DNA from: a virus
Lineage: Duplodnaviria; Caudoviricetes
Virus record (IMG/VR): IMGVR_UViG_3300037524_001870
Span: 1-44,184 of that record
DNA length: 44,184 nt
Strand: one strand, 5' to 3'
Numbering within the stretch: position 1 is the first letter of the stretch; the number at the start of each line of letters is the position of its first letter. Below, one piece after another: positions 1 through 44,184 of the stretch. Under the pieces are notes generated by a model. The model was not told the origin of the DNA and made no database searches. It worked only from the letters and a program-made list of their open reading frames with translations. A program made the translations under genes and the position numbers.

Positions 1-1257
1 GCCGGAGTAGCGGGATGCGTGGCCGTGGCAGACCGCGCGCAGACGGCCGGGATCGTCTACTTGCTTGGCGAACGGCCAACGGTATCCGGCGCGCGAGCAT
101 CGTATCGGGACGGCGACGTGCCTTGCCGATATGACCTCACACGGCGTGGCCTGCGCTGGTCCTGCGAGATCGCGACACCGCGAAGGACCCACACGTATCG
201 GGTGCAGTTCCGGACGTTCGGCTCTCCCGGGGCGTTGCGTCGAGCCAGACGTGGCCTCAGGGCGACCGCATTCGGCATCTCGGCGCCGACCGTGACGGGC
301 GCCAACGGCCGTGACTACACGCCGGAAGATTCCGGCTGGGAAGTGTCGGCTGGCGAGCTGGTTTGGACCTTCGACGACTCGGGTTTGCCGTCGGAGGCGT
401 ACCCGTACGAGATCGACCCGTCGACCACGTTTTCGGTGGCGGCGAGCGGGGACGACGCGACAGTCTACGGGGAGGGCGCTTCCTACCCACCGTCAGCTAC
501 GGGCTGCGAGGCCGCGACGGAAACGCGGCTGAAAAACTTCCGGTCTGGCGGCGGCAGTCCGGCCTATCAGGTCTACAACTCGTTGATGCGCTGGGACACG
601 TCCGCCTTGGCCGACGATGCGACGGTAACGGGCGCGACGCTGCGGGTGCGAGTGACGTCGGTTTACGACAACGACGGCGACCGCTCGTTCACGGCCGACT
701 GGTACGACTGGGGCTCGTCGTGCGACACGGGCGACTACTCGGCGACGGCGCAGACCAACGCGCACGCCGGGACTGACCTCGGAACCATTTCGACCGGCAG
801 CAAAGATTTTGCGCTGACGAACGTGGCGGCGAACGTGTCGCTGACCGGCTACACGTACCTCCGCGGCCATATCAGCGGCGGCTCGCCGAGCTACGGGAAC
901 GCTGTCAACTGGGCCTCGTATGATGACACGTCGTACGCGGAGCCGCAGTTGATTGTCGACTACACAGCGGGCGACCCGACGGCGACGTTCACGCCTACGT
1001 CGACGCCGACTGTAACGCCGACTCCGGCCTACCAGTGCGCGACGGTGACGGAGACACCGGACCCATCATGGACGCAGACGTTCACGCCGACGGCCACAGC
1101 AACGGCAACGCCGAGCTTTACCGATACGCCAACGCCAACATCAACGCCGACCGTGACGGCAACGCCGACCGAGTTTTACCAGTGCGCAACAATCACGCCT
1201 ACGGCGACGCCTGACGTGACGGTCACGGCGACTGTCTACTACGAGGCCGAAGGATGA
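1..1257 (+). CDS. 5'-truncated extracellular/virion protein with DNRLRE-like beta domain and Thr/Pro-rich tail
   Basis: Frame is open from base 1. Motifs [25 protein letters not shown] and PQLIVDY, followed by TPT repeats. Stop overlaps the next ATG (ATGA). Confidence 0.7.
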
Positions 1258-3668
1258 TATACGTATCTGCACCCGCCGGGGGGCGGGCACACCACGGGGG
1301 GAGATTGGACCGTTTACGTGAAAGTCTCTGGTGCTCAACTCGAACCCATCATGTTCTTTTTCGGTGCGGCTGCGCTATTCTGCTTGTCGGCGCTCTACTG
1401 GTACTGGTGCCGCTGCTAGCGGGCGCGCAGTCAACGCCGACATCAACGCCGACGCCAACTGAAGCGCTCCAGCCGCTGCATTACACGCCACCTCCGGGTG
1501 TAACGGAGATCCCGGCGCTCCGCGCCTTACACGCAAAGGCGTACTCAGATGGGCGCGTGCGAATCAGCTCTGGTCCATTGCACTTCTGGGATGCCGCTAA
1601 TGAGCGATGGCGCAATCTGTATCCCGTCCTCGGCTCGCGTGGCACAAACCAGTGGGCAGCGGATTCCGCGTGGTATCAACTGGCAATCGACGACGACGGA
1701 TTGGAGACCGCACCAGATAATCGAGGGGCATTAAAATGGCTGTTTGGCAAGCGGTGGACGCGCCTTTCCGACCAAAGTGCAAGCGTAACATTTGGAGGCT
1801 TGACGTGGACAGTAACGCTGTCGCGTACGTCATGGGAGCTGCGGTCTAGCGATATTCCGCGCCGAGTTGGGCCGCGATCCGTATCATTCTCGACTGAACG
1901 CCTCGGGTCGATGAGCGACTTGGCGCTTGATGCCGTGACGGGTGATCTTTACAGCGCGGCGATGGGGCTGTGGATTCGGAAGCCGCTATTGGCCGGTGCA
2001 GATGACGTAATTTATCCGTTATGCTCGTGGGGGATTGACGCGAGCAAAATCACCTTGTCGTGCGACGACACAACGCTGCCGGATTCGGCTCTGCCGTATC
2101 AGATTGATCCCACCACTGTATATGTGTCGTCGGCAGACTGTGCGGATGCTGGTTCCACATACCGACTATCGTCTTGCAGTGACGGTGCGGATGATTGGAC
2201 AAGCCCAGCAAACTGCACCACCTCCAATAACTTGAACACGTATTTCAATATAACGGGGACAGGCATCAGCAATGCACTCTACCCGGTATCTGTAGCACCA
2301 ACACCAAATACTACCGCAGCCCAAATCTCTGCAATACCCGACGATGCAAAGGTGGTAGGCATTCAGCTCTACGTCGAGAAAAAGGAGAACAACGCAGCCG
2401 CCAACTGCACAGACGAATGCGTTTTTATGGCTAACCTAACGCCAACTCCTGCGTGTGCGTCCAACAAGGCGAACACAAGCACGGAATGGGATACAAGTGA
2501 TTCCACGGTGAGCTATGGTGGTGCAACCGACACATGGGGCTGTCCCACAAACCATCTGACCGGCGATGCGTGGAATGGTGGTACTGGGATGCTTGTACGG
2601 CCCTTTTTTAAGGGACAGAAAACTAGCGGTTCGACATATCAGTGCCAGATCGACACCCTGTATTGGGATGTCTCTTTCGAGACTGCCACGCCCACGGTCA
2701 CGCCGACCATAACGCCCACTTTCACACCAACGTGGACTATCACACCAACTCCGGAAGGAACCAAGGCTTCGTTTTTTGTGTCTCATCAACGCGACATGGA
2801 TAGGGTTGGTATTGATGAGGTCAACCAGCTTCCTTGGCCTATAGGCACTGCCACGCCTCGATGTTTGGGTACTCCTGTTGCAGCAGGTGGAAGCTACGGA
2901 ACCTATCGTGGTTGGTTTATATTTATTGACTTCTACGAATACATCTGGCAGATGCTTTTGCAGTTTGACACATCTTCACTGCCAGATGATGCTATTATTA
3001 CTGGCGCGGCGCTAAATGGCGGTTATGGCTCCGGAGTAGGCAGTATGCCCGGCCACAATATTATTGCCGACTGGCACGATTGGGGTGGTACTTGCAATGC
3101 CGCGGACGATTACGACCCAGATGCCCCAAGCAATGCAAATGCCGGTGTTGACTCAGCGTGGTTACAAGCCACAAGTTCAGTGCATCTCAGTCTGGCTAAC
3201 GCTGACGCAAATATCAACCGCACTGGATTTACGCGACTGCGCCAAAGCCACGAAAACAACGATTACTCGGCGGGCTATTTGGGCAATGTTAGTTCGTATT
3301 GGTTTGGCAACATAGCCACACCCACTCGCGCGCCACGGATAGACGTGTGGTACGTGCTTCCAAGTGCGACGCCGACGCCGACCAATACACCGACGCCGAC
3401 CAATACACCGACGTCGACCAACACACCGACGTCGACCAACACACCGACGTCGACCAACACGCCGACCAACACACCGACGGCGACTTCTACCCACACGCCC
3501 ACGGCAACGCCGACGAATACACCGACGCAGACGCCCACGCCGCTCTATGGTTGCTGCGATTGCGGCACGGGGGCCGACTGCGTGGATCCGTCGATGCAGG
3601 ACCCTCCGTGGACGTGCCCGGAAGGCTGCGAGCTGATTGACAACGCGGTCTGTCTCCCGACAGGCTAA
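1254..3668 (+). CDS. Secreted/surface protein with DNRLRE-like domain, Thr/Pro linkers and Cys-rich C-terminus
   Basis: 804 aa; signal-like segment [20 protein letters not shown]; LPYQIDP and [16 protein letters not shown] are paralogous to ORF1; PTNT repeats. Confidence 0.72.
3372..3473 (+). repeat. In-frame 18-bp tandem repeat (CCGACGYCGACCAAYACR x5 plus a partial unit) encoding [12 protein letters not shown]
   Basis: Units start at 3372, 3390, 3408, 3426 and 3444. Confidence 0.9.
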
Positions 3669-3689
3669 AGATTATTCGGAGGAAACAAA

Positions 3690-4877
3690 ATGTCAGTTCA
3701 AGCTGTAAGTTTTTTTGACGGACCAAATGTTGACGCATTTTCTCGACTGCGCATTTCCAGCAACAACACTGACTTTGATTCGAAGATGTCTCATGACAAG
3801 CAACCTCTTTTTTGGGATGAGGTAGTAACGGGTTCTGGGGCGTCTTCAGTTGTTTCCGATTCCGAAGTAACCATGAGTGTTACTGAATCGGGAGACTCCG
3901 TTGTCAGACAAACTTTTATGCGCTTTCTGTACCAACCCGGTAAGAGCAAACTCATAGAAATGACAGGTACTCTTGCACCAGAAGACGGCGTAATAAAACG
4001 TTGTGGCTACTTCGATGCGAATAATGGAATTGGATTTGAAATGCGAGACGGAGCTGCCTTTGGGTTCATTCGCAAAGGTGGCGTTGATAGCTACACAGAA
4101 TTGAATCCATTTGCGGTATACGCCGAAAGTATTTCTCGTGGATTTACAGACCCGGTGATTATTGATTGGACAAAGAGCCAAATCTTGTTTTTTGACTTTC
4201 AATACTTAGCTTTGGGTCGAGTACGTTGGGGTGTGAACGTTGACGGTCAACCTTTTTACTTAGATCAAAATTTACACGCAAATCGGGAAGTTGGACCTTA
4301 CATGCTCAGGTCGAATCTCCCACTGCGCTACGAAATTGAGTCGACTGGTGGCGCAGGCTCAATGACGCAGATTTGTTGTGGATGTTTTACGGAAGGTGGC
4401 ACGGATGAAACTGGAATTCTCCGATTTCACTCCAATGGAATTACACATGTAGATGCTACTACTGCTGGAACAAACTATTTGCTTGCTGCAATCAGACTGA
4501 AGTCAACACACTTAGACGGAATTATTTCACTGCAATCTGCTAGTGTGATTTCTTTGACGAATGATAACTTTTTTTGGTCTTTGCTTCTGAACCCAACTAT
4601 TGCTGGCACACCAAGCTGGACATCAAAAGCAAACTCTTGTGTTGAAACTACAGTTGGTGCTACTGCTAATACTGTAACAGGAGGTGTTGATATTTACGGA
4701 CAATATGGGTACATGCAATCGGCTGTATCTGGGCAATTAAACTTTAAGTCAACATTGCGAGCTGGAGCAAAAATTGATGGAACTGCTGATATTTTAGCTT
4801 TGTGTTTTATGCCTCTTGGTTCTGGCTCAGTGAACGCTGACGCTTTAGGCTGTATCGGTTGGCGAGAAATTCTATAA
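3690..4877 (+). CDS. Phage hypothetical protein, probably virion structural (beta-rich)
   Basis: 395 aa; GGAGG SD; the DAFSRLRIS and YQPGKS motifs recall conserved phage proteins. Confidence 0.65.
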   Translation: MSVQAVSFFDGPNVDAFSRLRISSNNTDFDSKMSHDKQPLFWDEVVTGSGASSVVSDSEVTMSVTESGDSVVRQTFMRFLYQPGKSKLIEMTGTLAPEDGVIKRCGYFDANNGIGFEMRDGAAFGFIRKGGVDSYTELNPFAVYAESISRGFTDPVIIDWTKSQILFFDFQYLALGRVRWGVNVDGQPFYLDQNLHANREVGPYMLRSNLPLRYEIESTGGAGSMTQICCGCFTEGGTDETGILRFHSNGITHVDATTAGTNYLLAAIRLKSTHLDGIISLQSASVISLTNDNFFWSLLLNPTIAGTPSWTSKANSCVETTVGATANTVTGGVDIYGQYGYMQSAVSGQLNFKSTLRAGAKIDGTADILALCFMPLGSGSVNADALGCIGWREIL

Positions 4878-4929
4878 ATGTTGTTTCCTTGCTTTATTAT
4901 GTATGCTATCATTGGTTCAAGGGCTAAAA

Positions 4930-5148
4930 ATGTACGAATTTCTTTTACGCCTGTGGTCTAACCAATCGTTTTTTGAGCGCATCGCCAGATCTATACTACT
5001 TATTTCTGCCGGAATTGTTGCTGATTCTTTTCCCGAAGCTCCAAGGTGGGTTTTGCCTCTGCTACTTGGTTTGGCCGGAATGATTCACGCTGGAGACAAA
5101 AACATGCAATCTCCAAGCGAAACTGATAAGCACAAGGGACTACAATGA
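4930..5148 (+). CDS. Small two-TM membrane protein (holin candidate)
   Basis: Two hydrophobic segments; lies in the lysis region. Start could be 4903 or 4930. Confidence 0.5.
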   Translation: MYEFLLRLWSNQSFFERIARSILLISAGIVADSFPEAPRWVLPLLLGLAGMIHAGDKNMQSPSETDKHKGLQ

Positions 5149-5678
5149 ACGGTAATACGTTTATTGAAGTGTCGTCGTCTAGTGCTGCTGTTAACTTTCC
5201 TGTAGATCTTCCTCCTCCTTGGTTTGGCATCACACTCGGAAGCTATTGGCTTAGTGGTACTGCATGTTTCGTTGTAGCCTTAGTATTGTTGTATGCTGGA
5301 TGGCTTAGACGTGGGCCAAACGATATTGGAATTGCACTTTTGGCTCTCGGCCTTTTTCTTTTTTCAGATGCTGCCTGCCAGCTTTCTCTTGGTTTTATTT
5401 ATTGGAACTTACTGCACGGGAATACTGAGTGGTCTCTGATACATTGGGTTAGATCAGTAGCCGTTCTTGTACGGGTAATTTTTTCTGTATGGGCAGCTTC
5501 CTCTGCCATAGAAGCAATCCCACGACTCAAGTTGTGGCCTACTGAGCAGTCAATATGGGAACACTCCCAAGAGGTAAAACAAAAGCTGCTCCGCATAGAA
5601 GAGGACTGCGGTCGATGTCGAGCGCAAATGGCAATCAAATACGGAGTGCGCTTCGATGACTCCTCCCCTCCCGAATGA
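5145..5678 (+). CDS. Multi-pass membrane protein
   Basis: Three to four hydrophobic helices plus a soluble helical tail; ATGA coupling with the upstream gene. Confidence 0.6.
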   Translation: MNGNTFIEVSSSSAAVNFPVDLPPPWFGITLGSYWLSGTACFVVALVLLYAGWLRRGPNDIGIALLALGLFLFSDAACQLSLGFIYWNLLHGNTEWSLIHWVRSVAVLVRVIFSVWAASSAIEAIPRLKLWPTEQSIWEHSQEVKQKLLRIEEDCGRCRAQMAIKYGVRFDDSSPPE

Positions 5679-5949
5679 TTTACACGCGCTGCATTCTGAC
5701 CTTGTATCCTTACGGGTTGAAATGGCAGGACTTAACACAACAATATCTCAACTGACAAGAATTGTTAGAGATGGGGATGGACATCCTACTGGATCCCTCG
5801 TCACACGGGTGGCGTTGCTTGAACGAGCGGTAGAAAGTTTGCACGCTGATTCTAGTAGACAGGAAGTAAGACGTTGGCAGGTAGTTACAAGCTTGATTGC
5901 TGCTGGACTTTCTCTCATTGTGGCAATTTTTTCTGCTACGTGGAAATAA
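5656..5949 (+). CDS. Coiled-coil protein with C-terminal TM helix (lysis-associated, XhlA/holin-like)
   Basis: Heptad-like N-terminus, LVTRVALLE segment, hydrophobic C-terminal anchor. Confidence 0.55.
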   Translation: MTPPLPNDLHALHSDLVSLRVEMAGLNTTISQLTRIVRDGDGHPTGSLVTRVALLERAVESLHADSSRQEVRRWQVVTSLIAAGLSLIVAIFSATWK

Positions 5950-5972
5950 TTTTAACCTAAAGGAGGACTAAA

Positions 5973-6470
5973 ATGTTACAAACCCGAAAAAGTAGTTTTA
6001 TTTTTTTGCTGGCATTTTTGCTGGGCTGTCAGGCTATCCAAGATATTGCTAAGCCTTTCAAGGACGATCCAGCGTATTCTATTTTGAAAGTTGTCAAAGA
6101 GCAAATTTTAGCGATCAGAACTGAAGTTTTTATCCCCCTAGATCTTGAGTCCAGCCAAGGCCTGTGTGACGAATTTCGCTGCGAAACTTGGCGACAAGTC
6201 GACGCGGGTATCACGGCATTGCACAATTCCACCATTGAAGTTTTGGATGGGTTAGAAACTGGTCAAGAGCGCATACGACTTGCGCGAGGTGTGGCTGAAA
6301 ACTTTATTCGAGAACTTCAAGGTTTGCAAATGCTGGATTTCGAAAACACCCAGTACTATGAAGCTTCCATCCTTGCTTTGAAACTTGCAATAGAAACTTT
6401 TGGAATCTTTGAAGACTCCAGTTCTAACTCTGAACAATTTCGAATCGTTGGAAAGAGGGGTGAGGTGTAG
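5973..6470 (+). CDS. Predicted lipoprotein in the lysis cassette
   Basis: AGGAGG SD; basic N-terminus, hydrophobic core and lipobox LLGC. Confidence 0.65.
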   Translation: MLQTRKSSFIFLLAFLLGCQAIQDIAKPFKDDPAYSILKVVKEQILAIRTEVFIPLDLESSQGLCDEFRCETWRQVDAGITALHNSTIEVLDGLETGQERIRLARGVAENFIRELQGLQMLDFENTQYYEASILALKLAIETFGIFEDSSSNSEQFRIVGKRGEV

Positions 6471-6472
6471 CA

Positions 6473-6709
6473 ATGGCTGATTCTAATTTTGGTGGCAAAG
6501 ATCTTCTCGGTTTGGTCAGCAGCCTATTGTCTGTAGCCTACATTGCTGCTCCCGGAAGTGACATTGCAAAGTTTGCGATTATCAGCGCAAGAGCCTTAGT
6601 AAAAGCTCTTGAAGACTTGATGTCGGGGAACAGTAACAACTTAAATGATCTGAAACTTCCTAGCTACCAAGAAATGCTCGAAGATGCTCTAGCCAAAAAG
6701 CAAAAGTAG
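6473..6709 (+). CDS. Small hypothetical protein (lysis region)
   Basis: 78 aa; GAGGT SD; amphipathic/hydrophobic N-terminal half. Confidence 0.6.
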   Translation: MADSNFGGKDLLGLVSSLLSVAYIAAPGSDIAKFAIISARALVKALEDLMSGNSNNLNDLKLPSYQEMLEDALAKKQK

Positions 6710-6713
6710 TTTC

Positions 6714-7316
6714 ATGTCAAACTTTCAAGCTGCATACAACCGAACCGTCTTGGTATACGAGGGCGGCTACGCTAAGGACCCTAAGGATCCCGGGGGCGAG
6801 ACGTACAGAGGTGTATCAAGAAAGCACCACGGAAATTGGGCTGGATGGAGCTTGATCGACACGTGGAAACGGTCAAAGTCATTTCCCGGTTGTTTGGACA
6901 AAGATGAAAAGCTGCAAGACCTCGTAAAAAAGTTTTACTTGGAATTCTATTGGAACCCATTGCAGCTTTCTCTGAATCCCGTAAATATTGTAGCTCAAGA
7001 ATTGTTTGATAGCGCGGTACACCAAGGAACCACAACAGCTACGATTCAGCTCCAGAGAAGTCTGAATGTCTTGAACAAGAACTCAAAGCTTTGGTCTGAC
7101 TTGAAAGTTGATGGTCAGTATGGTGCTAAGACACACGAAGCTGTCATAGCTTGCTTGAATGAAGTTCCAGTTTCATTGCTGCTTACTCCAGTTCGGGCAC
7201 TTCGCGTTAGCAGGATGATTGAGTTGATAGAAAGAAATGAAAACCTAGAGCGGTTTTCGGCTGGATGGTTCGCTCGCGTGCCTTGTTGGAGTTTGGATCA
7301 GCATCAAACATCTTAA
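6714..7316 (+). CDS. Endolysin, glycoside hydrolase family 108 with peptidoglycan-binding C-terminus
   Basis: EGGY..DPKDPGGET.RG catalytic signature; LFD.AV, VDG.YG.KT and GWF.R motifs. Confidence 0.92.
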   Translation: MSNFQAAYNRTVLVYEGGYAKDPKDPGGETYRGVSRKHHGNWAGWSLIDTWKRSKSFPGCLDKDEKLQDLVKKFYLEFYWNPLQLSLNPVNIVAQELFDSAVHQGTTTATIQLQRSLNVLNKNSKLWSDLKVDGQYGAKTHEAVIACLNEVPVSLLLTPVRALRVSRMIELIERNENLERFSAGWFARVPCWSLDQHQTS

Positions 7317-7391
7317 CGCTAGTTCTTCGAAACATGGCGACCTACAATTCAGGAACTCACTACGGGGCAAACCAACGATACGGCAGCGACG

Positions 7392-8531
7392 ATGTGCAAA
7401 TACGGTTCTGGAAAAAACTACGGTTCTGGACTTCATTATGGAAGTTGCTCAGGGACAGAAGTTACGGAGTCGGAGTGGTCTCCCCTACTGGGAGGTAATC
7501 ATTTCGGGCAAGATTGGCTCATAGCTTCTGACTTGGTTATTTCCGGAGAGCACATAAACGTCGGGAACTTCTATGTTGCTCCCGGAGTTGTTGTAAATGT
7601 TCAGCCCTATTCTGGGTCTGCCTATGGCTACAGCACTGTAAAATGCCGAAGTGCTGAAATCCTCGGGAGCCTCTCCGGGTCGTTTGCCGGATTCACTGGT
7701 GGAGGTGGAGGAGGCGGGGGTGGAGGCGCCGGTGTCAGTTCTGGGGGATCAGGTGGTCTTGGGGGCGACTCTAGATACGGATCTGATGGAACCTCAGGCT
7801 CTGCCGGTGCCACAGGCACTGCTTCTCTAGGCGGTTCGGGTGGCGCCGGGGCTTCCGGCCACGGCACGTATGCTGGAGCAGGTGGCTCACCGGGCGTTTC
7901 CGGAGGGTCGAACGGGTCCTCGGGTACAGCAGGCGGGTATCTCGCAGCAGAGGGGCAAGGAGACGCAACCACAGACACTTCTCTCGTTAGAGGTTCGGGA
8001 GGTGGGGGCGGTGGTGGAGGTGCAGGTCAAAACACCGTTATTGGTACTATAACAGGAGGTGGTGGTGGCTCTGGTGGGGCGGCTGGTGGGTCCGGAGGGG
8101 CGTACCTCAAAATCGAGGCCTTGGGGCTTATAAAAATTTCTGGGTCCGTAATCAGCCACGGTGGTTTTCGTTTGTCTGGGTATTCCGGAAGTTCTGGAAC
8201 CTTGAACGCAGGTGGATCTGGTGGATCCGGTGGCGCCACTGACGAAGAAGAGCCTAACGGTTCGGCAGGCAGCAGTTATCCGGGAGGCGCCTCTGGGGGT
8301 ACTGGAGGAGCGGGTGGTAGGGGTGCCGGTGGTGGTATTCTCCTCTATACTTCTGGAGGCGCCGGACTAGTAGTATCCGGGACGGTAAAAAATTTAGGGG
8401 GAGGGACCGAAAGTGCAAATGGTGGGACTCTAAAAAAGTTTTACATTTCTGGAAAGAAGGCAGACACAGGTACAACAGCCACTGGTAGAGACTACAACAA
8501 TGAGTCACTGCGAAGAGCTGAAATAAGCTAA
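7392..8531 (+). CDS. Glycine-rich protein (tail fibre/virion-associated)
   Basis: Long GGGGG/GSGG tracts separated by short beta strands. The start is uncertain (see frameshift finding). Confidence 0.7.
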   Translation: MCKYGSGKNYGSGLHYGSCSGTEVTESEWSPLLGGNHFGQDWLIASDLVISGEHINVGNFYVAPGVVVNVQPYSGSAYGYSTVKCRSAEILGSLSGSFAGFTGGGGGGGGGGAGVSSGGSGGLGGDSRYGSDGTSGSAGATGTASLGGSGGAGASGHGTYAGAGGSPGVSGGSNGSSGTAGGYLAAEGQGDATTDTSLVRGSGGGGGGGGAGQNTVIGTITGGGGGSGGAAGGSGGAYLKIEALGLIKISGSVISHGGFRLSGYSGSSGTLNAGGSGGSGGATDEEEPNGSAGSSYPGGASGGTGGAGGRGAGGGILLYTSGGAGLVVSGTVKNLGGGTESANGGTLKKFYISGKKADTGTTATGRDYNNESLRRAEIS

Positions 8532-8545
8532 AGGAGGAACCACAA

Positions 8546-9052
8546 ATGATGGTCAAAATAACTCGACGCGATATTGTTTCTCTAAACTTTATTATTTCAA
8601 AACTTCGAAACAAAAGCAATCTGAATTCGAAATTTGTCTACGCACTTGTGAAAAACTCGAAGTCTATTGCCAACGAAATCGAGGCAATTCGTGCAGCCAT
8701 CGACAACAAGGTCGATGGCTTTTCGGATTTTGAGAGCCAAAGACTGGCACTTTGCAAGAAGTACAGTTCGAAGACGGATAGCGGCGACCCTGAAATTTCG
8801 CTAGACGGAAACTATGTGATCGCCCCTGAGTTTCAAAAAGTTTTTGATGATGAAGTAAATGCTTTGCGTGAAACATTCAGCGATTGTTTGGCAGCAGAAC
8901 AACGTAGAATCGAAGATCTAACAAAAGATTGGTTAAACGAAGAAATTGAAGTAAACATTCATCAAATATCCTCTGCATATCTTCCAGAGATTCTTTCATT
9001 TGATGAAGTTCAATCTTTGTTTCCAATGCTAACCGATAACTTGTGTGAGTGA
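8546..9052 (+). CDS. Phage helical hypothetical protein (tail-region associated)
   Basis: 168 aa; AGGAGG SD; resembles small proteins often found downstream of tail fibre genes. Confidence 0.6.
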   Translation: MMVKITRRDIVSLNFIISKLRNKSNLNSKFVYALVKNSKSIANEIEAIRAAIDNKVDGFSDFESQRLALCKKYSSKTDSGDPEISLDGNYVIAPEFQKVFDDEVNALRETFSDCLAAEQRRIEDLTKDWLNEEIEVNIHQISSAYLPEILSFDEVQSLFPMLTDNLCE

Positions 9053-9053
9053 G

Positions 9054-10355
9054 ATGGCTAGATCACGAACAACTAAAACTTCTGCTGCGAAAACCGAAAC
9101 CCCCGGCACTCCACGTAGAAATTTACGTCTGGAATGGGTTGATCCTAAAACTCTTTCACCAAATCCAAAGAACTGGCGCCGACATCCAAAGGTTCAGGTT
9201 GATGCTCTCGGAGGCCTGATCAAGCGTGGCGTAGGCTGGGCGGGCGCGCTGCTATACAACGAGCGAACCGGGCGATTGATCGACGGTCACGCACGTCGAA
9301 ACCTAGACGTAGACGAAGTGCCCGTTCTGATAGGTAGTTGGACGGAAGAAGAGGAAAACACGATTCTGGCAACGCTAGATCCGCTCGCTGAAGCTGCTGA
9401 AGTCGATGAAAAGGCTTTGGCTGTTTTGATTGCCGACATGAAAATTGACGATCCCTCCGTCAACAAACTTTTTGAGCGCATGATGGAGGAAAACGCTCAC
9501 CTGATGGACGAAGTTCAAAAGATTATAGACAGAGATTCAGACGCCTACTATGAATCCGAAGACAACACGATGGTAGATGACCTAGAGGACTCCACTGAAA
9601 TCTCTGAAGCTCCAGCAATCTTTTTTCGGCCGGACGCAATCTTTGCTTCGTCAAACAAATGGGGCATTCCCGATTTGAAGACTGAGTTGCTCTCGACCGT
9701 TATTCCTACAGAAGTTCATGGTGGTGAGTCCTACGAGCAGGTCAAGGACCCGTCTAAGTGGCTGTTCATTCACGGGAAAGCAAAATTTACCCGGGAAAAC
9801 GTCGAAGGTGGCGTTCTTTGTTTCTACTTAGAAGACGAAAGCTTTGATTCTATTTGGAACAACATTCCGGCTACAGTTGAAAAGCTTTACAGAACAAAAT
9901 GGGGTGGCGTCGTAACTCCCGATTTTTCTGTGTGGGCTGACGATCCTCTTGCCGTGCAGATTTGGAATGTGTACCGTGCGCGTTGGTGTGCAAGGTACTG
10001 GCAAGACGCAGGAATCAAAGTTCTTCCAAATGTCTCATGGGCAGACAAGAGGTCCTTCGATTTTGCTTTCGAAGGAATTCCAAAGAACGCTCCTGTCGTA
10101 ATCTGCCAATGCAGGTCTCTTGGGAAGACAAAGACCGACAAAGAGTTCGGAAGAAAGCGTTGGATCACTGGATTCACGGCTGCGATGAAAGCGCTTGAAC
10201 CCCAGAATGTGTTGATCTACGGTGGAATAGAGCACAGGGGTTGGATTGAGTCTTTACTGCCGAAAATCAAGTTACCCAAGATTCACTATCTGGATTCTTG
10301 GATTGCCAAACGACGGGCAGCCAACTTCAGATTAGGTGAAGGATACCCATCTTAG
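9054..10355 (+). CDS. ParB/Srx-like N-terminal domain fused to a DUF4417-like domain
   Basis: LSPNPKNWRRHP...LIDGHAR (ParB-like); acidic linker; FYLEDESF..IW, TPDFS, QIWNVYRARW and PNVSW (DUF4417-like). Confidence 0.75.
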   Translation: MARSRTTKTSAAKTETPGTPRRNLRLEWVDPKTLSPNPKNWRRHPKVQVDALGGLIKRGVGWAGALLYNERTGRLIDGHARRNLDVDEVPVLIGSWTEEEENTILATLDPLAEAAEVDEKALAVLIADMKIDDPSVNKLFERMMEENAHLMDEVQKIIDRDSDAYYESEDNTMVDDLEDSTEISEAPAIFFRPDAIFASSNKWGIPDLKTELLSTVIPTEVHGGESYEQVKDPSKWLFIHGKAKFTRENVEGGVLCFYLEDESFDSIWNNIPATVEKLYRTKWGGVVTPDFSVWADDPLAVQIWNVYRARWCARYWQDAGIKVLPNVSWADKRSFDFAFEGIPKNAPVVICQCRSLGKTKTDKEFGRKRWITGFTAAMKALEPQNVLIYGGIEHRGWIESLLPKIKLPKIHYLDSWIAKRRAANFRLGEGYPS

Positions 10356-10369
10356 GAAAGGAGGTAAGC

Positions 10370-10477
10370 ATGAACGTTCCATACAGAGGCAAGGGTGGTG
10401 GTGGTTCCCGAGGACGTCGGGCCCGCCTGTTGCGTCTCGCACGAGTTCTTGCTATTCGTCGGGCGCGAGGTCTGTAA
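10370..10477 (+). CDS. 35-aa Gly/Arg-rich peptide MNVPYRGKGGGGSRGRRARLLRLARVLAIRRARGL (not in ORF track)
   Basis: Strong AAGGAGGT SD before ATG 10370; TAA at 10475-10477; followed by a terminator. Confidence 0.75.
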   Translation: MNVPYRGKGGGGSRGRRARLLRLARVLAIRRARGL

Positions 10478-10524
10478 TTCCACGCAACAGGGTTTAATCG
10501 ACCCTTCCCCCACTTGTTGTGTGG

Positions 10525-10559
10525 AAAGCCACGAGGGTTATGCCCTCGTGGCTTTTTTC
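10525..10559 (+). terminator. Rho-independent terminator
   Basis: Perfect 13-bp stem AAAGCCACGAGGG/CCCTCGTGGCTTT with a 5-nt loop and T-run; lies between converging genes. Confidence 0.88.
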
Positions 10560-11050
10560 TTTCCCGCGTAAACCTCGATCTCGGTTGTCTCTGTTTTCGA
10601 TTCAAACACGGGCAGACTTCCGTAAATTTTTTCTCTATCCAGAGTCTTGCCCAACCACCATGGCACGTAGTACCCAGAGTTCGGATACTCAGTCATGGAG
10701 AAACAACCAAGAGCAGGATCGTATACCATTCTTTTTTCGATGGCTACGAAGTGACCTGTTAGGGTGTGCATTGTACCTAGAAGTGTCACTGCACCCATGT
10801 AGTCCCGACCAACATAGTCATCAAACCAGTCGGCTAGACTAATCTTTTTCCAGCCATCAAATCTGTAAGTCTTTTGACTTTTTCCAAGCTTTTTCAAAAG
10901 CTTATGCAAGTTAGAAATAGTTAGACCACACTCTAAATTTTCGTTCAGAGAAATGGCTGCATTCAAAACTTCATCGTATGAGCTTCGTGTCAACATTGCT
11001 GCAACTGCAATACCACAGTCCCAGCTTTCTCTCTGTCGAATGAGCTTCAT
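10538..11050 (-). CDS. Stand-alone C39-family cysteine peptidase
   Basis: MKLIRQRESWDCGIAVAAM (Q...C), GHFVAI (H) and YDP (D). ATG at 11050 is preferred over the ORF-track start. Confidence 0.8.
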   Translation of the reverse strand: MKLIRQRESWDCGIAVAAMLTRSSYDEVLNAAISLNENLECGLTISNLHKLLKKLGKSQKTYRFDGWKKISLADWFDDYVGRDYMGAVTLLGTMHTLTGHFVAIEKRMVYDPALGCFSMTEYPNSGYYVPWWLGKTLDREKIYGSLPVFESKTETTEIEVYAGKKKATRA

Positions 11051-11200
11051 GCCTGTAATTTTAACACTCAGCGCTGACGACTGCAAGACTGAGCGCACCT
11101 CGATATGTAATGTTCGACGGGGGCATCGTGGATCTCGCGATAAGCCTTGTGTGGGAAAAGTGTCCAAAATAAACCGGCAAAATTTACGAGAGGTTCACCT

Positions 11201-12649
11201 ATGTCAGTGAGAATTGAAAAGATTTCCGGGACGTATGCACAACTTCTGGCTTCCGAAAATGTTGTTTTGCAGGGAGACAAGATACTAACTTTCTTCCATC
11301 CGGCAGCTCGCTACAAAGCTAAGCATAAGCGTGGTGGATGGGACGGAAAAATTCACTTTCTAAAGTACCCTAAAGGATTTTTTCCTGTTGGGTTTTCCTA
11401 CAGGTTGGCCTCTGAACTAAGAAAACTCGGACACTCAGTACAGCTATCCGGGTTTCGTATGCAGTGCGAACCTAGATTTCCCGAAAATCTTTTTGATGTC
11501 GATCTTCGTCCGTATCAAGTAAATGCTGCAAACATTGCCATGAAAAGTCTTGGTGGTGTTGCTCTTCAGATACCGACTGGTGGAGGTAAAACTTTAGTAG
11601 GCGCAGAGATAGTTAGACGGTCTGGAGTACCTGCTTTGTGGATCGTCAATGGCATAGACTTGATGTATCAAACAAGAAAAGTTTTGAGAAAGGTTCTAAA
11701 TTGCGATGTTGGAATACTAGGAGATGGAAAAGCTGAAGATGGGGATGTGATGATCGGCATTGTCAACACACTCAGCTCGATAAAGGATAAAGATTTTTGG
11801 AATGCTTGGGGTTGTTTGATTGTTGACGAAGCTCATCTCGCTAGCGCACCTACTTGGTTTGAATGCGCGATGAAATGTCAGTATGCAAACATCAGAGTTG
11901 GATTATCTGGAACCATGGATACAAAGAATCCATTACGAAATGCGAGAATAGAAGCGGCTCTTGGTCCAACTGTCATCGTCGTGAAGCACGATGAACTCGT
12001 AGAAGACGGGCACCTTGCTAGAGCGAAAATAGTTTTACTTCGACCAGACAGAGCTTCATATCCTAGTCACGAAAACATTCGAGACACAGTTTGTCCGGAT
12101 TGGAGAAAGTCACCTCAACTTCTGACAACAAAAGGTGGGCAGCTTTTTGGTCTCACGTATGAGCGAGGAATTGTTCAGAACGAAGCAAGAAACAACCTCA
12201 TTAAAAATATTGTCATGCGAGAAGTTGAAAACAACAAGCGAGTTCTAGTTGCGTGCAAAAGAACGTTTCACGGAATAACGCTTCAGAAAATGATACCGGG
12301 AAGTAGGTTCTTACATGGAGAGCATAAATCAATGGAACGACTAGCTGTCTTAGATGCTTTCAAACGTAGTCAGTTTGGTGATTGTTTAATAGCTTCTGAA
12401 ATTTTCAAGATAGGAATCGACGCTCCTGAGATCGACGTTTTGGTCATTGCGACAGGTGGAAAGTCGGCCATCGACGTGCTACAGTGGGTCGGCCGAGCTT
12501 TGCGTCCAAGGGGGGACAAACAGGATGCGACAATTTACGATTTCATTGATGGTAGAATTGACTCTAAGAAAGACTACCTAAGTGCGCATAGTACCGAGAG
12601 AATCGAGGAGTATGGCAAGGCCGGATTCGTACTAGAGAGGTGGTCTTGA
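11201..12649 (+). CDS. Superfamily 2 DEAH-box helicase (UvsW/XPB-like)
   Basis: LRPYQ, PTGGGKT, IVDEAH, GLSGT, GIDAP and QWVGRALR motifs; GAGG SD before ATG 11201. Confidence 0.92.
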   Translation: MSVRIEKISGTYAQLLASENVVLQGDKILTFFHPAARYKAKHKRGGWDGKIHFLKYPKGFFPVGFSYRLASELRKLGHSVQLSGFRMQCEPRFPENLFDVDLRPYQVNAANIAMKSLGGVALQIPTGGGKTLVGAEIVRRSGVPALWIVNGIDLMYQTRKVLRKVLNCDVGILGDGKAEDGDVMIGIVNTLSSIKDKDFWNAWGCLIVDEAHLASAPTWFECAMKCQYANIRVGLSGTMDTKNPLRNARIEAALGPTVIVVKHDELVEDGHLARAKIVLLRPDRASYPSHENIRDTVCPDWRKSPQLLTTKGGQLFGLTYERGIVQNEARNNLIKNIVMREVENNKRVLVACKRTFHGITLQKMIPGSRFLHGEHKSMERLAVLDAFKRSQFGDCLIASEIFKIGIDAPEIDVLVIATGGKSAIDVLQWVGRALRPRGDKQDATIYDFIDGRIDSKKDYLSAHSTERIEEYGKAGFVLERWS

Positions 12650-12650
12650 T

Positions 12651-14135
12651 ATGCCTTGTTCGGGGGAGTCTCAGGTGCTAAAATCGAGACGTGAGGCAGA
12701 TGGGGTGGGACTCAGCGACGTCAAGCCTCCACGTCGCTCTGAAACCATACAAAAACCTGCCTCATTACGGGAAGGAGTTGGGCCGACTCCTTCCCTTTTT
12801 AATTCAAAAACATTCACTTCAAAGGGCTGGAGTGAACTTACAGGCACGGCTGCAAAAGTTTATTTGTGCGGCCTACTGATGTCTGACTCGGAAAGAAACC
12901 TCACGATCAAGCATTGTGATTTCTGTGAGGAAGCCGGAGTACCAGATACAACACTTAGAAACTCAATACGCCTGTTGAAGAAGCTTGACCTGATAGTTTA
13001 TAAGCAGGGACTAGGCCGTGGCGTAGCTTCAGAATACCATTTCCCGATTCACGAAAACGTTCAGTTTCGTTGTGAATTGCCAAAAACACCGGAAATGCTG
13101 CAAGTGATTTCTAGTTTTAACGCTGCCGAAGTAAAACTATACGGCGTAGCAAACTTGATTTGTGACGAGGAGAAAAAGTTTAGAGTTAGAGTAAAACGAT
13201 TAGCCGAGCTTTCTGGAATCTGTTCACAGTACATACCGGAGACAAAGCAAACGTTGAAGGCTCGTGGTTTGCTGAAACCGGTGAAACGAATCAAAAAAGT
13301 CGTTGTCTACAAAGTTTTATACCCGGAGGAGGAGGTTAGTGTTGTGGCAAAGGTGACGAAATCAGGAAAGCTCGGAGGCTTGAAAAAAGTTTCGAAGGGG
13401 AAGGGTTTGTCGGTCGCAGCAAAAGTGTCCGACGGGGAATCTGGACGCCTTTTCGGAAAAGTGTCTAAGGGGGGTAGTGTTCCCCCTTTAGGGGGAACAC
13501 TGGGGGGTTATAATAACTCTTGTCAAAATACCTTCCTACCTAAGGCAAAGACTCAAAAACTTAAAACCAAAGATTCCTCTTCTTCTTTACCTTTTCTTTA
13601 TTTTTGCGCACGCGCGAAGGACGGTTATTCACAGACACTTTTGCCTTCGTCCTCGCGCCGGGGCGCAGAAAAAACAGAAAACTTCTCCGATCCGGAGGAA
13701 TATTTTCCCGATATTCAGAAAAAGGCACGAGGCCAAAAACTTTCGCCAGCAGAAGAAGTGGCGTTCTTGCTCGAAGCCCAACGAATTCTCCGGACCACGA
13801 TAGTATCGCCAACAGGCTCTGCTACATCGCTAGGTGGTCGAATGCGAAAACTTTTGAAAGCGAGGCTACGTGAAGGATTCACAATCCCCGATATGAGGCG
13901 TGCCTGCAAAGCGGCTGCCGATGCTCAAGACCGAGGCAGTGCCTTCGGTGGAATGAAAAACATTTTCTTTGTTCTAGGCACAGGCTTACCATCCCTCCTC
14001 GCTTCAGATAGCAATGCTAAAATTTACAGAACAGGGGAAGACTTCGACTCTTGGCAAGAAAGCTTGGAACCTCCCGATAATCAGTCAGTGGCTAACTTCT
14101 TCATCGAAAACAATTTTCCAAAGCGAGGTCACTGA
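12651..14135 (+). CDS. Replication initiator protein (lambda O-like organisation, tandem winged-HTH N-terminus)
   Basis: WSELTGTAAKVYL...LRNSIRLLKKLDLI and a second similar HTH; internal iterons; directly upstream of a DnaC-like loader. The true start may be GTG 12705. Confidence 0.72.
   Translation: MPCSGESQVLKSRREADGVGLSDVKPPRRSETIQKPASLREGVGPTPSLFNSKTFTSKGWSELTGTAAKVYLCGLLMSDSERNLTIKHCDFCEEAGVPDTTLRNSIRLLKKLDLIVYKQGLGRGVASEYHFPIHENVQFRCELPKTPEMLQVISSFNAAEVKLYGVANLICDEEKKFRVRVKRLAELSGICSQYIPETKQTLKARGLLKPVKRIKKVVVYKVLYPEEEVSVVAKVTKSGKLGGLKKVSKGKGLSVAAKVSDGESGRLFGKVSKGGSVPPLGGTLGGYNNSCQNTFLPKAKTQKLKTKDSSSSLPFLYFCARAKDGYSQTLLPSSSRRGAEKTENFSDPEEYFPDIQKKARGQKLSPAEEVAFLLEAQRILRTTIVSPTGSATSLGGRMRKLLKARLREGFTIPDMRRACKAAADAQDRGSAFGGMKNIFFVLGTGLPSLLASDSNAKIYRTGEDFDSWQESLEPPDNQSVANFFIENNFPKRGH
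12656..12684 (+). promoter_or_regulatory. Putative sigma70-type promoter with extended -10
   Basis: TTGTTC (12656-12661), 17-bp spacer, TGcTAAAAT (-10 at 12679-12684); TSS predicted near 12691. Confidence 0.55.
12691..12800 (+). ncRNA. Candidate structured small RNA / leader RNA
   Basis: Stem TGAGGCAG (12692-99)/CTGCCTCA (12757-64); inner stem AGCGACGT/ACGTCGCT with loop CAAGCCTCC; terminal hairpin plus U-run. Confidence 0.6.
12769..12800 (+). terminator. Intrinsic terminator-like hairpin inside the 5' part of the initiator ORF
   Basis: Perfect 10-bp stem GGGAAGGAGT/ACTCCTTCCC, loop TGGGCCG, then TTTTT. Confidence 0.72.
13349..13620 (+). other. Putative replication origin: four iterons at a 36-bp period, a 12-bp inverted repeat and an AT-rich tract
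   Basis: AAAGGTGACG (13349), AAAAGTTTCG (13385), AAAAGTGTCC (13421), AAAAGTGTCT (13457); AGTGTTCCCCCT-TT-AGGGGGAACACT at 13476-13501; AT/pyrimidine-rich sequence follows. Confidence 0.68.
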
Positions 14136-14837
14136 ATGCTTAACAAAGTTTTTAGTATAGACGACCTTCGGCGTCAAAGGCTGGAGGCCGCAAACATTAG
14201 GGGCCAGTACCAAAACTTTTCATTTTGTAGTACGCCACACTCGATTGTAAAAGGTATTCCGTACAAACTTGTCAGAGCATGGACTGCAATGCCAGAACCA
14301 AAGCCCTCCGGACTTTTGCTTTTTGGCCCGGCCGGTGTTGGCAAGACCGGCTTAGCTGTTTCTGCTGCCCGTGAGCGAGCGCTTGCCGGAGATGGCTTGG
14401 CAGTCGACTGGATGAAAGCCACAAATGCTGCTAGACAAAAACTTTCAGACTCTGATTCAAAAGTAAAATATATTGCTCCTGTTTGGTTTGAAAGTTGGAT
14501 TGGTTTGACTATGCGACTGTGGGCTTTGAGCACGACATCCGGATCGGAGTACATGCGAGCTTTCGACGATATTTTACGAAAACCTGAAGTTTTAATCCTC
14601 GACGACATTGACGTGGGCACAATGACAGATTTTCGTGAGTCGATTTTGTACGCAATACTAGAACAGTTTAGTAATAAAAAGCGTCTAATTTTAACTATGA
14701 ACAGATCACCTTCCAACTTGGTCAAACACTTCGGTGAAAGAATTGTAGACCGATTAGTCTCCAACTTTTTGTGTCTGTATATCGAGGGAAAATCCAACAG
14801 ACAAAAGGTTGGGAGGATCCAGTGCGATGCCGAATAA
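14136..14837 (+). CDS. DnaC/IstB-like AAA+ helicase loader
   Basis: GLLLFGPAGVGKT, VLILDDI, LTMN and ERIVDRL motifs; located between the initiator and the helicase. Confidence 0.85.
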   Translation: MLNKVFSIDDLRRQRLEAANIRGQYQNFSFCSTPHSIVKGIPYKLVRAWTAMPEPKPSGLLLFGPAGVGKTGLAVSAARERALAGDGLAVDWMKATNAARQKLSDSDSKVKYIAPVWFESWIGLTMRLWALSTTSGSEYMRAFDDILRKPEVLILDDIDVGTMTDFRESILYAILEQFSNKKRLILTMNRSPSNLVKHFGERIVDRLVSNFLCLYIEGKSNRQKVGRIQCDAE

Positions 14838-16233
14838 CTATGAATTCAACGAAATGTTTCAGAGGAAGATACTAGCATTGGCTGTTAGATCCGATCTACT
14901 TCGCTCTGCTAGCGATTCCTTTCGCCCGGAATTTTTTGATGTGGACTCGAATGTATTCTCACCAAGGAAAGCTTTAGCTTGTATCATAGAAAAGTTTTCC
15001 AAGGAAAACAGAAACGAACGTCCGGGAACTGCAACGATGGACGATCTCGTGCTGTACGAAACAAAACGATTGCCAAAGAATGAGTCGTCGGCTTTGATTC
15101 GAGAATGGAAAATTGTTAGGTCAATAAAAATTCCAGACCCAAACTACGTAAAGGACCGTGTTCGTAGGTTTGCACAAGAATCGGCAATCGCCACTGCCGT
15201 GATGCGTGCAGCAGAAATAATTTCAGAAGCTCAGGAGAATGGCACACCTCCCGATTCTAAAACTATACGTCGAACAATAGACGAGGCCTTGAGGGTTGGC
15301 GGGTCTGACAGTGTTAGACGAGGCTTTTTGATTCGAGATTACGCCCTTCGCGCTGTAGAGTGGAAGCGAGTAGACAGCAGGAAAAAAATTCCAACTGGTC
15401 TAAAAACTTTGGATGCTGAGCTTAGTGGGGGTCCAGCAAGAGGCGAAGTTTTTTACATTCTGGCCGAGCCAAAAGGCTCTAAGACAGGCTTTCAACTGAA
15501 CGCAGCGCTTGGTGCAGCTCGATCAAGATATGGCGTGGCATATTTTTCCTACGAAATGAATTGGATGAAGATGCTCATGCGCATGGATAGAAACATTTCG
15601 CGAAAGAACAAAAATGAACTACAGAGTTCCGATGGTCTTCCTGCTTTGAGCCGAGCCATCAAGGGAATGAAGGCTGCCGGTTCCGGGGAGATTGTTGTTC
15701 AAGAATTTGATGCGAGAAAACATGGGTGTTCCGAGGCAGCCAGAGTTGTCGAAGAACTCAGAGGCGAGGGAACAGACATAGATCTCGTTGTGTTGGATTA
15801 CTTAAACATTATGTCTTCAGATACCAGAGAAAAAGAAAAGCGACACGAGCTAGCCCAAATTTCCCGAGAAATGTCTCAACTCGCTAGAGAACTTAACGTT
15901 GTTGTTTGGTCTGCTGCTCTTGTAAACCGACAAGCCGTCGAAAAGACTGTGATAACAAAAGCCGACATTGCAGAAAGTTTTGAAGTCATTGCAGTTTTGG
16001 ACGGAGCAATCGCAATTTGTGGTGACAAGCCTCTTCGAGAATCAGGCTGCCGAGCATTGTACCTTGCAGCTCTGAGAGAGGATGAAGACGAGAAGTTAGC
16101 TGGAATCTACGAGGTTGACCGAGAGATAATGCGATTCAGGGATGTGACTGACAAAGTTTTGGCTGAGTTTGGAAATGTTCAAGATGGAATAGACTCCAAC
16201 ATTGAGGCTGTTCCTGCGAGAGATCTTAGGTAA
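14827..16233 (+). CDS. dnaB: DnaB-like replicative helicase
   Basis: IPTG...LD..L.GG, Walker A variant AEPKGSKT, YFSYEM, VVLDYL, ISREM..LARE and DIAESF motifs. Confidence 0.88.
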   Translation: MPNNYEFNEMFQRKILALAVRSDLLRSASDSFRPEFFDVDSNVFSPRKALACIIEKFSKENRNERPGTATMDDLVLYETKRLPKNESSALIREWKIVRSIKIPDPNYVKDRVRRFAQESAIATAVMRAAEIISEAQENGTPPDSKTIRRTIDEALRVGGSDSVRRGFLIRDYALRAVEWKRVDSRKKIPTGLKTLDAELSGGPARGEVFYILAEPKGSKTGFQLNAALGAARSRYGVAYFSYEMNWMKMLMRMDRNISRKNKNELQSSDGLPALSRAIKGMKAAGSGEIVVQEFDARKHGCSEAARVVEELRGEGTDIDLVVLDYLNIMSSDTREKEKRHELAQISREMSQLARELNVVVWSAALVNRQAVEKTVITKADIAESFEVIAVLDGAIAICGDKPLRESGCRALYLAALREDEDEKLAGIYEVDREIMRFRDVTDKVLAEFGNVQDGIDSNIEAVPARDLR

Positions 16234-16297
16234 GATTCTAGAGTACTTTATACTTTTAAGCTAAACCTTTAGCCGTTAGTCTCTGACATCTTCTCGC

Positions 16298-16326
16298 TTG
16301 ACATCCGAAAACGCTTGTGGTACACT
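16298..16326 (+). promoter_or_regulatory. Sigma70-type promoter P1
   Basis: TTGACA, 17-bp spacer, TACACT with TG extension; leader hairpin and AGGAGG follow. Confidence 0.8.
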
Positions 16327-16378
16327 TCGTTCACCGGTGGGTCGGCCCCCACCGAGTTCGTTTTCAGAAGGAGGCGTT

Positions 16379-16939
16379 ATGCAAAAGATGTCGGAGCTTC
16401 TAAATCCAATCGCAAAACAGTTAGGCTTCAAACCGGATGATGCCCTTCCTAACGAAGAAGAAGTGGAAGTTTTCAGGGGTGGAAATCTTAGATCTTTCAT
16501 TGAACCTTGTGGATGCCACTGCGAAGAAAATCATGATCGTCCTACGTGGAAAGTTTTTGACAAGAAAAAGTTCGAAGAAGTTCCAGTGATAGTCACTCGG
16601 CTTTGTGGCTTTCACGCTAAAGCCCCGGAAGTTCCAGCCAGATTGCAAGGGATACCCAGCAAGATTGTTGAAGAAAAGTCGCGACTAGCTGAAAGCAAAA
16701 GTTACAACCCTCTAAGGCTAAAGTTCACAGTCAAAAAATCCGGCGAAAACTACTCTCTAAGTTTGAACGGTCGTGTTTTTCTACAGGGCACTTCAAAGGA
16801 TTTCTTGATCTCAGACGTTCTGTCAATGCTACGCAATCAACTAAATCTTTCGGCCTTCGACGTTACGTTTGACGATTCCTCTTCGATGCTCGAATCTATT
16901 CCAGTTGCAGTGCTGGAGGTAAAACATGGACTCCGATAA
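16379..16939 (+). CDS. Hypothetical protein (Cys/His-containing)
   Basis: AGGAGG SD before ATG 16379; the ORF-track start at 16298 is the -35 box. Confidence 0.7.
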   Translation: MQKMSELLNPIAKQLGFKPDDALPNEEEVEVFRGGNLRSFIEPCGCHCEENHDRPTWKVFDKKKFEEVPVIVTRLCGFHAKAPEVPARLQGIPSKIVEEKSRLAESKSYNPLRLKFTVKKSGENYSLSLNGRVFLQGTSKDFLISDVLSMLRNQLNLSAFDVTFDDSSSMLESIPVAVLEVKHGLR

Positions 16940-17108
16940 AATCGAATTACAAAACGAAATTTTGAATGGTGCAAGGTACATCATCGAAAACGAATTCCCA
17001 AGAGAGGCTGATTGGCTTCCTTTCGGTACTTCAATTTCTGCGTACATCGTTGTTTCAAAAAATCCAAAAAAGTTTAAGCTGTTGTGCAACAAACTTTGTG
17101 AGGGCTAA
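16926..17108 (+). CDS. Hypothetical protein
   Basis: GGAGGT SD; fits the operon packing. Confidence 0.6.
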   Translation: MDSDKIELQNEILNGARYIIENEFPREADWLPFGTSISAYIVVSKNPKKFKLLCNKLCEG

Positions 17109-17111
17109 GTC

Positions 17112-17675
17112 ATGGAGAACAGATTACTTACTGAGTTTGACGGTGGGCACTTCTTGGCAGAAATTTTGGTACTGGAGTCCTATCTTGCCAATGACTTCAA
17201 GGTAGAGCTTGGATTGTCTCCAGCTTTCAAGATTTTCCTGTATCGAACCGAAACACAATCCGCCATTTGTGGCTCTTCCGTTCTGTCGCTTCTGGAAGAT
17301 TTCAACACTGGAGTATTTCAGTCAACGGTAACTGGATTAGACAACTGGAAAACTTACTCTCAAGAGCCTCTTTTGGCTGCCGGATTTCTTGGTTGCTTGG
17401 CTTTTGATTTTCAAAAAAATTCCTACGTGGAAATACTTGATTTGAAGGAAGGCTCTGGCTGCCTGTGTGTTTACGCAGTGTATATGAATTCTGAAAAGTT
17501 TTCCCATGCTTTTTTTGACTTCTTCCGTAAAAATTCAAATGAGAACTTTTATGTTCGCAGACGATTTCAACCAACTCCATCTCAGCTAGAAGAGTCAGAA
17601 GTAAGCTTGACGACAGAAATTTTCAAAGTCATTAAATTTTTCTTTCAGAATGAGTCGGGATGGGTTAACCAATGA
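17112..17675 (+). CDS. Hypothetical protein
   Basis: 187 aa; GAGG SD; ATGA overlap with the primase gene. Confidence 0.6.
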   Translation: MENRLLTEFDGGHFLAEILVLESYLANDFKVELGLSPAFKIFLYRTETQSAICGSSVLSLLEDFNTGVFQSTVTGLDNWKTYSQEPLLAAGFLGCLAFDFQKNSYVEILDLKEGSGCLCVYAVYMNSEKFSHAFFDFFRKNSNENFYVRRRFQPTPSQLEESEVSLTTEIFKVIKFFFQNESGWVNQ

Positions 17676-18655
17676 CCTATGACTTGACGCGAAAAATAGA
17701 TCCTCTGAAGTACTTGATGCGAAGAAACATTCCTGTACGTCCTAGATCTTCTGGGGTGTATACTTTCAACTGCCCTTTCTGCCACGATACTAGGCGTCGA
17801 GGGTGGGTAATTCCCGAAAGTAAAAATTTCAGCGCTATAGTCGTTGGTTGTTGGAACTCAGGTTGCATTGCTCACCCAAAACTTCGAGGAGGCTTTGTTG
17901 AATTTGTTCGTATTCTAGGAAACTTTCAAACCAAGGGTGAAGCTTTTGCATATCTTCTTAGCAACTTTGGAATTTCCCATCGAGCTAAAATTTCTATGCC
18001 AAAACCTGTATCAGAAACTTTTGAGTTTCTTTCTCTACCCGAGTCAATACCCGCCTCTAGGAGCAATGAGGCTAGTTCATTTGCAGCAGTGAAGTGGGGG
18101 CTTTTTCCAGAAACGCTGGACAAGTACGAAATAAGATTTATCGAGCGAGCCAAGACAATCGCAGAAAGCTATCGCCTTGTTTTTCCGATACGCATGAACG
18201 GCGATTTGGTCGGATACCAAACAAGAGCGATAAACCCACAACAGCAACCACGATATATTACGAAAACGGAAATCAATCCTGTATTGTACCTGATAGATCT
18301 AGTTAATCCGGGAGACAACGTTGTTCTTGTTGAAGGCGTTGGCGATGCTCTTCGATTCAATCAGGGATGCTCTGACTCTAAAACGAAAGCCGTAGCTCTG
18401 CTCGGATCTTCAATAAATGCTAGCCAAATAGCTCTGATCTCAATTCGAGAACCGGGAAGTGTGACATTGGCCTTGGACAGTACTGAGCCTCTTTCAAAGA
18501 CAGTAAAGTATTGCAAAGATCTACGCTCTTGGGGATTGAGTACCTACATTGGAAAGTGGGTTGGTGCGAAGGACGCTGGAGACGGTGCAACTCTGAGCCT
18601 GATTCAGTTTACAACCTCTAATGCTGTAAGAGCCTTACTCAATAATTTTGATTAG
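17672..18655 (+). CDS. DNA primase (zinc finger + TOPRIM)
   Basis: CPFC...C...C zinc-binding domain; RLVFPI, GYQTRAI, VLVEG.GDA, AVALLGS and KD motifs. Confidence 0.88.
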   Translation: MTYDLTRKIDPLKYLMRRNIPVRPRSSGVYTFNCPFCHDTRRRGWVIPESKNFSAIVVGCWNSGCIAHPKLRGGFVEFVRILGNFQTKGEAFAYLLSNFGISHRAKISMPKPVSETFEFLSLPESIPASRSNEASSFAAVKWGLFPETLDKYEIRFIERAKTIAESYRLVFPIRMNGDLVGYQTRAINPQQQPRYITKTEINPVLYLIDLVNPGDNVVLVEGVGDALRFNQGCSDSKTKAVALLGSSINASQIALISIREPGSVTLALDSTEPLSKTVKYCKDLRSWGLSTYIGKWVGAKDAGDGATLSLIQFTTSNAVRALLNNFD

Positions 18656-18731
18656 AGCAGTTTGCGTGTTCACATCTCCGTCTCGACCGGCCGGTTCACA
18701 AAACGTAGCGATTTCGCACACTTAGCCGGGC

Positions 18732-18760
18732 TTGACAAGCGTTTGCGTTTTACATATAAT
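18732..18760 (+). promoter_or_regulatory. Consensus sigma70 promoter P2
   Basis: Exact TTGACA, 17-bp spacer, TATAAT. Confidence 0.9.
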
Positions 18761-18822
18761 CCCCCCATCACTCGGATCTCCCGGGTGTTCGCCGGTCGGC
18801 CCCGGCAGGAAGGAGGCTTTTC

Positions 18823-20367
18823 ATGGAGGCAAAACCAGTTTCTCGTTTGGTAGTAGATGCAAGATCAGTATCAACCCCTTTAGTTGGCATAGAAACTTTC
18901 GATCCAAGTGAGACAATTCGCGAGGTAACAAAGGCTGTATTCGAGGTCGAACCAAACATTCCTGTCTTTAGATGGGACTTGATCTCTGGGCTGAAAGCCG
19001 TAAACGAATTGGCTGTTTCTGCTCTGCGTCAAGTATTTGGAGGCGACTTAGAGAACTTGCAGGCAATGACATCCAATCCTGCTGAGTCCCTTAACTTGAT
19101 GGTGAAGTTTCCGGGCGATTCTCTGATTTTCTTCTTGAACGCTCACCGGTACTTAGAGCCTACCCAACAGGGGAGCGAGGCTGTTTCTCAGGGCATTTGG
19201 AACCTTCGAGACCTGTTCAAGAGCAATGGCTCAACCCTTGTATTGCTTGGGCCGTCTTTCATGTTCCCTCCGGAATTGGCACAGGACATTATCGTGTTTT
19301 CCGAGGAACTGCCTGACGATTCTAGGTTGATGGACATTGCAGCGAAGGTGTGTGAGGCGGCTGGCATTGGCGACATCGAAGAAGATGACGCTTTGAAGAT
19401 CGCTTCTGCCCTTCGAGGTCTTCCTGCTTTTCCTGCTGAGCAAGTGGTTGCAATGAGCATCGAGAACGATCGAGTAAATTTGCCTTCTGTTTGGAAGCGC
19501 AAAAAGTCCAGCATCGAAAAAACTCGTGGACTTACATTCTGGGAGCCTCAGTTTACTTTCAAAGACGTCGGTGGTTCTGAGGAAATAAAAGCTTTCGACG
19601 CAGCGTTGTTTTCTAGCGCTCAATCGCCAAACTGTATTGTCTTCATTGACGAAATCGAAAAGCTTTTTGCTGGTGCGTTTGGTTCTGGTTCTGACACATC
19701 GGGCGTTAGTCAGGATCAACTCGGCGTGATGCTCAGCACAATGGAAGACAATCAAATTTGTGGGAAAATCCTCGTTGGACCTCCCGGAACAGGAAAAAGT
19801 CAGTTCGCTCAGGCTGTTGGGAAAACATTTAACGTGCCAGTAATCAAGATGGATCTTGGCGCAGTTAAGGGCTCACTTGTTGGGCAGTCTGAAGCTCAGA
19901 TGCGAGCCATGATGAAAACGGTTTTGGCTGTTGGTGGAAACAAAGCTTACTTTTTTGCGACCTGCAACAAGTTGGAAGCCATGCCCCCAGAATTGCGACG
20001 ACGGTTTCTCGACGGCATTTGGTATTTCGATATTCCAAACCCACAAGAGCAAGCGTCTATCTGGAAAATTTGCATGTCCAAGTATGGGCTAAAGGCGCAG
20101 GATCTTCCCGAGTACTCGAATTGGACTGGAGCTGAGATTCGAAACTGTTGCTTTCTGGCTTACAGACTTGGAAAACGACTGACTGAAGTTTCCCGATACA
20201 TTGTTCCCATCATGATTTCGGATCCACAGTCAGTAGAAAAACTTAGAAATACTGCCGACGGAAGATATTTGTCTGCTTCGTATGCCGGACCGTATCAAAA
20301 GGACAAGTCAGTAATGCCTGAGTACGAGGAAGCCGTGCGTCGCATGAGAAAACGTTCTTCAAAATAA
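18823..20367 (+). CDS. Ycf46-like AAA+ ATPase with permuted motif order
   Basis: N-terminal degenerate AAA module (WD...GL, PPEL); F.DVGG; IVFIDEIEK; GPPGTGKS; ATCN; PPELRRRF. Confidence 0.85.
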   Translation: MEAKPVSRLVVDARSVSTPLVGIETFDPSETIREVTKAVFEVEPNIPVFRWDLISGLKAVNELAVSALRQVFGGDLENLQAMTSNPAESLNLMVKFPGDSLIFFLNAHRYLEPTQQGSEAVSQGIWNLRDLFKSNGSTLVLLGPSFMFPPELAQDIIVFSEELPDDSRLMDIAAKVCEAAGIGDIEEDDALKIASALRGLPAFPAEQVVAMSIENDRVNLPSVWKRKKSSIEKTRGLTFWEPQFTFKDVGGSEEIKAFDAALFSSAQSPNCIVFIDEIEKLFAGAFGSGSDTSGVSQDQLGVMLSTMEDNQICGKILVGPPGTGKSQFAQAVGKTFNVPVIKMDLGAVKGSLVGQSEAQMRAMMKTVLAVGGNKAYFFATCNKLEAMPPELRRRFLDGIWYFDIPNPQEQASIWKICMSKYGLKAQDLPEYSNWTGAEIRNCCFLAYRLGKRLTEVSRYIVPIMISDPQSVEKLRNTADGRYLSASYAGPYQKDKSVMPEYEEAVRRMRKRSSK

Positions 20368-20378
20368 GGGGGTGCAAA

Positions 20379-20711
20379 ATGCCTTGCGATCAAATAATTA
20401 CCACTTCGCTTGATTTGTTTGTTGCAAATACTGATCGGCTTGAATCAGCGCTTCAAATTCTTGGGTTTCAGACAAAGAAAACTCCAACCGGATTTTCTAT
20501 GCGCCACTCACAGAGTTACATTTCAGGGTACTACAACAAACAAGAAGGCCTCGTGTTGCAGACGTCGCAATACGCATCTCGCGACAACAAGTCTCTTGTT
20601 TCTGAAATTCGAAGAAAGTATAGCGAACTCACTGTCAAAGATGCAGCAAAAAAGTTCAAGTGGAATGTGACGCAAACTTCGGCGAACAAATTTGTTTTAA
20701 GGAAAATTTAG
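20379..20711 (+). CDS. DUF1257/Ycf35-like protein
   Basis: L..AL..LGF and ..Y....V...AK motifs; usual neighbour of Ycf46-type ATPases. Confidence 0.55.
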   Translation: MPCDQIITTSLDLFVANTDRLESALQILGFQTKKTPTGFSMRHSQSYISGYYNKQEGLVLQTSQYASRDNKSLVSEIRRKYSELTVKDAAKKFKWNVTQTSANKFVLRKI

Positions 20712-21278
20712 ATGAAGAAAGGTTTGAAGCGCTCGGCTTTGGTGAAAATGGTTCTCACCGAAAGGTCTGCTAAGTCTGCCAGAATTTCTAGGGCAAGAAT
20801 TTCTAGGTACAATGCAGCAATAAACGATGTGCCAGAGCCAGAGTTAGCTTACGAGTCTGAAATGCTTTTCGATGAAAGCGCAATCGAAGTTTTGCCTATA
20901 GAAACAATTACTGCTAGATTGCCTTACGCTGCAAGCTCAAAGCAGTTTGGATCTGGTCATGTAGAAGTAACATTTAGCACGCTCAATACGATTGACATGC
21001 TGGAATACTTTTTCTGGACGAAAAAGTGCCTCTATCTTGCTCCTTTTGACAACCTTGGGTCGGTGCGTGTTTATTGCAGCACTCATGGAAACAACGCACC
21101 TTGTACCTGTTCTACGTTAATTGCCGTATTCTGGTCCTCAAAAATTAGGGAGAAAAAAGTTAAAACGATTGCTGATTTGCACGCTACGTCGAGTTTACTC
21201 AATTCAAATGCAGATTCGTCTTTGTCACAATCCACTTTACGAAAATTCAAGCTAAAAGGGGGCGCCAATGAAAGCTGA
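20712..21278 (+). CDS. Hypothetical protein
   Basis: 188-aa ORF filling the operon gap. Confidence 0.55.
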   Translation: MKKGLKRSALVKMVLTERSAKSARISRARISRYNAAINDVPEPELAYESEMLFDESAIEVLPIETITARLPYAASSKQFGSGHVEVTFSTLNTIDMLEYFFWTKKCLYLAPFDNLGSVRVYCSTHGNNAPCTCSTLIAVFWSSKIREKKVKTIADLHATSSLLNSNADSSLSQSTLRKFKLKGGANES

Positions 21279-21480
21279 CGAACTTCAAATCGAAATTCTC
21301 GAAGACGGGACAATCAAAACAACTACCAGTAAAATTTCAATGGCAAACCACAAAGCTGCTGATTTGTTTCTTGAAATGTTGGCAAAGGAACTTGGAGGCT
21401 CAGTAACAAAACAGAAGCGCTCGCAAAAGTCGGGACACGTTCACACCGGATTGTCGCACTCTCACGATCACAGTCATTGA
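21268..21480 (+). CDS. DUF2997-like small protein with His-rich tail
   Basis: IEILEDGTIK...LAKELGG pattern; GGGGG SD. Confidence 0.55.
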   Translation: MKADELQIEILEDGTIKTTTSKISMANHKAADLFLEMLAKELGGSVTKQKRSQKSGHVHTGLSHSHDHSH

Positions 21481-21501
21481 CGTTTTGAAAGGAGGCTTGC
21501 A

Positions 21502-22440
21502 ATGGACAAGACGAGTTACGAGTTGAAGGGAAATGTTGTCACACTGTTTATGCACTTTCGGAAGCCGACAACCAGCAGAAAGGCAGACATTGAAGAGGGT
21601 AATTTCGAGGACGTTGACATCTCGATGCTGCGACTGAGCAAAGAGATTATCGATTCTCCCGAGTTGAAGAAAATCGAGTCCTACGACAGCCAGACGTATA
21701 CCTATGTAAAGCGAGTGAGTATGCCTTTCCTTGAGGGTATGCGAGGTTTCTACACTCTGTACCCTTCGCAGGTTGAAAAAATTCACGACTATTTGACCGA
21801 GCGTTCTGAAGGTCGGAAAGTTTTGATCAACGCTTTTATCGAAGAGTATCCTCGCTTGGTTTTGGAGGCCAAGAAAAGACTCGGGAAAATGTTTGAACCG
21901 GCAGACTATCCTGCTCCTGAAGCTCTGCCAGATTCCTTTGGCGCCAAGTGGCGATTTGTCTCAATCGACGTTTGCCCGGAACTGAAGGACATCGACGAAA
22001 AAATCTGGCGTGAACAAAGTATTGCAATGAAGAAGGACTGGGAAGATCTCTGGTTCACTCTGCGTGAAACGTTGCGAATTAGCCTGAAGAAAATGCTGGA
22101 TCACTTCAGCGAGACATTGCGCGGGGAGAAGGACGGAGTTCCCAAGCGATTCAAAACTACGACGATCGAGAAAATTCAAGAATTTTTGTCAACGTTCGCG
22201 ACTCGCGACATCACAAACGATGCTGACTTGGAATCTGTTGTCGAAGCAACCAAGGCTTTGCTCGGAAGTTTCGATCCTGAGGATATTCGATATTCCTCGA
22301 AAGACTCCGACGATGTGAAGCAAACGGTTGTTGATGTAAGGCAAGCCGTGGCTTCCGGCTTCGAGGAAATCAGTTCCGTTTTGGATTCTCTGCTCAAGGA
22401 AAAGGAAATTCGGAAGTTCAAGAAGCAGAGAGCTGCGTAG
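21502..22440 (+). CDS. DUF3150-like phage protein
   Basis: F.EEYP, LG..F...DYP and DITND..L motifs; AGGAGG SD. Confidence 0.6.
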   Translation: MDKTSYELKGNVVTLFMHFRKPTTSRKADIEEGNFEDVDISMLRLSKEIIDSPELKKIESYDSQTYTYVKRVSMPFLEGMRGFYTLYPSQVEKIHDYLTERSEGRKVLINAFIEEYPRLVLEAKKRLGKMFEPADYPAPEALPDSFGAKWRFVSIDVCPELKDIDEKIWREQSIAMKKDWEDLWFTLRETLRISLKKMLDHFSETLRGEKDGVPKRFKTTTIEKIQEFLSTFATRDITNDADLESVVEATKALLGSFDPEDIRYSSKDSDDVKQTVVDVRQAVASGFEEISSVLDSLLKEKEIRKFKKQRAA

Positions 22441-22448
22441 GCAATAGC

Positions 22449-22495
22449 AATAGGCGTCCGACAACTAAAAATTGTCGGACGCCTATTTCCTTTTT
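22449..22495 (+). terminator. Rho-independent terminator
   Basis: Perfect 16-bp stem AATAGGCGTCCGACAA/TTGTCGGACGCCTATT, 7-nt loop, T-rich tail. Confidence 0.85.
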
Positions 22496-22514
22496 GCCAC
22501 TGCATGGGGGTTCA

Positions 22515-23573
22515 ATGCGCAGTCGATACTTCGATACATTCGAACAGTTTTTGAATTCTTCATCCAAAGTTGTTCGTAGAAAGTGCGAAGTTTTTGCAAA
22601 ACATTATCCTTTTTTGGACGCCGATGATTTGTATCAGGAAAGCAGTGTAGTTCTGTACGCGCTTTGGAACGAATACCCTACGGTGACAAAATCCGAGCTT
22701 CTTAGATTGGCTTCTGTAGCGACAAAGAGAAAACTCATATCCAAGTCCAGACCAAAAATGTCTTCGTCAGAATACGTAGAAATCCAAGACGATGATTTGG
22801 TTTTCAGCCCAATCGATGACGTGGAATCAACTCTCGACATAGAAAAGTTTTTGAGCTATCTGCCCGACTACCTCTCCGAAATTCTGAAAGAAATGGTTTT
22901 CCCTTCTGTAAAAACTTTGAACGCACTGCGTATTTTATCTGACACGAAGAAAACAAGAAATTGGTTGACGCTACTTCCGGAAGCTGTTCGTTTGAGTCTC
23001 GAATGTGACGAAGAGGTTTTTGATGCACGATTTCGAAAACTAAAAGTTTTAGTTCTAAACTTTGTCAAGGAAGAAAAAATGCCAACAATTAAGGACTATC
23101 TTGACGACCCGTTGATAAACGATATTCCGACTCGTGAAGACATCATAAGGGCTTTGACTCCTCAATCCATAAAACGTTCTCTGTATAATGCTGAGTATGA
23201 GCGAGAACGAAAAGCTCGGCTTACAGCAAAGTCGGCAGTGAATAGTACTAGGGCAAAGCGTAGCGGAGTCAGGCACCCACCAGAACACATCATGGTAAAG
23301 CCCGGCGTAATGGCTACAGCTTTGGCTTTGATGCTAAAGCGAGGGAGTGTTGGGTTTGAAGTAGACGAAATCGTTGAAATTCTCAGCGAGATTTTCCCGA
23401 AACGCTCGCGAAAAGGTTTGCGCCAGACAGTGTATTTGATGTCCAGAGGAATTTTGCCGAACGGCCAAAGAATGGAAGTTGTGAGCAACGCAAACAATCG
23501 TCGAGTAATCAAGCCAGCCTCTGTTCCAAAAAATGTAGGAAAAAAACCAGCAGCAGACATCAGCAACTACTAG
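22515..23573 (+). CDS. Sigma-factor-like protein (region 2-like N-terminus) with extra C-terminal domain
   Basis: DADDLYQES...LW resembles ECF sigma region 2; DIEKFLSYLP resembles the start of region 4. Confidence 0.5.
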   Translation: MRSRYFDTFEQFLNSSSKVVRRKCEVFAKHYPFLDADDLYQESSVVLYALWNEYPTVTKSELLRLASVATKRKLISKSRPKMSSSEYVEIQDDDLVFSPIDDVESTLDIEKFLSYLPDYLSEILKEMVFPSVKTLNALRILSDTKKTRNWLTLLPEAVRLSLECDEEVFDARFRKLKVLVLNFVKEEKMPTIKDYLDDPLINDIPTREDIIRALTPQSIKRSLYNAEYERERKARLTAKSAVNSTRAKRSGVRHPPEHIMVKPGVMATALALMLKRGSVGFEVDEIVEILSEIFPKRSRKGLRQTVYLMSRGILPNGQRMEVVSNANNRRVIKPASVPKNVGKKPAADISNY

Positions 23574-23581
23574 GAGGTTTT

Positions 23582-23875
23582 ATGGATAATGATGAAGCAC
23601 AAATGAGTCTTGAAAGGTGGTGGCAGAGTAGACGCATTTCTTTAGGTCTAATGCTTTACTGTGGAGTTTGCTTCGGCATTCTGTTTCAGTCGTGGAAAAG
23701 TTCATTCACAATTTTTTCCATTGTGCTAATCTGTTTATTTTTACTGAGTGGATTTTTTGCTTTGTATTTACACTTTGTCGAAGTGGGTGTTGAAAAAGAG
23801 ATAATGGAAAAGTTGCTAACGGAGGACAGAGATGCCGAAAAAGAAGCCGGAAGTAGCTCCGAAGATAACAAGTAG
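23582..23875 (+). CDS. Two-TM membrane protein
   Basis: AGGAGG SD; two hydrophobic helices and an acidic tail. Confidence 0.65.
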   Translation: MDNDEAQMSLERWWQSRRISLGLMLYCGVCFGILFQSWKSSFTIFSIVLICLFLLSGFFALYLHFVEVGVEKEIMEKLLTEDRDAEKEAGSSSEDNK

Positions 23876-25025
23876 CCCTTGTTCTGAATGCCCTCTGAAC
23901 AGCAACATAAAAGTTTTACCTTGCATTCCGAATAATCCAAAGTTTTTTGCTTTAGGTTTGGCTCCCGGAGCTACTGAGGAAATCACCGGAATCGGATTCA
24001 CAGGAAAAGCCGGGGACCTTCTACGGTCGACTCTAAAACGTGCAGGTGTAAATCCAGAGAGGGATGTAGCCTACGCAAACTTAACCAGATGTCGACCAAT
24101 AGAAGACAAGTTTGACTCTTCGTGGAAAAAAGCTCAGCGAAGATGCTCCGAGTACATGTATGCCGACTTGAACAAATTTCCGTCTCTGCCAATTCTGGCT
24201 ATGGGATCAGACACTGCCAAAGTTATCCTTCAAGATACAAAACTTCAGATAACAAAAATTAGAGGCGTGTGGTGGCTAACTCCCCATCCAGAAAATCGCA
24301 GAGTTTTTCCGACGCTGCATCCTGCTGCTATTCTACGTTCAGGTGCTGAAGAGTGGCGACGTCAATTCGAAAAAGACATCTTCACTTTTTGCAAACGAGT
24401 TCAAGGCTCTGACAATTTACCCGACATAACCATAGGAATATTTGAACGAGTAGCTGATGCCGAAAATGTTATAGACCTGTTGGTTCAGTCCGGAAGTACG
24501 TTTGCTTTTGATATTGAAACTTACGACTGCTACGAGACTCCATCCAGAAAAGCTGTCTCAACAAATCCTTTTCACAAGGACTTTCGAGTACGTGGTCTTG
24601 CAGTGGCCTATAACAAAAACTCTGGGTTTTGGATTGACTTCAAAGCCGACGAGGACAACAAGGAAGAGTGCAAAAGAATACTAAACAAACTTTTCATGTC
24701 GTCTCAACCCAAGTGGGCTTTCCATGGAAATTTTGACGAAGAAGGTTTGATCTATCAGGGTTGGGTGGATGGAATAAACAACAGATCCGGAGACGGACTT
24801 CTGGCTCTGATTTCTCTCGGTGACGGGCGACGGGCTTCCAATACGCTAGAGCGTGCCGTGATGGAAATTCTAAACGAATCTTCCTACTGGGACGTTGACA
24901 AGAGTCGCATGGCCGAACACCCAACTTCTGTGGTTGCAGAGGGTGCGGTTCGTGACGCAGTGAGCACATTCAAGCTTGTGAAAATATTGGAAGCGAAACT
25001 GAAGAAGGGAGAGTACTGCCCATGA
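23832..25025 (+). CDS. Uracil-DNA glycosylase (family 4/5-like, Fe-S) fused to a PolA-type 3'-5' exonuclease; N-terminal part of a split DNA polymerase
   Basis: CSECPL, GLAPG..E, F.GKAG, CRP and HPAAILR (UDG); FDIET, HGNFD and RDA (Exo I-III). Confidence 0.85.
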   Translation: MPKKKPEVAPKITSSPCSECPLNSNIKVLPCIPNNPKFFALGLAPGATEEITGIGFTGKAGDLLRSTLKRAGVNPERDVAYANLTRCRPIEDKFDSSWKKAQRRCSEYMYADLNKFPSLPILAMGSDTAKVILQDTKLQITKIRGVWWLTPHPENRRVFPTLHPAAILRSGAEEWRRQFEKDIFTFCKRVQGSDNLPDITIGIFERVADAENVIDLLVQSGSTFAFDIETYDCYETPSRKAVSTNPFHKDFRVRGLAVAYNKNSGFWIDFKADEDNKEECKRILNKLFMSSQPKWAFHGNFDEEGLIYQGWVDGINNRSGDGLLALISLGDGRRASNTLERAVMEILNESSYWDVDKSRMAEHPTSVVAEGAVRDAVSTFKLVKILEAKLKKGEYCP

Positions 25026-26605
25026 GAATCGGGGACTACTACAAAAATATTCTGGTTCCGGCTAATTCTGCCGTGTCGGCAATTAGACGTGCTGGAATTC
25101 CAATGTCAAAAAATAGGTTGGCTCAGACCTTCAAGGCTTTCAAAAAAGAAGTTGAAGCTTTGAAAACACAGATTGCCGAATCGGCTTCGAGATTTGGTAT
25201 CGACATGACGTTCAGTATTGCAGACCGACCAAGCGATACTGCTTTGCGAAAATACTTGTATGGGAAAAAAGGTTTGAATCTGGAATGCACTGTTCTTACC
25301 GAGAAAACTTCTCAGCCTTCCGTAGGCTCTGAGGTTCTTCGGGAGTACGCTTGCTTGGTCAATCCCCGGGACGATGATTTGCAAGAGGTTCGTGATATTT
25401 TGAAACTCAAGTCACTGACCAGAGCAATAAGCACAAACATTATTCCATTTTATGCTGCAATAAAATCCGACGGCTGTATTCACCCTCAATTCAACTGGGC
25501 TGTCGTTAGAACTTCGCGCATCAGTGCTAGCGATCCTCCTGTTCACCAAATTCCTGAAAAGTCAGACAAGGAAGTTGCAAAGGCCTTGAAGTCCTGCATA
25601 GTCCCCCGAATCAAGCCTGCTGACAAAGAGACTTGGAATCCAAAAATTCATGGGTCTGTATTTCGGTGGGATATATCGGGCGCCGAGATGGCTGTTCGGG
25701 CTGCCATGCTTACTAAGCTTTTGTGCAAAACAAGCAACAATACTTTGTGGGACTACATAAGAAACGGCAAAGATATTCACGCTCGCACTGCTGCTGTTTT
25801 GTATGGCGTCCCAGAGGGAACATTTACTAAGGGCGATTACGAGCGAGATGCTGTCGGCAAGCAGACAAATTTTGCATTGCTTTATGGTGGAAGCTCCTAC
25901 ACTCTAAAATCAACTTTGTGGAATAGGGCTCGTATTCGAATTGACGATGAAGAAGCCGAATTGAGACACAGCAGATTTTTCGAGGGGTATCCTGAGTTGT
26001 CCGAGTTGATGGAATTAGACAAGGCACTTCTCGGGAAAAACCATTACTGCGAAGATGGCTATGGCCGTAGACGATGGATTGACTATCCAGAATCTGCCCG
26101 ATTTATCGGATTTCGTGGTGGGCGAGCTATCTGGAATGTCGCTTTCGAGGACCGTCGCGCTTTGGATCACGCTTTCCATACTTGCGCCAATACTCCTACT
26201 CAAAGCATGTCGGCTACTGATAATTTGTGGATGCTTGCTTTGATGTATCACGGAGAATACGTGCCTCTGTCTGCGGCTCCCATGTGGGGTGGTCGTTCCG
26301 GCGTTTTGTTCCCAGAGGCAGCTAACTGGAGATTTCACGAAGGCCCCGGACCTAATGGTAAACCTTTTTTGGCTTGGCATACAAATACAGTTCACGACTC
26401 AGGGTGGGGTGATTGTGCTCCGGGATTTTTGGAGCCGGTAATGAAAGTTATTGCTCGCAGATGTACGGCAATTCCATTTGATTGGAGATTGACAGCAGAC
26501 GTACCATATCGAATAGATTTACAAGTTGGCCCAGATATGGGGAATCTGATGGACTACAACGAGGCTTCTAAAATATTCGGGCTGGAACCCATGCCTGTTC
26601 GCTAG
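25022..26605 (+). CDS. polA: Family A DNA polymerase, polymerase domain
   Basis: RTSRIS..DP..HQIP; motif A DISGAE; DIH; motif B KQTNFALLYG; NTPTQS; motif C VHDS. Confidence 0.9.
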   Translation: MRIGDYYKNILVPANSAVSAIRRAGIPMSKNRLAQTFKAFKKEVEALKTQIAESASRFGIDMTFSIADRPSDTALRKYLYGKKGLNLECTVLTEKTSQPSVGSEVLREYACLVNPRDDDLQEVRDILKLKSLTRAISTNIIPFYAAIKSDGCIHPQFNWAVVRTSRISASDPPVHQIPEKSDKEVAKALKSCIVPRIKPADKETWNPKIHGSVFRWDISGAEMAVRAAMLTKLLCKTSNNTLWDYIRNGKDIHARTAAVLYGVPEGTFTKGDYERDAVGKQTNFALLYGGSSYTLKSTLWNRARIRIDDEEAELRHSRFFEGYPELSELMELDKALLGKNHYCEDGYGRRRWIDYPESARFIGFRGGRAIWNVAFEDRRALDHAFHTCANTPTQSMSATDNLWMLALMYHGEYVPLSAAPMWGGRSGVLFPEAANWRFHEGPGPNGKPFLAWHTNTVHDSGWGDCAPGFLEPVMKVIARRCTAIPFDWRLTADVPYRIDLQVGPDMGNLMDYNEASKIFGLEPMPVR

Positions 26606-26643
26606 GCGTTTGAGGTAGGCGGTTGACGTGTGGGAAGCGCCGA

Positions 26644-26673
26644 TAGATAGACTAGTCTAGACTAGTATATCTA
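26644..26673. repeat. 30-bp near-perfect CTAG-rich palindrome
   Basis: TAGATA-g-ACTAGTCTAGACTAGT-a-TATCTA. Confidence 0.85.
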
Positions 26674-26693
26674 GTACCGGGGGATGTGGGGGC

Positions 26694-26722
26694 TTGACAA
26701 ACGTTTTCGGCTGTGATACACT
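26694..26722 (+). promoter_or_regulatory. Sigma70-type promoter P3
   Basis: TTGACA, 17-bp spacer, TACACT with TG extension. Confidence 0.82.
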
Positions 26723-26752
26723 CGTCGGACTTCGTGAAAGAAAGGGGAGGCT

Positions 26753-26992
26753 ATGAGATCCAAGAAAGCAACAATATCGGCCGAGTCAAAGAGAACGTTT
26801 CAAGTAAAACCTTACGAATCAGAGACAGTAACTGTAGGCTACACGTACGAAATTGATTTGAACGAAAACTCTTCACCGGAAGACGGATCCAGTATTCAAG
26901 ACAAAATTTCTGCGTTGCAAAAATCTCTTTCTAAGCTCTGTGATTCTTTGGTCGCCGAAAGATTGGCTCAACACAAGAAGAAAGGGGGCTGA
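26753..26992 (+). CDS. Hypothetical protein
   Basis: GGGGAGG SD; RTF...PYES motif seen in small phage proteins. Confidence 0.7.
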   Translation: MRSKKATISAESKRTFQVKPYESETVTVGYTYEIDLNENSSPEDGSSIQDKISALQKSLSKLCDSLVAERLAQHKKKGG

Positions 26993-26994
26993 CT

Positions 26995-27345
26995 ATGGGA
27001 CAGAAGTTTGCAGCAAGAGAAATGTTTTTGTTTTCAAACGGGGCCATTGGCTGGCGGCCGGGAGGCCCTTTCGATTGCTTGGGCCCCTATGCCAAGATCA
27101 AAAATTGCCCGATAGGCGGAACAAAGCTTCGCAGGACGGCTTACGCAACCAATTACGCAGACACGTATTTTTCCGTCCCTGCTTGCACGAGGATCGGGGG
27201 GAAATACATTTCGGGATTTTTTACTACCGATAGCAATGTCGAGGGTGGTGTTGTTTTCTGGCCCGACTTGAAAGGCAAAAGCAAGATAGATAGCAAGTGG
27301 ATTGTGGATTCAGGAACTTGGACCTCTGCTTGTACGGCCCCGTAA
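26995..27345 (+). CDS. Hypothetical protein
   Basis: GGGGG SD; DTYFSVPA motif. Confidence 0.7.
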   Translation: MGQKFAAREMFLFSNGAIGWRPGGPFDCLGPYAKIKNCPIGGTKLRRTAYATNYADTYFSVPACTRIGGKYISGFFTTDSNVEGGVVFWPDLKGKSKIDSKWIVDSGTWTSACTAP

Positions 27346-27406
27346 CTTTTATGTAACCGTCACGAGGCATCCGGGTTGCAGCGATAAGCATTTTGAGGGG
27401 GTCGAA

Positions 27407-27955
27407 ATGATCGAAGATGAACCAATATCTTTTCGTCTACTAGATCGAGATTACTCTGAGGATCTTCAATCACAACTGCATTTTGAAAACGATATTGACT
27501 CTGTGAATGTAGCCTTGGTTGAACACTCCAAGGTTTTCGCACATTGGTTAATGCTTGAGAACGCTGCAAGAGAGGAGGCAGAATCTAAGAAAAACGAGTT
27601 GGCATTGTTGGAAGCAAAGCTTTTCGAAGTGTACGAAACCAAACTATCTCAAGAGCAAGACAAGAAGCCAACGCTAGACAAGATCAAAGGAAAAATTATT
27701 CGAAATACAAAACACGTCGCTTTGAAGCAAGAAGTTGCTAAGTCGCAGAGTGTTTTGTCAAGGATAACTGTCGGTCGTCAAGCTCTTCAATCAAGAAAGG
27801 ATTGTCTCATAGAATTGGCGAGAAATATGCGAGCCGAAATGGAATACAATCTTTCAGTTCCGAAAACTCCAATCGGGAGGGTAGAGTTGGCAAAGAAGAG
27901 AGCAAACGATTTTCGGGCAAAGCTGGCTAAAACAAAAAGAACGTCAACAAACTAA
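27407..27955 (+). CDS. UvsY-like coiled-coil recombination mediator candidate
   Basis: Helical protein with KPT...IK..I and RKD.LI.LA..MRAE motifs, immediately upstream of the SSB; GAGGGG SD before ATG 27407. Confidence 0.55.
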   Translation: MIEDEPISFRLLDRDYSEDLQSQLHFENDIDSVNVALVEHSKVFAHWLMLENAAREEAESKKNELALLEAKLFEVYETKLSQEQDKKPTLDKIKGKIIRNTKHVALKQEVAKSQSVLSRITVGRQALQSRKDCLIELARNMRAEMEYNLSVPKTPIGRVELAKKRANDFRAKLAKTKRTSTN

Positions 27956-27968
27956 GGAGGTACTGAAT

Positions 27969-29102
27969 ATGGCTCTGAGTAAGAAAGTTTTCGAGATGAT
28001 GCGCAAGAAGGCCGAGGAAGTCACCAGTTTCAGTGGCGACGGTCGGCGAATTGATCTTACTGGCTCAAAGGCTGTTGTTCGTCCCGGAGGCAAAGTAACA
28101 ATTCGTTTGCTTCCCCGGTGGGACAGCAACGAAGACGAAATGATTTTTGTTCCGGCAAAGCAGCACTGGTTCACCAACGCTTCCGGTCAACTGCAACCTG
28201 CATGGTGCGCTGCAACTCTGAAAAAGCCTTGTCCTTTTTGCGAGAGAGTCAAGGAACTCCGACGAAGTAGCGATCCCGAATTGCAGGCCCAAGCCGATGA
28301 ACTCGAAGCTCGGGAAGTTTTTCTGGTCAACGCTGTTGTCGGAAAAGCTGGCGAGCGAACGATGGATGACGTTGGCTACATTGTTTTGACCGGTCCCCAA
28401 TTTAGCCAGATTATTTCCATCATGACTGGCGACGGGGACGAAGACGAAGCCTTTGGGGACGTGTCCGACATCAACGAGGGCTACGATTTGATTTTCAGCA
28501 GGCCAGCCGGAAAGGGTGGTCGATGGGACATCAAGCCTGCCAAGCAAGCCTCCCCTCTGTATACCATGAAGGAAAAGGCTTTGTGGAAGGGTTTCTCCGA
28601 CGGGCTTCTCGATTTGGAAGCTTTCCTTCGCGACAATACCCGGGCCTACAAGGATAATTACAAAGCTTTGTTTGGGACCGAGCCGGATTCCGATGCAGTC
28701 GTCTCCGATAGCGAGGACGAGGTAGAGGAAGAGGTCGTGCAAAAGAAGGCCGTGGCAAAAAAGAAAAAGGCCGTAATCGAGGAAGAGCCCGAGGAAGAAA
28801 CGCCGGTTGCTGAGGAAGAGGAAGAAGAAGCGGCCGACGAAGAGGAAGAGGACGAGGAAGTCGAAGACGAGGATGAGGAAGTAGAGGACGAGGACGAAGA
28901 GGAAGATGACGAGGAACTCGAAGACGAGGATGAGGAAGTAGAGGACGAGGACGAAGAGGAGGAAGAGGAGGAAGAGGAAGCGGACGAGGAAGATCTCTTC
29001 GAAGAACTCGAACGCGCTGTAGGATCCAAGGCTGCGAAGCAGGCACCCAAACCGACCAAGGCGTCGAAGCCTGCTGCCAAAGCTTCCCCTCGTAAGAAGT
29101 AA
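27969..29102 (+). CDS. gp32-like single-stranded DNA-binding protein with very long acidic tail
   Basis: IRLLP, H..., C...CPFCE zinc motif and D..EGYD; about 110 residues of Asp/Glu-rich sequence. Confidence 0.8.
   Translation: MALSKKVFEMMRKKAEEVTSFSGDGRRIDLTGSKAVVRPGGKVTIRLLPRWDSNEDEMIFVPAKQHWFTNASGQLQPAWCAATLKKPCPFCERVKELRRSSDPELQAQADELEAREVFLVNAVVGKAGERTMDDVGYIVLTGPQFSQIISIMTGDGDEDEAFGDVSDINEGYDLIFSRPAGKGGRWDIKPAKQASPLYTMKEKALWKGFSDGLLDLEAFLRDNTRAYKDNYKALFGTEPDSDAVVSDSEDEVEEEVVQKKAVAKKKKAVIEEEPEEETPVAEEEEEEAADEEEEDEEVEDEDEEVEDEDEEEDDEELEDEDEEVEDEDEEEEEEEEEADEEDLFEELERAVGSKAAKQAPKPTKASKPAAKASPRKK
28861..28960 (+). repeat. 43-bp direct repeat (57-bp period) in the acidic tail
   Basis: TCGAAGACGAGGATGAGGAAGTAGAGGACGAGGACGAAGAGGA at 28861 and 28918. 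Confidence 0.85.
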
Positions 29103-29114
29103 AGGAAAATTCCA

Positions 29115-30239
29115 GTGACTCGGAGTGATATTCGACGCAAGCTGATGCAGAAAGCTGCCTCAGTTGTTGAAAGAAAGTTTGGCGATAACGTTCTTGTCGA
29201 AGTAGCCTCCGAGTCTCTTTCCGTTCCTGAGCTTTGGGTTTCTACCGGGAGTTGGGCCCTCGACAGAATTTGTCGGGGGTTCAACCCCGGGGGCTTTCCA
29301 GTAGGACCAAAGCGTGGCCGTATTGTTCATATTGCTGGAGAATGGAGTACAGCAAAAAGTTTGATACTGGACCACGCTTTTCTTTCGGTACTCAATTTGG
29401 AAAACGGTTTTGCTCTCTGCTCAGAATCTGAAGGGACTCGCGACACTTACTTCCCGGAGCGTATCGGCCTCGACTTATCTCTTTTGCAGCTACTAGTTGC
29501 ACCTCAGTCAATCGAACACGCTTTTGACAGTGGCTTGGAATTCATTAAAAATATTCGAACCGAAGCCCCTGACGCTCCTATACTGTGGGGCGTTGATTCC
29601 ATCGAAGCCATGGAACCTTCCCGAACCATGGATACGGAGTTGTCAAACACTGGGAGCTTTCAATATGGTGGCGGGCGCAGTCAAGCTTTGGGTACTTCGT
29701 TTAGGCGTGCCGTCCGAGAAGTTGCAAGACATCCAACAACCCTTGTTCTGATAAATCAGACTAGAGATGATCCCATGGTTTTGTTTGGGAGCAAGAAAAG
29801 AACTCCCGGAGGAAATGCCCCACACTTCTTTGCCTCGCTGGAAATAATGCTTCAACCCTCTAGGCGAGGAAAAGTTTTTGGAAAATACACGGGTGTAAAG
29901 ATTTCGAAAGAACAGCGCAAAAAGCTTGGAATGGCCGTCACTGAGAAAGGCGAAATGTTGGGCTTCTGGATTCGAGCCCAAATTACAAAGACAAAACTTG
30001 GAAGCACGCTGCACAAGGAGTGCCATTTCTATCTAGACTTTCAAAAAGGCTTGTCGAAAACGGCAGGCCTTTTTGAGTTGCTTCAAACCGAAGGGTTGAT
30101 TGCCGAAAAGAATGGCAAGGTTGTTCAAGTTGTTCCCGGCGAAAACGGCAAACCTTCTGGTCGTTCTTTTGAAAGCAAGGAGGAGTGGGAATTATGGATA
30201 GCAGAGAACGAGTGGGCTTTGGGCCAGATCCAAACATAG
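29115..30239 (+). CDS. recA: RecA/UvsX-like recombinase
   Basis: STGS.ALD, G.P.GRIV.I.G, Walker A variant GEWSTAKS, VDS, INQ.R and TPGG.A..F.AS motifs. Confidence 0.88.
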   Translation: MTRSDIRRKLMQKAASVVERKFGDNVLVEVASESLSVPELWVSTGSWALDRICRGFNPGGFPVGPKRGRIVHIAGEWSTAKSLILDHAFLSVLNLENGFALCSESEGTRDTYFPERIGLDLSLLQLLVAPQSIEHAFDSGLEFIKNIRTEAPDAPILWGVDSIEAMEPSRTMDTELSNTGSFQYGGGRSQALGTSFRRAVREVARHPTTLVLINQTRDDPMVLFGSKKRTPGGNAPHFFASLEIMLQPSRRGKVFGKYTGVKISKEQRKKLGMAVTEKGEMLGFWIRAQITKTKLGSTLHKECHFYLDFQKGLSKTAGLFELLQTEGLIAEKNGKVVQVVPGENGKPSGRSFESKEEWELWIAENEWALGQIQT

Positions 30240-30769
30240 CTGTAGTTACCGAATCGAAACAAACGTGGGTTTGGGTTTTGGAGTCTTTGATTCAAATCTT
30301 GAACTCGAACAACACAATGCTGAACGACAAAGCAGAGCTTTTGTATCTTTCTTCGATTGCTTTGTCTGAGTCTCACGGACGCCCGGAGTTGAAATCTGCT
30401 GAGCGCAAGTTTTTTTTAGATCAATGTGACGGAAGTTTATCTTTTTTGAACATTTCTTCCCTTTTTGCTTTGAGCTGTGTGTACCTTTGCTACAATATTT
30501 TGAATTACATAGATGCGTCCGAGAATGAAGATGCTATCTCGGTAAGGCTGAATAGATCTCAGATTGACGGAAAAGTTTTACTTGGAACAATTCGTTGCGT
30601 GAATGCCCTCGGCTTCCGAGTTTCTCTACTGACGGGAATTGACGGTTCGAGGCTCTACAGTATCCTGAAAGGTTTTTTCTCCCCAAACGTAATTTCAGAA
30701 GCAGAAGAGGTTGTCGATGGATCCATCTCTGAACTGTTGAACATCATAGAAACTTCGGGGGAATGCTAA
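30185..30769 (+). CDS. Hypothetical protein
   Basis: Long helical ORF in the operon; start uncertain. Confidence 0.5.
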   Translation: MGIMDSRERVGFGPDPNIAVVTESKQTWVWVLESLIQILNSNNTMLNDKAELLYLSSIALSESHGRPELKSAERKFFLDQCDGSLSFLNISSLFALSCVYLCYNILNYIDASENEDAISVRLNRSQIDGKVLLGTIRCVNALGFRVSLLTGIDGSRLYSILKGFFSPNVISEAEEVVDGSISELLNIIETSGEC

Positions 30770-31431
30770 TGCAGGTGAATTCAGATGTTCGCGATATTCT
30801 TTTGGATGAAAAGTTTTTGTCTTTTTTGTGTCGCTATTGCGACCAGACTACAGACGTCTACAGAAAAATCATCAAAGAATTCCTGAGCAAACCTGTGCCT
30901 GTTGTATTGGTTCAACGCGAGAGAGGAAAACTCGCCAGCTTGGTTTGGGCTCTCAGCTCGGATTCTGCAATTTCTCTGACTTCTAACTTGGGAGCTGAAG
31001 AGCGCTCCGTGAATAGGATCTCTCCTGAAATTCGTCAAAAGTTTACTGAAGTTTTGAAACGTTGTAATTCGGAATTGACGGACACTAAACAGTTTCCCAA
31101 GACATTTGAGATCAGTAGGGAATCCTTTGTTTTGCTGATGTATCAATTACTCAGCGCCTACTCTCTCGGAGCGTATTACACCACAACGTTCTTGTCTGAT
31201 GTTGCTGGAAAATCGAAAGGAGTGCCCGAGCTACTTTCAGCCCCGAGATACACGTTTGCGTACAAGTTCAGTGAACTTTGTTTGCGAGTTGCAATTTACT
31301 TGCTGGCTCTTGTGGACTTTTCCTCCACGATGCAAATCGACGCCGATGCAAGAACGTTTGCTATTGCTTCGTTTGGCGTTGCTCTAACATGTCGAGACCT
31401 AAACCTTAACTGCTCAAAGAAGCCAGACTAA
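30763..31431 (+). CDS. Hypothetical protein
   Basis: 222 aa; GGGGG SD. Confidence 0.55.
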   Translation: MLMQVNSDVRDILLDEKFLSFLCRYCDQTTDVYRKIIKEFLSKPVPVVLVQRERGKLASLVWALSSDSAISLTSNLGAEERSVNRISPEIRQKFTEVLKRCNSELTDTKQFPKTFEISRESFVLLMYQLLSAYSLGAYYTTTFLSDVAGKSKGVPELLSAPRYTFAYKFSELCLRVAIYLLALVDFSSTMQIDADARTFAIASFGVALTCRDLNLNCSKKPD

Positions 31432-31449
31432 GCCGAGGCTATTTCAGCC

Positions 31450-32592
31450 ATGCCAAGCGAGAAAAAATTTAGTTGTGTTTTATGCGCAGACATTCACATT
31501 CATCCACATAGAATTTGTTCCAATGACGGTGGGAAAGATCGGCTGAAAGATGGTCTGGTCGCTTTGGCTTTTGTTTCAAACTTTGCGATCTCAAAATCTT
31601 GCCCACTGATAATTGCTGGCGATCTAAAACAACGTGAAGGTGTTTGGCCTCAGGACGCTCTAGCTGGCGTACTAGAAATTCTGCGCGAAGTATCTAAGGC
31701 CGTTCCCATTGTCATTCTTTCAGGCAATGGTGGTCACGACGGAACTTCTGTGCATTCCGATGGTCGAACCGGGATTATCCCTTTTCAGGACCTAGCAGAA
31801 TTGTATTGGCGTCCCGGCTTTTGCTCTAAGTTTTCCGTGCCTTTGGCTATTTGGCCTTGGCAACCAACAACCGATGCACTCCCCGGATTTTTGAATCACG
31901 CCAAAGCTAAGCGGGCGAGAGTACTTGTTGGGCACGGATTCTTCGAAGGCGTGTCTGTAGGTAGTCACGACTACACTCCAAGAAATGCTCCTCTGACCAT
32001 GGAGCTTTTCGGGCTTTCGAAATCCGAACAAAGAAAGCGTGTCTTCGACGTAGCTTTATTCGGGGACATTCACAAGCGTCAAACTCTTGGTGATCCTACT
32101 TTGAGCAAGAAGGGAGTCGTGGTTTATCCCGGCTCCCTTTATGCCCAAAGATGGGATGAGCTTGAAACAGACAAAGGCGCACTGTATGTGGAAATGGTTT
32201 TTTTCAACGACTACGTAGTAGACCTGCACATTGAACCTGTGGTTACTCCACACCCAAGATTCAGGGTTATCGACCTGACAAACTCGAAAGTGGAAGACCA
32301 TGCTTGGGAATCTTTTTCGGGGGACTTTGTTAGAGTTGTTTGTCCACCTCTGTTTAGCTCAGACATTCTAAAAAGTTTGCGTGAGCGATCAAAATGCCGA
32401 GTTTTCGAAGCTCTGCCATCTCAAGGCCAAACTCCAAAATCCGAGCGCAGAGCCTCGATAACTCCCGATATGTCGGAGAGGGATTTGGTGAAAAACTACA
32501 TTTTGTCAAATCCCCCTCCTGACTATCTTCCAGTACGCGACGTTGCCAAGTTTGGCCTCGAAGCTTGGACAGCCTCTCGGAGGTTGAAGTAG
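31450..32592 (+). CDS. sbcD: Mre11/SbcD-like metallophosphoesterase nuclease
   Basis: ADIH, AGDL, GNGGHD, GH, GDIH and YPGS motifs; adjacent to the Rad50-like gene. Confidence 0.88.
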   Translation: MPSEKKFSCVLCADIHIHPHRICSNDGGKDRLKDGLVALAFVSNFAISKSCPLIIAGDLKQREGVWPQDALAGVLEILREVSKAVPIVILSGNGGHDGTSVHSDGRTGIIPFQDLAELYWRPGFCSKFSVPLAIWPWQPTTDALPGFLNHAKAKRARVLVGHGFFEGVSVGSHDYTPRNAPLTMELFGLSKSEQRKRVFDVALFGDIHKRQTLGDPTLSKKGVVVYPGSLYAQRWDELETDKGALYVEMVFFNDYVVDLHIEPVVTPHPRFRVIDLTNSKVEDHAWESFSGDFVRVVCPPLFSSDILKSLRERSKCRVFEALPSQGQTPKSERRASITPDMSERDLVKNYILSNPPPDYLPVRDVAKFGLEAWTASRRLK

Positions 32593-34488
32593 ATGCTCAA
32601 ACAACTAAATTTTTTGGAAGTAGAAAACTTTATTTCATTTCGCAAACACGTTCGTGTTCCACTGTCCAATCGAGGTTTGGTTTACATTCGAGGGGATAAC
32701 CAAGTAAGCAATTCCTCCGATTCGAACGGCGTCGGAAAAACAACGCTTGTCGTTGATGCTCTTAGCTGGTGCTTTTTTGGACAAACGTTTAAGGGCTCAA
32801 GAGCTGACTCTGTTATCAATCGTTTTTCGACAGAAAAGAAATGCTACGTGTCTGTTGGTTTTCGTGATTCGGAAGACCGGGACTGGACCGTTATTCGAGA
32901 ACGCCCTCACCGGATAGCCTTGATCGGGAACTCTGTAAAATTCTCAGGTCAAGAAGCCGAGCAAGTTTTGTCTGGCTTGCTCGGCTTTGGTTTCCGAACT
33001 TTTTCAAACGCAATGATTTTCGGCCAAGGTGCTTTCTCCAGATTTGCAGATGCTAACCAAGCGGAAAAGCTAAAAATTTTCGATGAAATTCTTGGAGTAG
33101 ATTTCAAACGCTTGCAAGATTTTGCCAAGTCCAAGAGGCAGCTAGCTGAAAGTGGACTGGAAGCGATTCGTGGTTTGTCTCAATCCACTGAGCGCTCTAT
33201 TGCAGAAATCACCGAAACGATAAACGAACTCCAACAAGCGAGGGCTTCTTTCCTAGACTCCAGAGAAAAAGAACTTTCCGACATTCGAGCGAAGATTGCT
33301 CAGGCAAAGCAGAAAGTTTCTGAGGCCTTGAGCAGAGAGGCCCAGTTTGAAAAAGGTGAACAAAAACTTTTGTCTGCCAAGAGAAAGCTTTCAGTTCAAG
33401 ACACAAAGCGTGCAGAGATTGAATCCCTGTCTTCCCAGATTGACACTCTCATTCGCCATGCAGAGAAGTTGAAGTCTAAAAAAGATTTCCTAGAAAGTTC
33501 AGTAGCCAATGTTTTGCAGCAGGGTTTGTGCCCTAGTTGCTTTCGACCGGCTGTTACTCGGGCGCAGAAAGCAGACGTGCAGGCGGCTTTCGAACCTCAC
33601 CTCAACGAGATTGCCTTACCCCTTGAAACAATACAAACAAATCTGAATCTGCTAACTGCTAAACTAAAGAAATGCCAATCAGAACTTTCAGACATCATCA
33701 AAAATGATGGGCTTGAATTTACGGAAAAGGATGTTCAGAAACTTCGCATGAAGTACGGGCCTGACGCGAAGCGCTTCTTAGATTCAATCGTAACCTCAGC
33801 AAGAAAGCATGTGGAAGATCTTTCCAATCTGGAAACTTCCGTCGCTTCCAAAGAATGGGATGGCGCCGAAACTCTGCGCAAGTTGACTTCAAAGGTTTCA
33901 AAACTTACCGAAGAACTCAAATCTCATAAACTAGAAGTTGTAAAAGCTTCGAAGGATGTTGCGATAGCAGATTACTGGGTTACGGCTTTCGGCGATCGTG
34001 GAATTCGGTCGATGTTCCTAGACGGAGTTTCCGAGGTATTGAATTCTCGGTTGGCCTATCACTTGCAACATTTGGCTTGTGGCGAAGCTCATGTTGTCGT
34101 TTCTCCCCAAAGCGAAAATGCTAAGGGCGACAAGAAAGAAAAGTTTACTGTAGATGCTCAATGGGATTGGGGCGCCGAAGAATACTACGAGGGCAGCGGG
34201 GGACAAGAGCGCCGAGTAGATCTCGCCATATTCCTCGCACTTCAGGATCTGGCTGAAAAGTCTTCTGGCTTGTTCTTCCCGATCAGAATTTTCGATCAGC
34301 CCGAGGAAGGTTTGGATGCTCGTGGACTAGAACTGTTTGGTGAGTGGATGAAGTCCGAAGCCAAGAAGCGGGGAACGGCGATCTTGATAACACACAATCC
34401 AATTCTTGCGGACTCTGTGCTTCCAGATGAAATTTGGACTATTCGCTTGACAGAGGAAGGGAGCGATGTCGAAATCTCAACAAACTGA
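32593..34488 (+). CDS. sbcC: Rad50/SbcC-like ABC ATPase
   Basis: ENF.SF, NGVGKT, Q-loop FGQG, zinc hook CPSC, SGGQ, IFDQP..GLD and ITH motifs. Confidence 0.9.
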   Translation: MLKQLNFLEVENFISFRKHVRVPLSNRGLVYIRGDNQVSNSSDSNGVGKTTLVVDALSWCFFGQTFKGSRADSVINRFSTEKKCYVSVGFRDSEDRDWTVIRERPHRIALIGNSVKFSGQEAEQVLSGLLGFGFRTFSNAMIFGQGAFSRFADANQAEKLKIFDEILGVDFKRLQDFAKSKRQLAESGLEAIRGLSQSTERSIAEITETINELQQARASFLDSREKELSDIRAKIAQAKQKVSEALSREAQFEKGEQKLLSAKRKLSVQDTKRAEIESLSSQIDTLIRHAEKLKSKKDFLESSVANVLQQGLCPSCFRPAVTRAQKADVQAAFEPHLNEIALPLETIQTNLNLLTAKLKKCQSELSDIIKNDGLEFTEKDVQKLRMKYGPDAKRFLDSIVTSARKHVEDLSNLETSVASKEWDGAETLRKLTSKVSKLTEELKSHKLEVVKASKDVAIADYWVTAFGDRGIRSMFLDGVSEVLNSRLAYHLQHLACGEAHVVVSPQSENAKGDKKEKFTVDAQWDWGAEEYYEGSGGQERRVDLAIFLALQDLAEKSSGLFFPIRIFDQPEEGLDARGLELFGEWMKSEAKKRGTAILITHNPILADSVLPDEIWTIRLTEEGSDVEISTN

Positions 34489-34693
34489 CTTGGTAGCCCA
34501 TCCACCCCATTACACGTTTGGCTCAATCGAAGTAATCTGCGCCATCGAAGATTGGGATCTTGATTTTCACACCGGGAATGCTGTTAAATACATTGCCAGA
34601 GCTAAGCACAAAAACGCGGAGATCGAAGACTACCGAAAGGCCATCTGGTATCTGCAAAGAAAGATCGAATTGCTGGAGACCAGAACAAAATAA
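34466..34693 (+). CDS. DUF3310-like protein
   Basis: V.HP.HY...IE.I, GNAVKY..R..HK and ED..KA.WYL motifs. Confidence 0.85.
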   Translation: MSKSQQTDLVAHPPHYTFGSIEVICAIEDWDLDFHTGNAVKYIARAKHKNAEIEDYRKAIWYLQRKIELLETRTK

Positions 34694-34713
34694 ATTTTTA
34701 CGTAGAGGTTGCA

Positions 34714-35334
34714 ATGCGAGCTTCGTCAGCGAAAAACAAAGGTATGCGATTGCAGCAGAAAGTCGCCGAATTTCTTGCTGTAAATTTCAATTTGAAAATC
34801 GAAGCTCGATCATGCAAAGCGAAACCAAACACCCATGCTCTCTACGTGAGCGAAAATGAACTTCCCGATTTACGAATTCGACCCTCAGGTCATGCTGGAA
34901 CTGATGTGATTCTGGTTTCTGACAAAGCCCATAAATTGCTGCGCTTTCCTTCTTGCCAATCGTTCAGCATAGAATGCAAAAATGTTGAAGCGTGGTCTTT
35001 GGGTCGAGACTTCTGGGTTGGAAAATTGCCAGCCTTGTTTCTCTCTGCGATGCGTCAAGCTTCCCAGCATCCCGGGTTCCCGATCCTTTTCCTCTCAAAG
35101 AATCACTGGCCGATCATCGTGGCTTGCAAACCTTTTCCGGGTATGCTAACGTTTCTCCGTAAGTCGAAGCGCCCCGTGGTCCTCAGTGCTGGATTGATCT
35201 TGTTTCCAATATCAGAACTTCCCAGCCTTGTTTCCATGGGGCAGAAAGGAGGCTCAAGTGAAGCCCAAGAAAAAAGTAAAAGGGGGTATTCTGGATGCAC
35301 AAGTGGTAGAGGAATTGGAACGCGAAGCTCGTAA
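34714..35334 (+). CDS. PD-(D/E)xK nuclease, Holliday junction resolvase-like
   Basis: SAKNKG.RLQ..V, G.DV, IECKN and QA motifs. Confidence 0.78.
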   Translation: MRASSAKNKGMRLQQKVAEFLAVNFNLKIEARSCKAKPNTHALYVSENELPDLRIRPSGHAGTDVILVSDKAHKLLRFPSCQSFSIECKNVEAWSLGRDFWVGKLPALFLSAMRQASQHPGFPILFLSKNHWPIIVACKPFPGMLTFLRKSKRPVVLSAGLILFPISELPSLVSMGQKGGSSEAQEKSKRGYSGCTSGRGIGTRSS

Positions 35335-35524
35335 GCCCGATCCTCCTCCAACATTTCCTGCCAAAGTAGATGGGCGATCTGCTGTGTTTAGAACTAGCTT
35401 TGATCGAACTGTTTGGATGGAAGCTTGGCAGATGGTTTTGGCTTACAAGCAAAAAGACAAGAAACATTTTCGAGCAAGTCTGAACAGGATGTTGGAAGCG
35501 GGGATGAAAGGTTTTTCGAAATGA
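35258..35524 (+). CDS. Hypothetical protein
   Basis: AGGAGG SD before GTG 35258; overlaps the end of the resolvase gene. Confidence 0.5.
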   Translation: MKPKKKVKGGILDAQVVEELEREARKPDPPPTFPAKVDGRSAVFRTSFDRTVWMEAWQMVLAYKQKDKKHFRASLNRMLEAGMKGFSK

Positions 35525-35688
35525 AACCTAGAACTGTTGTAATCACCTTTGAGTGTGAAACGGATGCTCCCCTCAGCATTTTGCGAGCCAAGTCGAACTA
35601 CGAAATTATGGTTATGGGCCCGAAGGCTGAGGACAAGGAGTATCAACTAGAACCCAAGCAACTACACGCAAACGTTATCGAGAAGTAA
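35521..35688 (+). CDS. Hypothetical protein (55 aa)
   Basis: ATG overlaps the previous stop; ends just before the HNH gene. Confidence 0.55.
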   Translation: MKPRTVVITFECETDAPLSILRAKSNYEIMVMGPKAEDKEYQLEPKQLHANVIEK

Positions 35689-36231
35689 GTGGGTGTATTC
35701 AACAAAAAATCTCGTAACCTAAGATCACGATTCTGGTCTAAGGTTTACAAGAGTGCCGACGGTTGTTGGATTTGGACAGCATCTGTGCGGACTGACGGAT
35801 ACGGCCAGATTGGTGTTGGAAACAAAGTGCTCGCTTCTCATCGTGTAGCGTACCAACTTGAAAATGGCCCAATCCCTCCCGGGATGGTTGTTTGCCATAA
35901 GTGCGATAATCAGCTTTGCGTAAATCCCGAACATTTATACTTGGATACTCAAGTTGAAAACATTCGGGATATGGTTACAAAGAAAAGAAACTTTCGCCCT
36001 TTTGGCAATATCAACGGGATGCGTAAACATCCCGATCGAGTTCCGAGAGGTGAAAAGCACGGCCAATCAAAAATAACTCAGAAGGAGGCTTCCGAAATCC
36101 GAGAGATTCGAACATCAAAAGGCTGGACAATTCGTAGGCTCGCCAAATTTTTCGACATTAGCCCTTCAACTGTCAGAGACATCTTAAACGGTAAAACGTG
36201 GAGAGGAGTTCCAAATGGCAAAGAAGTCTGA
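35689..36231 (+). CDS. HNH homing endonuclease with C-terminal HTH
   Basis: RFWSKV, CWIW, GYG, HRVAY, HKCDN..CVNPEHL, GE.H..SKIT and an HTH. Confidence 0.92.
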   Translation: MGVFNKKSRNLRSRFWSKVYKSADGCWIWTASVRTDGYGQIGVGNKVLASHRVAYQLENGPIPPGMVVCHKCDNQLCVNPEHLYLDTQVENIRDMVTKKRNFRPFGNINGMRKHPDRVPRGEKHGQSKITQKEASEIREIRTSKGWTIRRLAKFFDISPSTVRDILNGKTWRGVPNGKEV

Positions 36232-36976
36232 AGCTCAAGCAGTATTGGATGAATTTTTCAGTGATGATGAAGAAACCAAGCCCCGGCGTAAAAAGCTATC
36301 CAAGGTGAAGGTTGTTGAGCCTGAGGAAGACGAAGAAGAGGAAGAGGAAGAAGAGGAGGAGGCCCCTCCCAAGAAGAAGCGGCGTGCAGTTGCTGATCAA
36401 CCCTCTCCGAAAAAGAAGCGCCGGGTTGTCGTAGAGGAAGCTCAGGAAGAGGACGAAGAGGAAGAGGAGGAGGAAGAGGAAGAGGAAGAGGAAGAAGAGG
36501 AGGCCCCTCCCAAGAAGAAGCGGCGTGCAGTTGCCGAGAAAGTTGTTCGCGCTCCAACGACTACTCGACGCAAGGTTGAGATCCCTTCTGAAGACCTGAA
36601 GCCCAAGAAGGTCCGGAAGCTCAGAGCCCAACAGGCACTTTCCGAAGTTTCCGGGAAAGTTGCAAAGCTTCGAGAAAAGAAGGCTGAGACCAAGGAATCT
36701 CGAAGAGGCGGAACTCCGAGGCACGAGGCCTACGAAGTTGAGGTTGAAGCCAACATTGAAATTCCCCCCAAGCAAAAGCGCCGGGCTTTCAAGCGCATCC
36801 CTCTTGAACTCCTGAAAAAGGTTGGACAGAGTTTCCTGCTTGATGATGAGGAGTTGACAGCTTCAACGGTAGCGCTTCAGATCAGTCTCTTTAAGCGAGA
36901 CCCGGATAACGAGGGTATCGAATTTTGCTACCGAACAATCACGGACGAAGGCATTCGAATTTGGAGAACTGCGTAA
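36215..36976 (+). CDS. Low-complexity acidic/basic protein with small C-terminal DNA-binding-like domain
   Basis: Poly-Glu blocks, PKKKRR x3, and a C-terminal VGQSF...GIRIWR motif. Confidence 0.7.
   Translation: MAKKSEAQAVLDEFFSDDEETKPRRKKLSKVKVVEPEEDEEEEEEEEEEAPPKKKRRAVADQPSPKKKRRVVVEEAQEEDEEEEEEEEEEEEEEEEAPPKKKRRAVAEKVVRAPTTTRRKVEIPSEDLKPKKVRKLRAQQALSEVSGKVAKLREKKAETKESRRGGTPRHEAYEVEVEANIEIPPKQKRRAFKRIPLELLKKVGQSFLLDDEELTASTVALQISLFKRDPDNEGIEFCYRTITDEGIRIWRTA
36356..36534 (+). repeat. 38-bp direct repeat (141-bp period) encoding EEAPPKKKRRAVA
   Basis: GAGGAGGCCCCTCCCAAGAAGAAGCGGCGTGCAGTTGC at 36356 and 36497. Confidence 0.85.
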
Positions 36977-37440
36977 TGCCTCTTTTTCCTCGCTCTTGGT
37001 ACAAGTCTTCACATCAGCGGCGGGTGGAAGCTTTCATGAGGGGATCGGGCCAAGCGGTCCCCTCTTTTCCACAAATGCCAACTGAAGGCACACGAAAACT
37101 TCGGGCAGCTTTGATTCTGGAAGAATGCTTGGAAACAATCGAGGCTCTCGGTTATCGAATTGTACTCAAGGATGGCTCTCCGGCTCTGACGCCTGTTCCG
37201 TACAACAGCTCTTTCTCTCTGGAGAAGATCATTGATGGATGCTGTGACGTTCAGGTCGTTACTACCGGGACCCTTTCCGCCTGTGGCGTTCCGGACATGC
37301 CTTTCCTGATTGAAGTAGACCGAAACAATCTGGACAAAGTTGAACATCCGTGTCGAAATTATGACACAAACGGGAAGCTTCTAAAGCCTAAGGGCCATTC
37401 CCCTCCCCGAATTACGGAAATCCTAAGCCGATTCCGGTGA
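36976..37440 (+). CDS. MazG-like / PRA-PH nucleotide pyrophosphohydrolase
   Basis: LILEE..E, DG..D..VV..G, EV.RNN..K and GK.LKP.G..PP motifs; TAATG coupling. Confidence 0.82.
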   Translation: MPLFPRSWYKSSHQRRVEAFMRGSGQAVPSFPQMPTEGTRKLRAALILEECLETIEALGYRIVLKDGSPALTPVPYNSSFSLEKIIDGCCDVQVVTTGTLSACGVPDMPFLIEVDRNNLDKVEHPCRNYDTNGKLLKPKGHSPPRITEILSRFR

Positions 37441-37553
37441 TGGGGGGCTAGAAAAGAGCCTGCTAGAATTTACGTACGCCTCAGCCTAGGGTTTTTGGGG
37501 GGTATACGTACCTCCCCCCTAAGCTGGGGGTTTTCAGATGCTGTGGGGGGAAG

Positions 37554-37751
37554 ATGGGGCGCCCGAGAACTCGAAGGAAAGTGCAGCTTCTGCTCACTTT
37601 TTGGGCAGACACTCCGGTTCGAGAATTGAAGAGGAAGAACTGCTGCTTTCTGGTGTACGGGGACATCCGAGACGCGGATAACCCGATCGTCGACGCTTTG
37701 TTTGAGCCGGAGACGCTGGAGCTTAAAATTCTCGAAGAAGCAACGAAGTAA
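37554..37751 (+). CDS. Hypothetical protein
   Basis: G-rich SD; followed by a terminator. Confidence 0.5.
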   Translation: MGRPRTRRKVQLLLTFWADTPVRELKRKNCCFLVYGDIRDADNPIVDALFEPETLELKILEEATK

Positions 37752-37772
37752 CCTAACTTGTTTACCATGTTT

Positions 37773-37807
37773 GAAGCCTGCATTTTTTTTGTGCAGGCTT
37801 CTTTTTT
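37773..37807 (+). terminator. Rho-independent terminator
   Basis: 10-bp stem GAAGCCTGCA/TGCAGGCTTC followed by T6. Confidence 0.75.
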
Positions 37808-37816
37808 GGAGGTGCC

Positions 37817-38170
37817 ATGTTATCAGAAAGAGCTGTCATAATGTTTTGGATCCCACTTCTTTTCTCTCTGTTTCTTGCTTTTCGTCCGGTACATCCCCAA
37901 ACTTTCAATCAGAGACACGTAGCCTCCTCCGATACAGTGGCTTGCGATTCTGCTGAAAGTTTTATGCGCCTCATCTTCTTGGGCCACTTGCAGAAGGACA
38001 TTGACGCGGCTGCAAAGTTTGCGATGGTTTCCTGTGTCAGCATCAAAAAGGGCCAAGAAGTTTTCAAGCTTTCCTGTTCTGACGATTACAAGACTGTCTT
38101 TTGTTTTAGGCGTGTGGGTGAGGTGGAGGTGTTGTACGGATGGGCAGATCATTTCGAACTTCTAAGGTAG
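37817..38170 (+). CDS. Secreted hypothetical protein
   Basis: GGAGGT SD; N-terminal hydrophobic signal. Confidence 0.6.
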   Translation: MLSERAVIMFWIPLLFSLFLAFRPVHPQTFNQRHVASSDTVACDSAESFMRLIFLGHLQKDIDAAAKFAMVSCVSIKKGQEVFKLSCSDDYKTVFCFRRVGEVEVLYGWADHFELLR

Positions 38171-38532
38171 ACAACCGAGAATATCTGAGATCAATATATT
38201 TTTCTGGTTTGACCACACTCCAAGAATTGGCGGACGAACTAAATGTTACTCGTGAAGCTATTCGAATTCGCCAGATTCGAGGACTTCGAGCGCTATGGCA
38301 GAGCCAAGTAATCGCCAAGCGTCTTGGATTGACTCCACAAGAATTTTTGGAATATCGGGCCAGCAACCCACCACTGGCTGGATCTCTGGCTAGAGCATCC
38401 TACGAGGTAGAAAAAGATCCTCAGAAAGGAGTCGTCAGAAGTGGTCCAATGTTTATCGCAGTTGATAGATCTTCTCGCTTGTTTCGAGTACTGACGGAAA
38501 AGTATGAGCGTGAAAATGGGAAAGGGGAATAG
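38140..38532 (+). CDS. Stand-alone sigma70 region-4-like HTH protein
   Basis: TLQELADELNVTREAIRIRQIRGLRAL resembles region 4.2 (TLEEVG..F.VTRERIRQIE.KALRKL). Confidence 0.68.
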   Translation: MGRSFRTSKVDNREYLRSIYFSGLTTLQELADELNVTREAIRIRQIRGLRALWQSQVIAKRLGLTPQEFLEYRASNPPLAGSLARASYEVEKDPQKGVVRSGPMFIAVDRSSRLFRVLTEKYERENGKGE

Positions 38533-38535
38533 CTC

Positions 38536-39048
38536 ATGGACCGGAAAAAATTAGTTGCAGGTGGTGCTGTAGCTCTGGGAATTGGAACAGCAGTTTTTGT
38601 TACAAAACTTCTTTTGGAGCCGGAACCTGCACAATTGGTTGCTGTTACGGATGAGCATGGGCGGTATCACTTGGTTGTTCCTCTTCCCGAAAATGATTGC
38701 GTAGAAGGCGTGTTGTCTTTCGAGTGCCCCGAAACAAATGTCAACGCTTCGATCAGCAGCTTGGATGCGGCGTGGATTCTGGATTCCGTGGTCGGATCCA
38801 GAGATGTCGACTTGAAAGCTTGCGATGTAACTGGCGACGGAACTTGTTCGGCCAGCGACGCAGCAGCAATTTTGGCATTCCAAGTTGGAAAGCCAAATTC
38901 CTATTCTACAGGAAAATGGTTGGCCCCTCCGGTTCCAATAACTCTTTGTCCCGGGGATGATGTGCGAGTTGACACGACGGTGCGGGTTTTGGGGGATGTA
39001 ACCGGGAGCTGGATTCAGGAGCAACAAAAAAATGAGAACAAAGACTAA
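38536..39048 (+). CDS. Membrane-anchored dockerin-like protein
   Basis: N-terminal TM; SSLDAAWIL..VVG, CDVTGDGTCSASDAAAIL and GDVTGSW motifs. Confidence 0.72.
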   Translation: MDRKKLVAGGAVALGIGTAVFVTKLLLEPEPAQLVAVTDEHGRYHLVVPLPENDCVEGVLSFECPETNVNASISSLDAAWILDSVVGSRDVDLKACDVTGDGTCSASDAAAILAFQVGKPNSYSTGKWLAPPVPITLCPGDDVRVDTTVRVLGDVTGSWIQEQQKNENKD

Positions 39049-39292
39049 TAAAAATTGGACTCATGAAGACGCTGGTTGGTACACTCATCCCCAGCTTGGG
39101 GGCGTGTGTTGGGAAGAAGCTAGACCAATGCCTTTGCCCCAAGGGCGGATACTTTGTGGTTGGTACTGGTGGCCTAAGGACGGCAGTAATCCCTTGGGGC
39201 CTTTTGGATCTGCTACTGCGGCCATGGCAAAAGCTGAGGAGTTTGACGAATGCCAGCGTGCTTGGCGGGCCGGAAAACTGGATGAAGTATGA
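39032..39292 (+). CDS. Hypothetical Trp-rich protein
   Basis: AGGAG SD; GWYWW...GPF...A motif. Confidence 0.65.
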   Translation: MRTKTNKNWTHEDAGWYTHPQLGGVCWEEARPMPLPQGRILCGWYWWPKDGSNPLGPFGSATAAMAKAEEFDECQRAWRAGKLDEV

Positions 39293-39702
39293 GCCAATCC
39301 AGTTTGTTTCGTCTTGGCACCGTGCAACTTTCTTCCGGACGACAAGCTAGTTGGAAAATCGAGTGCGATTCGCTTACGGCAGCAGACTGGGATTGTCTCG
39401 CACACATCGCAATCGAGCGGAATCTAGTTCGGCCGTTCGCTTCTGTGATTGGAGTACCTCGTGGCGGGCTGCCATTTGCCAATGCACTGCGACCATACGT
39501 GACGCCAGACGCTGATACTGTCCTTGTTGTCGACGATGTATACACAACGGGCCGCTCGATTTGGAAGGTCATGCTGAGTCCAAAAGCCGAGACTAGCGAA
39601 TGTTTTTGTATGCACAGAGTCTACGGACTTGTTGCATTTGCCCGTACACCAATTCGTGGCGACATCATCAAGTCTATCTGGACACTTGGAGGCAAAGAAT
39701 GA
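39289..39702 (+). CDS. Short type I phosphoribosyltransferase (orotate PRT-like)
   Basis: LSSG..S.WKIECD, GVPRGG and PRPP-binding loop LVVDDVYTTGRS. Confidence 0.82.
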   Translation: MSQSSLFRLGTVQLSSGRQASWKIECDSLTAADWDCLAHIAIERNLVRPFASVIGVPRGGLPFANALRPYVTPDADTVLVVDDVYTTGRSIWKVMLSPKAETSECFCMHRVYGLVAFARTPIRGDIIKSIWTLGGKE

Positions 39703-39908
39703 CTGGGTATCAGTTGCAAAAGTGGGAACGAACCAAAGAATTAGCAAAACTTTGTAATGTCACATGGCAATTAAGAAAAGATATAGCATTTTTTACTGTT
39801 AAAGGTTTGTCCCTAGGTAGCTTCGAAACAGTGGACGAGGCATTTGCTTTCATGTGTGGCTATGAACATTACGCTTCAGAAATTAGCAGTGTAAAGATTT
39901 GTAAATGA
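39699..39908 (+). CDS. Hypothetical protein
   Basis: GGAGG SD; ATGA overlap at 39699. Confidence 0.6.
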   Translation: MTGYQLQKWERTKELAKLCNVTWQLRKDIAFFTVKGLSLGSFETVDEAFAFMCGYEHYASEISSVKICK

Positions 39909-40063
39909 CAAACAATCACCGTCAGTTGCTGGAAGCGGGCTGGACTGTCGATCACGATGGTTGGTGGTGGCCTCCGAATCGCTTTTGTGGTTACGGGTAT
40001 ACTTTCAAGGAAGCTCAACGTTTATGGAAATTAGAGCAGGATAAAACAAAAGCTTCTGAGTAG
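39905..40063 (+). CDS. 52-aa hypothetical protein (not in ORF track)
   Basis: ATGA overlap; MTNNHRQLLEAGWTVDHDGWWWPP...; TAG at 40061-40063. Confidence 0.55.
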   Translation: MTNNHRQLLEAGWTVDHDGWWWPPNRFCGYGYTFKEAQRLWKLEQDKTKASE

Positions 40064-40134
40064 GCTCCCAAACGCGACTAGCGCGAAGCCTTACCGTGAG
40101 TCAAGGCCTGAATCCTACTAGGGGAGTCCCCCAC

Positions 40135-40163
40135 TTGACAAACGTTTGCCGTCGTGGTACACT
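40135..40163 (+). promoter_or_regulatory. Sigma70-type promoter P4
   Basis: TTGACA, 17-bp spacer, TACACT with TG extension. Confidence 0.82.
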
Positions 40164-40208
40164 CCTTCCCGAGCATGATCGTTTTCGGCCCAACGGAAAG
40201 GAGGTCAA

Positions 40209-40517
40209 ATGAAGCTAATTTTTTGTCCTAAGTGCAACGATATTTTCAGACTAACAGGAACTTGTAGAAAGTGTGAGTGCAAAAATTCTTACGGATACTA
40301 CGTAAATAACTTGTGTGCAGTAATTGGTGGCGATGCAATCCCTCTCGGAATTGAAAATTCGTCCTTCGTGGCAGCCCTCAGGAATCGCCCAGAAAAAACT
40401 TGGGGCTACAACTTTGAAGCTTTTGTCATTCCAAAGAGTTGTCCAACAATTCGGGTGGATTCAGATGCCAGTGAAAACGTTCCCAATCGTCCAAAAAGGA
40501 TACAGAAAAAAGTTTGA
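40209..40517 (+). CDS. Zinc-ribbon hypothetical protein
   Basis: AGGAGG SD; CPKC...C.C motif. Confidence 0.72.
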   Translation: MKLIFCPKCNDIFRLTGTCRKCECKNSYGYYVNNLCAVIGGDAIPLGIENSSFVAALRNRPEKTWGYNFEAFVIPKSCPTIRVDSDASENVPNRPKRIQKKV

Positions 40518-40695
40518 GCTTTGGATTTCCAGCCCACCCTTGGAGAAAAGTATTGCCCGAAACGAAAAAGAGAATTCTGCATGGCCGGGACAGTACAAGA
40601 ACTACGAAGTTCAGTTGGCATGGGAAGCTTTTCTACTTGGCGTAAACTTTAGAAAAAAGGAGGCTGCAAATGACGGACATGAAAGACGTGATTGA
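40465..40695 (+). CDS. Hypothetical protein
   Basis: FELWI..PP...AWPGQY..Y.VQLAWEAF; start is uncertain. Confidence 0.5.
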   Translation: MPVKTFPIVQKGYRKKFELWISSPPLEKSIARNEKENSAWPGQYKNYEVQLAWEAFLLGVNFRKKEAANDGHERRD

Positions 40696-41113
40696 AATTC
40701 TCGAAGCTTACAAAACTTCTGTGTCTACTGATCTGGAACAAGCGAACTCGGAAATCGACAGCTTGAAGAAGGGAACGGACAAGCAGTTTGCGCGGATCAT
40801 GGAACTGATCGCCGAGAGGGACAAGGCAGTCTCCGAAAAAGAAAGCTTTCAGAAACTTTACGAAGAGTCGACCTCGTTGGCTAACAGTCGTCTGGTTGTA
40901 ATGGACAGACTCCACGATGAAATCGACAAATTGAGGGACGAAAACTACACCCTGTCGGACAAATTGAAAAAGCTCGAAGTAAAGTTTGTCGAATACCTGC
41001 GACTCGTGAACAACACTTTCAGCAAACTTTTCAAGGAAACAACCCAGCTTTCCGGTTTGATGCAGGCAGCAAAAGATACGAACTCTGATATTTTGGCCGA
41101 ATACGTAAAGTAA
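40670..41113 (+). CDS. Coiled-coil hypothetical protein
   Basis: AGGAGG SD; heptad pattern. Confidence 0.7.
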   Translation: MTDMKDVIEILEAYKTSVSTDLEQANSEIDSLKKGTDKQFARIMELIAERDKAVSEKESFQKLYEESTSLANSRLVVMDRLHDEIDKLRDENYTLSDKLKKLEVKFVEYLRLVNNTFSKLFKETTQLSGLMQAAKDTNSDILAEYVK

Positions 41114-41134
41114 GTTTTCAAAAGGAGGCTGCCA

Positions 41135-41611
41135 ATGTCAGACAAAGAAGCGAGAATCGCTTGGATCAAGAAATACTGTCCCGGAGACGTTTACCTCGAC
41201 TTCAGCGAATTGGAACCGTCGCCAGAGAATATTTTGGCGGCTTCCGAACACAGCCTCAACAAATGGATTGGTCTCCGAAACAGTAACTTTTACCATCCCA
41301 ATGAAAGGCTCAAGTATTCGTGGCTCTACAGTGACACTTGTGCGCTCTGCTGTTTGATTCTGGAAAATAAGGAATACACAGACCTGACGTGCTCTGCGTG
41401 CCCGATTACTCGCCTGGGTTTTCGCGGGCTCAAATGTTCTTCTCCAAGAAGTGCATGGGAAGATGCAACAAGAAGAGATGTGATAGACCCGGAAACTCCA
41501 GAGTTAACTCCAATCGACCCGGAAATTATGATCACGGAATTGGAGGAGGTTGTGCGTAGCCTCAAGGTGGAACAAGGCCTGCTGATCGAGGAGGAAGAAT
41601 ATGTCGATTAA
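41135..41611 (+). CDS. Hypothetical Cys-containing protein
   Basis: AGGAGG SD; KW, CALC and C..CP motifs. Confidence 0.7.
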   Translation: MSDKEARIAWIKKYCPGDVYLDFSELEPSPENILAASEHSLNKWIGLRNSNFYHPNERLKYSWLYSDTCALCCLILENKEYTDLTCSACPITRLGFRGLKCSSPRSAWEDATRRDVIDPETPELTPIDPEIMITELEEVVRSLKVEQGLLIEEEEYVD

Positions 41612-42182
41612 AATTACGACTCAGAGGTTGGAGGACCACAACGCTTGCAGCTTGGCAATCGACCGTTTCGAGTACCATTTCCCGAGAAAAACATTGACAA
41701 TCAAGGAATGGACTCTAGAGCACCAGTTAATGCTTTTGAGTTCCGAATTTCGAATCCATTTCTCTTGGTTGGTGGAAAATTGTTTTATCCCCCAATGGTC
41801 GATGCGCAACGTTGACTTCAGTGACCAGTATCTAGTAGGTGCAGACTTCAGCAATTCAGATTTGACGGGGGCCAACTTTTCAAGGGCAAATCTTTTTAGA
41901 GCGAATTTCAAAAAATGCGATATTGCCAATGCAAAATTCGACCACGCAAACTGCACAGGGGTATTCCTGCGTTACAGCAGGAGTGGCTCTGCAACGTTTT
42001 ACGAAACGGAATTCAACAGCGCTTATTTTTACGATTGCGATCTCCCCCGACTGCGACACGCAAAACTGGCTAACGCAACAATGGTAGACTCAAAAGTTCC
42101 AATCGGCTGGAAAGTTTTACCTCACGGACTTGTCGTACCGGAAAATCCCGAAAACCCAGACACAGGAGTATTCGCAGCATGA
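41601..42182 (+). CDS. Pentapeptide-repeat protein
   Basis: ADFSN-SDLTG-ANFSR-ANLFR-ANFKK repeats after an N-terminal L...AC domain. Confidence 0.85.
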   Translation: MSIKITTQRLEDHNACSLAIDRFEYHFPRKTLTIKEWTLEHQLMLLSSEFRIHFSWLVENCFIPQWSMRNVDFSDQYLVGADFSNSDLTGANFSRANLFRANFKKCDIANAKFDHANCTGVFLRYSRSGSATFYETEFNSAYFYDCDLPRLRHAKLANATMVDSKVPIGWKVLPHGLVVPENPENPDTGVFAA

Positions 42183-42361
42183 AACTCATCTATGAAGAAT
42201 ATGTTTCAGAAGCCGGGGAATCCTCTACAGAAAAACAAGTTTTTACTCCCAAATTAACTGTCCACGGCCTCGGGCGCCATCTTCTCGTGCTGGAAACCGA
42301 CAGTAAAGAATTGCTGCGGCTCCAAGTGAAGAACTTCACAATAGACCTAATCCCAGAGTGA
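42179..42361 (+). CDS. Hypothetical protein
   Basis: AGGAG SD; ATGA overlap. Confidence 0.55.
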   Translation: MKLIYEEYVSEAGESSTEKQVFTPKLTVHGLGRHLLVLETDSKELLRLQVKNFTIDLIPE

Positions 42362-42371
42362 GAGCCCTAAA

Positions 42372-42521
42372 ATGATTTGCCCGAATTGCGAAACAAAAGT
42401 TTACGGAGACGATCCCCTTCAATGCCCGAATTGTGACGAACCTCTGGATGAAGAACAACTCAAGAATTCCGAAAACTGTCCAACCTGTAAAACCGAAAAT
42501 TGCTCCCACCTCCTGAGGTAA
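42372..42521 (+). CDS. 49-aa zinc-ribbon microprotein (not in ORF track)
   Basis: MICPNC...CPNC...CPTC...CSH; TAA at 42519-42521. Confidence 0.65.
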   Translation: MICPNCETKVYGDDPLQCPNCDEPLDEEQLKNSENCPTCKTENCSHLLR

Positions 42522-42525
42522 GTGG

Positions 42526-43116
42526 ATGGAAACACAGACAGACAAGGGGCAGGGGCTGATAGCACCACCATTGCCTGCGGTTACGGTGGATGCGGTACTG
42601 ACCAGCAATGCAGTTTTACCAGAACAGTTTTTCCAAACAAGAGCGCAAGAAACCCCGGAGATCAATCTAGCTCTAGCAATCCTCCAGCTAGCGTTCGAGG
42701 ACTTGAGGTTATTCAACCCAAGGTTCGGAACCTGTCAACCAACCTACACAACTCTGAAACTTTTCCGCTCAACAAACCTCTGGTTCTTAGCCGAAGACTT
42801 CGATCACCCATTCTCTTTTCTCCGCCTCTGTGAGCTGTTCAACCTCCACGCAAAAGAAATTTTGTCCGCCCTCCTGACTCAGGGTATTTTGCTCCCGAAA
42901 AAGCAAGCCATGGAGCTTGTGGATAATTCTCAATTAAACCGTCCAAGGGGTAGATACCATCAGTTACATAAAAAGAGAGCCGAAGACTCCGAAAACTTTT
43001 TCCAAAAGCCTGAAACTTTGTTGCAAAAAGCCCTGTTAAAATATTTCGAAAGAACAAAATCTCGACGACAATCCATGGAATCCCGACTCAAGAAAGCCAT
43101 AGTACTTATACAGTAA
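42526..43116 (+). CDS. Conserved hypothetical protein (VLPEQF...PE..L.LAIL...W...D...FSF..LC family)
   Basis: GAGGT SD; recognisable motif pattern; terminator downstream. Confidence 0.7.
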   Translation: METQTDKGQGLIAPPLPAVTVDAVLTSNAVLPEQFFQTRAQETPEINLALAILQLAFEDLRLFNPRFGTCQPTYTTLKLFRSTNLWFLAEDFDHPFSFLRLCELFNLHAKEILSALLTQGILLPKKQAMELVDNSQLNRPRGRYHQLHKKRAEDSENFFQKPETLLQKALLKYFERTKSRRQSMESRLKKAIVLIQ

Positions 43117-43145
43117 ACAAATCAAAACAAATGTTTCAAAACCCC

Positions 43146-43179
43146 AAGCCCCTCCCCCAAAACGGAGGGGCTTTTTTTT
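43146..43179 (+). terminator. Rho-independent terminator
   Basis: 10-bp stem AAGCCCCTCC/GGAGGGGCTT followed by a T-run. Confidence 0.85.
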
Positions 43180-43665
43180 GCCCAAAATTCCAAACAAATA
43201 TTCCCAACCAAACAAAATATATCGAAGATTCAGAACCCCCCAACCCAAACACGGATAGGGAGAGGTTAGTACCCAATTCCCAGCTAGAACAAAACAAAAG
43301 ATCAAATATCCAGAACCCAACCAGAGAGGATTACTAGGTAGAATCAATGAGGAGAGGAGATAGGAGGTAGGGAATAGGTGGGAGGTAGAAGAGAGGTAGG
43401 ATAGTAAACAAATCCAACAAGGAAGGTTAAGTATACCCAACATCCAAGAAACCCAATAAAATCAACACAAAACACACTCCTACACCCCCCAACAAATATC
43501 CCCAACCCCCCACCAAACACCCCCAAAAAAACCAACCATAATCCCAAAACTCTCCATAGCAATATTTTAATAATTAAAAAACTTTAGGGTAATTGCCCAA
43601 AATCATTTACCATAAAAGCGCGGAATTTTTGCGAAGGCGTCAAGGATAGGCGCTAGCCACTCAAA

Positions 43666-43691
43666 GCCGTAAAGGAATAAACCTTTACGGC
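43666..43691. repeat. Perfect 10-bp inverted repeat
   Basis: GCCGTAAAGG-aataaa-CCTTTACGGC. Confidence 0.75.
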
Positions 43692-43790
43692 AGCGGAGCC
43701 CATCACCCCCCTCCGCTAATAGGCCTAGGGTGACTAGCGGCGCTAGATAGTCTAGCTACGAGCCATAGGCGGCTGAGGAGAGTTTGACGT

Positions 43791-43820
43791 TTGACAAACG
43801 TTTGCTGTTTGTGATATACT
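43791..43820 (+). promoter_or_regulatory. Sigma70-type promoter P5
   Basis: TTGACA, 18-bp spacer, TATACT with TG extension. Confidence 0.78.
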
Positions 43821-43916
43821 GCGAAGCATCTCGGGGATCTTCCCGACCGGACAGCCCCTAGAGGGCGGAAGGAGGTGTGCCATTAGCGAACAGGCTACGG
43901 CAGACGAGGCGGCTAT

Positions 43917-44123
43917 ATGGTAGCGACCCTGAAGCGGATCAGACGTTCGCTGTATTGGTGGGCCATCGTGCTGGGCGACATAATCGCCTTCCTCGAAGGC
44001 AACTACATAAAGCGGACGGTGCGCAAGAAAATCTTGCGCCAGACGGGTCGCGCAACTAACAACCTGCCGAGCGGAATTGGGCTGATCCAGTTCATGCTCA
44101 ACGGTAAAACCAGAAGGAGGTAA
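43917..44123 (+). CDS. Small basic hypothetical protein
   Basis: GAGG SD; LY..A..LGD..A...G...KR..RK pattern; stop abuts the next SD. Confidence 0.6.
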   Translation: MVATLKRIRRSLYWWAIVLGDIIAFLEGNYIKRTVRKKILRQTGRATNNLPSGIGLIQFMLNGKTRRR

Positions 44124-44128
44124 CGAAC

Positions 44129-44184
44129 ATGGAGCGGGTAACGAACAAGGCGTACACCGAGGACCGAGTTTTTCAGAAGGCCTG
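44129..44184 (+). CDS. 3'-truncated hypothetical protein
   Basis: AAGGAGGT SD; ATG at 44129; frame open to the window end. Confidence 0.55.
   Translation, partial: MERVTNKAYTEDRVFQKA

Follow-up and report, generated by a model that had tools for sequence, protein, structure and literature searches.

We propose that an uncultured wetland phage makes, from the plus strand at the start of its replication-initiator gene, an antisense RNA of some 110 nt that probably blocks translation of a tagged, dispersed set of early and replication genes. The DNA analysed, here called the window, is IMGVR_UViG_3300037524_001870 (44,184 nt, Caudoviricetes). What the sequence itself offers is a predicted fold, two motifs with complements elsewhere in the genome, a clustering of those complements in mRNA leaders, and a matched change of both sides in two relatives, G001 and G002. 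Because the tag at the ribosome-binding sites (RBSs) and its mirror in the element change together in these two relatives, the element is likely to be a gene-damping small RNA.

The predicted RNA (12691..12800, plus strand) consists of an outer stem (12691-99 paired with 12757-65), an inner hairpin, a terminator hairpin and a T5 tail. Its minimum free energy is -51.2 kcal/mol (z -4.89) and none of 200 shuffles folded as well, in agreement with the first-pass annotation of this DNA, which had described a folded element of ~110 nt and whose named motifs were all found where it had placed them. The inner hairpin (12714..12738, plus) carries on an 8-bp stem an open 9-nt loop, CAAGCCTCC at 12722-30, which appears to combine an anti-Shine-Dalgarno (SD) core with four genome-specific bases that would read the spacer between SD and start codon. 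Opening this loop costs 0.07 kcal/mol in the window fold, and the hairpin is the sole one on the plus strand of the 44 kb with a stem of at least 7 pairs and CCTC in a 6-11-nt loop. It is followed by an intrinsic-terminator-like hairpin (12769..12800, plus; 12 bp, 3-nt loop, T5) whose tip, GTTGGGCCGAC at 12777-87, is complementary to the leader motif TCGGCCC. Both loops had been thought exposed; this holds for loop 1 but not for loop 2, which in the fold is a 3-nt tip (GGC, 12781-83), the opening of GGGCCGA costing ~4.9 kcal/mol. The RNA family had not been recognised from sequence, and cmscan against Rfam at E<=1 likewise gave no matches in the window, in the G001 locus (L012) or in the G002 locus (L039); Rfam searches over 7 tiles returned one tRNA and nothing else.

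Transcription is predicted to start at about 12691 from a weak internal promoter. The candidate (12656..12684, plus) has an extended -10 (TG at 12676-77, TAAAAT at 12679-84), as first described, but its -35 is poor (TTGTTC, 3/6) and a consensus scan called no promoter at the element in the window, G001 or G002. The same scan called no plus-strand terminator at the element in G001 or G002; a TTGACA-17-TATAAC promoter in G002 was identified by eye. The plus strand folds better than the minus strand in the window (-50.7 vs -48.6) and in G001 (-69.9 vs -59.9), and both strands fold equally in G002 (-91.0); the T5 tail lies on the plus strand, as do all genes. Two RNA runs (X6 and X7) are available as contigs, from which ends, strand and level are not readable and in which a missing contig over the element carries no evidence either way. 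Each run has 15 pieces in 10.6 kb of the structural region and 8 scattered pieces, one of them foreign, in 16.7 kb near the element. The contigs near the element have a depth of 2-4; one (12517-12725) crosses the predicted start and another (12761-12911) begins within the terminator stem and continues beyond the terminator, a pattern that fits read-through or DNA; no discrete transcript was seen.

The whole element lies inside an open frame, which the first-pass annotation had missed. This frame (12651..14135, plus) is a replication-initiator-like gene with a tandem winged helix, and its in-frame starts ahead of the conserved domain are ATG 12651, which lies 1 nt past the helicase stop and is preceded by GAGGTG, GTG 12675 and GTG 12705. 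A start 3' of the terminator was considered and rejected, there being no standard start codon in frame between the terminator and the domain. Residues 45-230 have Atlas structure matches to HTH_36, homology to P0161 begins at residue 55, and the G001 ortholog matches PHROG replication-initiation families; the N-terminus is modelled at pLDDT 30 by AlphaFold without an alignment. Upstream lies a superfamily 2 helicase gene (11201..12649, plus; PHROGs and Pfam, 46% identical to G001) that served as synteny anchor, and 3' of the initiator lie genes for a DnaC-like loader and a DnaB-like helicase (14136..16233, plus). In P4, translation of overlapping frames affects termination. In the window, translation starting at ATG 12651 would let transcripts pass the terminator and yield initiator, DnaC and DnaB, and untranslated transcripts would stop at the terminator and yield the RNA.

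The candidate targets fall into tagged RBSs and structured leaders. GGAGGCT occurs in the window at 18812, 21491, 26746, 35248, 40659 and 41124 and GGAGGC at 16370, while GGAGGA occurs at 3678, 5962 and 8533. Within the window alone the enrichment of GGAGGCT at start sites is not significant (5/20 vs 6/55 for other GGAGG, p 0.13). The tagged site of a DUF3150-like gene (21491..21504, plus) reads GGAGGCTTG and is complementary to loop 1 at 9 of 9 positions; its G001 ortholog has TGGGCAA and GGAGGAGCGA. Leader 3 (26694..26755, plus) joins a promoter to a GGAGGCT adjoining ATG 26753 and has no CGGCCC hairpin; a probable, syntenic G001 counterpart of its gene (24% identity) has GGAGGAGCGA. Further GGAGGCT tags, read from the sequence, precede GTG 35258 (35248..35260, plus), ATG 40670 (40659..40672, plus) and ATG 41135 (41124..41137, plus). 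Calculated as a simple sum of duplex and opening costs, interaction energies of the element with tagged sites in the window are mostly -4.8 to -9.3, against -2.2 to -5.6 for untagged control RBSs, and some foreign RNA-leader pairs also scored well (-11.6, -7.9), so that modelled selectivity at single sites in the window is weak.

The second motif, TCGGCCC, has three plus-strand copies in the window, all within strong-promoter leaders. It is the sole 7-mer common to 3 of the 5 strong-promoter leaders; 6 of 100,000 random draws of five segments shared any 7-mer complementary to the RNA, and 1 of 5,000 shuffled RNAs carried both complements. Leader 1 (16298..16381, plus) has its promoter at 16298-326, GTCGGCCC at 16341 in a hairpin (16335-54) with loop TCGGCC, the RBS GGAGGC at 16370 and ATG 16379. 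Leader 2 (18732..18825, plus) has a 12/12 promoter, GTCGGCCC again at 18795 in a hairpin (18791-806) with the same loop, and the RBS GGAGGCTT at 18812 ahead of an AAA ATPase gene (ATG 18823). The G001 orthologs of both leaders carry TGGGCAA and GGAGGAGCGAT. Leader 4 (40135..40211, plus) follows its promoter with TCGGCCCAAC at 40185-94, matching the terminator tip at 10 of 10 positions, and the RBS GGAGGT at 40200. Target motifs had been placed in hairpin loops just before the SD throughout, which is correct for 16341 and 18795; in the 40135 leader the predicted loop is GCCCAA and the RBS GGAGGT. A fifth strong promoter (11/12; 43791..43880, plus), overlooked earlier, heads a structured leader with GGAGGT and without CGGCCC. 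The leader hairpin stems are 5-7 bp long and differ in sequence among leaders, and the loops stay fixed. Co-folding the element with the leaders gave no extended duplex, although such co-folding cannot model kissing loops. The strong promoters also share a palindrome (AAACGTTT in the window, AAAGCTTT in G001), possibly an operator; TCGGCCC itself was rejected as a DNA operator because it is not palindromic and its flanking stems differ.

The relatives G001 and G002 both have a structured element directly before the replication-initiator gene (fold z -5.8 in G001 and -5.1 in G002), and their sequences differ from that of the window. The syntenic spot in G001 (L012:7029-39) carries ATCGCTCCTCC, facing the tag GGAGGAGCGAT, together with a second pair, TTGCCCA and TGGGCAA; in G002 the pair is CCGTCCTCC and GGAGGACGG. 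TCGCTCCTCC occurs once in the 86,832 bases of G001, and GGAGGAGCG is found in 14 of 94 GGAGG-plus-start contexts there, the next best reaching 3. TGGGCAA is the top-ranked 7-mer upstream of the tagged G001 RBSs (4/14); the 5' hairpin of the element shows the complement of this 7-mer as a fully open loop, much as TCGGCCC is the top 7-mer of the window leaders (3/5) and has its complement at the terminator tip. In G002, which was chosen from a screen that also yielded chance matches, CCCGTCCTC forms a loop of 9 nt closed by an 8-bp stem, some 110 nt upstream of the initiator's ATG, a hairpin design common to G002 and the window, and GGAGGACG stands at 5 of 54 GGAGG-plus-start contexts. The orthologs of the genes starting at 16379, 18823, 21502 and probably 26753 keep the tag with its letters changed. 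The element of each phage matches the tags of its own genome and not those of the others: with thresholds set post hoc on data already seen, the tract matched 5/20 own against 4/122 foreign RBSs for the window (p 0.003), 11/59 against 0/83 for G001 (p 3.5e-5) and 4/33 against 1/109 for G002 (p 0.010). The loop-target covariation to which the first-pass annotation had looked in related contigs is thus present in G001 and G002, and with it the core of its proposal, a trans-acting RNA that reaches several dispersed leaders through two contacts, gains support; the exposure of loop 2, the order of loops and the immunity role do not. The antiparallel order of loops and targets is not conserved, the second recognition loop lying 5' of the anti-RBS tract in both relatives. 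The anti-RBS tract of G001 is predicted to be paired and costs 4.5 kcal/mol to open, and the second contact in G002 amounts to 5 bp (CGGCA/UGCCG, -2 to -3 kcal/mol).

No alignment of the three elements is obtained at the level of primary sequence, and the case for their homology is therefore one of position and design. Among 21 related loci inspected, 2 showed the element and 19 did not, a set that includes some duplicates (L014/L072, L016/L040) and one locus, L070, whose upstream DNA is missing. The start of the initiator overlaps the stop of the helicase in L020 and follows that stop by no more than about 40 nt in L015 and L086; L072 has a structured region and terminator before the initiator, with no anti-RBS tract tied to a tag. 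A two-loop DNA pattern search of viral contigs returned 8 loci, one of them this phage; the other seven, in which neither fold nor synteny matched, were rejected as apparent chance matches. No close relative emerged from single-sequence locus searches with helicase and DnaB, a polymerase profile gave 5 further loci with no tag family in the stretches examined (3 records being without the DnaB region), and identity to cultured phages does not exceed about 30%. The genome collection gave distant DnaB matches only and therefore indicates no host.

Several other accounts of the element and its motifs were weighed. One, which we consider rather improbable, is that it is a cis-acting switch for the initiator-DnaC-DnaB operon: abundant early mRNA leaders would act as a trans signal binding its loops, unfolding the terminator or freeing the initiator start, so that replication would turn on only after early expression. 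What all three phages conserve is its position at the initiator head; the window has its second contact at the terminator tip, and the initiator frame there runs through the terminator; the G001 initiator ATG falls within the last-hairpin loop (AGCGATG), pairable with the element's ATCGCT; the last hairpin before the G002 initiator bears the sense motif GCAAGG; and P4 CI, in the available text of PMC4825925, controls termination ahead of replication genes. Against it, co-folding shows no leader opening the 12-bp terminator (ddG 0 to -0.4), G001 and G002 have their second contact elsewhere than on the last hairpin, and the 14 dispersed tagged RBSs of G001, many of them intra-operonic, better fit regulated genes. 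Such a switch is compatible with the antisense reading, and the two can coexist. CsrB-like decoy RNAs provide the model for a different account, in which a repressor protein of the phage binds RNA at the tags and leader hairpins, the element serving as a minus-strand decoy that displays these motifs in loops. The window minus strand does show CGGCCCA in a 7-nt loop and then the tagged sequence of 21491 in the order seen in leaders, variable stems with fixed loops are as expected of protein sites, and the G002 element folds equally on both strands; however, the scan finds no minus-strand promoter upstream and no minus-strand terminator behind the element, the T tail is on the plus strand, which folds better in two of the three phages, the minus strands of G001 and G002 give the reverse motif order, and a protein's specificity would need three changes in step with both motifs, all of which makes this very doubtful.

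An ordinary terminator beside a chance hairpin is strongly disfavoured and highly unlikely. On this account CCTCC is simply complementary to any strong SD, and a separate cause, such as common descent from a single unit, would explain the leader motifs; the leaders may share descent because they share promoter sequence. The non-significant RBS enrichment of the window and its four copies of AGCCTCC suit this account, but in both relatives tract and tag have changed in match where the gene position is the same. It is also opposed by the shuffle tests, by the second motif with its match, and by the single TCGCTCCTCC copy of G001. The remaining alternative shares the molecular mechanism of the antisense reading and differs in role: an immunity RNA of a lysogenic or carrier state like P1 C4 or P4 CI, its loop differences giving heteroimmunity. 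This was one of two roles first suggested for the element; C4 differences underlie P1/P7 heteroimmunity according to the accessible parts of PMC12197685, the promoter palindrome is a possible operator, and the phage has an initiator-DnaC-DnaB module. Yet PF00589, PF07508 and PF13614 (tyrosine integrase, serine recombinase and ParA) gave no match in any of the 4 records, of which CheckV rates two as 100% complete; no repressor or antirepressor is annotated in the window or among the scanned G001 ORFs, and no antirepressor family match was found among the genes downstream of the element (initiator, DnaC-like, DnaB-like). We consider immunity unlikely, and unsupported because the complete relative G001 has no integrase or ParA, although some other way of maintenance is conceivable; early-gene shut-off is the likely role.

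As an antisense RNA, the element would be transcribed from its weak internal promoter at the head of the initiator gene, end at 12800, and bind the phage's own mRNA leaders through two short loop contacts that block translation. Loop 1 would cover the SD core together with the spacer bases peculiar to the genome, and specificity would be added by a kissing contact of the terminator tip with the TCGGCCC hairpin. Strongly promoted early and DNA-metabolism genes could in this way be damped or shut off once the replication operon is on. A broader and distinctly tentative version is a barcoded translation regulon, in which each phage writes its own code in the spacer and the leader loop of selected genes and one RNA reads both. 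Since the RNA gene is nested at the initiator start, RNA and initiator would then be alternative outputs of one transcript, and titration of the RNA by early leaders would tie the shut-off of early genes to replication onset. The start-associated sequences (SAS) known from actinobacterial phages such as the cluster K mycobacteriophages, which have a lone reverse copy, would then represent this device too.

By analogy, the element may act like P1 C4 or RNAIII without being a member of either family, and its anatomy resembles that of the unexplained SAS. C4 is processed from a precursor by RNase P. As the available text of PMC12197685 and PMC8198154 describes it, C4 (RF01695) is likewise a short phage trans RNA with phage-specific sequence and complementary loops near the RBS; two tracts complementary to two target sites are also found here, on sequence grounds, although the second is mostly paired in the window fold. 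The element has no match to the RF01695 model, reads the SD core itself, and would address 7 to 14 dispersed genes with no antirepressor found, whereas C4 is described as controlling its own c4-icd-ant operon. P4 CI and Gifsy-1 IsrK (PMC4825925, as far as its accessible text goes) resemble it in arising from an operon head, either short or contained in a read-through mRNA, and P4 CI guards replication genes, just as this element heads a replication-gene operon. P4 CI, however, causes termination by pairing within its own leader, at seqA and seqC; the clear targets here are distant leaders and RBSs, internal complements being short (GAGGC in the window, AGCGAT in G001) and the long matches distant. 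Staphylococcus aureus RNAIII, LhrC and the csRNAs (PMC4691137, in the parts available) pair C-rich loops with the SDs of several mRNAs, and the element has such an open loop in the window and G002, predicted to be paired in G001. A second loop-loop contact adds specificity in RNAs of this type, and LhrC uses its terminator loop. Terminator loops of small RNAs can matter according to PMC11979758, but likely without base-pairing, and that work therefore lends no support to the contact proposed here. RNAIII, LhrC and the csRNAs are encoded in host chromosomes and have C-rich seeds of a generic kind, unlike the genome-specific spacer tag that co-evolves with its loop here, and Rfam gives the element no sequence homology to a described family.

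The SAS comparison is the closest in anatomy. In the available text on cluster K (PMC3203893) and on Microbacterium cluster EF (PMC7302621), an RBS repeat extends beyond what 16S pairing needs, at some non-structural genes, and the authors left open whether the binder is RNA or protein. A repeat beyond 16S pairing is also present here, clear in G001 and weak in the window, and reverse copies occur off gene starts (one TCGCTCCTCC in G001, two CAAGCCTCC in the window, two CGTCCTCC in G002). The differences are that the 13-bp SAS consensus has one two-mismatch match in the window (0.46 expected by chance), that the tag is shorter (7-11 nt), that the reverse copy here is part of a structured element and varies in step with the tag, and that cluster K has 17-bp inverted repeats of shared sequence, taken for DNA sites in the accessible part of PMC3203893, in place of a hairpin with variable stem and fixed loop.

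The phage antisense RNAs c4, sar, OOP and CI are each described, in the sources available, as acting on one operon, and we found no described multi-target anti-SD phage RNA in the literature searched, most subscription papers lying outside it. Unlike these, the element appears to address a dispersed gene set through an RBS code. The natural compensatory changes in three phages offer a direct test of the role of SAS, a question open since 2011, and three RNA-leader pairs expected to act on their own partners alone form a ready specificity system. If this reading is true, these phages would possess a compact, programmable multi-gene translation switch.

The element at 12691-12800, a predicted plus-strand RNA of about 110 nt, is a real feature of the window phage, and all the motifs that the first-pass annotation had named were found. 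At -51.2 kcal/mol (z -4.89), the fold of 12685-12810 comprises an outer stem, an 8-bp hairpin whose open loop is CAAGCCTCC, and a 12-bp terminator-like hairpin followed by a T5 tail; an Rfam search of the window gave 0 matches at E<=1. Of the two exposed loops originally described, loop 1 (the anti-RBS tract, 12722-30) is indeed open, but loop 2 (in 12777-87) is only a 3-nt tip, with exposure of GGGCCGA predicted at about 4.9 kcal/mol; a promoter-like sequence had also been described for the element, and the scan did not call a promoter there. An intergenic hairpin at 37495-37535, GGGGGG-TATACGTACCT-CCCCCC, contains ACCTCC, the complement of canonical GGAGGT start sites, and is possibly a second anti-SD element.

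The record, from wetland metagenomes, is linear, 44,184 bases long and about 51% complete, and the window spans it entirely; no host emerged from the searches. The annotated genes are all on the plus strand: structural and lysis genes up to 10.4 kb, a helicase (11201-12649), a winged-helix initiator (12651-14135), then DnaC-like, DnaB-like and primase genes, an AAA ATPase cluster, PolA, SSB, RecA and SbcCD. The AAA ATPase cluster (18823-22440), whose last gene is DUF3150-like, is kept in the related phage G001 and at loci L071 and L090, and the family A DNA polymerase is split into a UDG-domain and a polymerase-domain gene (23832-26605), as it is in G001 and in a second related phage, G002. 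The promoter scan gave five strong sigma-70-type promoters (16298, 18732, 26694, 40135 and 43791), all with TTGACA, followed in 4 of the 5 by an A(A/G)CGTTT palindrome. The palindrome over the -35 and spacer, CAAACGTTTG-like in the window and CAAAGCTTTG-like at the G001 promoters 14886, 38242, 39623, 40341, 41468 and 43050, is likely an operator whose centre differs between the two phages; candidate repressors are encoded at 22518-23573 and 38140-38532 (Sigma70_r4-type HTH). CTAG-containing palindromes cluster at 26645-26676 and 43725-43765, just 5' of promoters 26694 and 43791, and CTACTAG also occurs 5' of promoter 40135. Behind promoter 43791, a strong GGAGGT SD (43871-43917) lacks a standard start at the usual distance, with an ATT 6 nt downstream.

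TCGGCCC, the complement of loop 2, has three plus-strand copies in the window, every one inside a strong-promoter leader. No other 7-mer is common to 3 of the 5 such leaders; random segment sets equalled this sharing 6 times in 100,000 draws, and among 5,000 shuffled RNAs a single one carried both complements. The GGAGGCT tag, that is, the RBS letters complementary to the anti-RBS tract, was not significantly concentrated within the window alone (5/20 start sites versus 6/55 other GGAGG, p 0.13, with a filter that missed the site at 26746). Co-folding of the element with the leaders gave no extended duplex, so only loop-loop contacts are possible.

The same design recurs with different letters in G001, found by a helicase search (46% helicase identity), which has 86,832 bases, direct terminal repeats, 100% completeness and synteny with the window throughout. 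The position of its element was set by synteny before inspection: immediately 3' of the helicase stop, a structured stretch (z -5.8) contains ATCGCTCCTCC (L012:7029-39). The complement of this tract, GGAGGAGCGAT, forms the RBS in the G001 orthologs of genes 16379 and 18823 of the window, each preceded by a TTGACA promoter. GGAGGAGCG occurs in 14 of 94 GGAGG-plus-start contexts (two of the 14 preceding only tiny frames), the runner-up in 3, and TCGCTCCTCC is present once in the whole genome. An unguided ranking placed TGGGCAA first among 7-mers upstream of the 14 tagged sites (4/14); the 5' hairpin in the G001 element has the complement of this 7-mer, TTGCCCA, as its open loop. Four genes of the G001 AAA ATPase cluster carry the tag. 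Elsewhere in this genome, three tandem 35-nt units with an internal palindrome and CCCTCC (L140:19118-19230, G001 ~38120-38230) lie just 5' of the first in a cluster of strong promoters, a possible origin, packaging or binding array, and the terminase-position gene (57015-58922) contains an intein.

G002 (stretch L039, 50% DnaB identity) came from DnaB profile scans and a screen for CCTCC tracts, and since that screen also gave chance hits, its case is weaker than that of G001. About 110 nt 5' of its initiator ATG lies an 8-bp hairpin with a 9-nt loop, CCCGTCCTC, matching the window in stem and loop design. Of 54 contexts, 5 have GGAGGACG, and GCAAGG lies upstream of all four filtered tagged RBSs. 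The second contact is weak because the loop of the 5' hairpin, CC-TGCC-GG, makes only 5 contiguous pairs with CGGCA. Five repeated leader units on the minus strand (L145/L146, near 21577, 25547, 27115, 29551 and 30327; 0 Rfam matches) comprise a hairpin, GTAAACCCC and a second hairpin before the RBS, some starting with GGTGAGCC; the stems of the second hairpin vary in a compensatory way around a fixed GGCAAGG loop.

When each anti-RBS tract was scored against the RBSs of four genomes, with thresholds set after the fact, the window tract matched 5/20 own versus 4/122 foreign RBSs (p 0.003), the G001 tract 11/59 versus 0/83 (p 3.5e-5) and the G002 tract 4/33 versus 1/109 (p 0.010), so that the covariation of loop and target sought at the outset appears as a diagonal match in the window and two relatives. 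In a simple accessibility model, the two expected contacts came out on top for leaders 16298, 18732 and 40135 of the window (-4.8 to -9.3 kcal/mol each) and in 5/5 G001 leaders tested (-6.3 to -15.1 kcal/mol); because four untagged window RBSs scored -2.2 to -5.6 and a foreign pair up to -11.6 kcal/mol, the model is no proof of selectivity. The three element sequences cannot be aligned. The antiparallel order of loops and targets pointed out in the window is not general, since in both relatives the second loop lies 5' of the anti-RBS tract. Of 21 related loci inspected, 2 showed the element, and these rank highest in DnaB identity among the loci with upstream DNA. A 48% relative (L072:4860-5010) has, 5' of its initiator, a terminator hairpin with a T7 tail and further hairpins, the terminator loop containing GTCCCC, which could pair in part with the GGAGGGGAC start sites of G003; at L071:8085-8160, a tRNA-like sequence directly 3' of the helicase gene occupies the element's place.

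Open frame 12651-14135 runs through the whole element, a nesting that the first-pass annotation had missed. Initiator conservation starts at residue 55 (FTSKGWSELTGTAAKVYL versus FTNLHWRDLSPSAAKLYL in the homologue P0161), 5' of the Met codon at 12879, and Atlas aligned residues 45-230 to HTH_36 proteins; the only three standard in-frame starts before the conserved part (ATG 12651, GTG 12675 and GTG 12705) all lie 5' of the terminator. GAGGTG stands eight bases upstream of ATG 12651 and the helicase stop one base before it, a spacing close to the stop-start overlap in the element-less relative L020. We infer from these reading frames that the window initiator is translated through the element, which would place the terminator within a gene here. 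The G001 and G002 initiators start from an ATG of their own, located at the last hairpin or beyond it, so nesting is specific to the window. Nested translation is known in P4. A second frame (12691-12879), open across the element for 62 codons from GTG 12691, closes with a TGATG that overlaps ATG 12879.

The plus strand is favoured by the T tail, by the direction of the genes and, for two of the three phages, by the folding energies. The promoter and terminator scan found neither a promoter nor a plus-strand terminator at the G001 and G002 elements; a TTGACA-17-TATAAC, read by eye, lies about 100 nt upstream of the latter. The putative G001 RNA may be made by processing. RNase P processing is known for C4. 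Low-depth contigs of the window phage are present in two RNA runs, a form of data unable to reveal a small RNA; one contig spans the predicted start and another continues past the terminator.

As far as excerpts of the sources go, the element works like P1 C4, P4 CI (PMC4825925) and the C-rich-loop sRNAs, but it does not qualify as a member of P1 C4 (PMC12197685, PMC8198154), P4 CI or the C-rich-loop sRNAs. Its element/tag anatomy corresponds to that of the start-associated sequences of cluster K mycobacteriophages, for which PMC3203893 reports a lone reverse copy and leaves open whether the binder is RNA or protein; similar motifs appear in an excerpt of PMC7302621. A literature search with few subscription journals covered found no published case of a phage RNA acting on a dispersed regulon through an RBS tag.

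At the level of sequence, structure, complementarity, clustering and matched change are demonstrated, and we consider trans antisense repression by the element, its role left aside, the probable explanation. A plus-strand RNA would cover the SD core together with the two to six spacer bases that follow it; these bases would serve as a phage-specific code, and the second loop of the RNA would kiss a hairpin loop 10-40 nt upstream. A covered SD would keep out the 30S subunit, as excerpts describe for C4 (PMC12197685) and RNAIII (PMC4691137). That the terminator-like hairpin instead marks an attenuator seems improbable to us beside tags matched at dispersed genes. Decoys of the CsrB type are known, and a decoy for a protein is a slightly poorer prospect still; chance, which might account for the window tag count alone, we regard as very unlikely beside the diagonal match.

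Immunity, one of the two roles first proposed, would use the same mechanism and overlaps with trans antisense repression; integrase, serine recombinase and ParA are absent in 4 of 4 records searched, and we hold an immunity RNA to be doubtful. The putative targets comprise the first genes downstream of strong promoters as well as genes of the AAA ATPase and DNA-metabolism blocks, with no structural genes among them. Given the absence of those three proteins, damping of early genes at the onset of replication is the more likely role for such a repressor RNA.
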